From Clostridia bacterium (lineage in GTDB: Bacteria > Bacillota > Clostridia > UMGS1883 > UMGS1540), in contig JAZSDN010000050.1 in NCBI GenBank assembly GCA_045531205.1, forward strand, positions 6,407 to 70,406: a stretch of 64,000 bases of DNA. The letters run 5' to 3'. Below the pieces are notes generated by a model that had not been told where the DNA came from, did not search any database, and saw nothing but the letters and a program-made list of their open reading frames with translations. Of the stretch, positions 1 through 64,000 are shown one piece after another. A program made the position numbers and the translations under genes. The first letter of the stretch is position 1, and each line of letters starts with the position of its first letter.

Positions 1-1407
1 TAATGTGTATACTAACAAATAACTCTGCGTTGTTTTGATTTGCTATTTTGGTTCTGTCAAGTAATTCCACAAAAGTGTCATCTGTTCTTGTCATTATATT
101 TTTAACGCCTGCAGATGTTAAATATTCGCTTAAATAGGTTGAAATATCAAGATTTACATCTTTTTCCATAAGGTCAATAACTTCGCCTTCTTTACCTAAA
201 GCACCACAGTCTTCCCCTCCGTGTCCGGGGTCTATAACTACAAGCATATCCTTGGCTTTGTTATCTAATTTTACACTCAAAGCATCAGAAGCAACACTTT
301 CTCTTTGGAAAGTTATATATTGACTTTGACCGTTCTTTGTTATCTGATATTTCATTTTTTCTGTTGCATATACAGATAAGGTTGTTTTTTTATTTTCTTG
401 TGTGACAATTATTTTTTCTATATAAGTATCATCAGTTTCAATAGTTCCAAAACCTAAATTCTGTGAGTTTATTGTGAATATATATACATTGTTTTTTGAT
501 GATACAAAAGAAATTGCAGACAAATCATCGATTTCTATCTTGCTACCGCCAAGATTTGTATAATCAATATTTTTGTAAGTAGCGCCATCAAGTAAAATTT
601 CGTAACTGTTTGCACCTTTTTTTATAGAATATTTAGATTGTGTTTTTAAGTCTATAACTATACGAAAATAATCTTCGTGAACTGCATATCTTACATTAGT
701 AAGCCACTTTCCTGATTTTCCTGTACTTCCATCGGGAAAATCGGCATCAAATTCTTCAAAATCCAGAATTAGTCTGTCAGGCGCTGATAATGTTGAAATT
801 TTAGGTTCCTTACCGAATTTATTTACTTTTATTGTTACAGTATCGCCTTTTTTATCATAAGTGTTTAAAATATCTGTAATTATATATTCGGATTTTTTCT
901 CTTCGTCAATTTTATCATCAGGAGGAGTTCCTTCTTCTGTTGTGACAAAAACGGTATATGTCTTTTCATCCCATTCAACATTGTAACCGAGATTTTCCGA
1001 AATAAATCTTATAGGAATAAGCGTTCGTCCTGCCCCGGAAACATCTGTTAAAATTTTTGCAGGAACATCCAATGTTTTCTTTATTCCGTTTACCAGTACA
1101 GTTTTGCTGTTGATAGTAAGCTTTATACTGTGCTGATTTCCGGCTACTGTAACAGTTTGTGACGCTTGATTCCAGGTTACCTTTGCACCTGCCTTTTCAA
1201 AAAAAGCTCTTGCAGGAACCATTGTTCTGTCACCTATTATAACAGGAAGTACATCAAAATTTATTTTTTCTCCATTAAGTTTAACTGTTATATTTTCGCT
1301 ATGTATATTCCATGCGTTATCATAATAATAAAGATTTGATGCTGCAAAAACATTATAAGGAATTAACAGTATAATAAATATCAGTAATGTATATAAAAAT
1401 TTTTTCA
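1..1407 (-). CDS. N-acetylmuramoyl-L-alanine amidase (Amidase_3 family) with N-terminal signal peptide and Cu-amine-oxidase-like N-terminal domain. Partial: the C-terminus runs off the window start.
   Basis: Manual minus-strand translation from ATG at 1405-1407 gives MKKFLYTLLIFIILLIPYNVFAASNLYYYDNAWNIHSENITVKLNGEK... Near 200-245 it reads ...VVIDPGHGGEDCGA, the Amidase_3 signature. No competing ORFs >=60 aa in this region. Not in the ORF track because the stop lies outside the window. Confidence 0.6.
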
Positions 1408-1519
1408 TAAGTAGATAAAACTCCTCGAAATTAAGGTTATACTGTCTTTTTTCTATGTTTGATTTTTCAAATCCTTCAAAAAAATTAAAACGTAATAAAC
1501 CTATAATAAACGTGTAATA

Positions 1520-2527
1520 TTAATCTTCTTTGGCAATTCCAAAATATTCGTAACAGCTTTTGGTTATTACTCTGCCTCTCGGTGTTCTGTTTAAAAATCC
1601 AAGCTGCATAAGATATGGTTCGTATACATCTTCTATAGTAGAAACGTCTTCTCCGATGGTTGCTGACAAGGTTTCTACACCGACAGGCCCTCCGTCAAAA
1701 AAGTCTATTATAGCCATTATCATACGTCTGTCTACCATATCAAGACCTTTTTTGTCAATTTCAAGCATAGAAAGACCTAAATCAGCTACCTCACCTGTTA
1801 TTACACCATTTGCTTTTATTTGTGCAAAATCTCTTAAACGTTTCAAAAGTCTGTTTGCTATTCTGGGTGTTCCTCTTGAACGCATTGCAATTTCTCTTGC
1901 TCCGTCTTCTGTGATTTGAAGCTTTAATATAGATGCTGAACGTGTAACAATTTGCATAAGTTCTTCAGGAGTATAAAGCTCAAGGCGTGAGATTATACCA
2001 AATCTGTCTCTTAACGGAGCTGATAAAAGTCCTGCTCTTGTTGTTGCTCCAACCAAAGTAAATTTAGGTAAATCAAGCCTTACAGAACGTGCACTTGGAC
2101 CTTTCCCTATCATTATATCAAGCGCATAGTCTTCCATTGCAGGATAAAGAGTTTCTTCTGCTATTTTGCTGAGCCTATGAATTTCATCAATAAACAAAAC
2201 ATCATGAGGTGCAAGATTTGTAAGTATTGCAGCCAAATCTCCTGCTTTTTCTATTGAAGGACCGCTTGTAATTCGTAAATTAACACCCATTTCATTGGCA
2301 ATAATTCCAGCTAAAGTTGTTTTACCAAGACCGGGAGGTCCGTACAGCAAGCAATGGTCCAAAGGTTCTTTACGCATTTTTGCCGCTTCTATAAATATTT
2401 TAAGGTTGTCCTTTGTTTTTTGCTGACCTATATATTCGTTCATATAATGAGGACGTATTGCACTTTCGATATCGCGATCGTCATCAGTTTTCATAGAAGA
2501 AATAAGTCTTTCGTCATCAAATACCAT
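1520..2527 (-). CDS. ruvB: Holliday junction branch migration helicase RuvB
   Basis: 335 aa. Walker [12 protein letters not shown], then FIDEIHRL. Full-length RuvB-like sequence directly downstream of ruvA. Confidence 0.95.
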
Positions 2528-2532
2528 TTAAC

Positions 2533-3165
2533 TCACCTCGCTAAATTTTTAAGAGCTGCCATAATTGAATCTTCAAGAGTAAGATTTTCAGGCACTGTCT
2601 GCATAGCATGTCTTGCTTCCTGTGCGGAATATCCTAACGAAACCAAAGCATTTACTGCTTCTGCAAAATTATCGGAATGAATAAAGGTTTCTGTTCCAAA
2701 AGCTGTTTCTTTTATTTCTTCGTCGCTGAGTTTTCCTTTTAACTCCAGAATAATTCTTTGTGCTATCTTTGCACCTACGCCGGGAGCTTTTGTTATAGAT
2801 TTTGTATCGTTTGATATTATAGCCAAAATAAGATCTTTCGGGGACAATGCAGAAAGGATTGCAAGCGCTGCTTTCGGCCCTACCCCACTTACAGAAATTA
2901 GATTTTCAAAAAGTCCCAGTTCTTCGGTTGTTAAAAAACCGAAGATGTCCATTATATCTTCACGAATATACATATATGTATAAAATGTAACAAAATCAGA
3001 ATTTACTGTAGCAAGATTTGATGCAGAAGTGTAAACCTTATACCCTACCCCACCTACATCAATAACTATAAAGTTTTCTCCTTTTAAGGCAGGAGTGCCT
3101 TTTAAATAATAGAACATTATTTTGCTCCCATCATATAATTTAACTTTGATGAATGTGCGTGGCAA
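2533..3165 (-). CDS. ruvA: Holliday junction DNA helicase RuvA
   Basis: 210 aa. N-terminal OB-fold region, HhH motifs ([12 protein letters not shown]) and a C-terminal domain. Sits between ruvC and ruvB. Confidence 0.9.
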
Positions 3166-3611
3166 ATTGCAGCTGCAAGTGCATCGGCAACGTCGTCAGG
3201 CTTTGGTACTGCCTGCAGATTCAAAAAAGTTTTAACCATTTGCTGTATCTGATATTTATCTGCTCTGCCGTATCCCGTCAAGGCTTGTTTTATTTGAAGC
3301 GGTGTGTATTCAAAAATAGGAACACCGGCATTTTGTGCAGCAAGAAGAATAACTCCTCTTGCGTGTCCTACAGCTATTGCTGTTTTTACATTGGTATTAA
3401 AAAAAAGTTCTTCAACCGACATAGCGTCAGGATTATATTTTGTTATAAGTCTTTGAGTCTGATCGTAAAGACATTTTAACCTTTCAGGAAAAGGAGTCCC
3501 TGCGCAAGTTGTTATAGCACCGTAATCCAAAGCTTTAAATGAATTATTATTATATTCTATTACCCCAAAACCCTCTATTGCAAAGCCAGGGTCTACGCCA
3601 AGAATTCTCAA
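3117..3611 (-). CDS. ruvC: Crossover junction endodeoxyribonuclease RuvC
   Basis: 164 aa starting [17 protein letters not shown], the RNase H-fold resolvase N-terminus. First gene of the ruvCAB operon. 49-nt overlap with ruvA. Confidence 0.9.
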
Positions 3612-3732
3612 GAGAAAACTCCTTCCTTCATTCTTTATTATTAGATATAAATATAGCTACAGGAACTATTATTGCAATAGCTATTGCAAACCATGTGGCA
3701 AAGTTCATAAACATAAAATCAATCCTTTGTAA

Positions 3733-4146
3733 TTATAAAACCATAACAAGAGTCCCTAATGTAATAAAAATACAACCAATGAGTGATTTTGTTGTAAACT
3801 GCTCATGCAAGAAGACAAATGCCAATACTAGAGTTATTACAACGCTCAACTTATCTACCGGAACAACTTTGGACGCTTCTCCAACTTGTAACGCTTTATA
3901 ATAACAAAGCCATGAAGCTCCTGTTGCAAGACCAGACAAAATTAAAAAGACCCAACTTTTTGTATTGATTTCTGTTATAGTTTTTTGTGTGTTAGTTAGA
4001 AATACCATGCCCCACGCCATAATAACTACAACTACAGTACGTATTGCTGTAGCAAGATTTGAATTTACTCCATCTATACCTATTTTTGCAAGAATAGACG
4101 TAAGTGCTGCAAATACAGCAGATAAAAGTGCCAATATAAACCACAT
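3733..4146 (-). CDS. Small EamA/DMT-family membrane protein (4 TM)
   Basis: 137 aa, strongly hydrophobic, with EamA-like half-transporter architecture. Confidence 0.5.
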   Translation of the reverse strand: MWFILALLSAVFAALTSILAKIGIDGVNSNLATAIRTVVVVIMAWGMVFLTNTQKTITEINTKSWVFLILSGLATGASWLCYYKALQVGEASKVVPVDKLSVVITLVLAFVFLHEQFTTKSLIGCIFITLGTLVMVL

Positions 4147-4270
4147 AATAAACCAAGTCCCTTTTAATTAGTCGAGTCAGATATTATACATAAATTTTAT
4201 CATATTTCGAAGATTTTTGCAATATAAATATTCCTTAAAACAATATTTATATTTTTAAATTTTCTTTATT

Positions 4271-4306
4271 TTGGTATATTTATTCATTTTTGTGAATATT
4301 TTTTCA
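4271..4306 (+). promoter_or_regulatory. Candidate tandem ARG boxes (ArgR/AhrC operator) upstream of argG
   Basis: TTGGTATATTTATTCA-tttt-gTGAATATTTTTTCA. The second box matches TGAAT-wwww-ATTCA at 12/14 positions. It lies immediately upstream of the argG -35. Confidence 0.35.
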
Positions 4307-4314
4307 AAAAGGTG

Positions 4315-4343
4315 TTGCAAAAGGAAAAATGTTGTAGTATAAT
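4315..4343 (+). promoter_or_regulatory. sigma-A type promoter of argGH (TTGCAA-17-TATAAT)
   Basis: -35 TTGCAA at 4315-4320 and -10 TATAAT at 4338-4343 with 17-nt spacing. RBS AGGAGG at 4361-4366 precedes the ATG at 4375. Confidence 0.45.
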
Positions 4344-4374
4344 ATATAGGAAAAATTTTTAGGAGGTCATTATT

Positions 4375-5592
4375 ATGGCAAAAGAAAAAATAGTTTTAGC
4401 ATACTCTGGCGGACTTGATACATCAATTATCATTCCCTGGCTCCACGAACATTACGATTGTGAAGTAATTTGTGTTTGTGGTGATGTTGGACAAGGTAAA
4501 GAAACAGACGGTCTTGAAGAACGTGCTCTTAAAGCAGGTGCTTCAAAGCTTTACATAGAAGATTTGCGTGATGAATACATCCGTGACTTTATCTACCCCA
4601 CTTTAAAAGCAGGTGCTGTATACGAAGGCAAATATCTCCTTGGTACATCTCACGCACGTCCTATCATTGCAAAGAGACTTGTTGAAATTGCAAAGGCTGA
4701 AGGCGCAACTGCAATCTGCCACGGCGCAACAGGTAAAGGTAACGATCAGGTTAGATTTGAGCTTACAATTAAAGCTTTAGCACCCGAAATGAAAATAATT
4801 GCTCCCTGGCGTACATGGGAACTTAAATCACGTGAAGAAGAAATTGATTATGCAATTGCTCACAATATTGAAGTTCCTGTAACAAAAGAAGATATGTATT
4901 CACGCGACAGAAACATCTGGCATATCAGCCACGAAGGCATGGACCTTGAAGATCCTGAAAATATGCCCCAGTACGATTCACTTCTTAAGCTTTCAAATCC
5001 CGTTGATAAAACTCCTGATGATAAGAAGTTTATCACAATTGATTTTGAAAAGGGTGTTCCCGTAAGCATCGACGGCAAAAAAATGGAACCCATCGAACTT
5101 GTTGAAACTCTTAATAAAATCGGTGGTGAATACGGCATAGGTATAGCTGATATTGTAGAAGACCGTCTTGTTGGAATGAAATCCCGTGGTGTATACGAAA
5201 CTCCCGGTGGTACAATTCTTTATTACGCTCACAACGAACTTGAATACCTTTGTCTTGACAGACAGACTCAGGAATTCAAGCGTCACGTTGGCATAAAGTT
5301 CTCGGAACTTGTTTACGACGGACTTTGGTTTACACCTTTGCGTGAAGCTCTTTCTGCATTTGTTGATTCTACACAGGAAACTGTAACAGGTTCAGTAAAA
5401 CTTATGCTTTATAAAGGTAATATTTATTCAGCAGGTGCTAAATCCGATTACTCACTTTACAACGAAAATATCGCAAGCTTTGGCGACAGTAAAGAACTTT
5501 ACAGCCATAAAGATTCAGAAGGATTTATAAACCTTTTTGGCTTACCGCTTAAAGTTCGTGCTCTTATGAACAAAAATAACGAGGAGAAATAA
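4375..5592 (+). CDS. argG: Argininosuccinate synthase
   Basis: 405 aa starting [17 protein letters not shown], the PP-loop SGGLDTS. Full-length ArgG-like. Confidence 0.95.
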
Positions 5593-5595
5593 TTC

Positions 5596-6981
5596 ATGAA
5601 ATTATGGAGCGGAAGATTTGAAAAAAACACCGACAAAGCGGTTGATGATTTTAACTCTTCAATAAAATTTGACAGCCGTATGTACCGCGAAGATATACAC
5701 GGCAGTATGGCTCACGCAAAAATGCTTGGCAAACAAAATATAATTTCGCAGAGCGAAGCTGACCTTATAGTTAAAACTCTTGGCGAAATTCTTGAAGATA
5801 TCGAATGCGGTAAGCTTGAAATTTCGGCTACCGCAGAAGATATTCATATGTTTATCGAAACTGTACTTACCGAAAGAATCGGTGATGCTGGAAAACGCCT
5901 TCATACAGGAAGAAGCCGTAACGACCAGGTTGCTCTTGATATAAGAATGTATCTTATGAATCAGGAAACCGAAATAGCTGCACTTATAAAAGAATTAGTG
6001 CAAACTCTGCTTTCAAAGGCACGTGAGAATACCAAAACTTTTATGCCCGGTTATACTCATATGCAAAAGGCGCAGCCTATAACTTTAGCACACCATTTTC
6101 TTGCTTATTCGCAAATGTTTGTGCGAGATATATCACGCCTTGAAGATGCGAAAAAACGTACAAATGTTATGCCTTTGGGGTCAGGTGCTTTAGCCGGCAC
6201 AACTTATCCTCTTGACCGAGAATTTGTTGCAAATGAGCTTGGTTTTTCAGAGATTACATTAAATTCTATAGACGGAGTAAGCGACAGAGATTTTGTAATA
6301 GAGCTTGCCTCTGCCCTCTCTCTTGTAATGATGCATCTTTCACGTTTTTGCGAAGAGCTTATTTTGTGGAACACAAACGAGTTTTCTTTTGTTGAAATGG
6401 ACGATGCATATTCAACAGGAAGCAGTATAATGCCACAAAAGAAAAATCCTGATGTTGCAGAGCTGATAAGAGGAAAAAGCGGTAGAGTTTTCGGTGATCT
6501 TATAGGTCTTTTAAGTATGATGAAGGGTCTTCCTTTAGCATATAACAAAGATATGCAGGAAGATAAAGAAGCTATTTTTGATTCTATTGACACAGTAAAG
6601 CTTTGCTTGCCTGTATTTACTAAAATGATAGACACAATGAAGGTAAATCAAGAAAATATGCGAAAAGGTGCAGCGGGAGGATTTACAAATGCAACTGATG
6701 CTGCAGATTATCTTGTTAAAAAAGGTGTTCCCTTCCGCCAGGCTCACGAAATAGTAGGAAAACTTGTTTTATATTCAATAAAAAATAATAAATCACTTGA
6801 AGAACTTTCTTTAACAGAATATCAAGAGATTTACGAAGGTTTTTCCGACGATATATACGATGCAATAAGCATAGAAACTTGTGTTGAAAAACGTACTATT
6901 CCCGGTTCTCCGGCAGAAAAAACGGTACTGCTTGCAATAAACAGTACCGAAGAAAAACTAAATAGTTTCAATATTATTTAA
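5596..6981 (+). CDS. argH: Argininosuccinate lyase
   Basis: 461 aa starting MKLWSGRF. Fumarate-lyase signature [12 protein letters not shown]. Begins 4 nt after the argG stop. Confidence 0.95.
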
Positions 6982-7767
6982 TTCTTCAAGCGCTGCTTTA
7001 GTAATATAAGGCAGCGTTTTCTTTTGTGAAACTCTTTTAAGCGTAGCTTTTGCCTCTTTTTCTTTTCCTATTTTAAAAAGTGTTTTGCCTATGTATAATT
7101 CATTAAGATATACGCTGTGTTTATTTGTAAAACCGATTTTTTTTGCATCGTCAAACATTGATTTTGCAGTTTTATATTCTCCTTCCGAAAAAGCAACCAT
7201 ACCTTTTGTTAATAGAAAATTCTCTTCTGGTAAATACTTTTTCGCTTTTTTCATATACTTTTCAGCAATTTTAAGAGAATTTGCAGCATTATCACTGTCG
7301 TCAAGTTCTGCATAAAACATAGCCAGATTATTGTAATAAATTGCCCACGATATCTTGTCTGTCGCTTTAATGTTTGCTTTTTTTGTGACAACAATGGCTT
7401 TTGCAGGTTTTTCTATTGCTTCATATCCCAAAGCAAGATTAAGTCTTAGTGATGTTAAAAATCTTTTTGTCTTTGTTTTTGAAATAAGTGCTTCGGATTC
7501 CGCAATAAATTTTTCGGCATTACATTCCTTATAAAGAATTTCTAAAAGTGCCTCTATTTTTTTGTTTTCCTTTCCGTTTCTTATAAAAGTAAATATTGCT
7601 ACAAAAACAGAAACCAGAAAAAGTGCTCCTGCAAAAGGAATTCTGTACGCTGCCGGTGACGAAAACATTATTATTAATATTGCTATCAAACTAACCAGTA
7701 TTAACACAACAGTTGATACTGTTCTTAAAATATTGTTAACACTTTCGCGGTCTATTGCAATTCTCAC
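6958..7767 (-). CDS. TPR-repeat membrane protein (hypothetical)
   Basis: 269 aa with two N-terminal TM helices followed by TPR-like repeats ([14 protein letters not shown]..., [25 protein letters not shown]). Its 3' end overlaps argH by 24 nt, convergently. Confidence 0.5.
6990..7025 (+). terminator. Hairpin plus T-run after argH; lies inside the 3' end of the convergent gene
   Basis: CGCTGC(6991-6996)...GCAGCG(7011-7016) followed by TTTTCTTTT. Confidence 0.4.
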
Positions 7768-8909
7768 TTCAGTTCCTCCAAAACAGACTTAATATCATTG
7801 CTGCCAAGCAATTCTTTTGCTTTTAAAATGCTATCGTAATTTGAAAGCTGACTGATTGTTTTTAAGATGTCTTCTGATGACATTTCGTTTACAGTTTCGT
7901 CGTGCTTAAATAAAAGTGCAGCTGCAATACCTGCTTCAATGAAGGTTGTATCAACATTTTGTTCTTTGCACATATTGTAAGCACCAATAAGTCTGTCAGA
8001 AGGTGAAAGCTTACGTTTTAAGTCATTGCCAACTCTCTTAACTGTATCGCCAAGCTGACGGTTACCAAAACGGCTTATTAAATCATTTACATGGTCGAAA
8101 AGCTCAGAAACATCTGTATTATGACGTTTTGCTAAAGCAATAGCAGACTCAGTCATTGCACGGATAACAATAAGTTCGATATACGGATTTTCTATAGCTT
8201 CCCATATATATTCATATCCACAAAGATTTCCAAGATATGCGGTTATTGCGTGTCCCATATTATGAATATAGAGCTTTCTTTCTATATAAAATTCAAATGG
8301 TGTAAAGAGAATAGCATTTTTAATTTCAGGAATTTCTCCCTTGAAAGCAGCTTTGTCAAGAGGTAACTTATCAAAGGCTTCAACACATACTCTTAAGGGA
8401 TTATCGCCCTGCATCTCGGGTGTTTGAACAGGAACCATTCTGCCTATAGAAGCTTCTACAAAACCAACATTTTCAAGAACTGATACATCATCAAGATACT
8501 GTGATATAAGCTCTTTTAAAATTTTATCTGCACCTATTAAGTTTTCGCAGATAATTATATTAAGAGGTCTGTTACCTTCTGAAAAACGCAATTTTATACC
8601 TTCGGCTAAAGGTTTTGCGATGAATTTTAAAATATTTACGCCTACAGCAGTTGCCATAATATCAGTATCAGCAATTGCTCTTGCTACAGCATTTATATCT
8701 TTTCCGTCAATACAGGAAACGTTTTTTACCATAGTTTCTTTTGCGCCCTGTTTATAAAGAATGTTTACAGGGTATTCGCCAGCTTCATTTATTGCATTTA
8801 TAACTTCGTCTTTAACATCAACAAATGCAACATCATAACCAGATTCATAAAAAAGCTGTCCTATAAATCCTCTTCCAATATTTCCTGCTCCGTACATTAT
8901 TGCTTTCAT
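7764..8909 (-). CDS. mtlD: Mannitol-1-phosphate 5-dehydrogenase family protein
   Basis: 381 aa starting MKAIMYGAGNIGRGFIG, the Rossmann motif. Length and internal motifs (NLIGADK, HNMGHAITAYLG) match MtlD. No mtlA PTS gene is adjacent. Confidence 0.7.
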   Translation of the reverse strand: MKAIMYGAGNIGRGFIGQLFYESGYDVAFVDVKDEVINAINEAGEYPVNILYKQGAKETMVKNVSCIDGKDINAVARAIADTDIMATAVGVNILKFIAKPLAEGIKLRFSEGNRPLNIIICENLIGADKILKELISQYLDDVSVLENVGFVEASIGRMVPVQTPEMQGDNPLRVCVEAFDKLPLDKAAFKGEIPEIKNAILFTPFEFYIERKLYIHNMGHAITAYLGNLCGYEYIWEAIENPYIELIVIRAMTESAIALAKRHNTDVSELFDHVNDLISRFGNRQLGDTVKRVGNDLKRKLSPSDRLIGAYNMCKEQNVDTTFIEAGIAAALLFKHDETVNEMSSEDILKTISQLSNYDSILKAKELLGSNDIKSVLEELK

Positions 8910-8926
8910 CTTGTAATCTCATCCTT

Positions 8927-10588
8927 TCAAACTTCATTTATAACGGGAAGTATCATTGGTTTACGTTTTGTCTTATCGTATATAAAATCGGTAAGAGCAT
9001 TTCGTATATATGTTTTCTTTATATTCCAGTCACCCTTTGCTTTAGGCGACAAGATTGTGTTTTCTGCGACCTCTCTTACTTCGCTCATAAGGTCTTCAGA
9101 TTCCCTGACATACACAAATCCTCTTGAAATAACGTCAGGTCCTGAAATAATTTCGCCTGTTTCGGCAGACAGAGTAGTTACAACTATTATAATACCATCT
9201 TCACTTAAATGCTTTCTGTCACGAAGAACAATGTTTCCTACATCCCCTACTCCATACCCGTCAACCAAAACTTTGCCGGCGGTGACATTCTGTCCCATAG
9301 ATGTTCCTCTTTCGTTAAGCTCCAGCACATCTCCCAAAGACAAAATGAATATATTTTTCTTTTTTACTCCCATAAGCTCGCCAAGTTCGGCGTGTCGTAC
9401 CAAATGACGATGTTCTCCGTGTACAGGAATAAAATATTTAGGCTTTACAAGTCCAAGCATAAGCTTTAATTCTTCGCTTCTGGCATGGCCTGAAACGTGT
9501 ACTTCTGCCAAAGATTCATAAATAACCTCTGCGCCCTTTTTAAACAATTCATTAATAAGATTAAACACGGCTTTTTCGTTTCCGGGGATAGGATTTGCTG
9601 AAATTATAATAAGGTCTCCTGATACAATTTCAACGTTTTTATGCCCGGAATATGCCATTCGGCTTAAAGCACTCATAGGCTCTCCCTGACTGCCTGTTGT
9701 TATAATGACTAACCTTGAAGGATTATGCTGATTGATTTCTTCTAACGGTATTAATGTTCCTTTAGGTATTTTCATATAACCAAGCTCGGAAGCAACTTCA
9801 ATCACATTTTCCATGCTTCTTCCTGAAAGAGCAACTTTTCTGTTATATTTAACTGCTGAATTTATAATCTGCTGTATTCTGTGAATGTTAGAAGAAAATG
9901 ACGCAACAATTATTCTTTGCTTTGAGCCTGCAAAAATATCATCAAATCTTTCTCCTACACTTCTTTCCGACATGGTATAACCCGCGCGTTCAACATTTGT
10001 ACTGTCAGAAAGCAATGCTAAAACGCCGGCATTTCCAAGTTCCCCGAATCTTGTAAGATTTATCATTTCGCCTTCAATAGGTGTAGTATCAATTTTAAAG
10101 TCACCTGTGTGTACAATAACACCTGCAGGTGTAGTAACCGCCATACCTACAGAATCAACAATACTGTGATTAACTCTTATAAATTCAATTTTAAAATTCT
10201 TGCCAAGCTTAATTTTTTGTCCGGCATTAACTGTACAAAGCTTGCATTCTGAAAGCATACCATGTTCTTTGAGTTTGTACTCAACAAGGCCTAATGTAAG
10301 CTTTGTTCCGTAAATAGGAACATTTATATCCCTTAATACATAAGGAAGCGCTCCTATATGATCCTCGTGTCCGTGAGTAAGTAATATACCCTTTATTTTT
10401 TCCTTGTTTTTTGTAAGATATGTTATATCCGGAATAACAAGGTCAATACCAAGCATATCCTCATCAGGAAAAGCAAGCCCGCAATCAATAACTATAATTT
10501 CGTCTGAATACTCAATTACAGTCATATTTTTTCCTATCTCGTCAAGCCCGCCAAGAGGAATAATCTTCACTTTTTCAATTTTTGACAC
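8927..10588 (-). CDS. rnj: Ribonuclease J (metallo-beta-lactamase / beta-CASP RNase)
   Basis: 553 aa. HGHEDHIG metal-binding motif. Length and domain order typical of RNase J1/J2. Confidence 0.9.
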   Translation of the reverse strand: MSKIEKVKIIPLGGLDEIGKNMTVIEYSDEIIVIDCGLAFPDEDMLGIDLVIPDITYLTKNKEKIKGILLTHGHEDHIGALPYVLRDINVPIYGTKLTLGLVEYKLKEHGMLSECKLCTVNAGQKIKLGKNFKIEFIRVNHSIVDSVGMAVTTPAGVIVHTGDFKIDTTPIEGEMINLTRFGELGNAGVLALLSDSTNVERAGYTMSERSVGERFDDIFAGSKQRIIVASFSSNIHRIQQIINSAVKYNRKVALSGRSMENVIEVASELGYMKIPKGTLIPLEEINQHNPSRLVIITTGSQGEPMSALSRMAYSGHKNVEIVSGDLIIISANPIPGNEKAVFNLINELFKKGAEVIYESLAEVHVSGHARSEELKLMLGLVKPKYFIPVHGEHRHLVRHAELGELMGVKKKNIFILSLGDVLELNERGTSMGQNVTAGKVLVDGYGVGDVGNIVLRDRKHLSEDGIIIVVTTLSAETGEIISGPDVISRGFVYVRESEDLMSEVREVAENTILSPKAKGDWNIKKTYIRNALTDFIYDKTKRKPMILPVINEV

Positions 10589-10708
10589 AATTTAACCTCC
10601 ATAAAAATTTTCCGCTCAAAATCAATCTTGCATATTATATCACAAAAAAATAGTCAAGTCAATTCTTTTTAAATATTATATCCAATTTATGGAAAATATG
10701 TACAAAAA

Positions 10709-10738
10709 GTTCCGATAAAAAATTATCGGAACTTTTTT
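10709..10738 (-). terminator. Bidirectional rho-independent terminator downstream of the SASP gene
   Basis: GTTCCGATAA-aaaa-TTATCGGAAC perfect 10-bp stem, flanked by A-run and T-run. Confidence 0.5.
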
Positions 10739-10752
10739 AGGCTATTTTATAT

Positions 10753-10944
10753 TTATTTTATGCTGTTTTCGTAAGCCTGAACCATCTTTTTAACCATCTG
10801 TCCGCCTACAGAACCTGCCTGCTTTGAGGTAAGGTCACCGTTGTAACCGTTCTTAAGGTTAACACCTACTTCGTTAGCAGCTTCCATCTTGAACTTGTCA
10901 AGTGCTGCACGAGCTTCGGGAACTAACTGTCTGTTATTTGCCAT
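10753..10944 (-). CDS. Small acid-soluble spore protein, alpha/beta type
   Basis: 63 aa: MANNRQLVPEARAALDKFKMEAANEVGV...KQAGSVGGQMVKKMV. Matches both conserved SASP alpha/beta signature regions. Confidence 0.85.
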   Translation of the reverse strand: MANNRQLVPEARAALDKFKMEAANEVGVNLKNGYNGDLTSKQAGSVGGQMVKKMVQAYENSIK

Positions 10945-11042
10945 TGTAATTTCATCTCCTTAATTTGATTTTTGCTTTTTTTCTTGGTGCATTCTTATTT
11001 TTAGCATAGCAAAAATTTATATTCAGGAAAAGATTTGAAATT

Positions 11043-11399
11043 CTAATTTTTTTCTTTGCATTTTTTGCCAAAAAACACGTTAGTATCAATAAACATTCTT
11101 TCGCCATCTTCGGAGAATCCTATTTTTCTCATATAAGGAAATAAATCTTTATTGAAACTGAAAACCTCAAACACAGAATGAACATCCATATAGTTTATAA
11201 CCGATTTAATCATTCCGTCATATAAAAACATATCATCAACTTTTATATAAACAATTTCTCCGTTTTCACTGCAGGCTGCTACAGCAATAATTTTGTTGTT
11301 ATCGCCTGTGTCACGTGCAGAAAGATGAATGTAATTCCCTTCCTTTTCTGTATAAGCATAAATTTCTTCTAATTTTTCGTCGTATTTTATAGCTATCAT
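11043..11399 (-). CDS. Hypothetical protein
   Basis: ORF-track ORF 11043..11447, trimmed here to M17 at 11399. That ATG forms an ATGA overlap with the rluB stop (11396-11398) and has a GAGGAAG SD 5 nt upstream. No family recognised. Confidence 0.4.
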   Translation of the reverse strand: MIAIKYDEKLEEIYAYTEKEGNYIHLSARDTGDNNKIIAVAACSENGEIVYIKVDDMFLYDGMIKSVINYMDVHSVFEVFSFNKDLFPYMRKIGFSEDGERMFIDTNVFFGKKCKEKN

Positions 11400-12109
11400 T
11401 TTATCTTCCTCAAGCTTTCTATTTCGTATGATGTCATGTGACGCCATCTGCCTTCGGGCAGATTTCCCAATATAACACTTCCTACAGCAATTCTTTTAAG
11501 TTTTAAAACACGAAAACCTATCGCTTCAAACATTCTTCTTACCTGTCTGTTTTTTCCTTCGTGGATAGAAATTTGAATTTCTGATTCTTTATTATTAAAC
11601 AGTGTTAATACTTCAACTTTTGCAGGTGCAGTAAGTCCGTCGTTTAATTTTACACCGCGTCTTAATTTGTTGAGTTCACTTTCTTTTAAAGTTCCGTTTA
11701 TTCTTGCAATATATGTTTTATATACATTGTTTTTAGGGTGAGTTACAATGTTTGCAAAATCTCCGTCGTTAGTCATTATAAGAAGTCCTGATGTATTATA
11801 ATCAAGTCTTCCAACAGGATAAATACGTGTATTTATATCCGAAACAAGGTCCATAACAGAATCTCTGTCAAACTGGTCTTTTGCAGAAGTAATATATCCT
11901 TCGGGCTTGTTTAATACAATATAGTATTTTTTTGTTACTAAAGAGATAATTTCGCCTTCATATTCAACTTTATCAAAGCTTTCATCCACTTCTGTAGCAA
12001 GCTCTGTAACTTTCTCTCCGTTTATTTTTATTTTTCCTTGTCTTATAAGCTCATCGGCAGCTCTTCTTGAGCAGATTCCCGCTGTTGCTATAAATTTATT
12101 CAGTCTCAT
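11396..12109 (-). CDS. rRNA pseudouridine synthase (RsuA/RluB family, S4 domain + PseudoU_synth_2)
   Basis: 237 aa starting MRLNKFIATAGICSRRAADELIRQGKIKINGEKV (S4 domain). Catalytic-region motifs follow. Confidence 0.85.
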   Translation of the reverse strand: MRLNKFIATAGICSRRAADELIRQGKIKINGEKVTELATEVDESFDKVEYEGEIISLVTKKYYIVLNKPEGYITSAKDQFDRDSVMDLVSDINTRIYPVGRLDYNTSGLLIMTNDGDFANIVTHPKNNVYKTYIARINGTLKESELNKLRRGVKLNDGLTAPAKVEVLTLFNNKESEIQISIHEGKNRQVRRMFEAIGFRVLKLKRIAVGSVILGNLPEGRWRHMTSYEIESLRKIK

Positions 12110-12131
12110 AATAGTCCTCTCAAAAATCTTC

Positions 12132-13232
12132 TTATGTACTTTTTACCTGACAAAGCCATGTTATAACTATTTTTGTCAGATTTTCGAAAAACTGATTAAA
12201 TATTTTTTCTTTACTTTCTTCTTGTGCGACAATGTCAATTTCGGTAAATATTGTACCATCTTTTTCAATTCTCGCAGTTCCTAATTTTTGCCCTTTTTCT
12301 ACAGGGGCATCAATGTATTCAGGGCAGTTTATTTTAATGTCTACTTGTTCATCATCTGTCAAATTCATAGAAAAACTGTTTTTATATACTGCATTTATTT
12401 TTTCGGTTTCCCCGTTTTTTACAGTTATTTCTTTTATTGTTTGGTTTTCAGTAATAATATTTCTTGGTTTATAATTGTTGAAAGCGTAGTCAAAAAGATA
12501 AATATGGTCATTCCAATCATCGGGTGCTGATAATGTTACCGCTATTACAGAAAAACCGTCTTTTGTAGCAGAAGATACAAGGCACCTGCCACTTTTCTTT
12601 GTGTACCCTGTTTTTATGCCTGTGCAATAAGGATATTTGTATAATAATTTATTGTGATTATAGTATGTATTTGAATTTACTTCTATTTTGCTTTTTGAAA
12701 CAATTTCGCAAAACACAGGATTTTGCATACAATATCTTGCAATTAGTGCTAAATCATACGCGGTGGTATAATGCCCTTTTTCATCAAGTCCGTTTGGGTT
12801 TTTGAAAGAAGTGTTGTTTGCCCCTATTTCTTTTGCTTTTTGCGTCATTTTTTGTGCAAATGACGTAACATCTCCCGATATATGCTCTGCAATAGCAACG
12901 GCAGCATCGTTTCCCGATACCATCATAAGCCCGCATATAAGCTCATATAAAGAAATTTTTTGCCCCGCTGCAAGGTACATAGAGCTTCCCTCCTGCCCTG
13001 CTGCATTTGCACTCACCGTTACAATTTCGTCTGTGTTTTGATATTCCAATGCTAAAATTGCAGTCATAATCTTGGTAGTGCTTGCCATTGTTTTTTCGGA
13101 AAATGCATTTTTTTCATAAAGTATTCTACCCGTTTGTGCATCAAGTAATACGGCACTTTGGGCAGAAAAAGCACTTACGTTTAAAATTTTTACACATAGG
13201 AAAAACAACACAAATAATGTAAGCCTTTTCAT
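12132..13232 (-). CDS. D-alanyl-D-alanine carboxypeptidase (serine-type, PBP5/DacB-like)
   Basis: 366 aa with signal peptide. SxxK (ASTTKIMTA), SGN (VSGND) and KTG (IKTG) motifs. Confidence 0.8.
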   Translation of the reverse strand: MKRLTLFVLFFLCVKILNVSAFSAQSAVLLDAQTGRILYEKNAFSEKTMASTTKIMTAILALEYQNTDEIVTVSANAAGQEGSSMYLAAGQKISLYELICGLMMVSGNDAAVAIAEHISGDVTSFAQKMTQKAKEIGANNTSFKNPNGLDEKGHYTTAYDLALIARYCMQNPVFCEIVSKSKIEVNSNTYYNHNKLLYKYPYCTGIKTGYTKKSGRCLVSSATKDGFSVIAVTLSAPDDWNDHIYLFDYAFNNYKPRNIITENQTIKEITVKNGETEKINAVYKNSFSMNLTDDEQVDIKINCPEYIDAPVEKGQKLGTARIEKDGTIFTEIDIVAQEESKEKIFNQFFENLTKIVITWLCQVKST

Positions 13233-13269
13233 TTAATCACCTTGTAAATTATATGAAAAGGCTTTTTTC

Positions 13270-13659
13270 TTATTCGTTTTTCTTGGATTTCTTTTCTATA
13301 AAAGCGTTTAATTTGTCAATTGCTGCGGGAATATAGTCAACAAGCTTGTCTACCGCTGTTATACTTCCGCCCGTCGGGATAAAACGAACATTTGTGCTGC
13401 TGCAAACTAAAAACCCTACTGGATTTATAGTAACACCGCCACCTGTTCCGCCACCAAATAAGGGGTCAGAATCTTTATCTTTGTTTTTGTGGCCGTATTC
13501 ACTTCCACCTGCACCAAATCCGAATGCAACCTTGGAAACAGGAATTATAGTTACACCTTCGGCTGTTTGCACGGGTTCTCCAATTATTGTATTTGCATCA
13601 ACCATTGTTTTTATGTTCTGCATTGAAGTAGACACGAGTTCAGAAATTTTATTTTCCAT
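13270..13659 (-). CDS. ytfJ: Sporulation protein YtfJ (GerW family)
   Basis: 129 aa: ...TIIGEPVQTAEGVTIIPVSKVAFGFGAGGSEYG...GGGTGGGVTINPVGFLV, characteristic of YtfJ. Confidence 0.8.
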   Translation of the reverse strand: MENKISELVSTSMQNIKTMVDANTIIGEPVQTAEGVTIIPVSKVAFGFGAGGSEYGHKNKDKDSDPLFGGGTGGGVTINPVGFLVCSSTNVRFIPTGGSITAVDKLVDYIPAAIDKLNAFIEKKSKKNE

Positions 13660-13664
13660 TCATA

Positions 13665-14228
13665 TCACCCTTTCAAAATTTTTAATATTTTTATAAGCAA
13701 TTTAAATGCATGTGCAACCTTTATATGAATTTTTGTGTTGAAGTTTATATAAAAACATACATTTTCAAAATCAGGAGTAACACTTTCATAATGCTCTTTT
13801 AAAACAAAAAGCCTATCAAGCGTTGAAACCATTTGCGAAAACAAGGCATAAGCTGCTCCCGTGGCTATTCCTGTCAATGCTGCATCAGTCGTACCTTCTC
13901 TTATTTTTATTTCAAATAAGTCAATAAACAGTCTCTTTTTTAAATATTTTAAAGCATCAACCGCTTTATCAAAACTTTCTTCAATTCTTTCTAAGTTAAG
14001 GTTAAAATCTTTTTTATCAGAATTTTTATCTTGCTTAGTTTTTATGTCTTTATTATCCTTTTTTGCACAAGAATCAAAAAAAGTTATATTAAAAAACAAT
14101 ATCTTTCCTTTTAACAGGAATCTGTTTTTGTTCGGTTCAAGCTTATATTCAGCATCAATATAAATTTTAAGATTTAAAATAATAAAAAAAACAACAAAAA
14201 CAGCCGCTAAAATATAAAGAGTCATCAA
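13665..14228 (-). CDS. DUF2953-like membrane protein (YtfI-like, partner of ytfJ)
   Basis: 187 aa with an N-terminal TM. Directly upstream of ytfJ as in the Bacillus ytfI-ytfJ pair. Confidence 0.5.
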   Translation of the reverse strand: MMTLYILAAVFVVFFIILNLKIYIDAEYKLEPNKNRFLLKGKILFFNITFFDSCAKKDNKDIKTKQDKNSDKKDFNLNLERIEESFDKAVDALKYLKKRLFIDLFEIKIREGTTDAALTGIATGAAYALFSQMVSTLDRLFVLKEHYESVTPDFENVCFYINFNTKIHIKVAHAFKLLIKILKILKG

Positions 14229-14239
14229 AATTATCCCCT

Positions 14240-14776
14240 TTACAATTCTTCTTCCGGCATTTCGGGAATTTCCGGAATTTCAGGCAAATCATTTAGGCTC
14301 TCAAGTCCGAAACAACGCAGAAACTCTTCTGTAGTAATATATAAAATGGGTTTTCCTGGCGCATCAAGTCTGCCTGCCTCCTCAATAAACCCTCTCTCAA
14401 TAAGCCTTGACACGGAATAAGAACTGTCCACTCCCCGAATTACTTCTATTCTTCCCTTTGTTATGGGCTGATTATACGCAATTATGGAAAGAGTTTCTAA
14501 AGCCGAAGGAGAAAGTGCCTGTTTTCTTCTTGGTTCAAATATTTTTTGAATAACATCGGCATAATCTTCTCTTGAACACATCTGGTAAGAATTTTCAAGC
14601 TTTATTATTCTGAGTCCTCTTTTTTCTTTGTCATAGCTTTCTGCAAGTGAGTTTGTCGCTTTGATAATTACTTCAGGTTCAAGTTCCATAGCTTCTGCTA
14701 TATCATTTACTAAAACAGAGTCTCCTGCTCCGAATAAAATGGCTTCAATATATTTTTCTATTTCAGTTTCTTTCAT
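14240..14776 (-). CDS. scpB: Segregation and condensation protein B
   Basis: 178 aa starting MKETEIEKYIEAILFGAGDSV. Winged-helix ScpB. 4-nt overlap with scpA. Confidence 0.9.
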   Translation of the reverse strand: MKETEIEKYIEAILFGAGDSVLVNDIAEAMELEPEVIIKATNSLAESYDKEKRGLRIIKLENSYQMCSREDYADVIQKIFEPRRKQALSPSALETLSIIAYNQPITKGRIEVIRGVDSSYSVSRLIERGFIEEAGRLDAPGKPILYITTEEFLRCFGLESLNDLPEIPEIPEMPEEEL

Positions 14777-15480
14777 TGTTCCTCACCGTTTTTTATCAGA
14801 TAGATTTTTAAACCTTCTTCTTTTATTTTTAAATGACCCTGACTTACTACGTGCAAAAGTGCAACAAAAGCAGAAACAATTTCATATCTGTCGTCAAGTC
14901 CTTCAAAAATATCTTCAAACAGCATTGAAGGCTTTATTTTAAATAGTGCGTGTATGTATTTTATACTGTATTCAATGGGCGTTCTTTCTCTGCCTACAAT
15001 GCCCGAAAAAGCACTTTTTGGCGGAGGCATAAAAGCCTCTTTTCTTTGCAGTAAAAGTTCAAAGGCGTTTAAAAGACTTTCTGCCTGCATAGGAATATTT
15101 TCTATAATTGTTTTGCCCATTTTTTCGGGCATTTTAAAATAATTATCTATGGTAGAAAATTGTACTTCCGAAAGTTTTTGTGCCGCCTGCTTTACTTTTT
15201 TGTATTCTATTAAACGGGCTTGTAAGTCTTCTTTTAACTCTTCTACTTCTTCTTGCTCTGCAGGTATAAGAGTTTTGGATTTCATATACAAAAGATGAGA
15301 TGCCATAACCAAAAACTCGCTTGTAATTTCAAGGTCAAAGTTTTGTATTACCTCCATATACTGGTTTGTTATTTCGGCAATAGGAATATCTTCTATATTT
15401 AGTTTGTTTTTTTGTATTAAATACAAAAGCAAATCCAGAGGACCTTCAAACATTTCAAGTTTAAAGCTTGGTGCATACAT
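14773..15480 (-). CDS. scpA: Segregation and condensation protein A
   Basis: 235 aa: FEGPLDLLLYLIQKNKLNIEDIPIAEIT, the kleisin N-terminus. Confidence 0.9.
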   Translation of the reverse strand: MYAPSFKLEMFEGPLDLLLYLIQKNKLNIEDIPIAEITNQYMEVIQNFDLEITSEFLVMASHLLYMKSKTLIPAEQEEVEELKEDLQARLIEYKKVKQAAQKLSEVQFSTIDNYFKMPEKMGKTIIENIPMQAESLLNAFELLLQRKEAFMPPPKSAFSGIVGRERTPIEYSIKYIHALFKIKPSMLFEDIFEGLDDRYEIVSAFVALLHVVSQGHLKIKEEGLKIYLIKNGEEQ

Positions 15481-16136
15481 TAAAACAACCCCGCAATAAT
15501 ATTAATAAAATCAAATAAAAAATCGTAAATTTTTCCTGATATAAACCCAAGAACCGGTGTAAGTATATTAAAGAATAAGAGTATCATAAGTATGGGCATA
15601 GCATAACGCTCATACCTCATAAGATTATAATAAGCCTTGTCAGGCAATACAACCGCAAGGATTTTTGAGCCGTCAAGCGGAGGTATGGGTATGAGGTTAA
15701 ATACTGCCAAACCAACATTAAGTGCCATAATTGCTGATAACACATTAAGTAAAAAATCTACAAAAATACTTTCCAAAGCATGTAATCCAAAACCAAAAAA
15801 TACACCCAAAAGCAATGCAGAAATTAAAGCCATAAAAAGGTTTGACATAGGTCCTGCAAGACCTACAAGACTCATTCCCTGTTTTCTGTTTTTAAAATAT
15901 AACGGATTTACAGGTACAGGCTTTGCCCAGCCAAATCCAAATAAAAGCATACATATAACACCCATTATATCAAGGTGGTCTAAGGGATTAAGCGAAAGTC
16001 TGCCCATGTTTTTCGCTGTCGGGTCACCTAATTTGTATGCCACATATCCGTGAGCTGTTTCGTGTATTGAAATTGCTATTAAAACAGCAGGGATACGAAA
16101 AAGTATTTCTGTTATATTAAAACCTGAAAGTAACAT
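15480..16136 (-). CDS. Peptidase M50-family zinc metalloprotease (site-2 protease-like, small form)
   Basis: 218 aa, polytopic membrane protein. HETAHG (HExxH) in TM1 and NLIPIPPLDG (LDG motif). Confidence 0.7.
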   Translation of the reverse strand: MLLSGFNITEILFRIPAVLIAISIHETAHGYVAYKLGDPTAKNMGRLSLNPLDHLDIMGVICMLLFGFGWAKPVPVNPLYFKNRKQGMSLVGLAGPMSNLFMALISALLLGVFFGFGLHALESIFVDFLLNVLSAIMALNVGLAVFNLIPIPPLDGSKILAVVLPDKAYYNLMRYERYAMPILMILLFFNILTPVLGFISGKIYDFLFDFINIIAGLF

Positions 16137-17467
16137 TATAAATCATTCCTTAATAAATCTTCATAGGTTTCACGTTTTACAATAATGCGTGACTTACCAT
16201 CTTTAATCATAACAACGGCAGGTCTTGGAAGTCTGTTGTAATTACTGCTCATAGAGTAATTATAAGCACCCGTTGAAAGTACCGCTACCAAATCGCCTCT
16301 GTTTATTTTGGGCATCTTTGCATCCTTAATTATAATATCGCCCGATTCACAACACTTACCGCATAAAGTTACAGTTTCTGTTTTTTCGTCAAGCGGACGG
16401 GATGGAAGCAACGCTTCATATTTTGAGCCATACATAATAAAACGTGGGTTATCCCCCATTCCACCATCAAGTGAAACATATTTTCTTATTCCAGGTAAAT
16501 CTTTAATAACGCCTGCAGTATATAACGTAATACCTGCAGCACCTACTATTGACCTTCCGGGTTCGAACATAAGGAAGGGTAATTGTACTGAATACTTTTT
16601 AGCTGAAATTTTAAGAGCTTTAATTGTTTTGCTCATATAATCGCTGTAATGAGAATGCTTGTCCTCTTCGGTGTATCTGATTCCAAAGCCACCGCCTAAA
16701 TCAAGCTCGTCTATTTTAGTATCAAGCTCTGAAATGAATTTTACCATTACATCTGCTGTTTTTTCAAAAGGCTCTGTATCAAATATCTGCGAGCCTATAT
16801 GGCAATGTATACCGCCTAAAATTATATTTTCGCACTGTGTGGCAAAAGCTATTGCTTTTTTTGCTTCTCCTGTTTTAATTGAAATACCGAATTTTGAATC
16901 TTCCCCGCCTGTCATAACAAACTCATGGGTAGAAGCTTCTATTCCCGGAGTTACCCTTACAAGAATCTTTTGTTTTTTGCCTAATCTGCCTGCAATTTCG
17001 TTAACTCTTTCAATATCATCAAAGCTGTCTGCCATAATTCTGCCTATACCATTAGTTATTGCAAACTCAAGCTCGTCGTAGCCTTTATTATTTCCATGGA
17101 AACAAATCACAGAAGGCGAAACTCCTGCCGAAAGAGCAGTAAACATTTCACCGCCTGAAACAACGTCAATTCCGAGTCCTTCTCTCGCTGCAATACGGCA
17201 TGTTTCCTTAGTGCACATGGATTTTGACGCAAAAAAGATAAGTCCGTTTCCGTCATATTCTTTATCTATAACATCCTTATAGGCACGCATATTGGATACA
17301 ATAGTATTTTCGTCCATAACATATAATGGTGTTCCGTATTCTTTTGCAAGCTCTACAGTGTCCGCTCCGCCTATTGTAAGGTGATTTTTTTCGTTAATAT
17401 TAAGTGCATCTGAAATAAACATATTATCCTCCGTTCTATTTTTTAAATTATAACATAACTTAACCAT
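16136..17467 (-). CDS. lysA: Diaminopimelate decarboxylase
   Basis: 443 aa, PLP-dependent Orn/DAP/Arg decarboxylase family 2. Motifs include ...YAMKANSN-like, GGGFGI and CGPLCESGD. Confidence 0.9.
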   Translation of the reverse strand: MVKLCYNLKNRTEDNMFISDALNINEKNHLTIGGADTVELAKEYGTPLYVMDENTIVSNMRAYKDVIDKEYDGNGLIFFASKSMCTKETCRIAAREGLGIDVVSGGEMFTALSAGVSPSVICFHGNNKGYDELEFAITNGIGRIMADSFDDIERVNEIAGRLGKKQKILVRVTPGIEASTHEFVMTGGEDSKFGISIKTGEAKKAIAFATQCENIILGGIHCHIGSQIFDTEPFEKTADVMVKFISELDTKIDELDLGGGFGIRYTEEDKHSHYSDYMSKTIKALKISAKKYSVQLPFLMFEPGRSIVGAAGITLYTAGVIKDLPGIRKYVSLDGGMGDNPRFIMYGSKYEALLPSRPLDEKTETVTLCGKCCESGDIIIKDAKMPKINRGDLVAVLSTGAYNYSMSSNYNRLPRPAVVMIKDGKSRIIVKRETYEDLLRNDL

Positions 17468-17512
17468 ATTTGTAAAGAATTTTCAAAAACAAAAATTTTT
17501 TCAAAAAAACTA

Positions 17513-17541
17513 TTGACAAAGATTTTTTACGGTGTTATACT
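17513..17541 (+). promoter_or_regulatory. sigma-A promoter of the ctsR operon (TTGACA-17-TATACT)
   Basis: -35 TTGACA at 17513-17518 and -10 TATACT at 17536-17541, 17-nt spacer. Confidence 0.6.
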
Positions 17542-17543
17542 AA

Positions 17544-17566
17544 AGTCAAAGAAAGTCAAAGTCAAT
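17544..17566 (+). promoter_or_regulatory. CtsR operator (direct heptad repeats)
   Basis: AGTCAAAgaaAGTCAAAGTCAA matches the CtsR box consensus (A/G)GTCAAAnan(A/G)GTCAAA. It starts right at the -10 of the ctsR promoter, the classic autoregulatory position. Confidence 0.75.
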
Positions 17567-17574
17567 TCAAAGAG

Positions 17575-18030
17575 GTGTTTTTTATGGGAATAAGTGATAT
17601 AATAGAAAACTTTTTAAGAGAAATGATTGATTCTGAAGGCTCGGTTGAAATAAAAAGAAATAATCTTGCAAACCATTTTGGCTGTGTTCCTTCACAAATA
17701 AATTATGTTATACAAACAAGATTTACCAACGAACGCGGCTATATAGTAGAAAGCAGACGCGGCGGTGGCGGATATGTAAAAATATCCCGTGTTACTCTCC
17801 CCGGAAAGAATTATCTTATGCACATTGTTAATAATATTGGAAAATCAATTGACTTTGAAACTGCCCGCATATTTATAGAAAATATGGTGGCTTACGAACA
17901 TCTTTCTGTGCGAGAGGGTAAGCTTATTTTAAACGCAATAAGCGATAAAGCGCTTGCTGTTCCCTCAATAATGCAGGATCAGCTTCGTGCATCAATACTT
18001 AAAAATATGATAGTAGGACTCGGTGTTTAA
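17575..18030 (+). CDS. ctsR: Transcriptional repressor CtsR
   Basis: 151 aa: ...QINYVIQTRFTNERGYIVESRRGGGGYVKI, the HTH plus glycine-rich loop. First gene of ctsR-mcsA-mcsB-clpC. Confidence 0.9.
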   Translation: MFFMGISDIIENFLREMIDSEGSVEIKRNNLANHFGCVPSQINYVIQTRFTNERGYIVESRRGGGGYVKISRVTLPGKNYLMHIVNNIGKSIDFETARIFIENMVAYEHLSVREGKLILNAISDKALAVPSIMQDQLRASILKNMIVGLGV

Positions 18031-18042
18031 GGAGGTTTTTAT

Positions 18043-18513
18043 ATGTTGTGTGAAAAATGCGGAATGAATACCGCAAATATTTTCTTATCCCAGACAATAA
18101 ACGGCAAAAAAAGTGAAATGCACGTTTGCTCGAAATGTGCCGCACAGATGGGTTATTTTGGAGATGGAATGAATTTAAGCCTTGATTTATTAGGGGCATT
18201 CTCCCCTGCTTTAAAAACTGTAAAATCCTGCCCTGTATGCGGTAAAACATACGAACAGATAAAAAAGAGTCAACGTTTTGGTTGCGAAGAATGTTATGTT
18301 CATTTTTCAAATATAACAGACGGAGTGCTTGAGAGAATACACGGCAAGACACTTCACACAGGCAAGCTTCCCGACAAAGTCGATGCAAAGCTTAAAACAA
18401 AAAGACATCTTGACGATTTAAAACGCAAACTCAAAGAAGCTGTTTTAAACGAAAAATATGAAGATGCAGCAAAATTCCGTGACGAAATAAAATCAATTGA
18501 GGAGGGACTTTAA
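18043..18513 (+). CDS. mcsA: McsA (protein-arginine kinase activator; Zn-finger + UVR domain)
   Basis: 156 aa. CxxC pairs (CEKCG...CSKCAA; CPVCG...CEEC) and a C-terminal UVR-like KYEDAAKFRDEI. Confidence 0.8.
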   Translation: MLCEKCGMNTANIFLSQTINGKKSEMHVCSKCAAQMGYFGDGMNLSLDLLGAFSPALKTVKSCPVCGKTYEQIKKSQRFGCEECYVHFSNITDGVLERIHGKTLHTGKLPDKVDAKLKTKRHLDDLKRKLKEAVLNEKYEDAAKFRDEIKSIEEGL

Positions 18514-19520
18514 TGAGCTGGTACGAAAACACAGGAAAACAAAATGATTTAATAATAAGTACCCGTGCGAGATTAGCACGCAATATTTCTAAATACCCTT
18601 TCCCCGGCTCTATGAGTGCAAAAGACGCCGAAGAAGTTATTTCTCTTGTATGGGATGCTATAACTCCTCTTCAAAGCGAATTTACACTTTACAGAATGGA
18701 TAAAATTTCGCAAAGCGAAAGACAAAAGCTTATAGAAAAGCATTTAATAAGCCCTAATTTTACTTCTGATTTTCCAAGAGCAGCCATTATAAACAAAGAT
18801 GAAACCCTTTCTCTTATGGTAAACGAAGAAGACCATATAAGAATTCAATGTCTGCTCCCCGGGTATGATGCTTATTCTGCATACGAAACAGCTGACAAAA
18901 TAGATACTCTTTTAAACGAAAAAATAGAATACGCCTTTCATGAAAAGTACGGATATCTTACTTCGTGCCCAACAAACACAGGTACAGGTATGAGAATATC
19001 GGTAATGATGCACCTTCCTGCCCTTTCTCTTTCGGGTGGGATGAACTCACTTCTTACAAAAGCCGCAAAGCTCGGTATGACTGCACGCGGTCTTTTTGGT
19101 GAAGGCAGTGATGCTTTAGGCAATTTTTATCAGCTTTCAAATCAGATAACACTCGGGCTTTCGGAACACGAAATTATAGAGAATTTTTCATCTCTTGTAC
19201 AAATTGCAGTTAATGCAGAAAATGCTTTGAGAGATAATCTTAGAAAAGAAACTCCCTCTAAACTTCGTGATAAGCTTTTACGTTCTTACGGAATTATAAA
19301 GAATGCTTATCTCATTTCTACAGGAGAAATTCTTAATCTTATAAGTGATGTCAGGTTCGGGATATATTTGGGTATAATTAAACCGATTCCCTTTGAGAGA
19401 TTAACAAAACTTATGGTAATGTCTATGCCCGCAAATATATCTTCGGACAAAGCATTATCAAGCGAAGAAAGGGATATAAAACGTGCACAAACGGCACAGG
19501 AAATCTTTAAGGAGGTATAA
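18513..19520 (+). CDS. mcsB: Protein-arginine kinase McsB
   Basis: 335 aa, ATP:guanido phosphotransferase-like (CPTNTGTGMR). Confidence 0.9.
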   Translation: MSWYENTGKQNDLIISTRARLARNISKYPFPGSMSAKDAEEVISLVWDAITPLQSEFTLYRMDKISQSERQKLIEKHLISPNFTSDFPRAAIINKDETLSLMVNEEDHIRIQCLLPGYDAYSAYETADKIDTLLNEKIEYAFHEKYGYLTSCPTNTGTGMRISVMMHLPALSLSGGMNSLLTKAAKLGMTARGLFGEGSDALGNFYQLSNQITLGLSEHEIIENFSSLVQIAVNAENALRDNLRKETPSKLRDKLLRSYGIIKNAYLISTGEILNLISDVRFGIYLGIIKPIPFERLTKLMVMSMPANISSDKALSSEERDIKRAQTAQEIFKEV

Positions 19521-19523
19521 AAT

Positions 19524-21959
19524 ATGAATTCAAATAAATTCACACCAAAAGCAAAAGAAGCTCTCTCTTTGGCACAACAGAGTGCCGCAAGTCTTGGTCA
19601 CTCATATCTTGGCAGCGAGCATCTTCTCTTAGGACTTATAAAAGAAGGCTCGGGTGCGGCAGCTGCTGCTCTTTCATCAAACGGCATAACAGAAGAAAAG
19701 GTTTTAAATCAAATAAGTGCAATGCTTGATACTGCTCCCGGTGCCCCTGTTGCAACACTGGAATTTACACCCAGAACACGTCGTATATTACAAATCAGTG
19801 CAATGGAAGCGGCAAAATCAAACCTTTCGGCAATAGGAACAGAACATATTCTTTTAGGAATACTTAAAGAAGGAAATAATGTTGCTTGTACAATTCTTGC
19901 TTCGCTTGGAGTTCAGGCTCAAACAATCTACAATTCTCTTATGCATTCTTCAAATTCAGACAGCGAAGATTTTTCTGCGCCTTCGCCAGAAAAGAAAAAT
20001 GCTTCCACCCCTACCCTTGACCAGTTTGGAAGGGATTTGACGCAACTTGCAAGAGAAGATAAATTTGACCCCGTTATAGGCAGAGAAAAAGAAATTGAAC
20101 GTGTTGTTCAAATTCTTTCCAGAAGAACCAAAAACAACCCCTGCCTTATAGGTGAACCCGGTGTTGGCAAAACCGCTATAGCAGAAGGTCTTGCGCAGAG
20201 AATTGTTAAAGGAGATATACCTGAAATATTAAAGGATAAAAGAGTGTTCACTCTTGATATATCATCAATGATTGCAGGAGCAAAATACCGTGGCGAATTT
20301 GAAGAAAGACTTAAAAAAGCTATGGAAGAAATAACTGCATCGGGCAATGTAATCCTTTTTATAGATGAAATGCACACTCTTATAGGTGCGGGTGCTGCGG
20401 AAGGAGCAATAGATGCATCTAACATATTAAAGCCTGCCCTTGCAAGAGGTGAAATACAGCTTATAGGTGCAACAACTATATCTGAATACAGAAAATACGT
20501 TGAAAAAGATGCTGCTTTAGAAAGACGTTTTCAGCCTGTAACTGTAGGCGAGCCCACAATTGATGAAACCATTCTTATTTTAAAAGGCTTACGCGAAAAG
20601 TATGAAGCTCATCACGGCATAAAAATAACAGATTCAGCGCTTTCTGCAGCAGCAAAGCTTTCTGCCCGTTATATAACCGACAGATTTTTGCCCGATAAAG
20701 CAATAGACCTTATGGATGAAGCGGCTTCCCGCTCACGTCTTTCAACTCTTACTGCTCCCGATGAATTAAATCAGCTCGAAGGCAAAATCAAAACAGCATT
20801 AGAAGAAAAAGAGGAAGCTATAAAAACGCAGGACTTTGAAAAAGCTGCAAAATTAAGAGATGAAGAAAATAAGCTTTCTGCCGAGCTTGAAGAAAAACGT
20901 AAAGCCTGGAAAGCTGATAACGCAGTAAACAAAACAGAAATCGATGAAAACGATATTGCTCACATAGTTTCTTCATGGACAGGAATCCCTGTAAACCGCC
21001 TTGCAGAAACAGAAAGCTACAGACTTAAGAATATGGAAAACATTCTTCACGAAAGAGTTGTAGGACAGCATCAGGCAGTATCAGCTGCAGCAAGAGCTAT
21101 CCGCCGTGGAAGAGTTGGTTTAAAAGACCCAAAACGTCCCATAGGTTCATTTATCTTTTTAGGCCCTACGGGTGTTGGTAAAACCGAACTTTCCAAAGCT
21201 ATTGCCGAAGCAATATTCGGTGACGAAGATTCTATGATAAGAATTGATATGTCGGAATATATGGAAAAGCATACCGTTTCACGTCTTGTAGGCTCCCCTC
21301 CAGGATATGTGGGCTTTGACGAAGGCGGTCAGCTTACCGAAAAGGTTCGCAGAAAGCCATATTCCGTTCTTCTTTTTGACGAAATTGAAAAGGCTCATCC
21401 TGATGTGTTTAATATACTTCTCCAAATTCTTGAAGATGGTATTTTAACAGACGCACAAGGCAGAAAAGTTGATTTTCGAAACACAATAATTATTATGACA
21501 TCAAATGTAGGTGCACGCCTTATAACAGACCAGAAGCGTTCTTTAGGCTTTGCAGAGGAAAAAGACCCTGAAGCTGCAACTTACGAAAACATCAAAAAGA
21601 ATGTAATGGGCGAATTGAAACAGCTTTTCCGCCCCGAATTTTTAAACCGTGTTGATGATATTATAGTATTTACACAGCTTAATCAGGAAAACATAAAAAG
21701 TGTAGCTAAAATAATGCTTTCTTCACTTCAAAAACGACTTGAAAGCATTGGAATAAAAGCAGAATTTACAGAGAATGCTTTAGAAGAACTTGCAAAAGAA
21801 GGTTATGACCCTGTATATGGTGCAAGGCCGCTGCGTCGTGCTATACAAACTAAAATTGAAGATCTGCTTGCTGAAAAAATGCTTGATAAAGCAGTAGAAG
21901 AAGGCGACTCAATTTTAATTGATTTTGAAAACGAAAGCTTTACTGTAACAAAGAAATAA
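19524..21959 (+). CDS. clpC: ATP-dependent Clp protease ATP-binding subunit ClpC
   Basis: 811 aa. Two Clp_N repeats, two AAA+ modules ([16 protein letters not shown]) and a UVR coiled-coil. Confidence 0.95.
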
Positions 21960-21963
21960 TTAA

Positions 21964-22000
21964 AAATCCGCAATTCTTTTTAAGATTTGCGGATTTTTTT
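21964..22000 (+). terminator. Rho-independent terminator of the clpC operon
   Basis: AAATCCGCAA(21964-21973)...TTGCGGATTT(21987-21996) followed by TTTT, 5 nt after the clpC stop. Confidence 0.7.
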
Positions 22001-22067
22001 GTAGACTAATTCAAAAAAATCTGTTATAATTTAGAGCGTTAATATTTTACACAGGAGAAATTTTAAA

Positions 22068-22919
22068 ATGCAGTATTACGCTTTGCTTATTATAGCAGTA
22101 GTTTTTTCGTCATTTCAAAGTATTTTTAATCAAAAATTTCAAAAATACGAAGGTAACAATGTAACAAGTGCATTGAATTTTGCAGGTTTTAGTTATTTTA
22201 CTATTTTTATTATAATCCTTTTTATGTCGGGCTTTAAAATACGTTTTAATTTTTTTGCACTTTTTATTGCTCTTTTTTACGGCTGTCTTAATGTGGGACA
22301 TTGCTATTTTGCATTAAAAGCATTTTCAAAAGTAAATTTATCAGTATTTTCTATATTTAATATGCTCGGCGGAATGCTTCTCCCCTTTTGTGCAGGAATA
22401 ATTTTTTCAAACGAAAACATTACCTTATTTAAGTTATTTTCGTGTTTTACAATAATTTTATCTATTATTTTGCAATTCAGAAAAGGCAAATCCTTTTTTT
22501 CGGGTATATTATATTGCCTGGCTGTATTTTTCTGTAACGGAATATGTGGAGTTTTGTCATTTATTCATCAGTCAAACCAAAGTCTTGCAACAGATTCATT
22601 AAGCTTTATGGCGTCTTATTCACTATTTACTGCAATAATATGCTTTGTATGGCTTATGTGTAAAAATAAAAAAATAGTTTTACCTTCAAGGCAAGGCTTG
22701 TCTTGTTCCTTTGGATACGCAGTATGTTGCGGAACAGGTAATCTTTTATCATTAATTGCTTTAAAACATCTGCCTGCATCCGTACAATATCCATTCTTAA
22801 CAGGTGGCGTAATTATTTTCTCGTTTATAATAAGCATACTGCAAAAAGAAAAGGTTTCTTTAAAATCTGTTGTGTCGGTCCTTCTTGCATTTTTGGCAAC
22901 ATTATTTATAGTTCTTTAA
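22068..22919 (+). CDS. Polytopic membrane protein (DMT/EamA-like, about 10 TM)
   Basis: 283 aa, very hydrophobic. No clear family motif. Confidence 0.4.
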   Translation: MQYYALLIIAVVFSSFQSIFNQKFQKYEGNNVTSALNFAGFSYFTIFIIILFMSGFKIRFNFFALFIALFYGCLNVGHCYFALKAFSKVNLSVFSIFNMLGGMLLPFCAGIIFSNENITLFKLFSCFTIILSIILQFRKGKSFFSGILYCLAVFFCNGICGVLSFIHQSNQSLATDSLSFMASYSLFTAIICFVWLMCKNKKIVLPSRQGLSCSFGYAVCCGTGNLLSLIALKHLPASVQYPFLTGGVIIFSFIISILQKEKVSLKSVVSVLLAFLATLFIVL

Positions 22920-22942
22920 AAACACGCCCGCATGGGCGTTTT

Positions 22943-24223
22943 TTAGTCTATAATGTATTCTTTTTCTTCGGTAACAGGATTCCCTAACAGGCTTTCCCAC
23001 CAGAACACTTTTATCTTATTGCCTGCTTTTATATTTTTTAAAGAAACAGGCAAAACTTCAAGTGCGTTATGATATTCCAACTTTAAAAATCTATCATCAC
23101 CATCATATACTGCAACAATTACAAGTCCTTTGGTAAGGCTTGAATTTATATCAAAATCCAGATTTCCATCTGCAAAAATTACATTTGAAATTGAAAAATT
23201 GATTCCCAAAACATCTTCAAAAGCCATAACTTTTCCGGAATCAGCAAAGAATGCTGCGTCCTTTATAATTAAATCTGACGCATAAGGCGTTTCTTTTTTT
23301 TCAAAACACAAATATACCATTGTGTCATTTTCAAAATTATATAAATTATGTCTTGCAAAAACAAGGTTTAGTCTGCCTTGCACGTTTTTTGTAAAAACAG
23401 AGCCAAAATCAGACTCACAAGACACAAATTCAAGCTTGCTCGAATTATATTCAATAACTAATTCTGCAGCATTCATTTCGCCTGTTACCTTTATGGGAAC
23501 CTTGTATCCGTTTTTGTAAGAAATGAATTCAGCAGGTTTTATGCTTGTGCTGGCAATTTTTTCAGCACAAGAAAAATTATTCAAATTATTTACTATATGT
23601 TCACCAAGAAGATTAAAATCTGTTTTATCGGTTATTCCGCTGTCATCAATATCCCCGGCAGTTATGTCACGGTATTCTTTTGGATGCAAAAATATTACCA
23701 AATCGTGTGCCGAAATTTTTTCGTCAGCATCGGTATCGCCTTTTGAATAAAGCAAGCTTCTGCCATTTGAATTATGCATACTTACAAGCTTTTCGTCCAA
23801 AGACTCTATGCTTGCATCATTTGACAAAACCTTTAAATCAAAAGAATACAAAAGCCCGTCCAAAGCCCTGCAGTTAGAAGGTTTTACCCATACAAATTTC
23901 ACAAACTCAAGGTCTTCGACGTTGTTTCCTGCATTCGGATCAATATTTGTTGCGGCAGAGCCACCGGCAAAAACATTGTTTGATTTTCTTAAGCTTCCCA
24001 TTACAGGCTCAAGCTTTCCTTTTTCAAACCAAACTTCGTAAACCATAGTGGCAAATCCCGGATTGTTTTTTATGTAAACGTTACAGGTAATTGTATTCCC
24101 TTCAAAAAAGTCTCCATCAAATTCAGCATAAACAGTAGGCGGCTCTGCCCCTATTTGCGCAAATGAAATTAATGGACACAGCAGAATTATTATTGCTGTA
24201 AATACACTTATAAATTTTTTCAT
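22943..24223 (-). CDS. Secreted protein with dockerin-like Ca-binding repeat pair flanked by cohesin-like beta-sandwich modules (tentative)
   Basis: 426 aa with signal peptide. The two 12-residue repeats DTDADEKISAHD and DIDDSGITDKTD fit the dockerin EF-hand-like pattern (D1, D3, D/S5, I8, D12), and their start residues are 29 aa apart. Flanking regions read like cohesin modules (TCNVYIKNNPGFATMVYEVWFEKGKLEPV; VPIKVTGEMNAAELVIEYNSSKLEFVSCE). Confidence 0.45.
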   Translation of the reverse strand: MKKFISVFTAIIILLCPLISFAQIGAEPPTVYAEFDGDFFEGNTITCNVYIKNNPGFATMVYEVWFEKGKLEPVMGSLRKSNNVFAGGSAATNIDPNAGNNVEDLEFVKFVWVKPSNCRALDGLLYSFDLKVLSNDASIESLDEKLVSMHNSNGRSLLYSKGDTDADEKISAHDLVIFLHPKEYRDITAGDIDDSGITDKTDFNLLGEHIVNNLNNFSCAEKIASTSIKPAEFISYKNGYKVPIKVTGEMNAAELVIEYNSSKLEFVSCESDFGSVFTKNVQGRLNLVFARHNLYNFENDTMVYLCFEKKETPYASDLIIKDAAFFADSGKVMAFEDVLGINFSISNVIFADGNLDFDINSSLTKGLVIVAVYDGDDRFLKLEYHNALEVLPVSLKNIKAGNKIKVFWWESLLGNPVTEEKEYIID

Positions 24224-24241
24224 AACTGTTCCTTTCGATAA

Positions 24242-25159
24242 TTAAATTACCTTTTCAAAAACTCTTTTAAAATTATGGAAGGTTATTTTTCTTATAATTT
24301 CTTCGCTGTAGTTTAATTTAAGAAGTTCATTTATTACTTTTAAATGGTCTCTGACTCCGTTTATTCCTGCGGGTAGATTTCCGTCTACTCCGTCAAAGTC
24401 GGCGCCAAATCCCACGTTATTTTCACCGCCAAGTTCCATAAAATGTTCAATATGCTTTATAATATCAGAAATTTTTGCTCTTGTTTTACTGTTCAAAAAA
24501 TTCGAACAGTAATTTATTCCCGCAACACCGCCTGATGAAATCAAAGCTTTAAATTGTTCGTCAGTAAGATTTCTTGAATGCGGGCATACAGCATACGAGT
24601 TTGAGTGGGATGCTATTACAGGTTTTGTTGCTAATTCCAAAACATCATAAAAGCCTTTTTCGGATATGTGAGATAAATCAATCATTATCCCCTTTTCTTG
24701 CATTTGTAAAACAAGTTCTCTTCCAAACCGGGTAAGACCGGGCACTTCGGCAGATGTGCAGTTTGTATCGCTTACCCCGTTTAAATTATTCCAGGTAAGT
24801 GTCATACATCTTACACCTTTATTGTAGAGTATGTCAAGATTTTTTAAATCTTTATTTAATGCCTCTGCCCCTTCAATTCCAATAATTACACTGTTTTTAT
24901 GTTTGGAAAAATCAGATGCTTTTCTTATTATTTTAAAAATTCCAAAATCTTCCTGCGTAGCAAAAAACGAAAGTTTTTCCAATATGGTGCTCCATTTGTC
25001 ACCATTTATTGATGCAGGACAAATATTTGATACTGCAACAGTGCTATTATAAACCGAAGCTTTCTCGAAGCTGAACTCACACTCTGTATTGTAAAGGTTT
25101 TCACCTTTTTTCATTTCTAAAATTGTGTCATTATGTCCGTCAAATAAATCAAAATGCAT
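24242..25159 (-). CDS. Membrane dipeptidase (peptidase M19 family)
   Basis: 305 aa: MHFDLFDGHNDTIL..., LTWN, DLSHIS, ASHSNS, the M19 metal-ligand motifs. Confidence 0.75.
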   Translation of the reverse strand: MHFDLFDGHNDTILEMKKGENLYNTECEFSFEKASVYNSTVAVSNICPASINGDKWSTILEKLSFFATQEDFGIFKIIRKASDFSKHKNSVIIGIEGAEALNKDLKNLDILYNKGVRCMTLTWNNLNGVSDTNCTSAEVPGLTRFGRELVLQMQEKGIMIDLSHISEKGFYDVLELATKPVIASHSNSYAVCPHSRNLTDEQFKALISSGGVAGINYCSNFLNSKTRAKISDIIKHIEHFMELGGENNVGFGADFDGVDGNLPAGINGVRDHLKVINELLKLNYSEEIIRKITFHNFKRVFEKVI

Positions 25160-25511
25160 TCTTAATTACCTCTATGCTGTCGGGTTTGAATATTTTTTTG
25201 CCTGCATCTCCCGTTATTGCAACAACGTCAAACCTTACAGGAATGTCAGGATTTTTTATTATATAAAGATTAGCTGTTTTTCGTATTTTTTCTATTTTTG
25301 AAGGTGTGATAGCACCAAGTGCTCCCCCAAAATCATTACTTTTGCGAAGCTTAACCTCAATAAAAACAAGATATTCTTTATCTTTGGCAATAATGTCTAT
25401 TTCCCCAAAGCGACAAGAAAAATTTCTTTCTATAATCTTGTATCCGTGGCGTTTTAAATAACGCACTGCGGCTTTTTCGCCTATATCTCCTAAAAATCTT
25501 TTAAGTATCAT
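25149..25511 (-). CDS. yraN: YraN-family endonuclease (UPF0102)
   Basis: 120 aa: GEKAAVRYLKRHGYKIIERNFSCRFGEIDIIA. Conserved downstream of rnhB. Confidence 0.8.
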   Translation of the reverse strand: MILKRFLGDIGEKAAVRYLKRHGYKIIERNFSCRFGEIDIIAKDKEYLVFIEVKLRKSNDFGGALGAITPSKIEKIRKTANLYIIKNPDIPVRFDVVAITGDAGKKIFKPDSIEVIKNAF

Positions 25512-26137
25512 TTTTCAAGTATCTTTCCTATAAAGGTTTTTCTGTGTATTTCACACGGACCATATTCCTTTAAAGCTTTTATATGTTCAGCTGTGCCATA
25601 TCCCTTGTGCTTTGCAAAATTATATTCAGGATATTTTTCGGAAAGTGCAACAATTTCTCTGTCCCTCGAAACCTTTGCAAGTATTGATGCTGCAGATATA
25701 CTTATGCTTTTTGAATCACCTTTTACAACACATTCGAAAGGAATTTCACTTTTGTAAAAACGGTTACCGTCAACAAGTAAAAATTCAGGTTTTACCGAAA
25801 GTGCATCTACTGCTCTTTTCATTGCAAGATATGTAGCATTAAGAATATTGTATTCATCTATTTCTTCAGCACTTGCTCTTCCGACTCCCCAGGAAATTGC
25901 ATTGCTTGTTATCACGTCAAAAAGTAATTCCCTCTTTTTTTCGGAAAGCTTTTTAGAATCGTTTATGCCTTCAATTATTAAACCCTTCGGTAAAATAACT
26001 GCTCCCGCAAAAACATCTCCTGCCAAAGGTCCTCTGCCTGCTTCATCAATACCTGCAATAACGCTGTAGCCTTTATTGAAAAAGTCTTGCTCAAAACTTA
26101 TCATTTCAAGAACTCTTTCCTTTTCTCCTTCTTTCAA
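25508..26137 (-). CDS. rnhB: Ribonuclease HII
   Basis: 209 aa: AGIDEAGRGPLAGDV (DEAGRGP catalytic motif). Confidence 0.9.
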   Translation of the reverse strand: MKEGEKERVLEMISFEQDFFNKGYSVIAGIDEAGRGPLAGDVFAGAVILPKGLIIEGINDSKKLSEKKRELLFDVITSNAISWGVGRASAEEIDEYNILNATYLAMKRAVDALSVKPEFLLVDGNRFYKSEIPFECVVKGDSKSISISAASILAKVSRDREIVALSEKYPEYNFAKHKGYGTAEHIKALKEYGPCEIHRKTFIGKILEK

Positions 26138-26296
26138 ATAAAATACCTTCTTTCAGTATACATATAATATTTATATTAACTTACACTAGCTACAATTTTT
26201 TAAAAACCTCAAATCATTCTTGCAATTTTCTTTACAGTGTGTTATACTGCAATAAATTAAATATTTAAACTGCCACCGGGTAGTCGATGTTTTTTA

Positions 26297-26355
26297 GCAT
26301 TCGTTTGTATATCGTTAGGTCTTAGAAGATATACTTGCGAATGTTTGTTTTTTAT
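26297..26355 (+). promoter_or_regulatory. Leader terminator/attenuator upstream of pnuC (candidate riboswitch expression platform)
   Basis: Transcript from TTGCAA-17-TATACT (26214-26242). An interrupted hairpin follows: GCATTCG(26297-26303) / GTATATC(26307-26313) ... GATATAC(26328-26334) / CGAATGT(26338-26344). Then TTTGTTTTTTAT, ending 2 nt before the SD GGAGG (26356-26360). Confidence 0.35.
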
Positions 26356-26366
26356 GGAGGTTTATT

Positions 26367-27053
26367 GTGAATAAATTAAAAACATATTTTTCAAAAACTG
26401 ACTTTGCTTTATGGGTATCTTCTGCAATACTTATTATAGTTTCATTCTGTATATTTGACAGAAAAAGTTATCTGACCCTTTGTGCATCACTTATTGGTGT
26501 TACATCGCTTATTTTTAATGCTAAAGGAAACCCTTTGGGGCAGTTTCTAATGATAATTTTTAGTATTATTTACGGAATTATCTCCTATACTTTTCGTTAT
26601 TACGGAGAAATGATAACCTATCTTGGCATGACAATGCCTATGGCTTTTTTGGCACTTATTTCATGGCTTAAAAATCCGTATAACGGAAACAAAGCGGAAG
26701 TAAAGGTAAATACATTAACTGTAAAAGAAAATGTTTTTTTATGGTTAATTACCGCTATAGTTACTGTTATTTTTTATTTTATACTAAAATACTTTAACAC
26801 CGCAAATATAATTCCAAGCACTCTTTCTGTTACAACAAGCTTTCTTGCTGTATATCTTACATTCAGACGAAGCCCCTATTTTGCTTTGGCTTATGCTGCA
26901 AACGATATTGTACTGATAGCGTTGTGGGTGTTAGCTAGTTTTTATGATATACGATACATATCTGTAGTCGTTTGCTTTGTATCCTTTCTTTTTAACGATA
27001 TATATGGCTACATAAACTGGCAAAAAATGAAAGTTCGGCAAAACAAATCATAA
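26367..27053 (+). CDS. pnuC: Nicotinamide riboside/NMN transporter PnuC family
   Basis: 228 aa, 7-8 TM. GTG start with a GGAGG SD. Sequence pattern (…NAKGNPLGQF…, W…NPYNGNKAEV) typical of PnuC. Confidence 0.7.
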   Translation: MNKLKTYFSKTDFALWVSSAILIIVSFCIFDRKSYLTLCASLIGVTSLIFNAKGNPLGQFLMIIFSIIYGIISYTFRYYGEMITYLGMTMPMAFLALISWLKNPYNGNKAEVKVNTLTVKENVFLWLITAIVTVIFYFILKYFNTANIIPSTLSVTTSFLAVYLTFRRSPYFALAYAANDIVLIALWVLASFYDIRYISVVVCFVSFLFNDIYGYINWQKMKVRQNKS

Positions 27054-27060
27054 ATTTAAT

Positions 27061-28719
27061 TTATTTTGTAGAGTCTTTTTCAGATAATTTTCTTGCCATT
27101 TCAAGTGCTTCGTCAATATTTAGGGCAAAGTTTTCTTCTCCTACTTTATCATAAAAGCCTGATTTTTTCATTACCGAAAGCGGTTGCTCGTTAACGTGTG
27201 AGAAAATAACTGCAATTTTGTTTTCTGCACAAAAATCGTAAACCTTAATAAGAGTTTGAAGTGCCGAAACGTCAATTGTAGGCACGCTTCTCATTCTAAG
27301 AATAATTGCTTTGTAACCTGATTTTATAGGAATTGAAGCAACAATATCACTTGTTGCAAAAAACATAGGTCCGTCAATTTCGAAAACCTGTGTTTTCTTT
27401 GGAACCTCTTTTAATCTTTCTCTTGCATTTTCTTCTGCTTCATCAGCCTTTGTCCACGGTCTTACGTGGGTAACCTCTGTCATTCTTTTCATAAAAAGAA
27501 TGACTGCAAGCAAAAGCCCAATTTCAATAGCAACCACCAAATCAAATACAACTGTTAAAACAAAGGTTAAAACAAGTACTATAATATCGCTTTTGGGTGC
27601 AGTTTTGCAGATTTTAACAAACTGACGCCACTCGCTCATATTATAAGCTACCATAAACAATACAGCCGCAATAACAGGCATTGGAATCCATGCTGCATAA
27701 GGCATTAAAACAACTAAAACAAGAAGTAATACAATAGCGTGAACAATGCCTGATACGGGTGTTTTTCCACCGTTTTTAACATTTGCTGCAGTTCTTGCAA
27801 TGGCGCCCGTTGCGGGAATTCCGCCAAATAATCCAGAGAAAATGTTACCTGCACCCTGGGCTATCAGCTCTGTATTTGAATGATGCTTATCCCATATCAT
27901 TCCGTCCGAAACAACGCACGAAAGAAGTGATTCAATAGCCGCAAGTATTGCAATTGTAAATGCACTTGGCACAAGCTGTTTTATCATTGCAAAATTTATC
28001 TCGGGCACGGAAAAAGCAGGAAGTGATTTTGAAATTGTATATAAATCACCAATTGTATTTACCTGCATTTGCAAAGCTTTTACCATTACTGTTCCTACAA
28101 TAACCGCAATAAGAGATCCGGGTATTTTTTTTGACACCTTTGGCCATATAATTAAAATTAAAAGTGCAACAGCTCCAACCAAAACAGCTTGCCAGTTTAT
28201 TGTGAATAAAGACTTTGCAACACAGGATAGCTTCTCTATAGTTTCAACCGCGTGTGCACCTTCCGGGAATGTAAGTCCCATAAAGTCTTTAAGCTGACCT
28301 ATTAAAATTGTAACCGCGATACCTGATGTAAAGCCCGTTGTAATTGTGTGAGGTATGTACTTTATTAAAGCTCCAAGTCTGAATAAACCCATTAAAATCA
28401 GAATAATGCCTGCCATAATGGTTGCAATAACAAGTCCCTCTGTGCCAAATGTTGCTACAATTCCTGCAACAATTGTAGCAAAAGCAGCGGTAGGACCTGA
28501 AATATTTACTTTACTTCCGCCTAAAAGGGCAATTACAAAGCCTGCTACAATCGCAGTATAAAGTCCTTTTTCGGGAGCAACCCCTGATGCAATTGCTAAA
28601 GCTATTGAAAGCGGCAATGCTATAATTGCTACAATAATACCTGCTACCACATCGGAAGCAAATGTCTTCATATTATAATTTTTAAGTTCCGAAAAAAGCT
28701 TAGGACTGAAAATGTTCAT
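27061..28719 (-). CDS. SulP-family anion permease with C-terminal STAS domain
   Basis: 552 aa. N-terminal Sulfate_transp membrane domain (ALPLSIALAIASGV, GPTAAFA) plus a C-terminal STAS fold. Confidence 0.85.
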   Translation of the reverse strand: MNIFSPKLFSELKNYNMKTFASDVVAGIIVAIIALPLSIALAIASGVAPEKGLYTAIVAGFVIALLGGSKVNISGPTAAFATIVAGIVATFGTEGLVIATIMAGIILILMGLFRLGALIKYIPHTITTGFTSGIAVTILIGQLKDFMGLTFPEGAHAVETIEKLSCVAKSLFTINWQAVLVGAVALLILIIWPKVSKKIPGSLIAVIVGTVMVKALQMQVNTIGDLYTISKSLPAFSVPEINFAMIKQLVPSAFTIAILAAIESLLSCVVSDGMIWDKHHSNTELIAQGAGNIFSGLFGGIPATGAIARTAANVKNGGKTPVSGIVHAIVLLLVLVVLMPYAAWIPMPVIAAVLFMVAYNMSEWRQFVKICKTAPKSDIIVLVLTFVLTVVFDLVVAIEIGLLLAVILFMKRMTEVTHVRPWTKADEAEENARERLKEVPKKTQVFEIDGPMFFATSDIVASIPIKSGYKAIILRMRSVPTIDVSALQTLIKVYDFCAENKIAVIFSHVNEQPLSVMKKSGFYDKVGEENFALNIDEALEMARKLSEKDSTK

Positions 28720-28754
28720 AGTTTACGCTCCTTATGTCAATAAATCAAGAGAAG

Positions 28755-29288
28755 TTATTTGCAAAACTTTTCTACGTAGTTGTTAATGGCTTTATCAATT
28801 ATTTTAATTGACGTTTCGTGACCGCTTACTTCGTTTACAGCGGTTTCTTTATTTTCAAGATTTTTATATACGCTGAAAAAGTGACTCATTTCGTCAAAAA
28901 CATGCCCCGGAAGTTCTGTTATATCTTTATACATATTATAGTTCGGATCACTAAATGGAATTGCAATGATTTTTTCGTCATTACGTCCATTATCTATCAT
29001 TGAAATAACCCCTATAGGATACGCACGGACAAGTGTCATTGGTTCAATTTGCTCTGAACAAAGCAAAAGCACATCCAGAGGGTCGTTATCATCGCCATAA
29101 GTACGAGGAATAAAGCCATAGTTTGCAGGATAATGAGTTGAGGTGTACAAAATTCTGTCCAGCATAAGATAACCCGTTTCCTTATCCAGCTCGTATTTTT
29201 TCTTACTTCCTTTTGAAATTTCTATAACGCAAATAAAATCTTCTGCGTGTATTCTTTTCGGGGAAATATCGTGCCATATATTCGACAT
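28755..29288 (-). CDS. ppa: Inorganic pyrophosphatase (family I)
   Basis: 177 aa: ...EISKGSKKKYELDKETG...DGDPLDVL... Confidence 0.9.
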   Translation of the reverse strand: MSNIWHDISPKRIHAEDFICVIEISKGSKKKYELDKETGYLMLDRILYTSTHYPANYGFIPRTYGDDNDPLDVLLLCSEQIEPMTLVRAYPIGVISMIDNGRNDEKIIAIPFSDPNYNMYKDITELPGHVFDEMSHFFSVYKNLENKETAVNEVSGHETSIKIIDKAINNYVEKFCK

Positions 29289-29480
29289 TTTTCTAACTCC
29301 TTTTTAATTATGCTTTAATTGTTAATGTATTTTTCACAAGAGCTTTTATCTTCTTGCAGATTTAATATTGTATATTCTATAAAATTAAGTAAATTCCTTT
29401 ATATAAAGACTGTAGAATCTAGATGCCAGTTGTTTAAGTTGAAAGTTCGTGTTAAGTTAGAAACAAAGAGCTTTATTTTC

Positions 29481-30245
29481 TTAATCTACATACTCGCCAA
29501 GTTCTTTTAATTTTGTGATAATATCCTCTTTTTCTTTTTCAAGTTCTTTTATCTCTTTTTTATACCTATCAACATCACTTTTATATGTATTTATACTTAC
29601 ATTGCGTGTTTCTATTGTTCCGTAGCACACCTCCTGAGCTCCTCTTAACACACCAATATCCCCACTTTTAGTTGGACTAGTGCTTTTTTCCAATTCTGTA
29701 ATCCTCTTTTCATATTCCGCGATTTCATTATATTCGTCTTGTATATCATTTTCTAATTCAATGATTCTTTCTTCATTGTTAGATATATCGTTAGTCCGAT
29801 ATGAAATTGTACTATCAATCGACTCTAACCGATTTTTCAATTTATTCACATACTCCGCATATTCTTTCTTTTCTTGAGCAAGGTTTTCTTGCTTTTCTTT
29901 TTCAGCCTTAATCTTGTTCAAATTTGTTTGAATTTCTTGTTGTTTTTCTTCATTTCTATAGAAAATGCTTGTTGTCTTTTCCTTTAAATCAATCAAAGTG
30001 AGTACATCATTTTTCACTGTATACCTATATTCTGATGCCATACCCCAAAAGGAAATTGAAAGGTTATCTTCACCATATAATGAATAATCCATAGACATAC
30101 CATCAGATATTACTTTTCCATTAGAGTTAAATGATATTGTTTCTCCATTTTCAGCCATCCAATATCCCTCTACGGTTTCTTGCTCTTTGGTACATCCTGA
30201 AAGGATTAAAACCATCATTAATAATCCAATTATAAGTTTTCTCAT
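29481..30245 (-). CDS. Lipoprotein with long coiled-coil region (hypothetical)
   Basis: 254 aa. Lipobox LILSGC at the N-terminus. The C-terminal half is heptad-rich E/K coiled-coil. Confidence 0.5.
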   Translation of the reverse strand: MRKLIIGLLMMVLILSGCTKEQETVEGYWMAENGETISFNSNGKVISDGMSMDYSLYGEDNLSISFWGMASEYRYTVKNDVLTLIDLKEKTTSIFYRNEEKQQEIQTNLNKIKAEKEKQENLAQEKKEYAEYVNKLKNRLESIDSTISYRTNDISNNEERIIELENDIQDEYNEIAEYEKRITELEKSTSPTKSGDIGVLRGAQEVCYGTIETRNVSINTYKSDVDRYKKEIKELEKEKEDIITKLKELGEYVD

Positions 30246-30442
30246 TCGTTACACCTCTCAGTTATTCTTTCGACAATATTCGACACTCTTTCTATGATTT
30301 TGTCAAGTCAGGTTAAAAAATATATAAATTGCAAATTTTTAATTTAATTTGTTTCTTAGCAAAAGAGCGTATTTAAAAATAAATTTATTTTCTAAAAAGT
30401 GGCTCGTTTGTCCCATTAGACAAGCATAAAATTTCGTAACAT

Positions 30443-31111
30443 TTATATTTTATAAGCCTTTTCGGTAGGAATGGCAAATACTATACCTCTTGCCTCGGAA
30501 TTAAGACCGAATTCTTTGTTTAAATCAAGCATAATCTGTTTACTTGTTTTAAGAGGTGCAAGAATACAAAGTATTTCGCGTTCACCTTGCATATCATCTT
30601 TTCCTAATGTTGCAAATTGTTCTGCTTCTGCCAATCTTCCTTTAATAACAGTTCCGCCGGTTGCTCCTGCTTTTCTTGCAACATGCATTACATCGTCGGA
30701 ATATCCTTCGTTCACAGATATAATAATCAAATTGTTATGATGTTCGTTTTTCATTGAACCGTCTCCCTTTTCTGCGTTTTTATCACTGTTAAAATTCAGC
30801 ATCTCGCTCAGAATTCTGCTTGCGGCAGAAACTTCTAAAATTATCATAAGTCCGCCATATTTTGAATGGCTTGCAAATGTGGTTCCAAAATTAGCCATCA
30901 TATTCTTTACAACACTTTCTGATCCAAGACTTATAATTATATCCTTGTCGTTTGTTCCAAGACCGAAAATGTCCATCATTTCAGTCGGTGCAGTGCCAAA
31001 CCCAACCGACTGAAAGTTTATTTTTATGTTGAGGTTTTCTAATTCTTTAATAAGCTTTTTCCCTTTATCACGTTCAACTATTGATAAAAGAAGCATAGGT
31101 TTTTTACTCAT
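30443..31111 (-). CDS. Tandem PII-like (GlnB-fold) domain protein, partner of the DUF1538-like membrane protein
   Basis: Start refined to M13 (ATG 31109-31111). GAGGAGGG SD 8 nt upstream, and the ATG overlaps the upstream stop (ctATGAGTAA). Two ferredoxin-like repeats (MLLLSIVERDKGKKLIKELENLNIKINFQSVGFG...; LIIISVNEGYSDDVMHVARKAGATGGTVIKGRL) resemble PII/GlnB-fold modules. Confidence 0.5.
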   Translation of the reverse strand: MSKKPMLLLSIVERDKGKKLIKELENLNIKINFQSVGFGTAPTEMMDIFGLGTNDKDIIISLGSESVVKNMMANFGTTFASHSKYGGLMIILEVSAASRILSEMLNFNSDKNAEKGDGSMKNEHHNNLIIISVNEGYSDDVMHVARKAGATGGTVIKGRLAEAEQFATLGKDDMQGEREILCILAPLKTSKQIMLDLNKEFGLNSEARGIVFAIPTEKAYKI

Positions 31112-32633
31112 AGGATTTTCCCTCCTCATCAAAGAATATAATATCATCCTCTATAGCACTTATTTCAGCATGAAGCTTTTTAATCATTTTGGCGTGTCTT
31201 CTTCTTTCAAATAAACCAAGCGTCTGAATGGTTATAAGCGGGGTCATGGCTATCATTGCAACAATTCCGAAAGCATCTGTCATAAGATTTCCGCCTATTG
31301 CTTCGCAGGCACCCATTGCAAACGGAAGCATAAATGTTGAGGTCATAGGTCCGCTTGCAACTCCGCCCGAGTCAAACGCAATGCCCGTATAAATATTTGG
31401 TACAAAAAAGCTTATAACTAACGAAATTGTATATCCAAAAATCAAAAACGGCATTATGGAGATTCCCGTTAAAACTCTGAGCATAGAAATACCAACAGAA
31501 ACAGATACGCCAACAGAAAGTGCAACGGCAACCGATTTTTGTGAAATAGCACCGTTTGTTATTTCGCTTACCTGTCTTTTAAGAGAATGTACAGCAGGCT
31601 CGGCAGAAACTACAAAGTAACCCATAATCATACCTACGGGCACAAGCATTTCCCTGAAAGAGTCTTCCGCAAGCTTTGCACCTATAAGTCTTCCTGCCGG
31701 CATAAACCCAACATTTGCTCCTGTTAAAAACATAACCAGACCTATGTATGTGTACACAAAGCCTACAGACATTTTTATAATATTGTGTATATGCGGTTTT
31801 CTTGTCGCAACCTGAAAAATAATAAACACCAAAACAATTGGTATAAAGGCAACCAAAACCTCTTTTGCATATATAGGCAATGCATTTGCAAACTGTAAAA
31901 AAGCTTCAACTGTAGTAGTAATGCTTGTTATTTCATAAGTGCTGACGGTTGGTTGCGGTTTGTAAAAAATACTAAGCAAAAGAACTGACAAAATTGGTCC
32001 TACACTGCAAAGTGCAACCAAGCCAAAGCTGTTTTCTCCGCTGTGTTTACCCTTTTTCAAAGACGCAAGACCTGCACCTAAAGCCATTATAAAAGGTACT
32101 GTAATAGGACCTGTAGTAACACCACCCGAGTCAAACGCTGTGGGCACAAATTCCTTTGGTGCAAAAAATGCTAATCCTATAACCAGAATATAAAAGATTA
32201 AAAGCAGATTGCGAAGAGGAATATTCTTTTTATTTCTTATAAGCGTAATGCTTAAGAAAATGCCAACACCTATACCTACGCAGTTTATAAGCAGTGCATT
32301 TGGAATGGTGGGGACCTGCTCTGCAAGCACCTGCAAATCAGGCTCTGAAACAGTAATAATAAAGCCAAGAACACCGCATATAAGTAACGGAATCATAATT
32401 TTATTGCTTTTATTTAAGGATTTGCCTATTCCTTCGCCCAAAGGCTCCATAGACATACCTGAACCCACCGTAAAAAAGCTCATCCCTAAAATCAGTAAAA
32501 TCGTTCCAAATAAAAACAAAACAAGCACACCTGCATCAAGTGATACAAAGGTGACTGACAAAATAAGAACTATTATCGCTATCGGTAAAACCGAGGAAAG
32601 CGATTCTTTAATTGATGCAAAAATGTGCGTCAT
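31104..32633 (-). CDS. DUF1538-like polytopic membrane protein with internal two-fold repeat
   Basis: 509 aa, about 12 TM. Two homologous halves, each containing a ...V(S/T)xxxGA..GGN-like re-entrant-looking segment. Translationally coupled to the PII-like gene. Confidence 0.55.
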   Translation of the reverse strand: MTHIFASIKESLSSVLPIAIIVLILSVTFVSLDAGVLVLFLFGTILLILGMSFFTVGSGMSMEPLGEGIGKSLNKSNKIMIPLLICGVLGFIITVSEPDLQVLAEQVPTIPNALLINCVGIGVGIFLSITLIRNKKNIPLRNLLLIFYILVIGLAFFAPKEFVPTAFDSGGVTTGPITVPFIMALGAGLASLKKGKHSGENSFGLVALCSVGPILSVLLLSIFYKPQPTVSTYEITSITTTVEAFLQFANALPIYAKEVLVAFIPIVLVFIIFQVATRKPHIHNIIKMSVGFVYTYIGLVMFLTGANVGFMPAGRLIGAKLAEDSFREMLVPVGMIMGYFVVSAEPAVHSLKRQVSEITNGAISQKSVAVALSVGVSVSVGISMLRVLTGISIMPFLIFGYTISLVISFFVPNIYTGIAFDSGGVASGPMTSTFMLPFAMGACEAIGGNLMTDAFGIVAMIAMTPLITIQTLGLFERRRHAKMIKKLHAEISAIEDDIIFFDEEGKSYE

Positions 32634-32645
32634 TCTACAATACCT

Positions 32646-33530
32646 CTAACCTAAAAAATGTTTTACTTTTTCACTGTTTTCTTCACAGTATTCTATTTCG
32701 GAAGAATACATTCTTACAACCTCAAGCATTTCTTCAATGCTTTTGCAGCCTGCACAAATTGTTCCTAAACACCATAAGCTTACAAGAGTAAACCCTACCC
32801 CGCTTTCAAAATGGCGGAATACAAAGTAGCAGGCAAGCTGCTCAAATATAATCTGTAAATCTTCTCTTTTTAATGTATATTCACATTCAAAAAAATTAAG
32901 CTTATAAAGTTCTTTTTCCCAAACCTTATCAAGCCGCTCCAAAGATATATAAAAATCATACAGTTCTTTATTTGAAAACTCAAATTTAAGTCCGTATTTT
33001 TGTGCAAGATTTTTAAGTCTTTCAAAAATACTTATATCTCTGTTTTGTAAAATATCAAAAACTTCTTTTCGTTCTTTAAAAAAATCCTGATTTTTTGCCT
33101 CTTTCGGTACTTCAATGTTAAACTTTTCTTTTTGAGTAAGCAAAATTTTTGCCGCTTCTTCGCAGCAAAGACCTAAACCTGTTTCGGTAAAATCTTCGTA
33201 AAAGTTGGAAAATCTCGGATGCATATAACATATATCACATATAGCACCATCGCCAAGCTCAAGTATAATATCACAAAGACCTTTTTTGTTTAAAAACGGG
33301 CAACGATCCCCCTCTTTTAAAATAAAGTGAGGAACCTCTCCTTCAATATTATTGCGTATCCGTTCGCCCATTTCCCCATCAAGAGAATTATATAAATCCA
33401 TTGTGTCTTGGTCGATATCAATTTCCCAGCCTATGCAACAGCTGTGCTTGCACTTATCGGCAATACATTTGAATTTTTTATAATAATTTGGAAATACTTC
33501 AGTCATCATTTTCACATTCGCTGTCATCAA
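32646..33530 (-). CDS. Cys-rich protein with CxxxxCxxxCC motif (YkgJ/FliB-like putative Fe/Zn-chelating domain)
   Basis: 294 aa. KFKCIADKCKHSCCIGW near the N-terminus. Further Cys pairs (CPF...C; CDIC). Confidence 0.35.
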   Translation of the reverse strand: MMTANVKMMTEVFPNYYKKFKCIADKCKHSCCIGWEIDIDQDTMDLYNSLDGEMGERIRNNIEGEVPHFILKEGDRCPFLNKKGLCDIILELGDGAICDICYMHPRFSNFYEDFTETGLGLCCEEAAKILLTQKEKFNIEVPKEAKNQDFFKERKEVFDILQNRDISIFERLKNLAQKYGLKFEFSNKELYDFYISLERLDKVWEKELYKLNFFECEYTLKREDLQIIFEQLACYFVFRHFESGVGFTLVSLWCLGTICAGCKSIEEMLEVVRMYSSEIEYCEENSEKVKHFLG

Positions 33531-33933
33531 TTTCTACAAGACCGTCGGGTGTTTCTACCATATCGTGGCGATTAAGTAAAAATCTTCTTACTACAAAAAG
33601 AATTGCAATAGCTGCAACTGTAATAAGATTTTCTAAAGGTGATGCATGTCCTACTATAAGCTGACGCGCAAGAGCAAATGCTAAAACCTCAATAATTGTT
33701 TCAGGTGTGTGCTTGCAAAGCATTTTTATAAGCTCGGCACCGATGGCAAGAGTGATTGCCTTGTCCAAAACCATAACAAGCGAAGCAATTCCGTTTTCAA
33801 AAAATGAAAGATTAAACATATCAATAACTGCTTGCACCGCAAAAATCAATACTGCAACACCAACAAGTATTGAAATAACAAGTTCGATAAGATAGCTTAT
33901 TTCAAACATTTTGTCCTGAAGTTTTTTTCTCAT
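33499..33933 (-). CDS. PsiE-like small membrane protein
   Basis: 144 aa, 4 TM. Architecture and length resemble phosphate-starvation-inducible PsiE. Weak assignment. Confidence 0.35.
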   Translation of the reverse strand: MRKKLQDKMFEISYLIELVISILVGVAVLIFAVQAVIDMFNLSFFENGIASLVMVLDKAITLAIGAELIKMLCKHTPETIIEVLAFALARQLIVGHASPLENLITVAAIAILFVVRRFLLNRHDMVETPDGLVEIDDSECENDD

Positions 33934-33971
33934 ATTTTTTCTCCTATCTGTGCATTTTTTATATCATAAAA

Positions 33972-34658
33972 TCATTGAATAATTTCCGTGATTTTGCCAA
34001 GATCATCAATTTCGTATGTAACAGAAACCTCTGAAGTGTTAGGATTATGTGCAGGGTTAAACCAGCAAGTATCGATACCGGCAACAAATCCACCTTTCAT
34101 ATCACTTGTAAGGGAATCTCCAATTATCAGTACCTCGCTTTTGTTTGTTATGCCAAGTTTTTTAAACACATAATCAAAATATTCTTTGTTTGGTTTTTCG
34201 GCACCAACATTTTCTGATATAAAAATTGCATCAAAAATTTTATCAAGTCCCGACAAACGCAATTTCTTTTCCTGTGCAACTTTTGTGCCGTTTGTAACGG
34301 CAACAAGAGTATATTTTCCTTTCTGCGAAAGGAGTATATCCTCTGCTTTATCAACAAATTCTATATAGTCGCCAAGTGTTACCTGATAATCTTTGTTGAA
34401 TTCTTCTGCTATAGTAATATCCGCACCAATTATTCCAAAAAACTCGCGAAATCTTCCAACCAGAATTTCCGGCTTTGTAAGTTCATTTCTTTCAAGCTTC
34501 TGCCAGTATTTTGAATTTATTTTTGAATACAGTTTTATCATCTCATCACTGCATTCACCAATTTTATATTTTTCAAACAAAGTCCGTATTGCATAAGCCT
34601 CTGATGCAAGAAAATTCAATACTGTTCCGTCTATATCCCACAATAAATATTTGTACAT
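33972..34658 (-). CDS. HAD-superfamily hydrolase (subfamily IA, YjjG-like nucleotidase/phosphatase)
   Basis: 228 aa: LWDIDGTVLNF (DxDGT motif I) and IGDSLTSDMKGG (motif IV). Confidence 0.75.
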   Translation of the reverse strand: MYKYLLWDIDGTVLNFLASEAYAIRTLFEKYKIGECSDEMIKLYSKINSKYWQKLERNELTKPEILVGRFREFFGIIGADITIAEEFNKDYQVTLGDYIEFVDKAEDILLSQKGKYTLVAVTNGTKVAQEKKLRLSGLDKIFDAIFISENVGAEKPNKEYFDYVFKKLGITNKSEVLIIGDSLTSDMKGGFVAGIDTCWFNPAHNPNTSEVSVTYEIDDLGKITEIIQ

Positions 34659-34667
34659 AACGCTTTT

Positions 34668-35069
34668 TCACGCCTTTCGTGTGTTTTCTTGATTTTTGTA
34701 TATTACAAATTTTGAAAACAAAAATTCTAACACAAAATTTGAGAGCATTGTTATTATTAAAATTATGTAATCGTTAACCCTGGCTGTTTCTGCCAGATGT
34801 CCAAGCCATGTTGACACCGGAGTAAACACTGCGTAAAAACCAAAGAGTTTCAGCATTGCAACGGGGACATTTACAGCAGATTTAAAAGTGTATCGTCTGT
34901 TAAATGTAAAATTCCAGATTATTGATATAATCAGTGATGTAAGGTAAGCCGGCCAATACCTCCAGTCAAACAACTCGTTAAATATTGTAAATGTTGCAAT
35001 TTGTATTATCCCTGCCGATACAGAAAATAACAAAAATTTTAACATTTGAAAAACTGATTCCTTTTTCAT
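34668..35069 (-). CDS. GtrA-family membrane protein
   Basis: 133 aa, 4 TM. ...FTFNRRYTFKS, the characteristic GtrA motif. Confidence 0.7.
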   Translation of the reverse strand: MKKESVFQMLKFLLFSVSAGIIQIATFTIFNELFDWRYWPAYLTSLIISIIWNFTFNRRYTFKSAVNVPVAMLKLFGFYAVFTPVSTWLGHLAETARVNDYIILIITMLSNFVLEFLFSKFVIYKNQENTRKA

Positions 35070-35117
35070 TTTTTCTCCTTTATATCTATAAGCATATTTT
35101 ATTTTGTAAATTACAAA

Positions 35118-36080
35118 CTACATATTCCTCTCAAATATTTCGCGTACGTACTGTTTCATTTGTTCTTTGTTTGTTGCTGTATTTATAAGACATTTTGATT
35201 CTGCAGCGTTTTTAAGACCTTTAATATACCACGCCATATGTTTGCGTGCTTCTAAAATTCCTATATGCTCTCCCTTGTCTTCTATCAGCATATCAAGATG
35301 TAAAAGGGCTGTATCCATTTTTTCCTGCAAAGTTACTTTTGTGACAGGTTTGCCTTCTAAAAACTCGTTTATTTCTCTGAATATAAACGGATTACCCATA
35401 CTGCCTCTGCCAACCATTACGGCGTCACAGCCTGTTTTTTGTATCATTTCAAAAGCGTCTTTTCCGCTTTGTATATCTCCGTTTCCAATGACAGGGATAC
35501 TAACATTACTTTTAACCTCTGCTATAATTTCTCTGTCAGCCTTACCTAAGTACATTTGCTCGGTAGTTCTTCCGTGTACCGTTATTGCGGCAGCACCGCA
35601 CTCTTCGGCAATTTTTGCTATTTCAACAGCGTTTACATGCTCGCTATCTACGCCTTTTCTTATTTTTACAGTTACAGGGATTGAAACCGCTTTCGATACT
35701 TTTTCAATAATCTTGCCCGCAAGTAGCGGTGTTTTCATAAGGGCGCTTCCTTCCCCATTCTTAAATATTTTAGGTGCAGGGCATCCCATGTTAATATCTA
35801 TAATCGAAAAGTCATTTTCAATTCTTTTTGCAGTCTCTGCCATTATTTCAGGCGATGTACCGAAAATCTGTACCGCTCGCTGAATTTGTGTGTCATTTTT
35901 TCCTAAAAGCGTAAACGTTTTTTTGTCGTTATACGACATTGCTTTTGCGCTTATCATTTCGGTGTATGTAAGTCCTGCACCAAAATCACGGCAAATGGTA
36001 CGAAAAGAATAATCAGTTACCCCTGCCATGGGTGCAAGAAAAGCTATATTATTAAGTTCAATATTTCCTATTTTTATCAT
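35118..36080 (-). CDS. tRNA-dihydrouridine synthase (Dus family, DusB-like)
   Basis: 320 aa: LAPMAGVTD..., DINMGCP, catalytic Cys. TIM-barrel plus C-terminal helical domain. Confidence 0.85.
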   Translation of the reverse strand: MIKIGNIELNNIAFLAPMAGVTDYSFRTICRDFGAGLTYTEMISAKAMSYNDKKTFTLLGKNDTQIQRAVQIFGTSPEIMAETAKRIENDFSIIDINMGCPAPKIFKNGEGSALMKTPLLAGKIIEKVSKAVSIPVTVKIRKGVDSEHVNAVEIAKIAEECGAAAITVHGRTTEQMYLGKADREIIAEVKSNVSIPVIGNGDIQSGKDAFEMIQKTGCDAVMVGRGSMGNPFIFREINEFLEGKPVTKVTLQEKMDTALLHLDMLIEDKGEHIGILEARKHMAWYIKGLKNAAESKCLINTATNKEQMKQYVREIFERNM

Positions 36081-36211
36081 AAAAAACCTCTAAAATTTAT
36101 TACCTATTTATTATATAATAACTAACTGATTAAGTCAATTTATTTTTAACTTGCATTTTAAAAAAAAGTGTTGTATAATAATAGCATTATTTTTACAGAA
36201 GGTGATTTTAA

Positions 36212-37264
36212 GTGAAAGATTTTTTAAAACGCAAAGACGTCGTATTTTCTTTTAAAAGATATTTTATCGACGCCTTGGGAAGTATGGCACAGGGTCTTTT
36301 TGCCTCTTTGCTTATTGGTACAATTATAGGAACTATTGGCTCACAGCTTCATATTGAGGCACTTGTAACGGTGTCAAACTATGCAAAAGCCGCAACAGGT
36401 CCCGCAATGGCAATAGCTATAGGTGCCGCTTTAAACTCCCCTCCACTTGTTTTGTTTTCGCTTGTAACAGTTGGTCTTGCCGCAAATGAGCTTGGCGGTG
36501 CAGGCGGTCCTTTAGCCGTTTTGTTTATGACTATAATAAGTGCTGAATGCGGAAAGCTTGTAAGCAAAGAAACCAAAATAGATATTATTGTTACACCTCT
36601 TGTTACAATATGTGTTGGTGTTTTGCTTTCTGTTTTGTGTGCTAAATATATAGGTCTTGCAGCATCATGGGTTGGCAATGCAATTATGTGGGCAACAGAG
36701 CTTCATCCTTTTATAATGGGCATAATAATTTCCGTTGTAGTAGGTATTGCCCTTACATTACCTATAAGCAGTGCCGCAATATGCGCAGCACTTGGTCTTA
36801 CAGGGCTTGCAGGCGGTGCAGCTTTAGCAGGTTGTTGTGCCAACATGATAGGTTTTGCTGTAATGAGTTTTAAAGAAAATGGATGGGGCGGATTTTTTGC
36901 GCAAGGAATAGGCACAAGTATGCTCCAGATGGGAAACATTGTTAAGAATCCTAAAATTTGGATCCCTCCCATTATAGCCTCTGCAATAACAGGTCCTTTG
37001 GCAACATGCGTTTTTGGTTTACAAATGAACGGTGCCGCAGTTTCTTCAGGAATGGGTACTTGCGGTCTTGTTGGTCAGATAGGTGTTTATACAGGTTGGT
37101 TAAACGATATTGCGCAAGGACTTAAAGCTTCGGTTACTTTCTTTGACTGGGCCGGACTTATACTTATATCCTTTATACTCCCTGCAATTATTACATATTT
37201 GTTTGGTATTTTGTGCAGAAAAATCGGCTGGATAAAAGAAAACGATTTAAAACTTGATTTATAA
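36212..37264 (+). CDS. Gly/Ala-rich polytopic membrane protein (possible PTS-EIIC-like or other permease; family uncertain)
   Basis: 350 aa, about 10 TM. GTG start. No confident family call. Confidence 0.35.
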   Translation: MKDFLKRKDVVFSFKRYFIDALGSMAQGLFASLLIGTIIGTIGSQLHIEALVTVSNYAKAATGPAMAIAIGAALNSPPLVLFSLVTVGLAANELGGAGGPLAVLFMTIISAECGKLVSKETKIDIIVTPLVTICVGVLLSVLCAKYIGLAASWVGNAIMWATELHPFIMGIIISVVVGIALTLPISSAAICAALGLTGLAGGAALAGCCANMIGFAVMSFKENGWGGFFAQGIGTSMLQMGNIVKNPKIWIPPIIASAITGPLATCVFGLQMNGAAVSSGMGTCGLVGQIGVYTGWLNDIAQGLKASVTFFDWAGLILISFILPAIITYLFGILCRKIGWIKENDLKLDL

Positions 37265-37381
37265 AAAGCAGTAAAAGTTCTCTTTTTTAGAGAACTTTTA
37301 TGTCATGTAAAACATTTTTAACAATTTTACCATATCATAAGTGTAAGCAGACAAATTTCTTTTTTTGAAAGGATTTATAAA

Positions 37382-38740
37382 ATGAATATAATTATTGTAG
37401 GTTGCGGTAAAGTAGGTCAAAAAATTGCCGAAAGCCTTTCCGAAGAAAAAGCTCACAATATAAGAGTTATCGATCCAAGATACGATGTTATACAAAATCT
37501 TACAAATTACTTTGATATAATGGGTGTTGCAGGCAGCGGTGTTAATATTGAGAGTTTAAAAGATGCAGGTATAGAAGATGCCGATCTTCTTATTGCAGCA
37601 ACAGGTTCTGACGAAGTCAATATTCTAGCTTGCCTTATGGCAAAAAAACTTGGCAACTGCGGCACTATTGCCAGAGTAAGAAAGCCTGAATATGCTAAAA
37701 TAATGCATCTTTTAAAGGATGATTTAGGGCTTACACTTATTATAAACCCTGAAAGAACTGCTGCAAACGAAATTGCAAGAATACTGCGGTTCCCCTCTGC
37801 TATACAAATTGATACTTTCGCTAAGGGTAGAGTTGAAATTTTAAAATTCAAAGTGCCCGAAGATTCTGTTTTAAATAATCTTTCTGTAAGTGAAATTGTT
37901 TCAAAGCTCAACTGCGACATTTTAGTCTGCGGTGTTGAAAGAGGCGAAGATGCTTTTATTCCCAGCGGTGATTTTGTTTTAAAAAGCGGTGACCTTATAA
38001 GCATTGTTGCATCAATTCAAAACGGCACATATTTCTTCAAAAAAATAGGCATAAAAACAAACCGCGTAAAAGATACAATGATAATAGGTGGTGGTGCAAC
38101 CTCGTATTATCTTGCCGAACAGCTTATAGAAACCGGGATAAATGTTAAAATAATAGAACATAATTCCGAAAAATGCGATGCTTTGTGTGAAAATTTACCT
38201 AAAGCATCTATAATAAACGGCGACGGAACAGACGAACGTCTTTTAATGGAAGAAGGAATTGAAAAGGCTGAATCCTTTGTTTCTCTTACAAACATAGATG
38301 AAGAAAATATCCTTCTTTCGCTTTTTGCAAAAAGTAAATCAAACGCAAAAATAGTTACCAAAATCAATAAAATTGCTTATGATGAAGTCATAGACAGGCT
38401 TGATTTAGGAACAACTATTTGCCCAAAAAATATTGCAGCTGCATATATTTTGCGTTTTGTTCGTGCAATGCACAACTCCATAGGCAGCAACATAGAAACA
38501 ATGCATATTATTCTTGACGGAAAAGCAGAAGCTTTGGAATTTAACATAAAAGAAAATTCACCCGTTGCCAATATGTCACTTGAAGAATTAAAGCTTAAAA
38601 GCAATATTCTCATTGCCTGCATATCAAGAAATGGCAAGGTAATAATTCCAAGAGGTAAAGATATTCTTATGCCGGGTGATACTGTTGTTATAGTAACATT
38701 ACGTTCGGGCTTTAACGACATAAGCGATATACTTGCGTAG
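37382..38740 (+). CDS. trkA: Trk system potassium uptake protein TrkA (two RCK/NAD-binding modules)
   Basis: 452 aa: MNIIIVGCGKVGQ... and a second IIGGGATSYYLAEQL Rossmann motif. Confidence 0.85.
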   Translation: MNIIIVGCGKVGQKIAESLSEEKAHNIRVIDPRYDVIQNLTNYFDIMGVAGSGVNIESLKDAGIEDADLLIAATGSDEVNILACLMAKKLGNCGTIARVRKPEYAKIMHLLKDDLGLTLIINPERTAANEIARILRFPSAIQIDTFAKGRVEILKFKVPEDSVLNNLSVSEIVSKLNCDILVCGVERGEDAFIPSGDFVLKSGDLISIVASIQNGTYFFKKIGIKTNRVKDTMIIGGGATSYYLAEQLIETGINVKIIEHNSEKCDALCENLPKASIINGDGTDERLLMEEGIEKAESFVSLTNIDEENILLSLFAKSKSNAKIVTKINKIAYDEVIDRLDLGTTICPKNIAAAYILRFVRAMHNSIGSNIETMHIILDGKAEALEFNIKENSPVANMSLEELKLKSNILIACISRNGKVIIPRGKDILMPGDTVVIVTLRSGFNDISDILA

Positions 38741-38767
38741 CATTGTATAAAATATGAGGAAAAAGGT

Positions 38768-40207
38768 ATGAATTATAAAATTGTAAGGTATATTCTGGGG
38801 TCTGTGCTTAAAATAGAAGCATTATGTATGCTTCTCCCCCTTATATGTGCTTTTATTTATAAAGAACAAACAGAAATTTATTCTTTTTTGGCAACAATAA
38901 TATTGTGTGCTGTAATAGGATTTACTTTTGCAAGTCGTGCACCTGAAAATAAATCTATGTACGCAAAGGGTGGCTTTGTTGCTGTAGCTTTAAGCTGGTG
39001 TATTATAAGTGTTTTTGGTGCTCTCCCCTTTGTTTTATCGGGACACATTCCGAATTTTATTGATGCACTTTTTGAAACTGTTTCAGGTTTTACAACCACC
39101 GGAGCCTCTATTCTTAATACGTTGGAAAATATGCCGTATAGCCTGCTATTCTGGCGCAGTTTTACGCATTGGATAGGTGGTATGGGAGTTTTGGTGTTTC
39201 TGGTTGCTATTCTCCCTGTTGCCGGCAGCGACAATTTCTTTTTAATGAAGGCTGAAAGCCCGGGTCCTGCCGTAAGCAAGCTTGTTCCTAATGTGCGTTC
39301 AACCGCAAAAATTTTATATTTAATATATATGGCTTTTACGCTTGTTGAAATTGTTCTTCTTTTATTAGGAGGAATGACTCTGTTTGAAGCATTGACTCTT
39401 TCCTTCGGTACTGCAGGAACCGGCGGTTTTGCTATTCTTGATTCCGGTATTGCAGATTATTCATCATATTCACAAATAATTATAACAATGTTTATGATTA
39501 TTTTCGGCGTTGACTTTGCAGTTTATCATTTAATTTTAATTAAAAAAGCAAACTATGCATTTAAGTCAAATGAAGTAAGATGGTATTTAGGAATAATTTT
39601 GTCTGCAATAATAATTATAAGTATTGATTCTTTTGGATTTTTTGGTAATGTTTTTGAAACTGTAAAGCATAGTGCGTTTCAGGTAGCATCAATTATTACT
39701 ACAACAGGGTACTCGACCTACGATTTTAATACCTGGAACTCCCTTTCCAAAACAATTCTGGTTATACTAATGTTTATTGGTGCTTGTGCCGGAAGTACCG
39801 GTGGTGGTATTAAAGTTTCAAGAATTATTATTCTTATAAAAAGTGTTATAAAAGAAATTAAACTTGCTGTACATCCTAAAGCAACTGTAAAAGTAAGTAT
39901 GAACGGAAAACTTGTTGAACACGAAACTGTACGTGCTATAAATACTTTTATTGCTGCATATCTTGCTATTTTTGCTGCATCTTTGTTGATTATAAGTATT
40001 GATAATTTTGATTTTACAACAAACTTTACAGCAGTAGCCGCAACTTTAAATAATATAGGTCCAGGGCTTTCTTTGGTTGGTCCTGCAAGTAATTTTTCAT
40101 TGTTCTCGCCTTTGTCCAAAATTGTATTGATTTTAGATATGCTTATAGGAAGACTTGAAATTTTCCCGATTTTATTATTACTTTCTCCATATACTTGGAA
40201 AAAATAA
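38768..40207 (+). CDS. trkH: Potassium transporter TrkH/KtrB family
   Basis: 479 aa. Repeated selectivity-filter-like GxTTTG motifs (SGFTTTGAS, TTTGYST). Confidence 0.85.
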   Translation: MNYKIVRYILGSVLKIEALCMLLPLICAFIYKEQTEIYSFLATIILCAVIGFTFASRAPENKSMYAKGGFVAVALSWCIISVFGALPFVLSGHIPNFIDALFETVSGFTTTGASILNTLENMPYSLLFWRSFTHWIGGMGVLVFLVAILPVAGSDNFFLMKAESPGPAVSKLVPNVRSTAKILYLIYMAFTLVEIVLLLLGGMTLFEALTLSFGTAGTGGFAILDSGIADYSSYSQIIITMFMIIFGVDFAVYHLILIKKANYAFKSNEVRWYLGIILSAIIIISIDSFGFFGNVFETVKHSAFQVASIITTTGYSTYDFNTWNSLSKTILVILMFIGACAGSTGGGIKVSRIIILIKSVIKEIKLAVHPKATVKVSMNGKLVEHETVRAINTFIAAYLAIFAASLLIISIDNFDFTTNFTAVAATLNNIGPGLSLVGPASNFSLFSPLSKIVLILDMLIGRLEIFPILLLLSPYTWKK

Positions 40208-40262
40208 TTTACAAAAAAGAGCTGTAAAAAATTATTTTTTTACAGCTCTTTTCTTATATCTT

Positions 40263-41147
40263 TTAATAATTCATATATTTTTTCAACATATTCTTTTCAA
40301 AATTCAACAGATATTTTGCTTCTTCGTCAATTCTTTTTTCCGAAATGGAATCAATTAAATTGCGGTATACATGTATATCCCTGCCTACTTCTCCTCCTTC
40401 CATAACAAACGGTTCTGAGACTATTCTACCTCTATAGTTTATATCGGCAAGAGCTTTAAATATCTCGTCCCAATCAAGATGTCCTCTTCCAGGTGCTGTA
40501 CGATTATTTTCACCTGTATGAAAACTTGTAAGTTTATCTCCCACAAGTCTTATTGCATCACCTATATTATTTTCTTCAATATTCATATGATATGTGTCAA
40601 GAAGCACACCAATATTTGGGCTATCTATTTCTTCTGTATACATAAGAGCTTCTGCTGCAGTGTTAATAAGACAAGTTTCAAAACGGTTAACAGCTTCAAC
40701 ACAGTATGTAACTCCATTATCTTCGGCAGTTTTGATAATTTCTTTCATACTTTTAATGCTTTGTTCCCAATATGGACGTTTATCCCCCTGATAATTATCT
40801 GGAGTCCCCCATCCTGCATAGCTTACACCAGACAGTAATGTGCCATTCATAAACCCTATTCTTTCAACTATTCTTTTTAAATAATCAACTCCGCCAAGTC
40901 TTATTTTTTCATTCAGAGAGGATACATCATAATTTCTGTCAAGGCCAAGGCTGTATGTTAGTTCAATATTATATTCTTCGGCTAACTTAACTAAATCTTT
41001 CATGTGTTCTTTACTCATTTCAAGCAAAGGTTGTGCCTGAAATTCAAGAACATCAAACCCTATCTCGGATGCCTTTTTTATATATTTTTTATGGTCAGCA
41101 TCCCAGTTTTTCTCCCAAAAATTCATAAAAATACCAAACTTATTCAT
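40263..41147 (-). CDS. Ketose 3-epimerase (D-psicose/D-tagatose 3-epimerase family, xylose-isomerase-like TIM barrel)
   Basis: 294 aa. Strong resemblance to DPEase along the whole length: ...FEFQ/EIAA, VEAVNRFET-LINTA, LDTYHMNIEE, HTGENNR-PG-G. Confidence 0.75.
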   Translation of the reverse strand: MNKFGIFMNFWEKNWDADHKKYIKKASEIGFDVLEFQAQPLLEMSKEHMKDLVKLAEEYNIELTYSLGLDRNYDVSSLNEKIRLGGVDYLKRIVERIGFMNGTLLSGVSYAGWGTPDNYQGDKRPYWEQSIKSMKEIIKTAEDNGVTYCVEAVNRFETCLINTAAEALMYTEEIDSPNIGVLLDTYHMNIEENNIGDAIRLVGDKLTSFHTGENNRTAPGRGHLDWDEIFKALADINYRGRIVSEPFVMEGGEVGRDIHVYRNLIDSISEKRIDEEAKYLLNFEKNMLKKYMNY

Positions 41148-41163
41148 TTTATCTTACTCCTTA

Positions 41164-42564
41164 TTATAAAACATCTATATCGTATCCAAGATATTTCACA
41201 AGCGCTTCCTTCACACATTCTGACCATTCTCCTTTTGCAATGGCAACATGGTGTTTGTATCCGTTTTCGCACATATACTTAAATACATTTTTAAGATTAT
41301 CTTTTTCAAAAACAATACCTGTTCCAAAAAACTCTTTGTCAAACTTATCTTCTGTCAATGTGCCATTAGTTGTAAATCCATAAAGTTTTCCATTTTCGGT
41401 TTTAATGCTTGCAACTGTAACCTTTCCTGATTTTATTTTTCCGTTAAGAATTCCAACTCCGGTTCCTTCTCCGTAAGATTTTTTAAACATAAGATGTTCA
41501 TTTATAAAAGTATCATTTTCAAAGAATGAATTTGGAACTGCCGAGCAATGAAACATAATGACTTTATTTTCTTCATTTCCGTAATTATTGTTTACATCCA
41601 AAAGCATAACAGGATGATTTGAGGCTAAAGTTAACGCATACATCATAACAGCATTGTTAACATCAAGTTCACATGCGGCAGGTATTCCTTTTTCATTCAT
41701 ATCACTCAAAATAAGACAAGGTGCTATATTATACTGTGTAACAAATTCGTCCCAGCATCTTACTGCCATAGCATCAAGAGAATAGTCCTTAACCAATTTA
41801 TCTACTGCTACACCAAGCTTTGCAATATTTGTAAGCTTTTCTTCAGAATAACTTCCAAAAGATGTAACAGAAGAATAATATCTTTTTTTCTCATCTAATT
41901 CGGTTTTGTCAACTCTTTCCATTAAATCAAATATATACGATAAATCTATTGATTCAACATTTATATTTTTGTTTTGCAATGCCACTTCATCTGTACGTAC
42001 AGTTTTAAAAGCAGTTGTTCTAGCTCCTAACGTTCCAATGTTAACATTTCTCATTCCTTTAACAATTCTGCATATTGCAGCAAAGTTTTTTAAGTCTTTT
42101 GCAAAAGCTTCATCAAGAGGTGAAACTGCCATTTTTTCTGTTAAAGTGAATTTAATATTGCATTGACGCAAAAGATTACACATAGCAAATTTTCCGCACA
42201 CAGCATCTCTTCTTTGTGAAAAATCCATCTTCCCTATTTCGTCAGGATATGCTTGAACTAAAATTGGTACACTTACATTTTTAAATGCTTCTGCCGCACC
42301 ATTTTCATCCGAAAAGTTCGGCATACATAAAATTATACCGTCAAACCTTCCCTTGTTATTTTCTAAAAAATCTTTGAACAAACGTCCTTCTTCTCTTGTT
42401 TCTACCGCACCGTATCTTGTTAAATTTTTATCCATACAAATATAACTAAAACCATTATCGACTACAGCTTTTATCATTTCTTCTCTGGCTTTCGCTATAA
42501 CTTCTCCTGGAAAAAAACCTCTGTTTCCAAAAAATAATGCGAATGTAATTTCTATTTTCCTCAA
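41164..42564 (-). CDS. L-fucose/L-arabinose isomerase-family sugar isomerase
   Basis: 466 aa. Fold and size as in the FucI/AraA-like family. Upstream of the epimerase in the same operon. Confidence 0.5.
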   Translation of the reverse strand: MRKIEITFALFFGNRGFFPGEVIAKAREEMIKAVVDNGFSYICMDKNLTRYGAVETREEGRLFKDFLENNKGRFDGIILCMPNFSDENGAAEAFKNVSVPILVQAYPDEIGKMDFSQRRDAVCGKFAMCNLLRQCNIKFTLTEKMAVSPLDEAFAKDLKNFAAICRIVKGMRNVNIGTLGARTTAFKTVRTDEVALQNKNINVESIDLSYIFDLMERVDKTELDEKKRYYSSVTSFGSYSEEKLTNIAKLGVAVDKLVKDYSLDAMAVRCWDEFVTQYNIAPCLILSDMNEKGIPAACELDVNNAVMMYALTLASNHPVMLLDVNNNYGNEENKVIMFHCSAVPNSFFENDTFINEHLMFKKSYGEGTGVGILNGKIKSGKVTVASIKTENGKLYGFTTNGTLTEDKFDKEFFGTGIVFEKDNLKNVFKYMCENGYKHHVAIAKGEWSECVKEALVKYLGYDIDVL

Positions 42565-42707
42565 ATTTCTCCCTCCTTTTTATATATCTTACATTGCCTT
42601 TTTCACTATTTATAGTGACTTTCTTGTTAAAAATAAGCACTATCTTACTTTTTTATTTTGCTAATATTGATTTTATTTGTTTTATTGTGTTAATATAAAA
42701 ACAAGGA

Positions 42708-43565
42708 GTGATATATATGATCTATAGTTTTGATAAAATAAAACTGCATAATATGTTTAAAGATTTTTACACTCTTTTAAAAATAACAATAAGTATTTGG
42801 GACTCGGATTTTAATCAGTTACTTTTTTATCCAAATCCCATGCCTTCAATATGTGCAAAAATAAAATCGTCGCCAACAGGCAAACAAAAATGTCTGGAAT
42901 CTGATATAAACGCCTGCAAAAAAGCTGCTTTAATAAAAAAACCTTATACCTTTACATGTCATGCAGGTCTTGTTGATACTGCTTTTCCGATTTATTATAA
43001 CGACGAAATAATTGCCTACATTATGTTTGGACAACTGCGCGATGTAGAAAATAAATTATCTACCATAGAAAATGTAAAAATTTTATGTAAGAAATATGGT
43101 TTAGATGAAAAAAGTATAGATAAATATTATAATGATTTACCGTTGCTTAATCATAATCAAATAAATGCCATTATACATCTATTTGAAATGTGTATTCCTT
43201 ATTTTTACACAAGTGAAGCGATAAAATTTGAAGAAAATATGCTTGCTTCAGAAATAGATAACTATATATCGCAAAACCTTTCTTCCTCTTTATCTCTTGA
43301 ACAATTAACTAAAAAATTTATGATTTCGACAAACGAATTATATCAGATATCACACAAATTTTTTGGCACTTCAATAAAAGACTATATAATTCAAAAAAGA
43401 ATTATCAAAGCGAAACACTATCTTGCAACAACTAATTTACCTGTTTCTGAAATAAGTATTAAAATTGGATATAATGATTACAACTATTTTATCCGCACCT
43501 TTAAAAATCGAACAGGGTACACTCCGCTTTCATACAGAAAAAATTTTCCGCTTAACACTTTGTAA
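42708..43565 (+). CDS. AraC-family transcriptional regulator with N-terminal PocR sensory domain
   Basis: 285 aa. PocR-like N-terminus (…TFTCHAGLVDTAFPIYYNDEIIAYIMFGQ) plus a C-terminal AraC HTH. Divergent from the isomerase/epimerase operon. Confidence 0.8.
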   Translation: MIYMIYSFDKIKLHNMFKDFYTLLKITISIWDSDFNQLLFYPNPMPSICAKIKSSPTGKQKCLESDINACKKAALIKKPYTFTCHAGLVDTAFPIYYNDEIIAYIMFGQLRDVENKLSTIENVKILCKKYGLDEKSIDKYYNDLPLLNHNQINAIIHLFEMCIPYFYTSEAIKFEENMLASEIDNYISQNLSSSLSLEQLTKKFMISTNELYQISHKFFGTSIKDYIIQKRIIKAKHYLATTNLPVSEISIKIGYNDYNYFIRTFKNRTGYTPLSYRKNFPLNTL

Positions 43566-43664
43566 AACATATAAAAACTCACCTATATTTTGTAGGTGAG
43601 TTTTTAATCTTTATACATAATAACATTTTATCTTACTTTTCTATATATGTAATAAGACAACAGG

Positions 43665-44573
43665 TTAAACAAAATAGCAGCTTATATTGCATTTTTCATT
43701 AAGTATTGAACAGATTTTTTTCATTTCGCCATCTGTTTGTGAGCTGTCTGCGAATTTCGTGTATTCTTTTCCTGCAATCTTATATTTTGACTCAGCAAGA
43801 TTGTTGTATTTTAATAATTCAATCTCTTTTATTCCTTTTCCGAAGGTTTTTATGATTTCAGCAAAGGCATAAATATCATCATCAGAATCATTCACTCCGG
43901 GTATTACAGGAATTCGTAAAATGATATTACTGTGTTTGTTTGATAATTTAGTGATATTTTCGATTATCAGTCTGTTGTCCTGCCCTGTAAATTTGCGATG
44001 TTTTTCGGAATTTGGAATTTTCAAATCAGCAAAGAACAAGTCTACAAAGGGTAACACCTCTTCAACCTTTTCCCAAGGAACGAAAAAAGCACTTTCAATT
44101 GCTGTGTGAATCCCATGTTCTTTACACATTCTTGTAACTTCTGCCACAAAGTCTGAATACAACAAACACTCTCCGCCCGAAAAGGTTACTCCTCCGCCTG
44201 AGGAAATATAATAGTGAGCGTCTTTTTTAATTTCTTCAAAAAGTTCCGGAGCAGTCTTTTCCTCACCACACAGGCTAAGTGCAAGCGAAGGACAGCTTAC
44301 CGCGCATTTGCCGCAAGCTGCGCAACCTTCGCGCAGAAAAGCCATATCATTTCCCAGTATTTTATGATGTTGTGGACAAAGCTCAATACATTTACCGCAA
44401 TGAATACATTTTGTAGGTATGTAAAGAATTTGCTTTTTTGAAGACAATGTTTCCGGATTATGACACCATTTGCATCTAAGGGCGCATCCTTTGAAATATA
44501 CAACTGTTCTGACGCCCGGTCCATCATGCAAAGAACCTCTTGATATATTTGTAATTGTTGCACTTACAGACAT
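43665..44573 (-). CDS. Glycyl-radical enzyme activating protein (radical SAM, PflA family, with extra ferredoxin-like Cys clusters)
   Basis: 302 aa: ...GPGVRTVVYFKGCALRCKWCHNPE (CxxxCxxC). Additional CxxCxxC clusters. 10-nt overlap with the upstream GRE gene. Confidence 0.85.
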   Translation of the reverse strand: MSVSATITNISRGSLHDGPGVRTVVYFKGCALRCKWCHNPETLSSKKQILYIPTKCIHCGKCIELCPQHHKILGNDMAFLREGCAACGKCAVSCPSLALSLCGEEKTAPELFEEIKKDAHYYISSGGGVTFSGGECLLYSDFVAEVTRMCKEHGIHTAIESAFFVPWEKVEEVLPFVDLFFADLKIPNSEKHRKFTGQDNRLIIENITKLSNKHSNIILRIPVIPGVNDSDDDIYAFAEIIKTFGKGIKEIELLKYNNLAESKYKIAGKEYTKFADSSQTDGEMKKICSILNEKCNISCYFV

Positions 44574-47200
44574 GAATGCTTTGTCCTTCCGATAATATGA
44601 TTCTGAAGTTCAGGAGAAAGCAGGTTAAATTTTTGACTGAATCCAGAAACTCTTACTGCAAGGTTATTATATTTTTCCGGATATTTTTGTGCATCAATAA
44701 GAGTGTCTGCATCAATGGTATTAAACTGTACATTTTCCAGACCTTTTTCGCTGCTTGCAATTAAAATATCCGCAAGCATGGGTATATTTTTGTCAGTAAA
44801 CAATTTTGGATCAACTTCAACAATTGCCGAAGTTGTACCCGGAGTGCGTTTGGTTGGCAGTTTAGCAATTGAGTTAAGCAAAGCTGTTAAGCCGTTAAAA
44901 TCACGTCCCTGCATTGGAGAAACACTATAAGCTATAATTTCGCCTTTGCGTCTTCCGTCAGGAGTTGCGGCACTTTCTCGTCCGTAGTCAACCATCCAAA
45001 GGAATGTAAATGGTTGTGCATGGAATGAAAGTCCGTATTTTTCAGACAATTCTTCAAGATAATCGCAAGCAGTATTTACTATATCAACCGCAATTGAGTC
45101 TACACTTTCAATATCATTACCAAATTTTGCAGCTTTATTTATAAATTCAAGCCTTATACTTTCATCCGGAAAATTGTTAACTAATATATCTTTTAATTCT
45201 TCAAGTGTATATTTTTGTTGTATGTACACAAATTCACGAATAACCTCAAGTGAGTCGGCAAGGTTTGGTATTCCGCCAAGCATAATTTGGTAATAATCAT
45301 ACTTCGCTCCTGCATCATTAAAGTCTTTTCCTGTTTCAATACAACCGTCTGTCAGTAACGACTTGTAAGGTCTTGGGCTGTTGATAACAGAACAATCCCT
45401 GTGTTTTTTTACAGAAGAACAGGTCAAATCAAGAATATGATAAATTTGTTTTTTGACCGAATCATAAAACTTGTTATAGGTGTCAAACGAATTAAGCTCA
45501 CCGGTTTTTACACCTGTGTTAAAATCAGGATACATCATACTGCTGCCGTTACATAGCACATACTCAACTGCTTTAAGCAAATTGGTTTCTCCTGTTACGG
45601 CATGAGGATTGGATTTTCCCGGTATAACAGTTTCAACACATCCAATTTGAGTGTAGTCGCAGGCATCCTCATAAGATATTCCTTTGCTTGTAAGTGCAGG
45701 AATCATTACATCATCATTAAAGAAGAACGGAACACCTTTCTGGACATGACCTACCACCTCAAGGGCACGTTTTATAAATTCCTTTTCCGTATTTTTTGAG
45801 TAACGCACTGACATGCAACGTATAAAATCAAGCTGTTCGGTAGCATCGAGCATCATATAAGAAAGTTCATTGACCTGACTGCTTCCATCGGGAGAAGTCC
45901 CGCCGACACACGACTGCTGAACATCGTAATTTAAGTATAGTTTAATCCACAAGCAGCATATCAGTTCAAAAGCATCTTCTTTTGTCAAAATGCCTTTTTC
46001 AATATCCGCTTTGTAATATGGATAAAGTATCTGATCAAGTCTGCCGAGTGAATTTGCGTTTATATGGTCCTCCCATGTGTTGATGATATGCGCAAACCAT
46101 AAAGACTGTACTGCTTCTCTGAAGTTTGAAGCAGGATTTTCGGGAACATTTTCACACGCACTTATAATATAATCCAAATCCTTTTCAAGATAAAGTTCGT
46201 CACCAGATTCTTTAATTCTTTGAGCTTCTTTTGCATATTTTTTGCCCATTTCACAAGCTGCTACGCAAATACTTTTCATTGAAGAATAAAGCGGATTTGT
46301 TCCGTTTTTCTTTTCGTGCGCTATAACTTCGTCAAGCAGGCCTTTAAACCCAAGCTTCAATACTTTTTCATAGTTTATTACACTGTGATTAGAGTCGGTA
46401 CATCTTCCTATTGCAGCCCATTCTCCGCACGAATCCTGCTCGTCTTTTGTAAGAATCGGCGATACATATTCAAGAAAATTAGGCTCTTGTTTAGTCAGCT
46501 CAAAGTATTTTTCCAAATCGCTATCACTGATACCATTTAATTTGGCTAACCTGCGATTTTCTTCCGTGTCATCAGGTGAAAACCATTCATCGTATTTAGA
46601 GTCAGGAAAATTAAAACCAACAATTAGTTCTCCAGGAATAATTACAGGAGTAAATTTATCTAAAACATTAATAGCTCTTGCCGCGCTGATTTCTGTATTC
46701 GAAAGATTCTTTTTTGCTGCTTCAGCCATCCCAATATAAGAGTAAACTTTATTTTGCATACAATAATAATCTTCATAGTCGTTTGTGCCAACAACTAAGC
46801 GACGCAAAGCTTCACATCTGTCAGTCAGAGAATACATAGTAATTCTTTTCCTTTCATAATAAAATTGAGTTTCTTTTGCTTGCTTTTTATATTCTCTGGG
46901 CAAGCAACCGAATTCTGCCAAAAAGGCTTTGTTGAACCCGCCTAACGTTTCATATCCATAAGCTATTGCTACATCGGTTATTTTTTTGCCAGAGATTATA
47001 TCAATTGCAGCCAATTGGAGACGGTAATGTCGAACATATTTTACAAAAGACTTTCCGGTATATTTATGAAATTTCGAGCAAAAATGCCATTTAGAATACC
47101 CAAACTGATTTGCAACATCTGATAGGTCTAAACGCTTCTCGATATTATTATGAATATACTTTAAAACTTCATACACAACACCATCTCCTTTCATTTTCAT
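44564..47200 (-). CDS. Fusion protein: N-terminal AraC/SoxS-type HTH domain (about 105 aa) + PFL-like glycyl radical enzyme of the single-Cys dehydratase/lyase type
   Basis: 878-aa continuous ORF. Residues about 9-105 form a complete two-helix-turn-helix AraC domain. From about residue 122 a GRE begins, with Cys loop TQIGCVETV and C-terminal glycyl motif AVRVSGFSQKF. An internal SD (AAAGGAAAAG) lies 8 nt before the in-frame ATG at 46835-46837. Confidence 0.8.
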   Translation of the reverse strand: MKMKGDGVVYEVLKYIHNNIEKRLDLSDVANQFGYSKWHFCSKFHKYTGKSFVKYVRHYRLQLAAIDIISGKKITDVAIAYGYETLGGFNKAFLAEFGCLPREYKKQAKETQFYYERKRITMYSLTDRCEALRRLVVGTNDYEDYYCMQNKVYSYIGMAEAAKKNLSNTEISAARAINVLDKFTPVIIPGELIVGFNFPDSKYDEWFSPDDTEENRRLAKLNGISDSDLEKYFELTKQEPNFLEYVSPILTKDEQDSCGEWAAIGRCTDSNHSVINYEKVLKLGFKGLLDEVIAHEKKNGTNPLYSSMKSICVAACEMGKKYAKEAQRIKESGDELYLEKDLDYIISACENVPENPASNFREAVQSLWFAHIINTWEDHINANSLGRLDQILYPYYKADIEKGILTKEDAFELICCLWIKLYLNYDVQQSCVGGTSPDGSSQVNELSYMMLDATEQLDFIRCMSVRYSKNTEKEFIKRALEVVGHVQKGVPFFFNDDVMIPALTSKGISYEDACDYTQIGCVETVIPGKSNPHAVTGETNLLKAVEYVLCNGSSMMYPDFNTGVKTGELNSFDTYNKFYDSVKKQIYHILDLTCSSVKKHRDCSVINSPRPYKSLLTDGCIETGKDFNDAGAKYDYYQIMLGGIPNLADSLEVIREFVYIQQKYTLEELKDILVNNFPDESIRLEFINKAAKFGNDIESVDSIAVDIVNTACDYLEELSEKYGLSFHAQPFTFLWMVDYGRESAATPDGRRKGEIIAYSVSPMQGRDFNGLTALLNSIAKLPTKRTPGTTSAIVEVDPKLFTDKNIPMLADILIASSEKGLENVQFNTIDADTLIDAQKYPEKYNNLAVRVSGFSQKFNLLSPELQNHIIGRTKHSCL

Positions 47201-47258
47201 TATAGCAAAACCTAAATAATATTTCTACTCCAAAATTGTGTTTTTCAAAATGTTAAAA

Positions 47259-47286
47259 ATGCTCGCCTGAAACAACAGACGAGCAT
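47259..47286 (-). terminator. Terminator hairpin retained with the spoIVB-like gene fragment
   Basis: ATGCTCG(47259-47265)-loop-CGAGCAT(47280-47286), flanked by A/T runs. It parallels the hairpin at 51081-51109 with compensatory stem changes. Confidence 0.5.
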
Positions 47287-47445
47287 TCATCTTAATTTTT
47301 CTCTGATTCTGCTAACATATTTTCAATAAATATTCCATACCCACGCGTGGGATCGTTTACGAATACGTGAGTGACTGCACCGATGAGCTTGCTATTTTGG
47401 ACAATGGGGCTGCCCGATAGGTGTGATGTCAATATGGGACAACAA
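47287..47445 (-). pseudogene. Remnant of the 3' end of a spoIVB-like S55 peptidase gene (duplication scar)
   Basis: Minus-strand translation gives ...[42 protein letters not shown]. Compare ...[43 protein letters not shown] at the C-terminus of the intact gene 51115..52086. DNA identity is about 75-80 % over about 150 bp. There is no start codon, and the fragment is truncated where activase 2 ends. Confidence 0.65.
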
Positions 47446-47448
47446 ATT

Positions 47449-48282
47449 CTACGCTTTTTTAACTAATATATTTGTTTTTGCTCTGATATAATTAATTATT
47501 TCATTAATCTGTTCATCAGTTTGCATTGAAATTTCAAGCGGTTGTTTTCCTAATGCCAAGTACTTATTTTCGCCAAAAGCGTGATAAGGCTCTATTTCAA
47601 TCCCTATGATTGATGTAAGTGTATTTGCAAGTTCGCATATTTTGTCATAGTTTTCTTTTCTGTCATTATAGCCGGGAATTACAGGACAACGGAGAATAAT
47701 ATCTTTTTTTAACTCATTTAATAAATATAAGTTTTTCTTTATTAAAATATTGTCCACTCCTGTATAGGTCTTATGTAATTCAGGATTACTTTCCTTGAAA
47801 TCAAACAAAAACAAATCGGTGTATTCTGCAATTTGTTTTATTTTATCGCTATCGGCAAAGCCACAGGTTTCTATAGCAGTGTGCAGGTCATTTTCTTTAG
47901 CTTTTTTTAAAATGTCCAATGCAAACTCAAACTGAAACAACGGCTCACCACCCGAAAGTGTAATTCCGCCACCGGAATTTTTATAAAATTCATAGTCTTT
48001 CATAACTTCGTCAATAACATAATCTGACAATACTGTTTTTCCGCAGATTTCCTTCGCATTATTAAAACATATAAAATCCGAATTGTCAGCTGTTAAGTTT
48101 CGACATCTTCCACAGCCCGAACATTTATCCGGATAAAACATGATTTGTTTTTCTTGCGTCTGACTTTCAGGATTATGACACCATTCACAACGCAAAGGAC
48201 AGCCTTTGAAAAAAACAGTTGTGCGTATTCCCGGACCATCATTAACACAAAATTTTTGAATGTTAAATATTTCACCGGTCAT
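47449..48282 (-). CDS. Glycyl-radical enzyme activating protein 2 (radical SAM)
   Basis: 277 aa: ...[25 protein letters not shown]. Paralog of 43665..44573. Confidence 0.85.
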
Positions 48283-48284
48283 TT

Positions 48285-50234
48285 TTATTTCTCCTGCACT
48301 GCTCGTTCAATTACAGCGTCCTGAATTTTTTCATTCAATGTTGTAAACTGTGTACTGTAACCACTGATTTTAACAATAATATCCGTGTGTTCTGACGGAT
48401 TTTGTTTGGCTTCTTCTAACAATTTTGCATCTATAGTATTAACAGCAAGATGAAAACCGCCGGCTTCAAAAAATGTCTTTATTAGAGGTGTAAGTACACT
48501 GCTTTTTTCAATATCTTTTTTATTCAAACTTATCATAACAGGGCATCCGTTGGGAAAATATTTGGCAGAGATATTTGCGCATGACATCAGAGTTGATGTT
48601 AAGGTGCTTTTGTGAGGCGTTGCGCAAGGCATCACTCCGTAGGATAACAGTTCTCCTTTTTTTCTTCCGTTAACCATTCCGCTACAATCCCGCTGCCATA
48701 TATCCGCAGTAAAACGAAACAGTGCCGGCGAAGAAAGAACATTATCATCTATAGGATATTTTTGAATTACTTTTCCTATAAACTCGGTTATATCTTTAGC
48801 TAACTGATTACTTTCTTCGCTGTTGGAACCGTAATAAGTTTTTAAGCCTGCTATTTTATTATATAAAGATACATCCTCAAAATCTTTTTCTGCCTGCATC
48901 CTTAGATTTTTAATTGTTGTATGATTTTCGTCAAATACAAGCCTTTTTATAGTGTAAATACTGTCAATTAAAATGCCGATTCCCAAGATATTTATGCCAA
49001 ACAGGTATTTTTCCCGGTTTAATACACAGTTTGCAAATGGTGATACTGCGTTTCTATCTTGATTTGCAATACTCTTAAATTCAGGAAGTAAAGAGTTTGC
49101 ATAATAAAATTCAAAATAATTTTTGTATGCATTAAGAAAGTCTTTGAAAGAAGAATAATCAGACTTTTGCTCCAAAAACTCTTTGAAGGAATCATATAGG
49201 TTAACGGCTGCGGCAACTGTGTTTGAAAACGAGCCTTGGGGAGCTGGTTCGTAACAGCCAACAATTCCGTAATCCATTGCTCTCTTATCATCAATTCCCA
49301 ATTTTTTTAAACCTTCAATAATAGTATCATCATTGAAATATGCCGGCATACCGCTTCCGTTTAAAACCAGCCGAGTTGCTTTATTTAAAACATCGGTACT
49401 TGTTATTTTTGATACTCTCAGGGCAATGGATGGCTGGCGCATACTGATTTGTGTTTGAGCTTCAATAAATAACGATGTCAATTCATTTTCAATATCTCCA
49501 CCCACGGTCAGCATGCACGACTCATCACCCTCGGAATTTTTTATGTAAAAGCACATAATAAGTTCTAACGCTTCTTCCGGCGTAAGAATACCTTTTTCGA
49601 TATCATTTTTATAATATGGATACAGGTATGAATCTGCTCTGCCTAAAGATATTGCAGCGCCGCCCGCTTCTGTATATAAAAAGCATTGAATAAACCATAC
49701 AAGCTGTAACGCCTGACGAAAACTCACAGGAGGGTTTTCCGATATGAATTCACAGTCATTTGCGATGTTTAAAAGTCTTTCTTTATCTTCATTCTGCGAT
49801 AAAACATAAGCTTTTCTTGCAGTGTCAGCATAATTTTTTATGTAATTTGAAAAAGCCTTTAACGTATTTACCAAAGCTGTTTTATTAGAGTTTTTATTGA
49901 CTTCATTTATTTTCCCTTTAATTCCTTTTTCCAAGAAATCCTGAAAATCTGCAATGAAGTGCCCTCTATTCTGAGGTTTTACAGTTTCGCCAAGAGACCT
50001 TTGCCATTGCCAATGCCAGTTTGTTCCTACAATGTATTCCTTTTCATAAATTTCGGTTGAAAAGTTTTCTGAAAAATACTGATAGAAACCACTGTATAAA
50101 AGCCCTTTATCTTCTTCAACGTTTTTGTTTGAAATATATTGCTGATAAAGATTACATAAATGCTTTTTGTGTTGCTCTCTTTTTTCTTCAAACATAGCAA
50201 GGTGCTGTTTTTTTAAAAAAATTGTGTTATTCAT
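48285..50234 (-). CDS. Short PFL-like glycyl radical enzyme 2 (paralog of GRE1) with atypical glycyl motif
   Basis: Start refined to the ATG at 50232-50234 (GGAAAGGAG SD upstream; ATGAATAA overlap with the IclR stop). 649 aa. Cys loop GIVGCYEPAP. C-terminal IVKISGYSTQF replaces the usual RVSG(Y/F). The block LYPYYKNDIEKGILTPEEALELI matches LYPYYKADIEKGILTKEDAFELI in GRE1. Confidence 0.75.
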   Translation of the reverse strand: MNNTIFLKKQHLAMFEEKREQHKKHLCNLYQQYISNKNVEEDKGLLYSGFYQYFSENFSTEIYEKEYIVGTNWHWQWQRSLGETVKPQNRGHFIADFQDFLEKGIKGKINEVNKNSNKTALVNTLKAFSNYIKNYADTARKAYVLSQNEDKERLLNIANDCEFISENPPVSFRQALQLVWFIQCFLYTEAGGAAISLGRADSYLYPYYKNDIEKGILTPEEALELIMCFYIKNSEGDESCMLTVGGDIENELTSLFIEAQTQISMRQPSIALRVSKITSTDVLNKATRLVLNGSGMPAYFNDDTIIEGLKKLGIDDKRAMDYGIVGCYEPAPQGSFSNTVAAAVNLYDSFKEFLEQKSDYSSFKDFLNAYKNYFEFYYANSLLPEFKSIANQDRNAVSPFANCVLNREKYLFGINILGIGILIDSIYTIKRLVFDENHTTIKNLRMQAEKDFEDVSLYNKIAGLKTYYGSNSEESNQLAKDITEFIGKVIQKYPIDDNVLSSPALFRFTADIWQRDCSGMVNGRKKGELLSYGVMPCATPHKSTLTSTLMSCANISAKYFPNGCPVMISLNKKDIEKSSVLTPLIKTFFEAGGFHLAVNTIDAKLLEEAKQNPSEHTDIIVKISGYSTQFTTLNEKIQDAVIERAVQEK

Positions 50235-51018
50235 AAATAACAAACTCCTTTCCACAATACCCTAAATTTGCCGAGATTTCAGCGGAAGCATTTCTTATTA
50301 GATCAAGTTTTTCATTAATTAAAGAGTCAATATCGTCATATAGCGTCAGGCTTGAAACACCTATAGTTGCCACCACATTTCCTGTATAGTCAAAAATAGG
50401 TACTGCAATACAAATTATGCCTTTGGCAAACTCTTCATTATCAATAGCAAAACCTGCTTTTTTTATCTTATAAGCTTCAATAATAAAACTATCAAAATCC
50501 GTAATGGTATTTTCTGTTCTTTTGTCAACCGGTATATTAAAGTAATTCTTTATCTCATCTGTATCTGAATAACTTAAAAGAATCTTACCGGGGGCAGAAC
50601 AGTTAAGTGGGTATTCTCCACCTATACACCCATTAATTCTGACTTCCTTTGTGGAATCATAATGCAAAAGATAAAGGACGTTTCTTTCGTTTTTAACCCC
50701 AAGATAGACAGAATCACCAAGCTCATTATTTAACTGTTCTATGTAAGGAGTTGCAATTTTTGCAATGCTGTTATTATTAACATAACCTGATATAAGTGAA
50801 AAGGGACGGAGCGTTAATCTGTATTTTTTTTGAGTATTATCACTCATATAAATCCAATTTTTCTCGAGCAAAGCTTCCAACACCCTTGAAACAGCATTTT
50901 TATTTATATTAAGAGCATTACTTATATCAGCAATTCCTATTTCAGAATTTTTACTTGCAAAAAATTCAATTATTTCCAAAGCGTAATCTACAGCAGGAGC
51001 TTTAGACAACTTTATCAC
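50227..51018 (-). CDS. IclR-family transcriptional regulator
   Basis: About 260 aa. N-terminal HTH (VDYALEIIEFFASKNSEIGIADISNALNINKNAVSRVLEAL) plus a C-terminal IclR ligand-binding domain. GTG/TTG start near 51007-51018. Translationally coupled to GRE2. Confidence 0.8.
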   Translation of the reverse strand: MIKLSKAPAVDYALEIIEFFASKNSEIGIADISNALNINKNAVSRVLEALLEKNWIYMSDNTQKKYRLTLRPFSLISGYVNNNSIAKIATPYIEQLNNELGDSVYLGVKNERNVLYLLHYDSTKEVRINGCIGGEYPLNCSAPGKILLSYSDTDEIKNYFNIPVDKRTENTITDFDSFIIEAYKIKKAGFAIDNEEFAKGIICIAVPIFDYTGNVVATIGVSSLTLYDDIDSLINEKLDLIRNASAEISANLGYCGKEFVIYE

Positions 51019-51080
51019 CTCATAATATATTTATTCTACAATTATAAGTATATCACGTAAAGATATATATGTCAACAAAA

Positions 51081-51109
51081 ATGCTCACTTATATAAAACA
51101 AGTGAGCAT
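51081..51109 (-). terminator. Rho-independent terminator of the spoIVB-like gene
   Basis: ATGCTCACTT(51081-51090)-loop-AAGTGAGCAT(51100-51109) with flanking A/T runs. Confidence 0.55.
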
Positions 51110-51114
51110 TTATC

Positions 51115-52086
51115 TTATTTGTTTTTCTCTGCTTCAGTTAACATATTCTCTATAAATATCCCATAACCTCTTGTTGGATCATTCACAAATACGTGTGTCA
51201 CAGCTCCGATGAGCTTTCCGTTCTGAACTAAAGGTGACCCCGACATACCTTGGACAATTCCACCCGTTATCGAAAGAAGTTTTGGGTCTGTAACTTTTAT
51301 TATCATATTTTTATTTTCTTCATAATTTTTATTTAAAATCTTTTCAATTAAAACTGTATATTTTTGTACACCTTCTCCTAAAACATCCGCATATATAAAA
51401 GCATTTCCTTCCTTCACTTCGTCTGATGTTGAAGTAAAAACAGTTTCTCCTTCACTTTTTTTAAGCAGTGTTCCGAATAATCCGCTTTTTGAATTTTTGT
51501 TTATTATGCCACTTTTAACATTTAAAAAATCCCCTTGCAAACCACCGGGGCTCCCCTCTTTCCCTCTTATTACATACATATTTTCACAAAAACGTATATC
51601 GCCCGAATTTCCTGAAGGCATTATGCCTGTTTCTGTATCTTCTACCTTGTGCCCTAACGCAGCAAATTTTAAGGTTTCGGGTTCGATATAAGTTATAGTT
51701 CCTATCCCGGCTATACTGTCTCTTACCCATGCGCCTATTTTATATTTATAAGCATCGTCATAAAATACAGGTGTAACCTTTTTGGTTAAAATTTTATTTT
51801 CTCTCTTTATTCCTAAATTAAGATTTTTTCCTTCTGACTGTTCAACAAGCTTGCTGAATTCATCACTCTTTGATATCTTTTTGCCGTTTACTAAATAAAT
51901 TATATCTCCCTTTTTAATTCCTGATGCCTTGGCAGGAGATATATTTTTTCCATTTGAAACTATATCAGAAAATCCAACCACCAATACACCTTCAAAATAC
52001 ATGGATATTCCTATGGTGTTTCCTCCTAATATTACTTGTTTTGGTTCGCTCTCTTCTGTTGCTTCAATATTGTTTTGGCCGCACAA
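51115..52086 (-). CDS. SpoIVB-like serine peptidase (S55 family, PDZ domain + peptidase)
   Basis: PDZ-like region (GIKKGDIIYLVNGKKISKSDEF) and the S55 catalytic region ...[26 protein letters not shown]. The reading frame stays open upstream to about 52156, encoding a signal-peptide-like KKSVNLLKIFFALLLTVTLLSLLCGQ with no in-frame ATG. The true start is probably non-canonical or hidden by a sequencing artefact. Confidence 0.75.
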   Translation of the reverse strand: MCGQNNIEATEESEPKQVILGGNTIGISMYFEGVLVVGFSDIVSNGKNISPAKASGIKKGDIIYLVNGKKISKSDEFSKLVEQSEGKNLNLGIKRENKILTKKVTPVFYDDAYKYKIGAWVRDSIAGIGTITYIEPETLKFAALGHKVEDTETGIMPSGNSGDIRFCENMYVIRGKEGSPGGLQGDFLNVKSGIINKNSKSGLFGTLLKKSEGETVFTSTSDEVKEGNAFIYADVLGEGVQKYTVLIEKILNKNYEENKNMIIKVTDPKLLSITGGIVQGMSGSPLVQNGKLIGAVTHVFVNDPTRGYGIFIENMLTEAEKNK

Positions 52087-52217
52087 AAGAGAAAGCAGGG
52101 TTACTGTCAGTAAAAGTGCAAAAAATATTTTTAATAAATTAACACTTTTTTTTGCAATATAAAACCACCCCCCTTAATTTAATTTTTACAGAGAGCGGTT
52201 TTTATATTCATTGCAAT

Positions 52218-52997
52218 TTATCGGTATTCTGTTAAAGATTTAAATGTATAGCCTTGGCTTTTTGCATCTTTTATTACTCTGTCAAGAGCTTTTGCGTTAT
52301 CGGCAGATACTGCGTGAAGCAATATAACTGCACCATTATGTAAGCCTTTCATTATGTTATTATATGCTGCTTCCTCTCCTATTGGATTTTCTGCTTCCCA
52401 GTCTTTGTATGCAAAGCTCCAGAAACAACTTATAAAGCCCATTTCGTTTGCCTTTTTTAAAACTTTTTCGTTGTACTCTCCCATTGGAGGACGGAAAAAT
52501 TTCATTTTACTGCCAAGTTCATTTTCAAATTTTTCCGAAAGAGTCAAAATTTCTTTTTCCATTTCTTCTTCCGAAATTTTTGGCATTGAAGGATGATTCC
52601 ACGTATGATTTCCTACAATATGACCTTCATCATGCATTCTTGCTACCAAATCAAAGCTGCGAGTAAAATAATCTCCTGTAATAAAAAATGCTGCCGTAAC
52701 CTCATTTTCTTTTAGTGTGTCCAGAATATCGTCTGTGTATCCGTTTTCGTAACCTTCGTCGAATGTAAGATATAAAGTTTTTTCTTCCTTATTTCCCATG
52801 TAAATGCAATTATTTTTTGTCATCATTTCTGTTTGAGATGCTGTAAATTCAGGTCCTTCCTCTGTTGGTCTGAATCCCCAACCAAAAACATCTGTTTGAT
52901 AAGATATTTCCTTTGAGGTTTCTGTTACATTATCTGTGCACGATGTAAAAAGTAAAACACTTAAAAGTAAAATAAATATTTTTTTAATAATCTCCAC
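52218..52997 (-). CDS. Polysaccharide deacetylase (NodB-homology) lipoprotein, PdaB/PdaA-like
   Basis: 259 aa. Lipobox LFTSC. NodB motifs TFDEGY, HTWNHP, and LHAVS near the C-terminus. Confidence 0.8.
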   Translation of the reverse strand: MEIIKKIFILLLSVLLFTSCTDNVTETSKEISYQTDVFGWGFRPTEEGPEFTASQTEMMTKNNCIYMGNKEEKTLYLTFDEGYENGYTDDILDTLKENEVTAAFFITGDYFTRSFDLVARMHDEGHIVGNHTWNHPSMPKISEEEMEKEILTLSEKFENELGSKMKFFRPPMGEYNEKVLKKANEMGFISCFWSFAYKDWEAENPIGEEAAYNNIMKGLHNGAVILLHAVSADNAKALDRVIKDAKSQGYTFKSLTEYR

Positions 52998-53053
52998 CTC
53001 CAGATAAATTTATACTCAAAATAATTTAAAAAAAGAACCTTGCGTTGCAAGGT

Positions 53054-53782
53054 TCACTCTAAAATATAATTTATTGCTTTTTGAATATATTTATCCCAGA
53101 AATCCCAGGTATGGTCGCCTATTCCTTCTTCGTAAAAATATTCAAAGTCAGTTTTTTCTATTACCTGTTTGAATTTTTGATTTCCTTCATACAGAAAATC
53201 GCTTTTACCTATAGCCTGATAAATTTTGGGTTTTACGGGTGCACCGTTCATCTTTTTAACAAGATAAACAGTATTTTCATTGCTTTTTGATAAATCAGTA
53301 TCTTCTCCAAGTATTATTTTTGAAAGTTCAGGTTCTTTGTTTACTATTGCCTCTATATCCAAACACCCAGATAAAGATGCCGCTGCACTGAAAATTTCAG
53401 GTCTTCTTAATGCTATTTTTACAGCACCGTATCCACCCATAGAAAGACCTGCAATAAATGTGTCATCCCGCCTTGTGCTTAAGTTAAAAAGTTTTCTTGT
53501 ATACTCAAGAATTTCATAAGCTATATGAGTAAAATATTTATCACCATACACCATATCTGCATAAAAGCTTTTTGCAGCATCCGGCATAATTACAGCTATG
53601 TTATTAAGCTTTGCGTATCGTTCTATCGACGAAAATCTTGACCATGCTGTTGAATTTTGCGAAAAGCCATGTAAAAGATACAAGGTCTTTGCCCCGTTTT
53701 CACAACCTTCGGGTATAATTGCATTAAACTCAACATTTTTAGAAAGCACTTCAGATGCAAAATTACAAGTCAAAAATGCCAT
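53054..53782 (-). CDS. Esterase (alpha/beta-hydrolase, tributyrin-esterase / S-formylglutathione-hydrolase-like)
   Basis: 242 aa. GLSMGGYGA nucleophile elbow. PF00756-like organisation. Confidence 0.7.
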   Translation of the reverse strand: MAFLTCNFASEVLSKNVEFNAIIPEGCENGAKTLYLLHGFSQNSTAWSRFSSIERYAKLNNIAVIMPDAAKSFYADMVYGDKYFTHIAYEILEYTRKLFNLSTRRDDTFIAGLSMGGYGAVKIALRRPEIFSAAASLSGCLDIEAIVNKEPELSKIILGEDTDLSKSNENTVYLVKKMNGAPVKPKIYQAIGKSDFLYEGNQKFKQVIEKTDFEYFYEEGIGDHTWDFWDKYIQKAINYILE

Positions 53783-53795
53783 GAATGTTCTCCTT

Positions 53796-55094
53796 TCAGG
53801 AAACAGATTCCTCGTTTATCCTTTGTTTTTTGGGAGCGGGTCTTTTGATTTTTCTTACCCCATCGCCTCTTGTGATTTCAGGCTGTCCTTCTTTATTATT
53901 TACACAGTTTTCTGTTATGAGTACCTTCTCAATAGTTTCATCCGAAGGAATTTCAAACATAATATCTGTCAAAGTTTCTTCCATTATCGCACGCAAGCCT
54001 CTTGCCCCTGTTTTTCTTGCAATTGCACTTTCTGCCATCTTTACAAGAGCTTTTTCGTCAAACTCAAGTTCAACCCCATCAAGCGAAAACAACTTTTCAT
54101 ATTGCTTTGTAAGTGCGTTTTTAGGTTCTTTCAATATGCTTACAAGTGCATCCTTATCTAAAGCCGAAAGTGCTGCTATTACAGGAATTCTGCCTACAAA
54201 TTCGGGAATTAAACCAAATTTTAATAAATCTTCAGGTTCAATAAGTTTAAAGAGTTCAGAAATATCTTTTGTAGCTTTTGATGATATTTCCGACCCAAAG
54301 CCCATGGTCTTTTTGCCTATTCTTCTCTCAATTATTTTTTCAAGTCCGTCAAACGCTCCGCCTACAATAAAGAGAATATTAGTAGTATCTATCTGTATGA
54401 ATTCCTGATGAGGATGCTTTCTTCCACCCTGCGGAGGTACTGACGCAACAGTCCCTTCCAAAATCTTCAAAAGTGCCTGCTGAACACCTTCACCACTTAC
54501 ATCTCTTGTGATAGACGGATTTTCGCTTTTTCTTGTTATTTTATCTATTTCATCAATATAAATTATGCCTTTTGATGCTCTTTCAATATCATAATCAGCT
54601 GCCTGAATAAGACGAAGCAAAATATTTTCAACATCTTCACCTACATAGCCCGCTTCGGTCAATGATGTCGCATCTGCTATTGCAAAAGGAACATTTAAAA
54701 CTTTTGCCAAAGTCTGTGCAAGCAATGTTTTTCCTGAACCTGTAGGACCCATAAGTAAAATGTTGCTCTTTTGTATTTCTACATCGCTTTCAACCTGTGC
54801 TGATATTCTCTTATAATGGTTATAAACTGCAACTGATAAGAGTTTTTTTGCAGTATCCTGACCGATTACATAGTCGTCAAGTGCTTTCTTTATATCGTAG
54901 GGTTTTGGAATATCATCATAATATACATCTGCATTTGAAGAATCTAAAATTTCTTCATCAATGATTTCATAACAAAGCTCTATACATTCGTCACAAATAT
55001 ATACCCCGGGACCGGCAACAAGTCTTTTTACCTGATCCTGACTTTTTCCGCAAAAAGAACACTTTAACTGTGCCTGTTCGTTAAATTTAGACAT
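53796..55094 (-). CDS. clpX: ATP-dependent Clp protease ATP-binding subunit ClpX
   Basis: 432 aa. N-terminal C4 zinc finger (CSFCGKS...CDEC). Walker A GPTGSGKT. Confidence 0.95.
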
Positions 55095-55151
55095 TTTAAT
55101 GCTGTCCTCCCTTAAAGGATTAACGCCAACCGTTTCCGATTGGCGTAAAAA

Positions 55152-55733
55152 TTAATGTTTTGTAATAATTTTATCTACAAGGCCGTACTCAACTGCCTGC
55201 TGTGCTGTCAAGAAGTTATCTCTGTCAGTATCTTTTTCAATAATTTCCAAAGGCTTGCCTGTAACTTCACTCAAAATAGTGTTTAACTTAGTACGCATTT
55301 GAATTATTCTGTCAGCATGAATTTTAATATCAGAAGCCTGACCTTGCATTCCGCCAAGGGGCTGGTGAATCATTACTTCGCTGTTAGGCAAAACAAAACG
55401 TTTTCCTTTTGCTCCTGCAGCAAGCAAAAACGCGCCCATACTTGCTGCCATACCTACACAAATTGTAGATACGTCACATTTTATATACTGCATTGTATCA
55501 TAAATAGCCATACCTGCTGTTATTGAACCGCCGGGGCTGTTTATGTAAAGACTTATATCCTTTTCGGGGTCTTCACTTTCCAAAAACAGCATTTGAGCTA
55601 CAACTAAGCTTGCAGTTGTATCGTTAACTTCTTCTCCTAAAAATATTATTCTGTCTTTAAGCAAACGTGAAAAGATGTCGTAAGAACGTTCTCCTCTATT
55701 AGTCTGCTCTATTACCATCGGCACCAGACTCAT
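55152..55733 (-). CDS. clpP: ATP-dependent Clp protease proteolytic subunit ClpP
   Basis: 193 aa: [33 protein letters not shown]. Catalytic GMAASMG/H/D triad. Confidence 0.95.
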
Positions 55734-57045
55734 CTTTTTCTTCTCCTTTACTCTTTGCCTTTTTAGTTATTTTTGCATTGTCAACCAAGAATGTCAGAGT
55801 TTTGTTTACAGATAAATCAGCCTTTAAGCCGTCCATGGAATTCTTCATAATGTTCTTAACCTTCTTAAGTTCCATGTTATACTGTTCTGACATTTTCTTA
55901 AGTTCTTCTTCTATTTCTTCTTTTGTAATTTCAATCTTTTCAATTTCAGCAATTTTTTCTAAAATAAGGTTAATCTTTACAGATCTTGCTGCACCTTCTT
56001 TAAACTGACCGCGCATTGTCGCTTCGTCAATGCCTGTAATCTGCTGATACTGTTCTAAAGTAATTCCCTGTGCAGAAATTCTGTATTCAAAATCCTGCAA
56101 CATTCTGTCTATCTGTGCTTCTACCATGCATTCAGGAATATCAATTTCTGTTTTTTCTGCAATGGCATCAACTATTTTATCTTCAGTTTCTCTCTTTGCA
56201 CGAACATTGTTAGCTTCTGTCATTTTAGCCTTAATGTCTGCTTTTAATTCATCAAGTGTATCAAATTCACTTACATCTTTTGCAAATTCATCATCAGCTG
56301 CAGGAAGTTCTTTCTTCTTAACTTCGTTAATCTTTACCTTGAATACAGCTTCTTTGCCAGCAAGGTCTTCAGCATGATATTCTGTGGGGAATGTAACATT
56401 TACTTCAACTTCCTGACCTGCCTTTTTACCGATAAGCTGGTCTTCAAATCCGGGGATAAACTGTCCTGAACCAAGTTCAAGGTTGTGGTTTTCACCCTTA
56501 CCGCCGTCAAATGCAACACCGTCAACAAAGCCTTCGTAATCAATAACAGCAATGTTGCCCTTCTTTGCAGCTGTTTCGATTGAAACGAGTCTTGCATTCT
56601 GTTCGCGACGTCTGTCTATTTCAGCATTAACATCTTTTGCCAATACTTTATATTCTATTTTATCCAGTTTGATTCCTTTGTATTCAGCAACTTCAAATTC
56701 AGGCTTAACTGTAACTGTAGCGGTAAACACAAATGCTTTGCCTGTTTCAAGCTGTTCAATATCAACTTCAGGTCGATCAACAGGGTTTATGCCGCTTTTT
56801 GCTACTGCTTTATCATATGCATCGGGGCATACAAAGTTTATAGCATCTTCATAAAAAACGCCTTCTCCATAGTATTTTTCGCAAACTTTACGGGGAGCTT
56901 TACCCTTGCGGAAGCCGGGAACAGATATGTATTTTACATTTTTACGATATGCTTTTTCCACACCTTCTTCAAATGCCTGCTTGTCAACTTCAATAGTTAA
57001 CTTAACCTTATTGTTTTCTAACTTTTCAACGTTTTTTACTTTCAT
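55699..57045 (-). CDS. tig: Trigger factor
   Basis: 448 aa starting [24 protein letters not shown]-type PPIase middle domain. The low-complexity C-terminal tail reads 35 nt into clpP. Confidence 0.9.
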
Positions 57046-57158
57046 TAGTTATTCCTCCAAGCTTTATAATACAATTTAATATTATAACACAAAAAATTAA
57101 AATTTCAATAGTTAAATGTAAAATTTTTCAATATTTTTAAGCTTTTTGTATAATAAAA

Positions 57159-57176
57159 GCGCCTTTTAAAAGGCGC
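57159..57176 (-). terminator. Perfect 18-bp palindromic terminator hairpin downstream of the abrB-like gene (bidirectional)
   Basis: GCGCCTTTTAAAAGGCGC flanked by T-runs on both strands. About 20 nt past the stop at 57195. Confidence 0.5.
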
Positions 57177-57194
57177 ATTCATTTTTATATGCTT

Positions 57195-57449
57195 TTATTT
57201 TGAAAGCTCTGCCGCACAAGTTGGGCAAATATTTTTGCCGCGGAATAAAAAAACATCTTTTGCATCACCGCAGAATACGCACGAAGGTTCATATTTTTTT
57301 AAGATTATGCTGTTACCGTCAACATAAATCTCCAAAGAATCTTTTTCAGCTATATCCAAAGTTCTTCTTAATTCAATAGGAAGAACTACCCTTCCGAGTT
57401 CATCAACTTTTCTTACTACGCCTGTAGCTTTCATTATTTTCCCCTCCAA
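57195..57449 (-). CDS. AbrB/SpoVT-family transcriptional regulator with C-terminal Cys4 zinc-ribbon
   Basis: 84 aa. N-terminus ATGVVRKVDELGRVVLPIELRRTLDIAEKDSLEIYVDGNSIILKKYEP is the swapped-hairpin AbrB DNA-binding domain. C-terminus CVFCG...CPTC. Confidence 0.7.
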   Translation of the reverse strand: MEGKIMKATGVVRKVDELGRVVLPIELRRTLDIAEKDSLEIYVDGNSIILKKYEPSCVFCGDAKDVFLFRGKNICPTCAAELSK

Positions 57450-57565
57450 ATATTTTCTTTAACAAAATTAATAGTATCACATAAAAAAAGGCTTGTCAAT
57501 CAGTAATTTGAAAAAAATGTAAATTTTATCATATAAAAATACAAAAAGACATATTTTTTCAAGAG

Positions 57566-58156
57566 GTGTTTTTTATGCTTAATTTTATATGGCCGGCTTT
57601 AGTTATATTCTCGCTTGCTGTATCTTTTTTCACAGGCAACCCAGAGGAAGTTTGCATTGCCGGCATCGAAGGTGCAAAAAACGGAATTTTATTTACTATA
57701 GAGCTTTGTGGGATTATGTGTTTTTGGACAGGGCTTATGAAAATTGCAGAAAAAGCAGGACTTATAAATTTTTTATCACGCTTGCTTTCTCCACTTATAA
57801 AAGTTCTTTTTCCCGATGTTAAAAATCAAAGCACAAAAAATGCTATTGTAATGAATATGGCGGCAAATATATTTGGAATGAGTAATGCAGCAACTCCTCT
57901 TGGCTTAAAAGCAATGCAAGAGCTTGACAAAGAAAACCACTACAGCAAAACAGCGTCAAATGCAATATGTATGTTTGTACTTATAAATACTGCTTCAATA
58001 CAGCTTATCCCATCTACACTTATTGCCTTGCGTGCCCAAAACTCATCCTCTGCACCTTCAGAAATAATTGTACCCGTATGGATTGTTTCTTTTTTATCGT
58101 TATTTATAGCGATAATTTTTGCTAAAATTGCAGAAAAAAGGAGTAAATTATTTTGA
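57566..58156 (+). CDS. spmA: Spore maturation protein A
   Basis: 196 aa. Nucleoside-recognition (Gate) domain membrane protein. 4-nt overlap with spmB. Confidence 0.85.
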   Translation: MFFMLNFIWPALVIFSLAVSFFTGNPEEVCIAGIEGAKNGILFTIELCGIMCFWTGLMKIAEKAGLINFLSRLLSPLIKVLFPDVKNQSTKNAIVMNMAANIFGMSNAATPLGLKAMQELDKENHYSKTASNAICMFVLINTASIQLIPSTLIALRAQNSSSAPSEIIVPVWIVSFLSLFIAIIFAKIAEKRSKLF

Positions 58157-58674
58157 GTATATCTTCTTACATTGTTCCTTTTGTGATAATTTGCGTAATT
58201 GTTTTTGGATTCTGTAAAGGCTTATCTTTATACGATTTATTTATTGATGGTGCAAATGATGCTTTAAAAACTGCTATTAAAATAATAGCTCCCATGACTG
58301 CACTTATGTCTGCAGTTAGTATGCTTCGTGCAGCGGGAGTTATAGATATTATTTCAAATTTATTTTCTCCTATTGCCAAAATGACGGGATTCCCTATAGA
58401 AGTTCTTCCTTTTGCTTTAATGCGTCCTGTATCAGGGAGTGCATCACTTGCAATTTTAGAAGATATTTTTTCGGTATACGGTCCCGACAGTATTGCAGGG
58501 CGTGTTGCTTCTGTAATATCAGGCTCAAGCGAAACTACATTTTACGCTTTAAGTGTATACTTTGCAGCTACAAAAATAAAAAACACAAGGCACACCTTGA
58601 AAGCCGCATTGATAGCAGATTTTGCAGGAATGGTTCTCGGTACAGCCTCGGTTTATTTATTTTTTAATTTATAA
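58153..58674 (+). CDS. spmB: Spore maturation protein B
   Basis: 173 aa. Paralogous Gate-domain membrane protein following spmA. Confidence 0.85.
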   Translation: MSISSYIVPFVIICVIVFGFCKGLSLYDLFIDGANDALKTAIKIIAPMTALMSAVSMLRAAGVIDIISNLFSPIAKMTGFPIEVLPFALMRPVSGSASLAILEDIFSVYGPDSIAGRVASVISGSSETTFYALSVYFAATKIKNTRHTLKAALIADFAGMVLGTASVYLFFNL

Positions 58675-59620
58675 GTGCATTTATTTCTTCGTGGCTTATG
58701 CCTTTGTGCATAGAATAGTTTATTCCGTTTGCAAGTATTTTTGATGTTCTCATAATAATTGTATCTATTTCCTTTGGCGTTACAATTGATTTACCTGTTT
58801 TTTCGGCATTGAATTCTGTAAGTATTCTTTCTTTTTGTTTTTCAAAAGCTTCATTTTCTTTTTCTGAATTTCCTGTTAATACTTCAATTGCTTTATCTAT
58901 TGCATCAGCGGCAATTGTTGCACTGTCGCAAACCATAGGAACACCTATAGCTATTACCGGCACTCCAAGAGTTTCCCTGTCAAGACTTTTACGGTTGTTC
59001 CCTACCCCGCTTCCGGGATTTATTCCTGTATCAGAAATCTGAATTGTAGTGCTCACTCTTTTTGGACTTCTTGATGCAAGTGCATCTATTGCTATAACTA
59101 AAGAAGGCTTTACTCTTTCACATACACCTTTTATTATTTCTCCTGTTTCTATTCCTGTAATTCCAAGCACTCCGGGCGAAACTGCACATACAGAACCAAG
59201 TCCTTCGGCGGTTCCTTTTGGCATATATTCAAAAATATGTCTTGTTACAAGCAATGCTTCCACTGTTTTTGGACCCAGGGCATCGGGTGTTATTTTTTCA
59301 TTTCCTAATCCAACTATTAAAACATTGTTTCTGTCATTTCCTATAAGCTTGTCAAGTTCTTCCGCTAAAAGCTGTGCTGTTTTTTCGTGTGTTTCAGGAT
59401 TTGCCTGTGCGGGGTTTGGAAATTCTATTGTGATATACCTACCACACTTTTTCCCTAAAGCTTCTGCTGTTTTATCATCTTTGATTTGTACATTCGTTAT
59501 TTTTATGCCTTCTATCTCTTTTTCTGTGCTTTCTATCCCTGAAAGTTCTCCCGAAGTTTCTATATAAAAATTCATAGATTCAAGTGCAAGGTCAGTTCTT
59601 ACATAGCTCAAAAAAATCAC
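58664..59620 (-). CDS. gpr: Germination protease (spore endopeptidase GPR, peptidase A25)
   Basis: 318 aa: ...VRTDLALE..., GLGNEKITPDALGPKTVE, IAIDALASRS, ISDTGINPGSGVGNNRK. Matches GPR motif by motif. Confidence 0.8.
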   Translation of the reverse strand: MIFLSYVRTDLALESMNFYIETSGELSGIESTEKEIEGIKITNVQIKDDKTAEALGKKCGRYITIEFPNPAQANPETHEKTAQLLAEELDKLIGNDRNNVLIVGLGNEKITPDALGPKTVEALLVTRHIFEYMPKGTAEGLGSVCAVSPGVLGITGIETGEIIKGVCERVKPSLVIAIDALASRSPKRVSTTIQISDTGINPGSGVGNNRKSLDRETLGVPVIAIGVPMVCDSATIAADAIDKAIEVLTGNSEKENEAFEKQKERILTEFNAEKTGKSIVTPKEIDTIIMRTSKILANGINYSMHKGISHEEINALIN

Positions 59621-59656
59621 CTCTTAATGCATTGTTTGCAAAAAGAGGTGATTTTA

Positions 59657-61582
59657 TTACGATAGTTCAAACATTCCCATATAAAGCTGATAATATTTAC
59701 CTTTTTGTTTTAATAGTTCCTCGTGATCACCACGTTCAATAATTTCGCCGTTTTCAAGCACCATAATAGCATTTGAATTACGCACAGTAGAAAGTCTGTG
59801 TGCTATAACAAAAACAGTTCTTCCTTTCATAAGGGTGTCCATTCCCTTTTCTATTAAAGCTTCTGTTCTTGTATCTATAGAGCTTGTTGCTTCATCAAGT
59901 ACCAAAACAGGCGGGTTTGCAATTGCTGCTCTTGCAATAGCTAAAAGCTGACGTTGTCCCTGACTTAAATTTGCTCCGTCCGCAGTTATTTTTGTTTCGT
60001 ATCCTTTTGGAAGTCTGCGGATAAAGGAATCTGCGTTTGCGAGCTTTGCCGCATAAATTATTTCTTCGTCTGTTGCATCAAGCTTTCCGTAACGGATATT
60101 ATCTGCAACTGTTCCGGTAAACAAATGTGTATCCTGTAAAACAAAGGCTTGCGAGCGTCTTAAATCTGATTTTTTGATTTCATTAATTTTTATTCCGTCG
60201 TATAAGATATTACCTTCGTTAATATCATAAAATCGGTTTATAAGGTTTGTTATAGTAGTTTTTCCTGCTCCTGTTGAGCCTACAAAAGCAATTTTCTGTC
60301 CCGGCTTTGCATAAAGAGATATGCCTTTTAAAACAGTTTTTTCACTTGTGTATCCGAATTTTACATTATCAAAAGAAACATTTCCTTTTACTTCAATATA
60401 GCTTATATTTCCATTTTCGTCTGTAGTTTTCCATGCAAAAACTCCGTTTTCGCTTTCAATATATTCTTTGCCGTTATTTGTAACCTTTACAAGTGTAACT
60501 TTTCCGTTATCTTCTTCGGGTGTTTCGTCCATTATCTCAAATATTCTTTCTGCACCCGCAAGAGCGTTCAGTATTGAGTTAAACTGCTGTGACATTTGAG
60601 TTATAGGTTGCGAAAATGAACGTGTATACTGCAAAAATGCAGCAAGTGAACCTAAATCAAAGCCCCATAAAATCGACATTACTGCACCCACCATTGCAGT
60701 TAGTGCGTAATGCATATATGAAATGTTGCCCATTATAGGCATCAGTATACTTGCAAAGGTATGTGCACCCTTTGCAGTTTCAAAAAGCTGCTCGTTTACC
60801 TTGTCAAAGTTTTCTTTAGCCTTTTGTTCATGATTGAATATTTTTACTACCTTCTGCCCTTCAATCATTTCTTCAATGTATCCGTTTACCTGTCCTATTG
60901 CCTTTTGCTGCTTCATAAAATAGGTTCCGCTTTTTTTACCAAGAACACTTATAAGATTAAGTATCAATATAAGTATTAATACAACAAGAACCGTTAATGC
61001 AGGGCTTAAAATAAGCATTGTGCAAAATACGCCTATAACAGTTAAAATAGAAACACAAAGCTGCATTATAACCTGACTTAAAAGGTCGCGTATTGCGTCT
61101 ATATCATTTGTAAAGCGGCTCATTATTTCGCCATGAGTGTGAGTGTCAAAGTATTTTATAGGTAAGGTTTGCAGTTTTTCAAACAAGTCTTCACGCAAAC
61201 GGCGAAGCGTACTTGTTGATACATGAAGCATAATTCGGTTGCCTGCATAGTTTGCCGCAGCCCCCGCTATATAAAGCGCCGCCATCATAATAACAGCATT
61301 TGAAAATGCAGACAAATCAGGATTTTTATGTCCTATAAAAGGAACAATATACTCATTTATAAGAGGCTTTAAAAAATATGTTCCCATTATACTTGCTGCG
61401 GAATTTATAAATATAAGTACCACTAATATTGCAAGTAAAAGCTTATAGGGTTTAAGATATGAAAAGAGCTTTTGAAGGGTTTTCTTTAAATCTTTAGGCT
61501 TTCTCATGCCTTTATTTCTGGGTCCCGGCATTTTCGTCCACCCCCTTCTGCTGCGATTCATATACTTCTCTGTATATTTCAT
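59657..61582 (-). CDS. ABC transporter, fused permease/ATP-binding subunit (ABCB-type exporter)
   Basis: 641 aa, 6 TM plus an NBD (GSTGAGKTT, LSQGQRQLLAIARA, VLVLDEATSSID). The real start is probably M18 (ATG 61529-61531; AGAAGGGGGTGG SD) or M26. Confidence 0.85.
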   Translation of the reverse strand: MKYTEKYMNRSRRGWTKMPGPRNKGMRKPKDLKKTLQKLFSYLKPYKLLLAILVVLIFINSAASIMGTYFLKPLINEYIVPFIGHKNPDLSAFSNAVIMMAALYIAGAAANYAGNRIMLHVSTSTLRRLREDLFEKLQTLPIKYFDTHTHGEIMSRFTNDIDAIRDLLSQVIMQLCVSILTVIGVFCTMLILSPALTVLVVLILILILNLISVLGKKSGTYFMKQQKAIGQVNGYIEEMIEGQKVVKIFNHEQKAKENFDKVNEQLFETAKGAHTFASILMPIMGNISYMHYALTAMVGAVMSILWGFDLGSLAAFLQYTRSFSQPITQMSQQFNSILNALAGAERIFEIMDETPEEDNGKVTLVKVTNNGKEYIESENGVFAWKTTDENGNISYIEVKGNVSFDNVKFGYTSEKTVLKGISLYAKPGQKIAFVGSTGAGKTTITNLINRFYDINEGNILYDGIKINEIKKSDLRRSQAFVLQDTHLFTGTVADNIRYGKLDATDEEIIYAAKLANADSFIRRLPKGYETKITADGANLSQGQRQLLAIARAAIANPPVLVLDEATSSIDTRTEALIEKGMDTLMKGRTVFVIAHRLSTVRNSNAIMVLENGEIIERGDHEELLKQKGKYYQLYMGMFELS

Positions 61583-63257
61583 TTGATGCCATCAGTTCTT
61601 CATGATTTCCTATTCCGTTTATCATCCCATTATCCATAACTATTATTTTATCGGCATCACAAACAGAGGATATTCTCTGTGCAACAATTATTGTCGTTGT
61701 AGCTTTTAAATGAGTTTTTAAAGCTTCACGGATAGATTTATCTGTAGCAGTATCAACAGCGCTTGTGCTATCATCCATAATAATTATTTTAGGTTTTTTC
61801 AAAAGTGCCCTTGCAATACAAAGTCTTTGCTTTTGTCCACCCGAAACATTTACACCGCCCTGCCCTAAATTTGTGTCATATCCATCAGGAAAAGCGGTTA
61901 TAAAATCGTGTGCATTGGCAATTTTGCACGCTTTTTCTATTTCCTCCTGCGAAGCGTTTGTATCTCCCCACTTAAGATTTTCTCTTATTGTGCCGGAAAA
62001 TAAAACATTCTTTTGTAAAACCATTGCCACCGCTTCACGCAGTTCAAAAAGTGAATAATCCTTTACATTTTTTCCACCTACATATATTTCGCCATTCGTT
62101 ACATCATAAAGTCTTGGAATAAGATTTACAAGTGAGCTTTTTGCAGAGCCTGTTCCTCCTATTATTCCAACTGTTTCGCCTGATTTAATTTCGAAATTTA
62201 TATCCTTCAAAACCATATCGTTTGCTTTTTCGTTATAAGCAAAATCAACATTTTTAAAAGATATTGAACCATCAGAAACCTTTATATCGCTTGATTTGTT
62301 ATCTTTCAGCGAAATATCTTCGTCCAAAGCTTCGTTAATACGTGTTATAGAGGCTTTTGTAAGCACAAGCATAACAAATACCATCGAAATCATCATAAGC
62401 GCCATAAGTATTTGCGAAACATAACTTACAAACCCCATAAATTCACCTGTTTGCATTCCTCCGGCAATTATAAGGTTACCGCCAAACCAATAAACAGCCA
62501 GCATACAGGAATACATTACCATCTGCATTATAGGTCCGTTTAAAATAATAAGCTTTTCAGCATTTATCTGTGTACGCTGTACCTGACGTGCAACATCATT
62601 AAAGTTTTCTTTTTCATATTCTTCTCTTACAAAGGCTTTTACAACTCTTATAGCTATTAAGTTTTCCTGCACTTTAGAGTTTAAAAGGTCATATTTTTTA
62701 AGCATTTCTCCAAAACGGGGAAACGCACGTGTTGCTATTAAATATAAAGCTATACCCAACACGGGAACTGCTGCAAAAAATATACAAGCAAGACTTGCAT
62801 TCATTTTAAATGCCATAATTACTGCAAACACAAGCATAAATGGCGAACGGATGCAAACACGTATCAGCATCATAAATGCGTGCTGAGTATTATTTACGTC
62901 GGTTGTAAGCCTTGTAACCAAAGATGCAGTGCTGAACTTATCCATATTTGCAAATGAATATTCCTGCAATTTATAAAAAAGCTTCTGCCTTAAGTTTTTG
63001 GCAAAGCCTGTTGCCGCAACAGCCGAGCATCTTGCCGCACCTGCACCAAAGCTTAATGATATAAGCGACATTAAAACCATCAAAGCACCTGTTTTGATTA
63101 TATAACTCATATCTTTGTTTGCTATACCAATATCAATTATATTAGCCATAAGTATAGGTATAAGCACCTCAAGTATAACCTCGCCTATAACAAGCAAGGG
63201 TGACAGGATGGTTTGCTTTTTATATTCTTTTATACACGGAATTAAGTGTTTGAACAA
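61512..63257 (-). CDS. ABC transporter, fused permease/ATP-binding subunit (ABCB-type exporter), heterodimer partner
   Basis: 581 aa, 6 TM plus an NBD (GGTGSAKSS, VSGGQKQRLCIARA, IIIMDDSTSAVD). Confidence 0.85.
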   Translation of the reverse strand: MFKHLIPCIKEYKKQTILSPLLVIGEVILEVLIPILMANIIDIGIANKDMSYIIKTGALMVLMSLISLSFGAGAARCSAVAATGFAKNLRQKLFYKLQEYSFANMDKFSTASLVTRLTTDVNNTQHAFMMLIRVCIRSPFMLVFAVIMAFKMNASLACIFFAAVPVLGIALYLIATRAFPRFGEMLKKYDLLNSKVQENLIAIRVVKAFVREEYEKENFNDVARQVQRTQINAEKLIILNGPIMQMVMYSCMLAVYWFGGNLIIAGGMQTGEFMGFVSYVSQILMALMMISMVFVMLVLTKASITRINEALDEDISLKDNKSSDIKVSDGSISFKNVDFAYNEKANDMVLKDINFEIKSGETVGIIGGTGSAKSSLVNLIPRLYDVTNGEIYVGGKNVKDYSLFELREAVAMVLQKNVLFSGTIRENLKWGDTNASQEEIEKACKIANAHDFITAFPDGYDTNLGQGGVNVSGGQKQRLCIARALLKKPKIIIMDDSTSAVDTATDKSIREALKTHLKATTTIIVAQRISSVCDADKIIVMDNGMINGIGNHEELMASNEIYREVYESQQKGVDENAGTQK

Positions 63258-63368
63258 AACGGTTTTTCCTCCCCAGTGCTTTATAATATTTTTATACTAT
63301 AACTTTAAATAAGATATGTCAATACAAATTGACGATTATTAACAAAAGTTTCATTTTTATAAAAGAAA

Positions 63369-63397
63369 AATACGCAATTTCAAAACAAAACTGCGTA
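63369..63397 (-). terminator. Terminator after the PqqD-like gene
   Basis: ATACGCA(63369-63375)-loop-TGCGTAT(63391-63397), flanked by A/T runs on both strands. Confidence 0.45.
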
Positions 63398-63408
63398 TTT
63401 TATTATTT

Positions 63409-63750
63409 TTACTTAAAAGAAACAAATCCGTAGCTTTCTAAAATCTTAAAGTACTTTGCAAGCCTTTCATAAAGAGGATGTGCTTTTTCTCCAAAACCTT
63501 CTTCAAGTATAGTGCCAAGCTCTGTAATACTTTTTTCTCCGTCTATTAAAGGCCACACAAAGCTTCCAAGCTCATCAAGGTGAATATAGCTTATTTTAGG
63601 TTTTTTAAAAAGCTTCTGGCAAATTCTGTTCATAATGCCCTTGTTTTCAATTTCAAGAGTAACTATATTTTCGTCATTGCTTTTCCATGCAATATTTTCG
63701 TTTTTTACAGGAATACGTTCAAGATAATTTTCAGATATAACCTTCTTCAT
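63409..63750 (-). CDS. PqqD-family protein (RiPP recognition element-like peptide chaperone), stand-alone
   Basis: 113 aa. C-terminal about 70 aa ...YIHLDELGSFVWPLIDGEKSITELGTILEEGFGE...LAKYFKILESYGFVSFK follows the PqqD pattern (LNetgsfIWeLlDGkrtv.EI...L...y......D...fl..L...GlI). Confidence 0.6.
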   Translation of the reverse strand: MKKVISENYLERIPVKNENIAWKSNDENIVTLEIENKGIMNRICQKLFKKPKISYIHLDELGSFVWPLIDGEKSITELGTILEEGFGEKAHPLYERLAKYFKILESYGFVSFK

Positions 63751-63752
63751 AA

Positions 63753-64000
63753 TTATTTACGTTTTCTCCATAACGAAAATTTTAAAACAGTAAGAATTGT
63801 TATTGCAAAAAGTACAATTCCGCCTATATTTGAAACTGCGGCAGGAATGCCAAGTATTGCCGATAAATTAAATAAAGAATCAACTCCGAATACTGCCAAA
63901 AGTGCAAGTAAAATACCAACAAGACCTTCACCTGCTATCATTCCTGAACAGAAAAGAATACCGTCGTTTACTATTTCTTTCTTTTCTTCTTCGTCTTTTT
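63753..64000 (-). CDS. C-terminal part of a polytopic membrane protein (N-terminus beyond the window end)
   Basis: The frame is open from the window edge: ...KDEEEKKEIVNDGILFCSGMIAGEGLVGILLALLAVFGV...LWRKRK*. The ORF track reports only the part after the internal Met. Confidence 0.4.
   Translation of the reverse strand, partial: KDEEEKKEIVNDGILFCSGMIAGEGLVGILLALLAVFGVDSLFNLSAILGIPAAVSNIGGIVLFAITILTVLKFSLWRKRK

Follow-up and report, generated by a model that had tools for sequence, protein, structure and literature searches.

Does a membrane protein encoded directly upstream of a PII-like protein form, together with it, a transporter with its own regulatory subunit? This question is raised by two overlapping genes on the minus strand of the window (the whole stretch of DNA that was analyzed, 64,000 nucleotides from a gut Clostridia bacterium). 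The larger gene encodes a polytopic protein of the DUF1538 family, and the smaller one encodes a soluble protein that is apparently built from two PII-like modules. Few signal processors are as widespread in prokaryotes as PII proteins. The solved PII–transporter complexes, AmtB–GlnK and SbtA–SbtB, consist of a trimer bound to a trimer, and PII control of transporters seems to be limited to trimeric transporters (PMC10710835).

The gene pair and its two-repeat membrane protein

The positions of both genes and of their parts are collected in Table 1. Direct reading of the junction (...GATGAGGAGGGAAAATCCTATGAGTAAAAAACC) bears out the 8-nt overlap and the Shine-Dalgarno sequence that the earlier note had described in front of the small gene. 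Within the overlap, the TAA stop codon of the DUF1538 gene occupies positions 31104–31106 and the ATG of the PII-like gene positions 31109–31111. The list of open reading frames also contains a 234-aa version of the small gene, which starts from an upstream ATG inside the DUF1538 gene. We favored the 222-aa version, the product of which begins with MSKKP, because its homologs are 222 aa long at 100% coverage. The two genes are confirmed to be translationally coupled, and both products are therefore made together. Upstream of the DUF1538 genes in the window and at 10 diverse loci, Rfam at its gathering threshold gave no riboswitch and no other regulatory RNA from which a substrate could be guessed.

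Table 1. Features of the DUF1538/PII-like locus (positions in the window)
Feature	Position	Strand	Basis
DUF1538 gene, 509-aa polytopic membrane protein, two fused repeats	31104..32633	(-)	Pfam PF07556, half-versus-half alignment
DUF1538 repeat 1, ~aa 4-223	31965..32624	(-)	NCBIfam UmpA stretch aa 4-223; invariant alignment columns
DUF1538 repeat 2, ~aa 266-475	31209..31838	(-)	Best Pfam stretch; invariant alignment columns
Shine-Dalgarno-like GAGGAGGG, 8 nt upstream of PII-like ATG, within end of DUF1538 gene	31120..31127	(-)	Direct reading
Overlap ATGAGTAA, 8 nt, DUF1538 stop and PII-like start codons	31104..31111	(-)	Direct reading
PII-like gene, 222-aa soluble protein, two modules and ~25-residue low-confidence linker	30443..31111	(-)	Pfam, family profiles, AlphaFold2, Foldseek, hhalign
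N-terminal PII-like module, ~aa 4-99, diverged copy	30815..31102	(-)	DSSP, column frequencies, hhalign
N-module segment at T-loop position, aa 40-54	30950..30994	(-)	Conservation and model
C-terminal PII-like module, ~aa 125-222	30446..30739	(-)	Pfam P-II stretch aa 128-222; profile matches
C-module segment at T-loop position, aa 160-176	30584..30634	(-)	Between strands E154-159 and E177-186, pLDDT 74-82

The 509-aa protein matches Pfam DUF1538 (PF07556) in two stretches (E 5.4e-131, 434.7 bits; cutoff 22.6), the better of which is the second one and covers the full model (aa 266–475, model positions 1–211 of 211). Its two halves also match each other by BLASTP (E 2e-27, 25% identity over 222 columns), which confirms the internal duplication described in the earlier note. 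Repeat 1 carries the conserved motifs SEPDLQVLA and AFDSGGVTTGPITVPF with residues E97, D99, and D168 invariant in two alignments; repeat 2 carries AEPAVHSLK and AFDSGGVASGPMTSTF with E345 and D421 invariant in the alignments. In both repeats, the E-P-D/E-P-A and F-D-S-G-G motifs place invariant acidic residues at helix breaks of the AlphaFold2 model, and these residues are candidate ion sites. The model consists entirely of helices, many of them short or broken (pLDDT 81, pTM 0.81), and was built from a shallow alignment of 40 sequences, most of them 75–86% identical. It has no significant Foldseek match in the PDB (best E 0.012, TM <0.2). The fold may be new, the model may be imperfect, or Foldseek may perform poorly on helical membrane proteins. 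A search for a solved structure of the DUF1538 family also returned none.

The family has a member pair of reported function, UmpAB of Halomonas zhaodongensis, in which two single-repeat DUF1538 proteins are described as a heterodimeric Na+(Li+,K+)/H+ antiporter (PMC5484666). UmpAB alone was enough to give E. coli KNabc Na+/Li+ tolerance and antiport activity, the insert of the clone stopping after umpB. This assignment comes from one study in a heterologous host, and the paper makes no mention of a PII-like partner (PMC5484666). The best-matching half for DUF1538-A of Methylocystis is repeat 1, and that for DUF1538-B is repeat 2. The 509-aa protein corresponds to an UmpA-like and an UmpB-like subunit fused in one chain in the same order. 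It scores 176.3 bits with the NCBIfam model for UmpA (NF041627; equivalog cutoff 490) and 128.5 bits with that for UmpB (NF041628; equivalog cutoff 500), and the split alphaproteobacterial DUF1538 proteins score below even these values. Because these scores lie far under the cutoffs, the substrate of the window protein may differ from that of UmpAB. The description of the transporter as uncharacterized needs to be narrowed: it applies to the window protein itself, but not wholly to a family in which UmpAB is reported to be an antiporter (PMC5484666).

A profile search aimed at diverse DUF1538 proteins brought up nothing but relatives of at least 75% identity and a 692-aa sequence (P0386). The latter was considered as a fusion of DUF1538 with a PII-like protein and rejected; it has an internal repeated segment. 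No natural fusion of the two proteins was seen in the analysis.

The tandem PII-like protein

In the 222-aa protein, Pfam P-II (PF00543) matches residues 128–222 only, at 17.6 bits (E 0.0049) and thus below the cutoff of 25 bits. Among 101 diverse members of its family, 72 match P-II at E ≤0.01 (best 4e-12); relatives exceed the cutoff with 33–66 bits and are labeled "P-II family nitrogen regulator" by PGAP. No similarity between the two halves was found by BLASTP, so that a profile–profile comparison was needed: the family profiles of the N- and C-terminal halves align over 96 columns with an hhalign probability of 98.2% (E 5.8e-14). The AlphaFold2 model (pLDDT 85, pTM 0.77) contains two β-α-β-β-α-β units. 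A piece of ∼100 residues matches PII, GlnK, SbtB, and PstA structures in Foldseek with a probability of 1.00 and target TM scores of 0.57–0.73. Searching the PDB with the sequence itself gave chance matches only, and the family profile gave a weak match to the P-II family protein 9p1x (E 0.0066). By model and profiles, both modules have the same topology and are homologous. The two PII modules claimed in the earlier note hold up at the level of the family; the window protein by itself stays under the P-II cutoff.

The most conserved motif of the family spans strands β2–β3 of the N module and reads G37-x-G39-T40-A41-x-[ST]-E-x-x-D-x-x-G50-L-G...K56-D (DSSP elements E5–13, H17–26, E31–39, E55–64, H65–81, and E87–93). 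In the loop at the T-loop position, Gly-39 and Gly-50 are invariant and Thr-40 and Ala-41 are at least 95% conserved among the 101 diverse members. The loop is modeled with a pLDDT of ∼89–94 and a short helix at residues 43–48. We regard this segment as a candidate contact surface with the transporter. The C module is the copy that most resembles Pfam P-II and the single-domain PII proteins encoded in operons with split DUF1538 genes. The E values of the latter are 1e-22 to 1e-23 with the C-module profile (hhalign probability 99.5%) and 1e-11 to 1e-14 with the N-module profile. According to the column frequencies, A-G-A-x-G-G-T, E-K-E, and G-L-x-[TS]-x-A-x-G are conserved in the C module, and Gly-171 is the sole strongly conserved residue of its loop.

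The two PROSITE signatures of PII proteins, Y-[KR]-G-[AS]-[AE]-Y for the uridylylation site and [ST]-x3-G-[DY]-G-[KR]-[IV]-[FW]-[LIVM] for the C-terminal region, match none of the 101 family members; both match an E. coli GlnB sequence. The comparison of the module profiles with this one GlnB sequence is weak in hhalign (E 0.016 and 0.098), and no conclusion is based on it. The canonical contacts to ATP and 2-oxoglutarate (the equivalents of the B-loop GDGK, Lys-90, Arg-101, and Arg-103) are not conserved in the family, in a register that is approximate because the sequences align at low identity. The equivalent of Lys-90 is Ile, Val, Leu, or Met, that of Arg-101 is Gly in 62 of 101 members, and the chain stops before the position of Arg-103. 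Only the G-x-T-G-x-T strand and one Gly of the B-loop are kept. With both signatures absent and the Lys and Arg equivalents not conserved, the small protein is PII-like and not a canonical PII protein, and sensing of adenine nucleotides by it is a guess.

Conservation of the pairing and neighboring genes

The DUF1538/PII-like pairing was found in ∼165 loci from several phyla, at every locus where the DNA reached far enough, and what the earlier note had described as a recurring association is borne out by this survey, to a greater extent than the sequence alone could show. A DUF1538 gene, or as much of it as lies within the contig, directly precedes the tandem-PII gene in 80 of 80 related Clostridia loci, mostly with the same overlap; the contig profile search that started from the tandem-PII family returned close relatives only. 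The same holds for all seven distant tandem-PII proteins (∼30% identity), one of which comes from the spirochaete Breznakiella: a DUF1538 gene of ∼500 aa lies immediately upstream. Cultivable carriers include Paraclostridium bifermentans DSM 14991, Peptoclostridium acidaminophilum, Vescimonas fastidiosa, and Breznakiella homolactica. Conversely, a search seeded with DUF1538 showed a PII-like gene directly downstream in 7/7 plasmid loci examined, and a scan seeded with single-domain PII proteins found the order DUF1538-A, DUF1538-B, and one PII in 59/59 loci with enough upstream DNA.

The architectures of the two partners go together. Fused DUF1538 proteins occur with tandem PII-like proteins (12 of 12 diverse loci and the 80 close ones, from Clostridia, the spirochaete, and other contigs), whereas split DUF1538-A and -B proteins occur with one single-domain PII (61/61). 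The PII architecture, single or tandem, thus tracks the transporter architecture, split or fused. An invariant pairing amid neighbors that otherwise all vary led us to reject chance adjacency. In several phyla, a PII-fold protein is genetically locked to this transporter family, the members of which are two-repeat or heterodimeric. Neither of the outcomes that the earlier note had named as fatal to its reading was found: the small protein does score as a PII-like fold, and the large one does not belong to a characterized family with a different known partner. Leads in the literature to other "PII-like" membrane proteins proved unrelated: Borrelia BB0017 is a DUF2179/YitT protein, and Methanococcus and Heliorestis came up in reference lists only.

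No third conserved gene accompanies the fused-type pair among the neighbors in the window, even in relatives of 66–86% identity, and the fused DUF1538 gene and the tandem-PII gene are a self-contained two-gene module. The 80 split-type loci, several of which are near-duplicates, include 26 with P2A-type cation ATPases, nine with CBS-domain proteins directly downstream, and four with CPA Na+/H+ exchangers carrying TrkA_C. The P2A ATPases of these loci score nearest to Ca2+-ATPase models; near fused-type loci, such an ATPase is present in only 3 of 96. Transporter genes in the neighborhood are mixed, with a SulP/DauA-like gene in the window and CorA, ClC, and GntP genes at other loci.

Proposed function and comparison with known systems

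We consider it probable (roughly 0.6) that the locus encodes a putative cation/proton transporter together with a PII-like protein dedicated to gating it, a reading in which ligand, stoichiometry, substrate, binding, and gating are all provisional. The product of the large gene would be a DUF1538 (UmpAB) family secondary transporter with an A-like and a B-like subunit in one chain, which would most likely exchange monovalent cations against protons. The small gene would encode a cytoplasmic regulatory subunit of two PII-fold modules, which may have arisen by duplication of the single-domain PII-like protein of split DUF1538 operons. By analogy with GlnK–AmtB and SbtB–SbtA, this subunit would bind a small-molecule effector, for which an adenine or cyclic nucleotide is the first guess, and would dock via its conserved loops on the cytoplasmic face of the transporter, which it would lock or release. 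The "ligand-gated plug" is in this case an analogy and not a result. We propose a regulator, and not a part of the catalytic machinery, because UmpAB was active alone.

The pairing and the regulation may be as proposed while the substrate is not an alkali cation but some other solute (a divalent cation, a small metabolite, or an anion such as bicarbonate), which is possible although on balance doubtful. In that case, the antiport by UmpAB would be either a side activity or a peculiarity of the Halomonas clade. Such a substrate would agree with the scores far under the UmpA and UmpB cutoffs, lower still for the split alphaproteobacterial proteins, with the heterogeneous transporter neighbors, and with the similarity of the split-type P2A ATPases to Ca2+-ATPases, and the DUF1538 fold gives no mechanistic constraint because it lacks both a solved structure and a PDB match. 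On the other hand, Na+(Li+,K+)/H+ antiport is the sole experimental datum for DUF1538 (PMC5484666). The conserved intramembrane Asp and Glu residues of both repeats also suit the binding of cations or protons, and CPA antiporters and cation ATPases recur beside split-type loci.

The loss of canonical ligand-binding residues and signatures, together with an N-module loop that is predicted to be ordered (pLDDT ∼90) rather than a flexible T-loop, could also mean that in the fused/tandem lineage the PII fold serves only as a scaffold, the protein being an obligatory structural or assembly subunit with no ligand switch. Strict co-occurrence and translational coupling are what is expected of stoichiometric subunits. 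We consider this quite unlikely: UmpAB worked in E. coli from a clone without a cognate PII-like gene, and the C module retains the conserved strand G-A-x-G-G-T, the counterpart of which in the alignment with E. coli GlnB is G-I-T-G-M-T, a strand that lines the nucleotide cleft in PII structures. To our knowledge, moreover, all characterized members of the PII superfamily bind small ligands. Very unlikely, in our view, is a reversal of control, in which the membrane protein would be a sensor or anchor and would sequester its PII-like partner in response to ion flux, the real targets of this partner lying elsewhere. AmtB-dependent sequestration of GlnK at the membrane is a precedent, and several targets are common for PII proteins (PMC10710835). 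However, no third conserved gene accompanies the pair, the most conserved surface of the tandem protein is a single loop motif that fits one dedicated partner, and the PII architecture co-varies with that of the transporter.

For a PII-like gating subunit, the docking geometry is not simply transferable from the known complexes, because these are trimer-on-trimer, whereas DUF1538 proteins form a heterodimer or a fused pseudo-dimer. The tandem modules might be an intramolecular pseudo-dimer without 3-fold symmetry that docks 1:1, one module per DUF1538 repeat, with single-domain PII proteins binding likewise to UmpA:UmpB-type heterodimers and with a ligand other than ATP, ADP, or 2-oxoglutarate. 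This arrangement is tentative and rather unlikely. If it held, no earlier PII-fold regulator would be known to act on a transporter that is not trimeric, and the target would be a membrane fold without a solved representative. Any interaction of the pair would extend PII regulation to a new geometry and to a new transporter class, one with one functional report and no structure. The proposed function, if true, would further provide a handle on the post-translational tuning of cation and pH homeostasis in gut Clostridia and many environmental bacteria, and a joint, probably non-nitrogen annotation for thousands of genes now called "DUF1538 domain-containing protein" or "P-II family nitrogen regulator."

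Among known systems, UmpAB shares PF07556 with the window protein, the A-like and B-like repeats of which follow in the same order, and both have conserved acidic and Gly-rich motifs in both repeats. In contrast to the separate UmpA and UmpB proteins of ∼245 aa, which form a heterodimer, the window protein is one fused chain of 509 aa and only a distant relative, far under the equivalog cutoffs.

Like GlnK–AmtB, the window has a conserved pair of a PII-fold gene and a transporter gene, and the β-α-β-β-α-β fold with a loop at the T-loop position is common to both. The transporter gene comes first in the window, whereas glnK is the first gene of the glnK-amtB operon. The name of this operon is taken from a title cited in PMC10710835. 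GlnK is a single-domain homotrimer on a trimeric channel, whereas the window protein has two PII modules per chain and a two-repeat or heterodimeric partner; it is without the uridylylation-site signature, the GDGK B-loop, and the C-terminal Arg and stays under the Pfam P-II cutoff.

The arrangement of SbtB–SbtA is similar in that a non-canonical PII-like gene lies directly downstream of a secondary transporter gene; SbtB is thought to have a locking role, which would apply to the window only by analogy. In fold, the window protein matches SbtB structures about as well as any (probability 1.00, TM ∼0.65–0.72), with no similarity to the SbtB sequence detected beyond the fold. Both SbtA and the single-domain protein SbtB are trimers, and the ligands of SbtB are AMP, ADP, ATP, cAMP, and c-di-AMP, whereas the window pair combines a tandem chain with an unrelated transporter family.

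The c-di-AMP-binding PstA/DarA proteins of Firmicutes also have a PII-like fold (S. aureus PstA, PDB code 4wk1, TM 0.71) and could plausibly serve as a model of how sensing of a second messenger is tied to ion homeostasis. They are single-domain proteins, in contrast to the tandem window protein, and we know of no case in which they are encoded beside a transporter. Searches with Pfam, NCBIfam, and family profiles gave no family-level match of the window protein to PstA/DarA. The loop lengths of PstA/DarA are swapped relative to canonical PII proteins (PMC6516651).

The single-domain PII proteins of split DUF1538 operons differ from the window protein in having one module (106–122 aa), in passing the Pfam P-II cutoff at 33–40 bits, and in being paired with two separate DUF1538 genes, often near P2A-type ATPases, CBS proteins, and CPA antiporters. 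They are, however, direct homologs of its C module, and their genes likewise follow immediately on those for DUF1538.

The gene pair and its neighborhood

The large gene of the pair encodes a hydrophobic protein whose N- and C-terminal halves can be aligned with each other (E 2e-27, 222 columns). Direct reading of its junction with the PII-like gene, GATGAGGAGGGAAAATCCTATGAGTAAAAAACC, places the stop of the large gene and the start of the small gene within the 8-nt ATGAGTAA, and GAGGAGGG is found 8 nt 5' of the small-gene ATG. The ORF listing also offers a 234-aa reading of the small gene that starts at an ATG within the large gene, but the 222-aa reading is preferred because the homologues have 222 aa and are covered end to end. 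The earlier note is therefore an accurate description of the pair: both genes were found at the coordinates it had given, and the internal duplication (also seen in the two Pfam stretches) and the 8-nt overlap were confirmed.

Features of the window and of relatives' loci
Feature	Position	Strand	Description
DUF1538 gene	31104-32633	minus	509-aa hydrophobic protein; Pfam DUF1538 (PF07556) E 5.4e-131, two stretches
PII-like gene	ATG at 31111, stop 30443-30445	minus	222 aa, best reading
FliB-like gene	32646-33530	minus	upstream of pair; Cys-rich, 294 aa
PsiE-like ORF	33499-33933
Coiled-coil lipoprotein-like gene	29481-30245	minus	downstream of pair; no family match
Inorganic pyrophosphatase gene	28755-29288	minus	downstream of pair
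SulP-STAS transporter gene	27061-28719	minus	downstream of pair; nearest DauA
L083, T-box leader	7729-7933		ahead of threonyl-tRNA synthetase gene
L086, DUF1538 and PII genes	4690-5693		Chelativorans plasmid
L113, split-type locus	5402-8221		example with ion-handling flanks
L135, split-type locus	5326-5889		example with ion-handling flanks
L162, split-type locus	3936-5450		example with ion-handling flanks

The pairing of DUF1538 with a PII-like protein is real and is the sole conserved feature of the neighborhood of the fused type (one-chain DUF1538 plus tandem PII). A DUF1538 gene, or the part of it reached by the contig, lies directly upstream in all 80 other Clostridia loci (66–86% identity, mainly ruminant-gut MAGs), most of which share the overlap geometry of the window. 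The other window neighbors (SulP/DauA-like, pyrophosphatase, coiled-coil lipoprotein, FliB-like methylase, PsiE, HAD, GtrA, and Dus) are not conserved in these loci. Distant tandem-PII proteins (∼30% identity) are preceded by a ∼500-aa DUF1538 gene in seven of seven cases, among them a protein of the spirochaete Breznakiella homolactica and another whose contig carries a Por-secretion-tail gene. A DUF1538-seeded search gave nine plasmid or chromid records, with a PII-like gene directly 3' in all seven examined; PGAP names these pairs “DUF1538 domain-containing protein” and “P-II family nitrogen regulator.” The recurring association named in the earlier note is borne out by a genome-context survey of ∼165 loci. 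We regard the association as solid, and it is function, ligand, and geometry that we infer.

The FliB-like gene stops 12 nt before the DUF1538 gene, and its start overlaps the end of the PsiE-like ORF by ∼32 nt. Its product matches the NCBIfam flagellin lysine-N-methylase FliB (174 bits, cutoff 85) over model positions 1–190 of 373 only, and has no Pfam match; in relatives, the gene is no conserved neighbor of the pair. The SulP gene lies directly 3' of the PII gene in relative L035 and the pyrophosphatase gene does so in L007, indicating that the genes just downstream vary between relatives; in the window, the lipoprotein-like gene may have been added locally. In the Clostridia contigs L082–L085, distant pairs have a class-Ib aminoacyl-tRNA synthetase gene on one side and on the other a CorA-family gene, which is preceded by YbjQ_1 in L084 and L085; the gene in the CorA position of L082 has no Pfam match, so that CorA adjacency recurs in three of these four loci. 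Next in this lineage comes a gene for threonyl-tRNA synthetase. Rfam at gathering score gave no tRNA, rRNA, riboswitch, or leader match on either strand of the 64-kb window, and no riboswitch was found 5' of the DUF1538 genes of the window and 10 diverse loci.

Fold and signature of the tandem PII-like protein

Taken alone, the small protein is by its sequence a borderline PII case. Pfam P-II covers residues 128–222 only (17.6 bits, under the 25-bit cutoff), no NCBIfam model matches, a sequence search of the PDB returned only noise, and BLASTP detects no similarity between the two halves. The question is settled at the family level. An exhaustive search yielded 1,451 cluster representatives at E ≤ 0.001, and nearly all full-length matches listed have 217–308 aa (mostly 217–260 aa). 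Pfam P-II is found at E ≤ 0.01 in 72 of 101 diverse family members (best 4e-12); named relatives score 28–66 bits, over the cutoff, and in a Peptoclostridium relative both modules are recognized. The N-half and C-half profiles align by hhalign (probability 98.2%, E 5.8e-14, 96 columns), indicating an ancient internal duplication.

Two β-α-β-β-α-β units, connected by a low-confidence linker (residues 100–125), make up the AlphaFold2 model (pLDDT 85, pTM 0.77). Foldseek matched it to Chlamydomonas PII, Synechococcus PII, archaeal GlnK, SbtB, and PstA in the PDB with probability 1.00 (TM 0.57–0.73, target-normalized). By sequence, the family profile matches 9p1x chain H best among PDB entries (E 0.0066); this is a “P-II family nitrogen regulatory protein” of 105 aa from a 12-chain deposit. 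The proposal of two PII-like modules thus holds for family, fold, and half-profile alignment, but not for the sole protein against the Pfam cutoff.

The small protein is no canonical PII. Neither PROSITE PII signature occurs in any of the 101 family members, and the family shows no conservation at the positions equivalent to the B-loop GDGK, to K90, or to the arginines of the C terminus. A motif of the family's own, G-x-G-T-A-x-[ST]-E-x-x-D-x-x-G-L-G...K-D, is conserved at the T-loop position of the N module, and the conserved motifs of the C module are A-G-A-x-G-G-T, E-K-E, and G-L-x-[TS]-x-A-x-G. The lost canonical contacts to ATP and 2-oxoglutarate speak against sensing of the classical PII kind.

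Split and fused architectures

On two alphaproteobacterial plasmids (Methylocystis and Chelativorans), separate DUF1538-A and -B genes are followed by one single-domain PII of 112–122 aa. Against the profile of the C module, this PII gives E 1e-22 to 1e-23, a much better match than against that of the N module (E 1e-11 to 1e-14). Profile comparison assigns A to repeat 1 and B to repeat 2 of the fused protein, with the order kept. In a metagenome scan seeded with the single-domain PII (80 loci), all 59 loci with enough upstream DNA show DUF1538-A and DUF1538-B as ORFs of their own, then exactly one PII-like ORF. Among the ∼165 loci, a fused DUF1538 is invariably paired with a tandem PII and a split DUF1538 with a single one; no exception was seen in this sampling from two seeds only, and exceptions may exist. 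The N module of Peptostreptococcales has remained near the C type (C profile, E 1e-11 to 1e-17), which fits a duplication with later divergence.

In L086, on a conjugative Chelativorans plasmid, DUF1538-A is annotated as a 90-aa remnant before an intact B gene and a PII gene; this locus, which has P-type ATPase genes for heavy metals and cations nearby, may be a decaying copy. In the top match of the DUF1538 profile search, P0386 (692 aa), a ∼180-residue segment is repeated verbatim, probably an assembly artefact; the protein is no DUF1538-PII fusion.

Transport function and a model for the pair

The only experimental work on DUF1538 concerns UmpAB of Halomonas zhaodongensis (PMC5484666). Its two genes jointly, but neither singly, restored Na+/Li+ tolerance of Escherichia coli KNabc, and the proteins form a heterodimer (by co-immunoprecipitation) with pH-dependent Na+(Li+,K+)/H+ antiport (PMC5484666). 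The earlier note called the pair uncharacterized; its transporter family is not wholly so, and the window protein is a distant relative of UmpAB. The cloned fragment stopped after umpB, and PII is unmentioned throughout the paper (PMC5484666); the PII partner is thus dispensable for UmpAB activity, which points to a regulatory role.

Independently of UmpAB, the context of the split-type loci lends modest support to cation handling: a P2A-type (SERCA/PMR1-like) P-type cation ATPase occurs in 26 of 80 loci, a CBS-domain protein (∼185–200 aa) directly 3' in 9, and a CPA Na+/H+ exchanger with TrkA_C in 4, counts that include near-identical loci and are not independent. Fused-type loci lack this ATPase/CBS/CPA pattern, with a P2A-type ATPase in only 3 of 96. 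Invariant acidic residues in each repeat (E-P-D/E-P-A and F-D-S-G-G motifs) lie at helix breaks of the model and are candidate ion sites. No solved structure of a DUF1538 relative was found in the PDB, and the AlphaFold2 model (pLDDT 81, pTM 0.81) gave no significant Foldseek match there (best E 0.012, TM <0.2), a result limited by the shallow alignment and by the weakness of Foldseek on helical membrane proteins.

In the best-supported model, the DUF1538 protein would be a secondary transporter, probably for cations and protons, with a dedicated PII-fold subunit. This subunit would be synthesized in step with the transporter and, responding to a small ligand, dock on its cytoplasmic face via the conserved loop segments. 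For Firmicutes, the analogy to PstA/DarA and SbtB makes c-di-AMP an attractive candidate ligand; for the split type on alphaproteobacterial plasmids it would be less obvious. The number of PII modules tracks the heterodimer or fused pseudo-dimer state of DUF1538, so that each repeat might be bound by one module, a geometry that to our knowledge is not described for PII proteins.

A full-text search, with subscription journals outside its coverage, found no paper linking DUF1538 to PII, and this absence is not proof. Automatic annotation has already named both genes, so the pair counts as a known unknown and not as something unseen, and the association is readily testable. Coupling of a PII-like regulator to a transporter is of a kind already known. 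Whereas known PII–transporter complexes place a trimer on a trimer, and PII control seems limited to trimeric transporters (PMC10710835), DUF1538 is a heterodimer or fused pseudo-dimer; the pair further differs in its tandem chain, which lacks canonical signatures, and in having no structure for its transporter family.

Follow-up and report, generated by a model that had tools for sequence, protein, structure and literature searches.

The locus described here lies on the minus strand of a 64-kb window (the whole stretch of DNA that was analyzed, 64,000 nucleotides of a contig assigned to a Clostridia bacterium). A single open reading frame (ORF; 44564-47200, 878 amino acids as delimited mechanically) joins an AraC-type double helix-turn-helix (HTH) domain to a glycyl radical enzyme (GRE), and the gene for a GRE-activating enzyme follows it. 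In the direction of transcription, the features of this HTH-GRE locus are as follows (SD, Shine-Dalgarno sequence).

47258-47287, minus strand: terminator-like hairpin with U-run, between an upstream short-GRE/activase unit and the HTH-GRE promoter (folding)
47222-47241, minus strand: candidate operator ACACAATTTTGGAGTAGAAA, core RCAAnnTTGGAGT (motif conservation; HTH binding predicted)
47199-47207, minus strand: extended -10 element TGcTATAAT (promoter scan)
47185-47191, minus strand: SD (AAAGGAG) for the long isoform, 8 nt before the GTG (duplex -13.4 kcal/mol)
47174-47176, minus strand: GTG, codon 9 of the mechanical ORF, the real start codon of an 870-aa long isoform as judged from homologue starts
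46880-47155, minus strand: AraC/XylS-type double HTH domain of the MarA/SoxS/Rob kind, residues 16-107 (Pfam, structure matches, AF2)
46849-46855, minus strand: internal SD GAAAGGA within linker codons E116-R117-K118 (7-bp anti-SD match, -9.6 kcal/mol)
46835-46837, minus strand: internal in-frame ATG (M122), putative start of a 757-aa HTH-less GRE isoform (invariance; use as a start in the fused gene predicted)
44564-46834, minus strand: GRE body (Pfam PFL-like and Gly_radical, AF2/Foldseek)
45632-45640, minus strand: Cys loop C521/E523 (QIGCVE), invariant in homologues
44642-44644, minus strand: radical glycine G853 in RVSGF, invariant in 73 sequences
43665-44573, minus strand: GRE-activating radical-SAM enzyme, whose start overlaps the GRE stop by 10 nt (TIGR02494, 336.9 bits; cutoff 174)
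43572-43606, both strands: bidirectional terminator-like hairpin ending the two-gene operon (terminator scan, 14-16 pairs on each strand)

The preliminary description of this DNA held that a complete AraC-type double HTH runs in frame into a full GRE with the motifs IGCVE and RVSGF, and both the ORF and Pfam bear this out. The frame contains no stop and no frameshift, and its 878-aa translation matches HTH_AraC at residues 16-56 (E 3.5e-8), HTH_18 at residues 30-107 (E 5e-19), PFL-like at residues 158-737 (E 2e-123), and Gly_radical at residues 759-859 (E 8e-22). N-terminal residues 6-112 match the solved structures of RamA, Rob, SoxS, and MarA (E 3e-14 to 2e-10), and the HTH region forms seven helices in the AF2 model (pLDDT 83-92). 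The linker to the enzyme is helical as well (pLDDT about 80; whole model, pLDDT 86.5 and pTM 0.86), and this fairly confidently modeled linker, together with the pTM, suggests that the HTH domain may be docked on the enzyme. FGYSKW and GFNKAF, the two recognition helices, vary little or not at all in the homologue alignment, and the percent identity of the HTH domain tracks that of the GRE from locus to locus. The comparison shows that the fusion is old and that purifying selection acts on both halves.

In the promoter scan, the HTH-GRE gene has an extended -10 promoter to itself (TAGAAA and TATAAT separated by 17 nt, with TG before the latter; 10/12 matches), preceded by a terminator. The hairpin upstream of the promoter has a folding energy of -22.4 kcal/mol (z -6.6), and none of 200 shuffled sequences was as stable. 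Nearly all orthologous loci have a -10 box 19-27 nt upstream of the start codon, and 35 of 54 also have the TG of an extended -10. It had been noted that the N-terminal Met lacks an SD, and that a GTG at codon 9 has AAAGGAG 8 nt upstream. Both points stand: the ATG at 47200 falls within the -10 box, with an SD-to-anti-SD duplex energy of just -3.6 kcal/mol versus -13.4 kcal/mol for the GTG, and most homologues are 870 aa long, beginning with MYEVLKYIH at the position of the GTG (47176).

A second start appears to lie inside the gene. An SD-like sequence followed by an in-frame ATG (46835-46837) had been proposed to mark the position where a free-standing GRE would start, and this agrees with the GAAAGGA at 46849-46855 and with the HTH-less orthologues L043, L045, L050, and L071, which begin exactly at the position of M122. 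The further proposal that the locus makes both a fused and an unfused enzyme gains strong comparative support from the invariance of M122 in the homologue alignment and from conservation of its SD at the nucleotide level. The internal SD is the best of all in-frame ATGs in the HTH-GRE gene (-9.6 kcal/mol), and most of 59 orthologues keep it as GAAAGGAG, written in AGG codons, which make up the majority of Arg codons at this site and 11% of those elsewhere. The mean duplex energy in these orthologues is -11.1 kcal/mol, versus -1.9 kcal/mol for 1024 other in-frame ATGs, of which 0.1% reach the internal-SD median.

It is rather unlikely, in our judgment, that only the full-length protein is made and that the internal SD and ATG are either a relic of an ancestral separate GRE gene or a translational pause at the domain boundary. 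Certainly, the linker resembles a read-through 5' leader, M122 is where free-standing GREs start, and the YYERRK segment of the helical linker could be under constraint at the protein level. Distant fused relatives (P0148 and P0152) lack a Met at the domain boundary, and thus the internal start is not universal. However, protein-level constraint cannot account for the choice of the rare AGG codon, an unused relic would be expected to decay at synonymous sites, and the mean of -11.1 kcal/mol is retained across lineages that share only 51-60% amino acid identity.

The candidate operator lies in the promoter region that had been proposed for a DNA-binding assay (EMSA), and the earlier suggestion of autoregulation gains support from it, as the motif strictly co-occurs with the HTH domain. 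Its consensus, tcRCAAttTTGGAGTaGaaa, was derived unsupervised, anchored on the -10 box, and reaches up to 1.5 bits per column. In the window, the motif ends in the -35 hexamer TAGAAA and is centered some 41 nt before the inferred start of transcription. Across loci, this asymmetric motif takes up about 16-20 bp, adjoining and partly covering the -35 position at a fixed spacing. The copy in the window scores 27.6 bits with the position weight matrix (PWM) and is the sole match in the 64 kb. At a threshold of at least 18 bits, the motif occurs in 52 of 58 fused loci, always on the same strand and at -62 to -70 from the start codon, a count that is partly circular, as the matrix was trained on those same sites; at the same threshold, no such site is present in any of the 17 HTH-less orthologous loci of the comparison set. 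Because the loci are related by descent, such counts do not represent independent events. Only five further matches were found in 2.1 million positions, four of them preceding co-directional genes just upstream of HTH-GRE. The motif lies exactly 17 nt from the -10 box in 42 of 54 loci, and a spacing of 16-18 nt covers 50 of the 54. The bipartite, asymmetric motif (GCAA, 4 nt, GGAGT, with centers about one helical turn apart) fits a monomer with two HTH motifs.

Several additional observations concern this motif. A single fused locus, L028, has no recognizable operator anywhere in its contig and carries W38C in helix 3, a pairing suggestive of co-degeneration. Covariation of helix and operator is likewise suggestive in one clade (TAGAGT with FIR in helix 3) and in L028, and is confounded by phylogeny. 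In L034, L039, and L062, extra copies of the operator stand before genes for lipoproteins or membrane proteins that have no Pfam match, and these copies therefore give no functional clue. A search of metagenome contigs with an 18-mer operator consensus gave 94 matches, none of them beside HTH-GRE and none pointing to further regulon members.

On balance, and as somewhat more probable than not, we favor a model in which HTH-GRE is a self-regulating bifunctional "trigger" enzyme, probably an autoactivator of the class II type, made as a long isoform (regulator plus enzyme) and a short one (enzyme only). The single MarA/SoxS-like HTH domain of the 870-aa isoform would bind the candidate operator as a monomer, centered near -41, and would activate its own operon in class II geometry. 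The GRE body would take the role that ligand-binding domains have in AraC or Rob, so that activity would probably be tuned by the substrate or by the state of the enzyme. Ribosomes would also initiate at M122 to give the 757-aa enzyme-only isoform. One mRNA would thereby yield both the bulk catalyst and a DNA-binding species in a set ratio, and the two isoforms may mix within GRE dimers. A more speculative extension, to which we assign a low probability, is that substrate occupancy, or the activated and oxygen-sensitive glycyl-radical state of the barrel, determines whether the DNA-binding domain is free, which would couple transcription of enzyme and activase to catalytic or redox status. In such a scheme, the ratio of the two isoforms, together with mixed dimers, would set the gain, and the distant, eroded relatives would be enzymes turning into pure regulators.

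The sign of regulation could also be the opposite, although we find this doubtful. HTH-GRE would then be an autorepressor that occludes the -35 region at the same site and is released by substrate or activation state, following a PutA-like logic. The candidate site does overlap the -35 hexamer, and the extended -10 (TGnTATAAT) may work without an activator, a property that fits repression as well as activation; moreover, the bifunctional enzyme-regulators PutA, BirA, and NadR act as repressors. However, stand-alone domains of the MarA/SoxS/Rob type and most AraC-family members are activators. The strict 17-nt register to the -10 box and the center near -41 are what class II activation needs, whereas mere occlusion would tolerate variable spacing.

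We consider it quite improbable that some other factor binds the upstream motif, or that the motif is a plain promoter element, with the tethered HTH acting elsewhere or not on DNA. The coincidence of the 3' part of the motif with the -35 hexamer would be in keeping with such an explanation, but the motif is missing at all 17 HTH-less loci, which belong to the same gene family and come from similar kinds of organisms. In addition, its bipartite asymmetry suits a two-HTH monomer, and a fixed target would call for invariant recognition helices, which is what the alignment shows.

The GRE portion has the features of a functional enzyme. C521, E523, and G853 are invariant in 20-73 homologues. Foldseek places the AF2 model with propanediol dehydratase, glycerol dehydratase, and HypD (E 1e-42 to 1e-44); its match to GRE crystal structures, which have the 10-stranded barrel, reaches E 7e-44 with TM scores of 0.73-0.81, and the fold shared with the 1,2-eliminases and dehydratases gives TM 0.73-0.83, with 24-29% identity in the structural alignments. 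The C-x-E motif of the GRE 1,2-eliminase class is present as C521-V-E523, and we infer that the enzyme belongs to this 1,2-eliminase/dehydratase class, with an active-site signature of its own. It carries the family-specific invariant motifs NTWEDxINANSLGRLDQ and NPHAVTGE, and its scores fall far below every NCBIfam equivalog cutoff. A B12-independent glycerol/1,2-propanediol dehydratase was considered and rejected: TIGR01774 gives 401.7 against a cutoff of 678.2, and of H164, H281, S282, and D447 of glycerol dehydratase (aligned via 1r8w), which we take to be the diol-binding residues, only H164 is kept (H272), with N381/A382 in place of H281/S282 and V535 in place of D447.

When 581 neighboring ORFs from 79 loci were clustered, the activase was the only conserved neighbor, and in 54 loci it immediately follows the GRE gene. 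The set contains no conserved transporter or pathway gene in the vicinity, and the neighborhood therefore points to no substrate and, in turn, to no effector. Sugar-related genes close to the HTH-GRE gene of the window were considered as a clue to the substrate and set aside, as they are not conserved partners. In the favored model, the locus is an autonomous two-gene cassette, consisting of HTH-GRE and then its activase, in which the enzyme carries its own transcription factor.

A reading in which the GRE moiety is a pseudoenzyme that senses but does not catalyze, and in which the protein is purely a one-component regulator, is very unlikely. Some fused loci lack an adjacent activase (e.g., L005), and distant fused relatives have eroded glycyl-radical regions, one of them (P0153) without the Cys-loop Glu. 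However, in the HTH-GRE clade of the window gene, the Gly, Cys, and Glu are invariant along with many barrel residues, and the activase is translationally coupled in 54 loci. Lineages that lose the HTH domain retain both GRE and activase, and so the enzyme is valuable on its own.

The fusion belongs to gut Clostridia and is conserved. Homologous loci do not uniformly encode two genes; the single-frame architecture is shared by at least 120 protein clusters and by some 60 GTDB species. Of the best 120 clusters, which were drawn from independent assemblies and are 65-92% identical, all but 2 combine HTH_18 with the GRE domains; these 2 proteins (800 and 757 aa) have a shorter N-terminus. Both parts share one frame in about 60 GTDB species genomes (51-93% identity), and distant fused forms, confirmed by Pfam, occur at 38-41% identity. 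Database labels for these proteins read only "helix-turn-helix domain-containing" or "PFL family." HTH-less forms are interspersed among fused forms in a weakly resolved neighbor-joining tree, and some retain remnants of the linker (YYERRK) or of the HTH domain; the domain appears to have been lost repeatedly within the family. Free-standing SoxS-like mini-regulators were sought with the HTH domain plus linker, and the short matches were contig-end fragments or decayed loci (L001-L003) with a broken GRE, so that two separate genes can be rejected as a living arrangement. A sequencing or assembly artifact, or the very recent stop-codon loss that had been offered as an alternative, has negligible probability, as independently assembled genomes of about 60 species carry the same fusion in one frame, the fusion spans 38-93% identity, and the few stand-alone HTH proteins come from decayed loci whose GRE is fragmented or deleted.

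GREs rank with the most abundant enzymes in gut anaerobes, and they are intensely mined for new chemistry. A GRE with a DNA-binding domain was not found in a full-text literature search, which had most subscription journals outside its coverage. Comparison of about 60 species suggests that HTH-GRE controls its own promoter and is also made in a shorter, enzyme-only form, and no description of this combination in the GRE family was found in that search. The system is compact (promoter, one candidate operator, one enzyme-regulator, and one activase) and can show how a large radical enzyme signals its state to transcription and how one mRNA is split between regulator and catalyst. Whatever induces the promoter offers a route to the substrate, and the cassette may serve as a portable inducible module for anaerobes. 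Together, the fused forms, the repeated losers of the HTH domain, and the distant forms with eroded radical regions illustrate enzymes becoming regulators.

The enzyme shares its fold, Cys-x-Glu loop, glycyl motif, and partner activase with the GRE 1,2-eliminases and dehydratases (glycerol and propanediol dehydratases, HypD, CutC, IslA, HpsG, PflD/YbiW, and the N-methyl-hydroxyproline dehydratases); compared with glycerol dehydratase, the H164 equivalent is kept, whereas H281/S282 and D447 are replaced. We know of no characterized member of this group with a DNA-binding domain. ClpB, CheA, and IF2 likewise have an in-frame internal start with its own SD at a domain boundary, but the HTH-GRE isoforms, predicted by comparison only, would differ by a whole DNA-binding domain.

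In joining a catalytic and a DNA-binding domain in one polypeptide, HTH-GRE resembles the trigger enzymes PutA, BirA, NadR, archaeal RbkR, and Ada (the last with an AraC-type HTH), which control genes of their own pathways. None of these, to our knowledge, combines the fusion with a conserved internal start for an enzyme-only isoform. In contrast to HTH-GRE, none of the five is a glycyl radical enzyme, and most are repressors with ribbon-helix-helix or winged-helix domains. Both modules of HTH-GRE are intact and under selection, as judged from invariant residues and from the parallel identities of HTH and GRE. The concept of the bifunctional enzyme-regulator, with RbkR as an example, is treated in PMC5397151, and the theme of enzyme-to-regulator evolution in PMC3602430.

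The HTH domain itself is of the same kind as the double HTH of Rob, MarA, SoxS, and RamA of Enterobacteria (E 1e-10 to 3e-14). In Rob, too, the HTH is N-terminal and precedes a large C-terminal domain with the potential to sense a ligand, but that partner is a GyrI-like binding domain in Rob and a 757-aa radical enzyme here. The candidate operator, where the HTH domain would bind, is asymmetric, about 20 bp long, and beside or over the -35 region, as in class II marbox promoters, although RCAAnnTTGGAGT is not the marbox consensus. Whereas MarA, SoxS, and Rob control a stress regulon, the apparent target of HTH-GRE is its own operon, in a host belonging to the Clostridia.

On the minus strand, the ORF at 44564..47200 (878 aa, ORF listing of the window) is uninterrupted and joins an AraC-type double helix-turn-helix (HTH) domain in one frame to a glycyl radical enzyme (GRE). 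We refer to it as HTH-GRE, with residues counted from ATG 47200 unless an 870-aa form is named. Its Pfam domains and the activase gene behind it are as follows.

Residues 16-56: HTH_AraC
Residues 30-107: HTH_18 (E 5e-19)
Residues 158-737: PFL-like (E 2e-123)
Residues 759-859: Gly_radical (E 8e-22)
Window 43665-44573: radical-SAM GRE activase (TIGR02494, 336.9 bits against a cutoff of 174), overlapping the HTH-GRE stop codon by 10 nt

In a comparison with solved structures, RamA, Rob, SoxS, and MarA match the first ~110 residues (E 3e-14 to 2e-10) and GRE eliminases the remainder (E about 1e-90). The Cys loop (QIGCVE) and the glycyl motif (RVSGF) are both present, and all features given in the preliminary description were recovered. 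Only two of the best 120 homologue clusters (65-92% identity, many independent assemblies) do not show HTH_18 together with the GRE domains; these two, of 800 and 757 aa, have a shorter N-terminus. Most clusters are 870 aa long. Among GTDB species representatives, about 60 loci encode HTH and GRE in one frame (51-93% identity), the hosts being MAGs of Oscillospiraceae, Christensenellales-like, and other Clostridia, most of them recovered from the gut of ruminants, chickens, and humans. An exhaustive profile search added distant full-length matches (P0148, P0150, P0152, and P0153; 875-880 aa, 38-41% identity), in each of which Pfam confirmed HTH_18 plus PFL-like. We therefore reject a recent stop-codon loss or artefact, the alternative raised earlier, as the same fusion recurs in independent assemblies and across these species loci, down to 38% identity.

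The few stand-alone HTH proteins found with an N-terminus-only search are contig-end fragments or decayed loci with the GRE deleted or split. Decaying copies of the cassette occur at loci L001, L002/L003, L036, L059, and L074 of other genomes; the decay comprises an HTH joined to the Gly-radical tail by a large internal deletion, a GRE in 3-4 ORFs, frameshifts, and an out-of-frame HTH remnant. P0148 and P0153 (38-40% identity) have no Pfam Gly_radical match at E < 1e-4 and carry a 6-13 residue deletion immediately before the glycine loop; the Cys loop of P0153 is GCSG, with the catalytic Glu missing. These two proteins may have evolved from enzymes into regulators, with loss of catalysis.

The Cys-x-Glu loop places the enzyme in the eliminase class. 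The AF2 model (pLDDT 86.5, pTM 0.86) has a predicted GRE barrel, and its best matches are 1,2-propanediol dehydratase, glycerol dehydratase, and HypD (E 7e-44 to 3e-42); residues 100-113 of the 870-aa form, the linker, are predicted to be helical with pLDDT of about 80 rather than disordered. When HTH-GRE is aligned to glycerol dehydratase (1r8w), residue H164 of the latter is retained as H272, whereas H281/S282 are replaced by N381/A382 and D447 by V535. HTH-GRE reaches no NCBIfam equivalog cutoff, all scores being far below, and the motifs NTWEDxINANSLGRLDQ and NPHAVTGE are invariant and particular to its family. The activase is the only conserved neighbour, so the substrate cannot be inferred. 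One fused orthologue with 67% identity (P0107, L005:10001-12616) stands alone, the 10 kb around it containing neither an activase nor any other gene related to GREs.

The long isoform appears to begin at a GTG, as had been proposed. Homologue N-termini (MYEVLKYIH) align at the window GTG of codon 9 (47176-47174), which has AAAGGAG 8 nt to its 5' side (duplex energy, -13.4 kcal/mol); ATG 47200 lacks a Shine-Dalgarno sequence (-3.6 kcal/mol) and falls within the -10 box TGcTATAAT (47207-47199). GTG or TTG is the start in 18/54 loci, which is compatible with lower translation of the long isoform. A TATAAT-like box lies about 19-27 nt 5' of the start codon in nearly all orthologous loci, and the leader is therefore very short. 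Two elements bound the gene pair.

47258-47287: strong hairpin plus U-run, 5' of the promoter (dG -22.4 kcal/mol, z -6.6)
43572-43606: bidirectional terminator, 3' of the activase gene

The transcription unit is therefore HTH-GRE plus its activase.

When 61 upstream regions were anchored on their own -10 boxes, with no other supervision, a block emerged, c[GA]CAAnnTTGGAGTaGaaa, with up to 1.5 bits per column and the -35 hexamer at its 3' end. The window copy of this operator-like motif, ACACAATTTTGGAGTAGAAA (47241-47222), is its sole match within 64 kb. In a PWM scan of 1.15 Mb of loci (threshold, 18 bits), a coding-strand site of at least 18 bits was found in 52 of the 58 fused loci, in most 62-70 nt before the start codon, and in none of the 17 truly HTH-less orthologous loci (maximum, 13.1 bits); the count in fused loci is partly circular, but this circularity does not extend to the contrast with unfused loci or to the background rate. 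Other hits number only 5 in 2.1 million positions: four stand in front of co-directional genes that directly adjoin an HTH-GRE on its upstream side, and the fifth belongs to the promoter of a frameshifted fused gene (L074).

The distance from the end of the 20-mer to the -10 hexamer is exactly 17 nt in 42/54 loci and 16-18 nt in 50/54, and the candidate operator is centred near -41, assuming a transcription start about 7 nt past the -10 box. Class-II activators, MarA/SoxS at class-II promoters among them, have this geometry. The motif lacks symmetry and contains two conserved blocks, GCAA and GGAGT, spaced about one helical turn from centre to centre, as would be expected if a single two-HTH monomer occupied it. 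Across the family, the recognition helices (FGYSKW..., GFNKAF) vary little or not at all, which fits a fixed target. Of the autoregulation suggested earlier, the motif at the gene's own promoter and its contrast between fused and HTH-less loci stand as observations; that the HTH binds this candidate operator is what we infer.

L028 (4768-4968) alone among the fused loci has no recognisable operator along its whole contig (best, 2.5 bits); its helix 3 has Cys for an otherwise nearly invariant Trp (W38C), and its helix 6 has Arg for Lys. Extra operator copies (L034:6447, L039:1439, L077:843, and L062:7350; 19.8-27.8 bits) precede co-directional genes just upstream of HTH-GRE. Their products are lipoproteins of 492 and 565 aa and a membrane-anchored protein of 162 aa; none has a Pfam match, and the genes are possible regulon members.

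A second start seems to lie where the two domains meet. In a 20-sequence alignment M122 (ATG 46837-46835) does not vary, and it is ATG in almost all of 59 orthologues, and the codons 5' of it spell a Shine-Dalgarno sequence, typically tat-GAA-AGG-AGa, then three more codons before the ATG. Mean anti-SD duplex energy there is -11.1 kcal/mol, versus -1.9 at 1024 other in-frame ATGs in these genes, only 0.1% of which reach the median of the M122 set; the window gene (-9.6 kcal/mol, GAAAGGA) has its best value at M122 among all in-frame ATGs. AGG is the majority codon at positions -5 and -4 (11% of Arg codons elsewhere), a synonymous-codon choice that, judged across lineages with only 51-60% protein identity, amino-acid constraint cannot explain.

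The HTH-less orthologues L043, L045, L050, and L071 start at exactly the M122 ATG, with an ordinary Shine-Dalgarno sequence, while L044, L058, L059, and L069 keep leftovers of the linker (YYERRK) or, out of frame, of the HTH. HTH-less forms are interspersed with fused ones in a weakly resolved NJ tree of GRE bodies; the fusion therefore looks ancestral to the clade, with the HTH lost repeatedly, by tree count roughly eight or more times, and the linker remnants are stronger evidence than the tree. Each loss left a working gene. The distant fused clades of P0148 and P0152 have no Met at this position, and the arrangement is therefore not universal. The main rival to an isoform takes the internal Shine-Dalgarno sequence as a relic or pause site. 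As to the earlier suggestion of fused and unfused enzyme from one locus, the conserved M122 with its Shine-Dalgarno sequence and the HTH-less orthologues that start there hold; from these we infer a 757-aa short isoform in the fused gene.

The surroundings in the window are as follows.

51115-52086, minus strand: SpoIVB peptidase gene
50227-51018, minus strand: IclR-type regulator, overlapping the short GRE start
48285-50255, minus strand: second, unusually short GRE (656 aa), directly upstream of HTH-GRE
47449-48282, minus strand: activase of the short GRE
42708-43565, plus strand: PocR-sensor/AraC regulator, convergent with the HTH-GRE activase and sharing its bidirectional terminator
41164-42564: fucose-isomerase-like gene, beyond that regulator
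40263-41147: D-psicose 3-epimerase (NCBIfam 382.7 bits, cutoff 300)

The short GRE lacks about 130 N-terminal residues, has the Cys loop VGCYEP and Gly motif KISGYS, and scores under every NCBIfam cutoff. In L002 and L004, HTH-GRE is preceded by a comparable shorter GRE (657 or 705 aa) that likewise has an activase of its own. The neighbourhood at 40263-43606 is not conserved at other loci. A SpoIVB peptidase gene or 47-aa fragment adjoins GRE cassettes in several related genomes (L004:9744-9887, L036:6410-7486) and may mark a recurrent insertion site.

We propose that the long isoform would act as a one-component regulator with an enzyme in place of the usual ligand-binding domain, a layout like that of Rob. 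It would bind the candidate operator beside the -35 and most likely activate the HTH-GRE/activase operon. The main rival is that it represses from this site, and the extended -10 of the promoter speaks for that reading. The short isoform would add enzyme without extra DNA-binding domains; because GREs are dimers, mixed long/short dimers would be possible.

Full-text literature searches gave no account of a GRE that carries a DNA-binding domain, and the database names of HTH-GRE homologues are automatic. Judged from its sequence, HTH-GRE may represent a radical-enzyme-based trigger enzyme or one-component regulator whose internal start yields isoforms. The closest concept for its DNA-binding part is Rob/MarA/SoxS; close too are bifunctional enzyme-regulators such as PutA, BirA, NadR, Ada, and RbkR (PMC5397151). 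Evolution from enzyme to regulator is a theme of PMC3602430.

Follow-up and report, generated by a model that had tools for sequence, protein, structure and literature searches.

A compact glycyl radical enzyme encoded in a three-gene iclR operon of uncultured Clostridia

Anatomy and origin of the operon

The window (the whole 64,000-nt stretch of DNA that was analysed, whose positions are used throughout) holds a cassette of three genes, and all cassette coordinates lie on the minus strand. The first gene encodes a transcriptional regulator of the IclR family (50227..51009), the second the compact glycyl radical enzyme (GRE) called GRE2 here (48285..50234, 649 aa from an ATG), and the third AE2, a radical-SAM GRE-activating enzyme of 277 aa (47449..48282). 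The iclR frame extends upstream without a stop as far as a GTG at 51018 (ORF span 50227..51018), and its start is likely the TTG at 51009, which gives 260 aa; a public protein collection holds exactly this product, and the orthologues are also 260 aa long. The regulator carries the HTH_IclR (PF09339, E 4e-7) and IclR_C (PF01614, E 5e-38) domains, both above their cut-offs. It reaches no NCBIfam equivalog cut-off, and its best matches are PcaR/KdgR-like.

The genes are tightly packed. The IclR/GRE2 junction (50227..50253) reads ...GGAAAGGAG TTTGTTATTT ATGAATAA, where GGAAAGGAG is the Shine-Dalgarno sequence of GRE2 (50253-50245), lying inside the iclR 3' end, and ATGAATAA holds the overlapping start and stop. 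GRE2 begins with the ATG at 50234-50232 and iclR ends with the TAA at 50229-50227, an overlap of 8 nt (50227-50234). The same 8-nt overlap occurs in four related loci (L001, L009, L012 and L013), and in L021 the two genes overlap by 4 nt. The GRE2 stop and the AE2 ATG are 2 nt apart, with a CAGGAG Shine-Dalgarno sequence ahead of AE2 and no gene remnant in the junction.

One sigma-70-type promoter precedes the cassette (51047..51075; TTGACA, a 17-nt spacer and TG-n-TATACT). It has 11 of 12 consensus matches plus the extended -10 TG, is the best site within 43500-51300, and recurs with the same layout at orthologous loci. Directly after the -10 box lies a candidate IclR operator (51022..51046), a TATAAT-N13-TATTAT direct repeat. 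The pattern TATWAY-N13-YAYWAY occurs nine times on both strands of 1.27 Mb (the window and 55 loci), and eight of these occurrences lie just upstream of a cassette iclR, in the window and in seven locus records; since record L003 duplicates L001, six independent relatives carry it. The TATAAY-N13-TAYWAY element is almost exclusive to cassette iclR promoters.

An intrinsic terminator belonging to the upstream spoIVB gene (51079..51111; a 14-bp hairpin with a trailing U-run, dG -17.8 kcal/mol, z -6.3) sets the upstream limit of the cassette transcription unit. A second one (47257..47288; a 13-bp hairpin and U-run, dG -20.1 kcal/mol, z -6.1) closes the unit, and is placed upstream of the promoter of GRE1, the other GRE gene of the window. 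No internal terminator with a T-tract was found inside the unit, and an Rfam scan of 43000-52500 gave no known RNA element at E<=0.1. Judged from its sequence, iclR-gre-ae is an intact, self-contained and apparently self-regulated operon of about 3.8 kb between two terminators. An earlier note on this DNA had proposed such an operon, with a co-transcribed and translationally coupled regulator. The start/stop overlap with its internal Shine-Dalgarno sequence, the single strong promoter, the 8-nt and 2-nt junctions and the terminators on both sides all support that proposal, as does the conservation of the overlap and of the IclR linkage in relatives.

The same note suggested that GRE1 and GRE2 are duplicated enzymes that have sub-functionalised, each with its own regulator. 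This reading fails because GRE1 and GRE2 are only 27% identical (AE1 and AE2, 36%) and because the cassette sits as an insertion between copies of the spoIVB 3' end. A tandem duplication is rejected on the same two grounds. Directly downstream of AE2 lies a remnant of that 3' end (47292..47417; 41 codons in frame plus the stop), a direct repeat of 51115-51250. The two copies share 75% nucleotide identity and 37 of 41 amino acids (dN 0.09, dS saturated), and the same repeat pair flanks the cassette in L001 and L002. These diverged spoIVB 3' ends show the cassette to be an insertion.

GRE2 and its clade

GRE2 matches both profiles by which the note had wished its assignment checked: PFL-like (PF02901, E 5e-76, 257 bits against a cut-off of 24.3) and Gly_radical (PF01228, E 8e-14, 52.5 bits against 22.2). 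The PFL-like match covers only positions 151-640 of the 647 in the profile. With no NCBIfam GRE model does GRE2 come near the cut-off; the PFL2 subfamily model TIGR01774 gives 252 bits against 678, and the best of the characterised equivalogs (GD, CutC, HypD, HpsG/HpfG and PflD) gives 215 against 1000. Because the scores lie so far below all of these cut-offs, no function is transferable to GRE2.

The short length, the GCYEP Cys loop and the K-I-S-G-Y glycyl loop are all present as previously described. The Cys loop (G326-C327-Y328-E329-P330; 49245..49259) contains a CXE motif, as defined for GRE 1,2-eliminases and isomerases (PMC13450708). Across 68 sequences C327 never varies and E329 is conserved to at least 90%, and the compact clade has GCYE throughout. 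In the glycyl loop (K622-I623-S624-G625-Y626; 48357..48371), G625 is likewise invariant across the 68 sequences. The published GRE fingerprint is RVxG[FWY]x6-8[FL]x4Qx2[IV]x2R (PMC13450708), and the corresponding regular expression passes on GRE1 and fails on GRE2, bearing out the divergence first noted at this loop. GRE2 reads KISGYSTQFTTLNEKIQDAVIER, so that the deviation is limited to the first two positions (RV to KI) and the remainder, x6-8[FL]x4Qx2[IV]x2R, is kept. A further conserved residue is His92, in an N-x-G-H motif (codon 49959..49961), which is invariant in alignment A3, at least 90% conserved in alignment A1, and aligned with a His of GRE1 and other full-length GREs. We infer that it is equivalent to His164 of glycerol dehydratase, whose catalytic role, with that of Glu435, has been described (PMC13450708); the match rests on offset arithmetic that gives residue 164, as the direct HMMER alignment stops short of this region.

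The late start of the PFL-like match could mean that a frameshift, a misassembly or a misassigned start codon had shortened the GRE2 ORF artificially. Homologues, however, share its N-terminus and match it over its whole length, from residue 1 to residues 645-649 (100% coverage), and the sequence upstream of GRE2 is IclR coding region in another frame. An identical 649-aa protein (P0001) was called independently in public data. Artificial truncation is already refuted by the full-coverage homologues and by deletions that are in-frame and spread along the protein, and we give it practically no credence.

The structure prediction suggested by the note yielded a confident AlphaFold (AF2) model that matches full-length GRE folds (pLDDT 94.4, pTM 0.93). 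In Foldseek, TM(query) is 0.84-0.87 to 5i2g, 1r8w, CutC and HypD, with TM(target) about 0.70, the highest-ranking PDB entries being GRE dehydratases and lyases. PFL-like GREs are built on a ten-stranded beta/alpha barrel that carries Gly and Cys finger loops. The model of GRE2 places strands at 194, 241, 269, 298 and 322, followed by the Cys loop, and at 406, 499, 565, 595 and 620, followed by the Gly loop. About 140 residues are missing, mostly some 75 aa ahead of the barrel, and the deletions fall outside predicted strands, after residues 72, 112, 236, 356 and 405. In the model the missing residues are peripheral, and GRE2 appears as a streamlined PFL-like GRE with barrel, Cys loop and glycyl radical domain all retained.

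GRE2 has close company. The 99 homologues found all come from uncultured Clostridia and other MAGs, and about 55 of them, each a protein cluster, have lengths of 640-680 aa; the compact clade makes up only about 35 of 4684 family representatives. Lys replaces Arg in the glycyl loop of 42 of the 99 homologues and is fixed in one subclade, and the sister subclade reads R-I-S-G. GRE2 belongs to a conserved, uncharacterised clade in uncultured gut Clostridia. Its length and loop are, by these comparisons, clade traits under purifying selection (dN/dS 0.10-0.12).

These traits bear on the suggestion that GRE2 is a partly degenerated or inactivated paralogue, its length and K-I-S-G-Y loop being products of decay. 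GRE2 does miss the RVxG fingerprint at two positions, is about 140 aa below characterised PFL-like GREs in length and lies under all curated subfamily cut-offs, and in a close relative, L001, the orthologous activase is broken into fragments. But dozens of clusters, with identities as low as 41%, share this length and motif, and dN/dS is about 0.1. The catalytic residues are intact, with Gly and Cys invariant and Glu and His at least 90% conserved; the confident model appears to show a whole GRE fold, and the window holds an intact, dedicated activase and regulator. The note itself had named K/I substitutions common in a known clade as an observation that would refute degeneration; by that standard the reading is refuted, and decay now seems very improbable. 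We favor a streamlined, functional enzyme.

The surroundings of GRE2 offer little more. In the related loci, found in a search built from a 30-sequence alignment, IclR is linked to a GRE in 11, at GRE identities to GRE2 from 71% down to 32%, and more distant clade members are solitary, with neither activase nor IclR. At least 20 related loci were inspected, and nothing is conserved in them besides IclR, the activase and, in some, a further GRE; neither a transporter nor a downstream enzyme recurs beside the cassette. Gene context consequently points to no substrate. The additional GRE raises the idea that GRE2 normally works with a second compact GRE and is an orphan here, with reduced or no function. 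Such a gene stands beside the GRE2-like one in L001, L004, L010, L016, L028 and L036. The neighboring GREs, however, represent two or more unrelated types that share 22-28% identity, which leaves no one partner conserved throughout, and a single GRE, as in the window, occurs in L012, L015 and L021, with an activase in the latter two. The clean GRE2/AE2 junction bears no trace of a lost gene, and no characterised GRE is known to require a second full-length catalytic subunit (PMC13450708). We regard an orphaned GRE2 as improbable, and continue to treat it as an enzyme that acts with AE2.

The reduced activase

AE2 belongs to the GRE-activase family TIGR02494 (300 bits against a cut-off of 174, in two stretches). 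Its radical-SAM CX3CX2C motif is C28/C32/C35, and the peptide-binding DGPGIR motif is unchanged. The ferredoxin-like insert is reduced (48043..48123; C54-x2-C57-x2-C60 ... C72 ... C80), with a 22-aa deletion relative to standard activases in an alignment with 10 of them; the deletion is also found in L004 and L010. Standard activases have eight Cys in two CxxCxxCxxxC motifs, a pattern that AE2 lacks. It keeps the CxxCxxC of the first motif and the last Cys of the second (C54, C57, C60 and C72), and has lost the CxxCxxC of the second; the fourth Cys of the first is substituted, and C80 is an extra, non-conserved Cys. Under the classical 2x[4Fe-4S] ferredoxin ligation rule, AE2 would retain exactly the ligand set of one auxiliary cluster. 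Our literature search found no description of a single-auxiliary-cluster activase.

The glycyl loop and the trimmed activase may have co-evolved as a private pair that keeps AE1 off GRE2 and AE2 off GRE1. Gly-loop sequence influences activase specificity (PMC13450708), the genome has several GRE systems, the two activases of the window are only 36% identical, and an inner group (the window, L004 and L010) combines the K-type loop with the 22-aa activase deletion. The pairing is not consistent across the related loci. In L015 a K-type GRE goes with a full two-motif activase, and the operons of L004 and L001 each combine one trimmed activase with a second GRE whose loop is R-L-Y-G-F or R-I-G-G-Y; the L004 operon pairs that one activase with a K-I-S-G-F and an R-L-Y-G-F enzyme. 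DGPGIR is unchanged in AE2, and Lys for Arg is a conservative change. Strict co-variation of Lys loop and trimmed activase is rejected by L015 and by P0043, which is K-type yet keeps the PDGR motif. The altered activase recognition once suggested for GRE2 is weakened by L015 and L004, and we consider a private pair unlikely, if less so than decay or an orphaned GRE2.

Proposed function and known relatives

We propose that the streamlined GRE2 works as follows. Transcription from the single sigma-70-type promoter would yield iclR, GRE2 and AE2 together. IclR most likely binds the TATAAY-N13-TAYWAY repeat abutting the -10 box, and would repress its own operon until a small-molecule effector, probably the GRE2 substrate or a close precursor, releases it. 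Translation of GRE2 would be coupled to termination of IclR translation through the 8-nt overlap, with AE2 following 2 nt after GRE2. AE2, with one radical-SAM [4Fe-4S] cluster and a predicted single auxiliary cluster, would abstract H from Gly625, within the K-I-S-G-Y loop, and the resulting glycyl radical would generate a thiyl radical at Cys327. With a hydroxylated substrate, Glu329 would then serve as base and His92 as acid, resulting in 1,2-elimination (dehydratase-like) or isomerase chemistry. Our best guess is a dehydratase/eliminase. Taken as a whole, this account of operon, regulation, catalysis and streamlined architecture is probably the best explanation of the locus.

A broader reading would make the cassette a new functional GRE class, a portable three-gene module of minimal scaffold and single-auxiliary-cluster activase. 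We offer it tentatively, as possible rather than probable. If it is true, there are several consequences. First, the K-I-S-G clade would act on a metabolite not yet tied to GRE chemistry and sensed by IclR. Second, the pre-barrel region, the site of the dimer interface in canonical GREs, would have been mostly shed, and GRE2 may be monomeric or differently assembled. Third, a single auxiliary [4Fe-4S] cluster would suffice for glycyl radical installation. Finally, the module would have entered the spoIVB 3' end through a single crossover, and its regulator segment would have been exchanged recently between lineages.

The biology is otherwise that of an ordinary regulated catabolic operon in uncultured gut Clostridia. 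A 2026 review of GREs states that whole clades still lack experimental validation, and strict RVxG motif searches would miss this one, because K-I departs from the recognition fingerprint. At about 650 aa, GRE2 would be a naturally minimised GRE scaffold, and AE2, with its predicted single ligand set, a natural experiment on the role of the auxiliary cluster. The linked IclR and its candidate operator provide a handle for finding the substrate through regulator ligand screening.

Among regulators, the cassette IclR resembles the one-component PcaR/PcaU, KdgR and AllR in its two domains and its length of about 260 aa. It differs in lying below all equivalog cut-offs, and in being the first gene of the operon that it presumably controls rather than divergently transcribed. 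A literature search for IclR regulators with glycyl radical enzymes returned nothing relevant. AE2 shares CX3CX2C, DGPGIR and TIGR02494 membership with GRE-activating enzymes, among which it is intermediate. PFL-AE has no ferredoxin insert, whereas AE2 carries a reduced one; in CutD, GD-AE and HPAD-AE the insert carries eight Cys that serve two auxiliary clusters, and AE2 differs by the 22-aa deletion.

For GRE2 itself, B12-independent glycerol dehydratase (1r8w/1r9d) and 1,2-propanediol dehydratase (5i2g) provide the best match in sequence (E 1.8e-57) and the best matches in structure (TM 0.84-0.85). Both are C-O-cleaving 1,2-eliminases. Like them, GRE2 has a glycyl radical domain, a Cys loop with CXE and a TIGR02494-type activase encoded beside it, and it probably also has the equivalent of His164. 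In contrast to these two enzymes, GRE2 is about 140 aa shorter, only 22-23% identical, and has K-I instead of R-V. GRE2 does not preserve the diol-binding residues known from glycerol dehydratase (residues 192-194 read GAA instead of GHS, and the segment around Asp447 is missing). It has neither a microcompartment nor a dha/pdu context, and would be regulated by a co-transcribed IclR. GRE2 also shares its fold (TM 0.83-0.87) and CXE motif with choline TMA-lyase (CutC), hydroxyproline dehydratase (HypD) and the YbiW/PflD isomerases, which, like GRE2, come from gut anaerobes. It reaches only 188-215 bits against their equivalog cut-offs of 1000-1100, and does without their N-terminal elaborations.

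Layout and proposed control of the IclR-GRE2-AE2 operon

The cassette lies on the minus strand, with open reading frames for the IclR-family regulator at 50227-51018, the glycyl radical enzyme (GRE) GRE2 at 48285-50255 and its radical-SAM activase AE2 at 47449-48282. The neighbouring pair, GRE1 (44564-47200) and AE1 (43665-44573), is also on the minus strand. At the IclR/GRE2 junction (GGAAAGGAG-N10-ATGAATAA), the GRE2 ATG at 50234 and the IclR TAA ending at 50227 produce an 8-nt overlap, just as the earlier note described. Counted from this ATG, GRE2 has 649 aa, and the identical protein is public (P0001). The IclR gene probably starts at a TTG at 51009, because a GAGGTGA Shine-Dalgarno sequence lies 5 nt upstream, the resulting 260-aa length matches that of the orthologues, and this product is found in the public collection. 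Pfam assigns PFL-like (E 5e-76) and Gly_radical domains to GRE2, both IclR domains to the regulator and Radical_SAM to AE2, which in addition scores above the cut-off of the NCBIfam GRE-activase model.

The best promoter match in 43500-51300, TTGACA-17-(TG)TATACT (51075-51047, minus), is just preceded by the spoIVB terminator (dG -17.8 kcal/mol). Terminator-like matches within GRE2 (48400-48381 and 49715-49700) are weak 5-6-bp stems without a T-run, and a second, strong terminator at 47288-47257 (minus, dG -20.1 kcal/mol) stands ahead of the GRE1 promoter. An IclR gene adjoins the GRE in related loci from other genomes (L001, L004, L009, L012, L013, L015, L021, L022, L023, L028 and L036), which include both subclades of compact GREs. 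The overlap is again 8 nt in L001, L009, L012 and L013, and 4 nt in L021. On this sequence evidence, IclR-GRE2-AE2 is a genuine, intact and conserved operon.

Directly past the -10 box, these cassette promoters have in common a TATWAY-N13-YAYWAY motif. It occurs nine times in 1.27 Mb (the window and loci, both strands), and eight of these fall just past the -10 box, coming from the window and from seven locus records (six independent relatives, as L003 duplicates L001). We read the motif as a candidate IclR operator. Since it would sit over the transcription start, it suggests that IclR represses its own operon and that an effector lifts this repression. An Rfam scan of 43000-52500 (E<=0.1) found no element.

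The compact GRE clade and its glycyl loop

Searching 5.8 billion clusters gave 99 homologues of GRE2. Approximately 55 of them, 640-680 aa long and 37-78% identical, align from residue 1 over 92-100% of GRE2, and all carry both Pfam domains; where named, they are called "hypothetical protein" or, generically, "formate C-acetyltransferase". Among species-representative genomes they are restricted to MAGs, from uncultured Clostridia of human, yak, sheep, goat, buffalo and rabbit guts and from Ructibacterium sp., and more distant relatives with a GCYE loop occur in Lentisphaerota, Armatimonadota and Verrucomicrobiota. The family has 4684 matches among 1.84 billion 50%-identity representatives, of which only about 35 belong to the compact clade. 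Comparing GRE2 with its orthologues in L001 and L009 gives a dN/dS of 0.10-0.12. An alignment of 68 sequences shows no variation at G625, C327, R524 and eight further positions, and H92 and E329 are at least 90% conserved. The suggestion that GRE2 might be a partly degenerated paralogue does not survive these equally short homologues, this dN/dS or the invariance of G625 and C327; judged from these comparisons, the short length is a trait of the clade, not damage. The other concern raised by the earlier note, an open reading frame artificially truncated by a frameshift, is excluded together with a wrong start, because the homologues match at their N-termini and differ in length through in-frame gaps distributed over the protein.

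These deletions were mapped by aligning GRE2 to GRE1 and to GREs about 790 aa long. Missing are about 75 residues between IVGTN(72) and the N-x-G-H(92) motif, 15 after residue 112, 15 after residue 236 (also absent from GRE1), 6 before residue 248, 17 after residue 356 and 13 at residue 405. This last gap is confined to an inner group (GRE2 and P0006 in this comparison), and the segment is kept in other aligned compact members such as P0022 (59% identical) and P0041. All gaps fall between predicted secondary-structure elements. A confident AlphaFold2 model built on the 68-sequence alignment (mean pLDDT 94.4, pTM 0.93, 0 residues below 50) has strands at 194, 241, 269, 298 and 322 leading to the Cys loop, then strands at 406, 499, 565, 595 and 620 leading to the Gly loop. 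The top Foldseek matches in the PDB are propanediol dehydratase (5i2g), glycerol dehydratase (1r8w), CutC, HypD and YbiW/PflD, with TM scores of 0.84-0.87 normalised to the query and about 0.70 normalised to the longer targets, the pattern that would be expected of a complete core minus peripheral elements.

The GCYEP Cys loop (residues 326-330) and the K-I-S-G-Y glycyl loop (622-626) are both present as originally noted. Against the GRE fingerprint RVxG[FWY]x6-8[FL]x4Qx2[IV]x2R (PMC13450708), GRE2 fails at the first two positions only, and GRE1 passes. Lys stands at the Arg position in 42 of the 99 homologues. All clade members of at least 41% identity have [VI]-K-[IL]-S-G-[YFHL]-S, and the compact sister subclade (32-40% identity) has V/I-R-I-S-G-[YFL]-S. 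These loop sequences make Ile characteristic of the compact clade as a whole and Lys a fixed, conservative change in one subclade. Compared with the sister subclade, the Lys-loop subclade also changes A-T-P-D-G-R to G-[TM]-[VIL]-N-G-R-K-K at GRE2 residues 518-527 (window about 48654-48683), so that the NGR replacement co-occurs with K622. PDGR is a widely conserved motif and is mostly NGR in the Lys subclade, P0043 excepted. A distant 805-aa homologue, P0084, reads V-R-V-A-T-Y-S, with an Ala at the radical site; the protein is similar to the aminoacyl radical enzymes reported in PMC11528403.

The activase and the neighbouring GREs

AE2 retains the radical-SAM cysteines C28, C32 and C35 and a DGPGIR motif. 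In the activase alignment its ferredoxin-like insert has a 22-aa deletion, which removes the fourth Cys of the first motif and the CxxCxxC of the second; what remains is C54-x2-C57-x2-C60 together with C72, the aligned counterpart of the second motif's final Cys. The first three Cys of motif 1 and the fourth of motif 2 jointly bind one cluster in ferredoxins of the clostridial 2x[4Fe-4S] type. With C54, C57, C60 and C72 retained, we infer from this rule that AE2 keeps exactly one auxiliary-cluster ligand set. AE2 shares the deletion with L004 and L010, and all eight cysteines are present in the activases of L015, L021, L023, L024 and L008. A review (PMC13450708) credits most GRE activases with eight of these cysteines and describes the function of the ferredoxin-like domain as unknown.

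Lys622 could be thought to reflect a private recognition code between GRE and activase. This idea is weakened by L015, where a K-type GRE is paired with a full activase, and by L004 and L001, in each of which a single trimmed activase lies in the same operon as a second GRE whose loop reads R-L-Y-G-F or R-I-G-G-Y. In the close relative L001, the orthologous activase (13997-14584) is split into 67 + 121 aa with an internal deletion of approximately residues 42-130, either a pseudogene or an assembly error, and another activase lies 3 kb downstream.

Other compact GREs stand beside the GRE2-like gene in L001 (11968-14010), L004 (12080-14095), L016, L028, L010 and L036, and these tandem GREs apparently share one activase. 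The neighbours include a V-R-I-G-G-Y-S type with a Cys loop lacking Glu and a V-R-L-Y-G-F-S type with a CC Cys loop. In L008 (1-10013), five consecutive GRE genes are followed by one activase.

GRE1 is an N-terminal AraC-type HTH (PF12833/PF00165, residues 16-107) fused to a full-length GRE. It is unusual for a GRE to carry a DNA-binding domain; the fusion recurs in a Ructibacterium MAG (L014, 78% identical), P0065 and P0083. The best promoter-like site for GRE1 (47199-47227, minus) has a -10 TATAAT that overlaps the annotated ATG at 47200; the real start may be an in-frame GTG at codon 9, after AAAGGAG (47176-47200, minus). Three genes beyond AE1, a PocR-sensor/AraC regulator (42708-43565, plus), an L-fucose-isomerase-like gene (41164-42564, minus) and a xylose-isomerase-like TIM-barrel gene (40263-41147, minus), hint at deoxy-sugar or diol metabolism for GRE1.

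Cassette origin and predicted chemistry

Identity is 27% between GRE1 and GRE2, which belong to different GRE clades, and 36% between AE1 and AE2. Directly downstream of AE2 lies a remnant of the spoIVB 3' end (47417-47292, minus), in frame for 41 codons and with its own terminator. Compared with 51115-51250, it is 75% identical in DNA and identical at 37 of 41 residues, with a dN of 0.09 and saturated dS, which argues that both copies diverged as functional genes in different lineages before joining. L001 and L002 carry the same pair on either side of the cassette; these direct repeats of the spoIVB 3' end plus terminator lie at 47255-47417 and 51115-51250 (minus) in the window and at 8986-9158 and 14613-14744 in L001. 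They are the footprint expected if foreign DNA entered at the spoIVB 3' end, by a single crossover (Campbell-type) or with the help of homology, and they point to such an insertion. Duplication of the two GREs followed by sub-functionalisation, as first proposed, is thus unsupported, given this footprint and the low identities. The window and the MAG L001 have a mosaic identity profile. Over 51200-50350, which holds the terminator, the promoter and most of iclR, they are 91-100% identical, with an IclR dS of 0.20, versus 60-79% and a dS of 1.8 in the GRE (48285-50350) and about 84% in the 3' half of the activase. The breakpoint near the iclR 3' end indicates that the regulator segment was recently exchanged between lineages.

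GRE2 contains the CXE motif, used by all GRE 1,2-eliminases and isomerases to hydrogen-bond and deprotonate the substrate hydroxyl (PMC13450708). His92, within the invariant N-x-G-H motif, aligns with a His of GRE1 and other full-length GREs. The HMMER offset of GRE2 to 1r8w is 87, and subtracting the 15-residue gap would make His92 equivalent to His164 of glycerol dehydratase, which is proposed to act as the acid that donates a proton to the departing hydroxyl (PMC13450708). In GRE2, GAA replaces the diol-binding GHS of glycerol dehydratase, and the Asp447 segment has been lost. GRE2 reached none of the NCBIfam equivalog or subfamily cut-offs, and the neighbours in 20 or more related loci gave no substrate clue beyond the IclR link. 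The best-supported statement is dehydratase/eliminase-type (or isomerase-type) chemistry on a different substrate.

Taken from its sequence, the cassette encodes a streamlined GRE whose glycyl loop is non-canonical but fixed in its clade, an activase predicted to hold one auxiliary cluster, and a translationally coupled IclR. It is valuable chiefly as a target for discovering function and as a naturally minimal pair of GRE and activase. It falls within a well-known superfamily, and is neither a new kind of system nor a degenerate gene.
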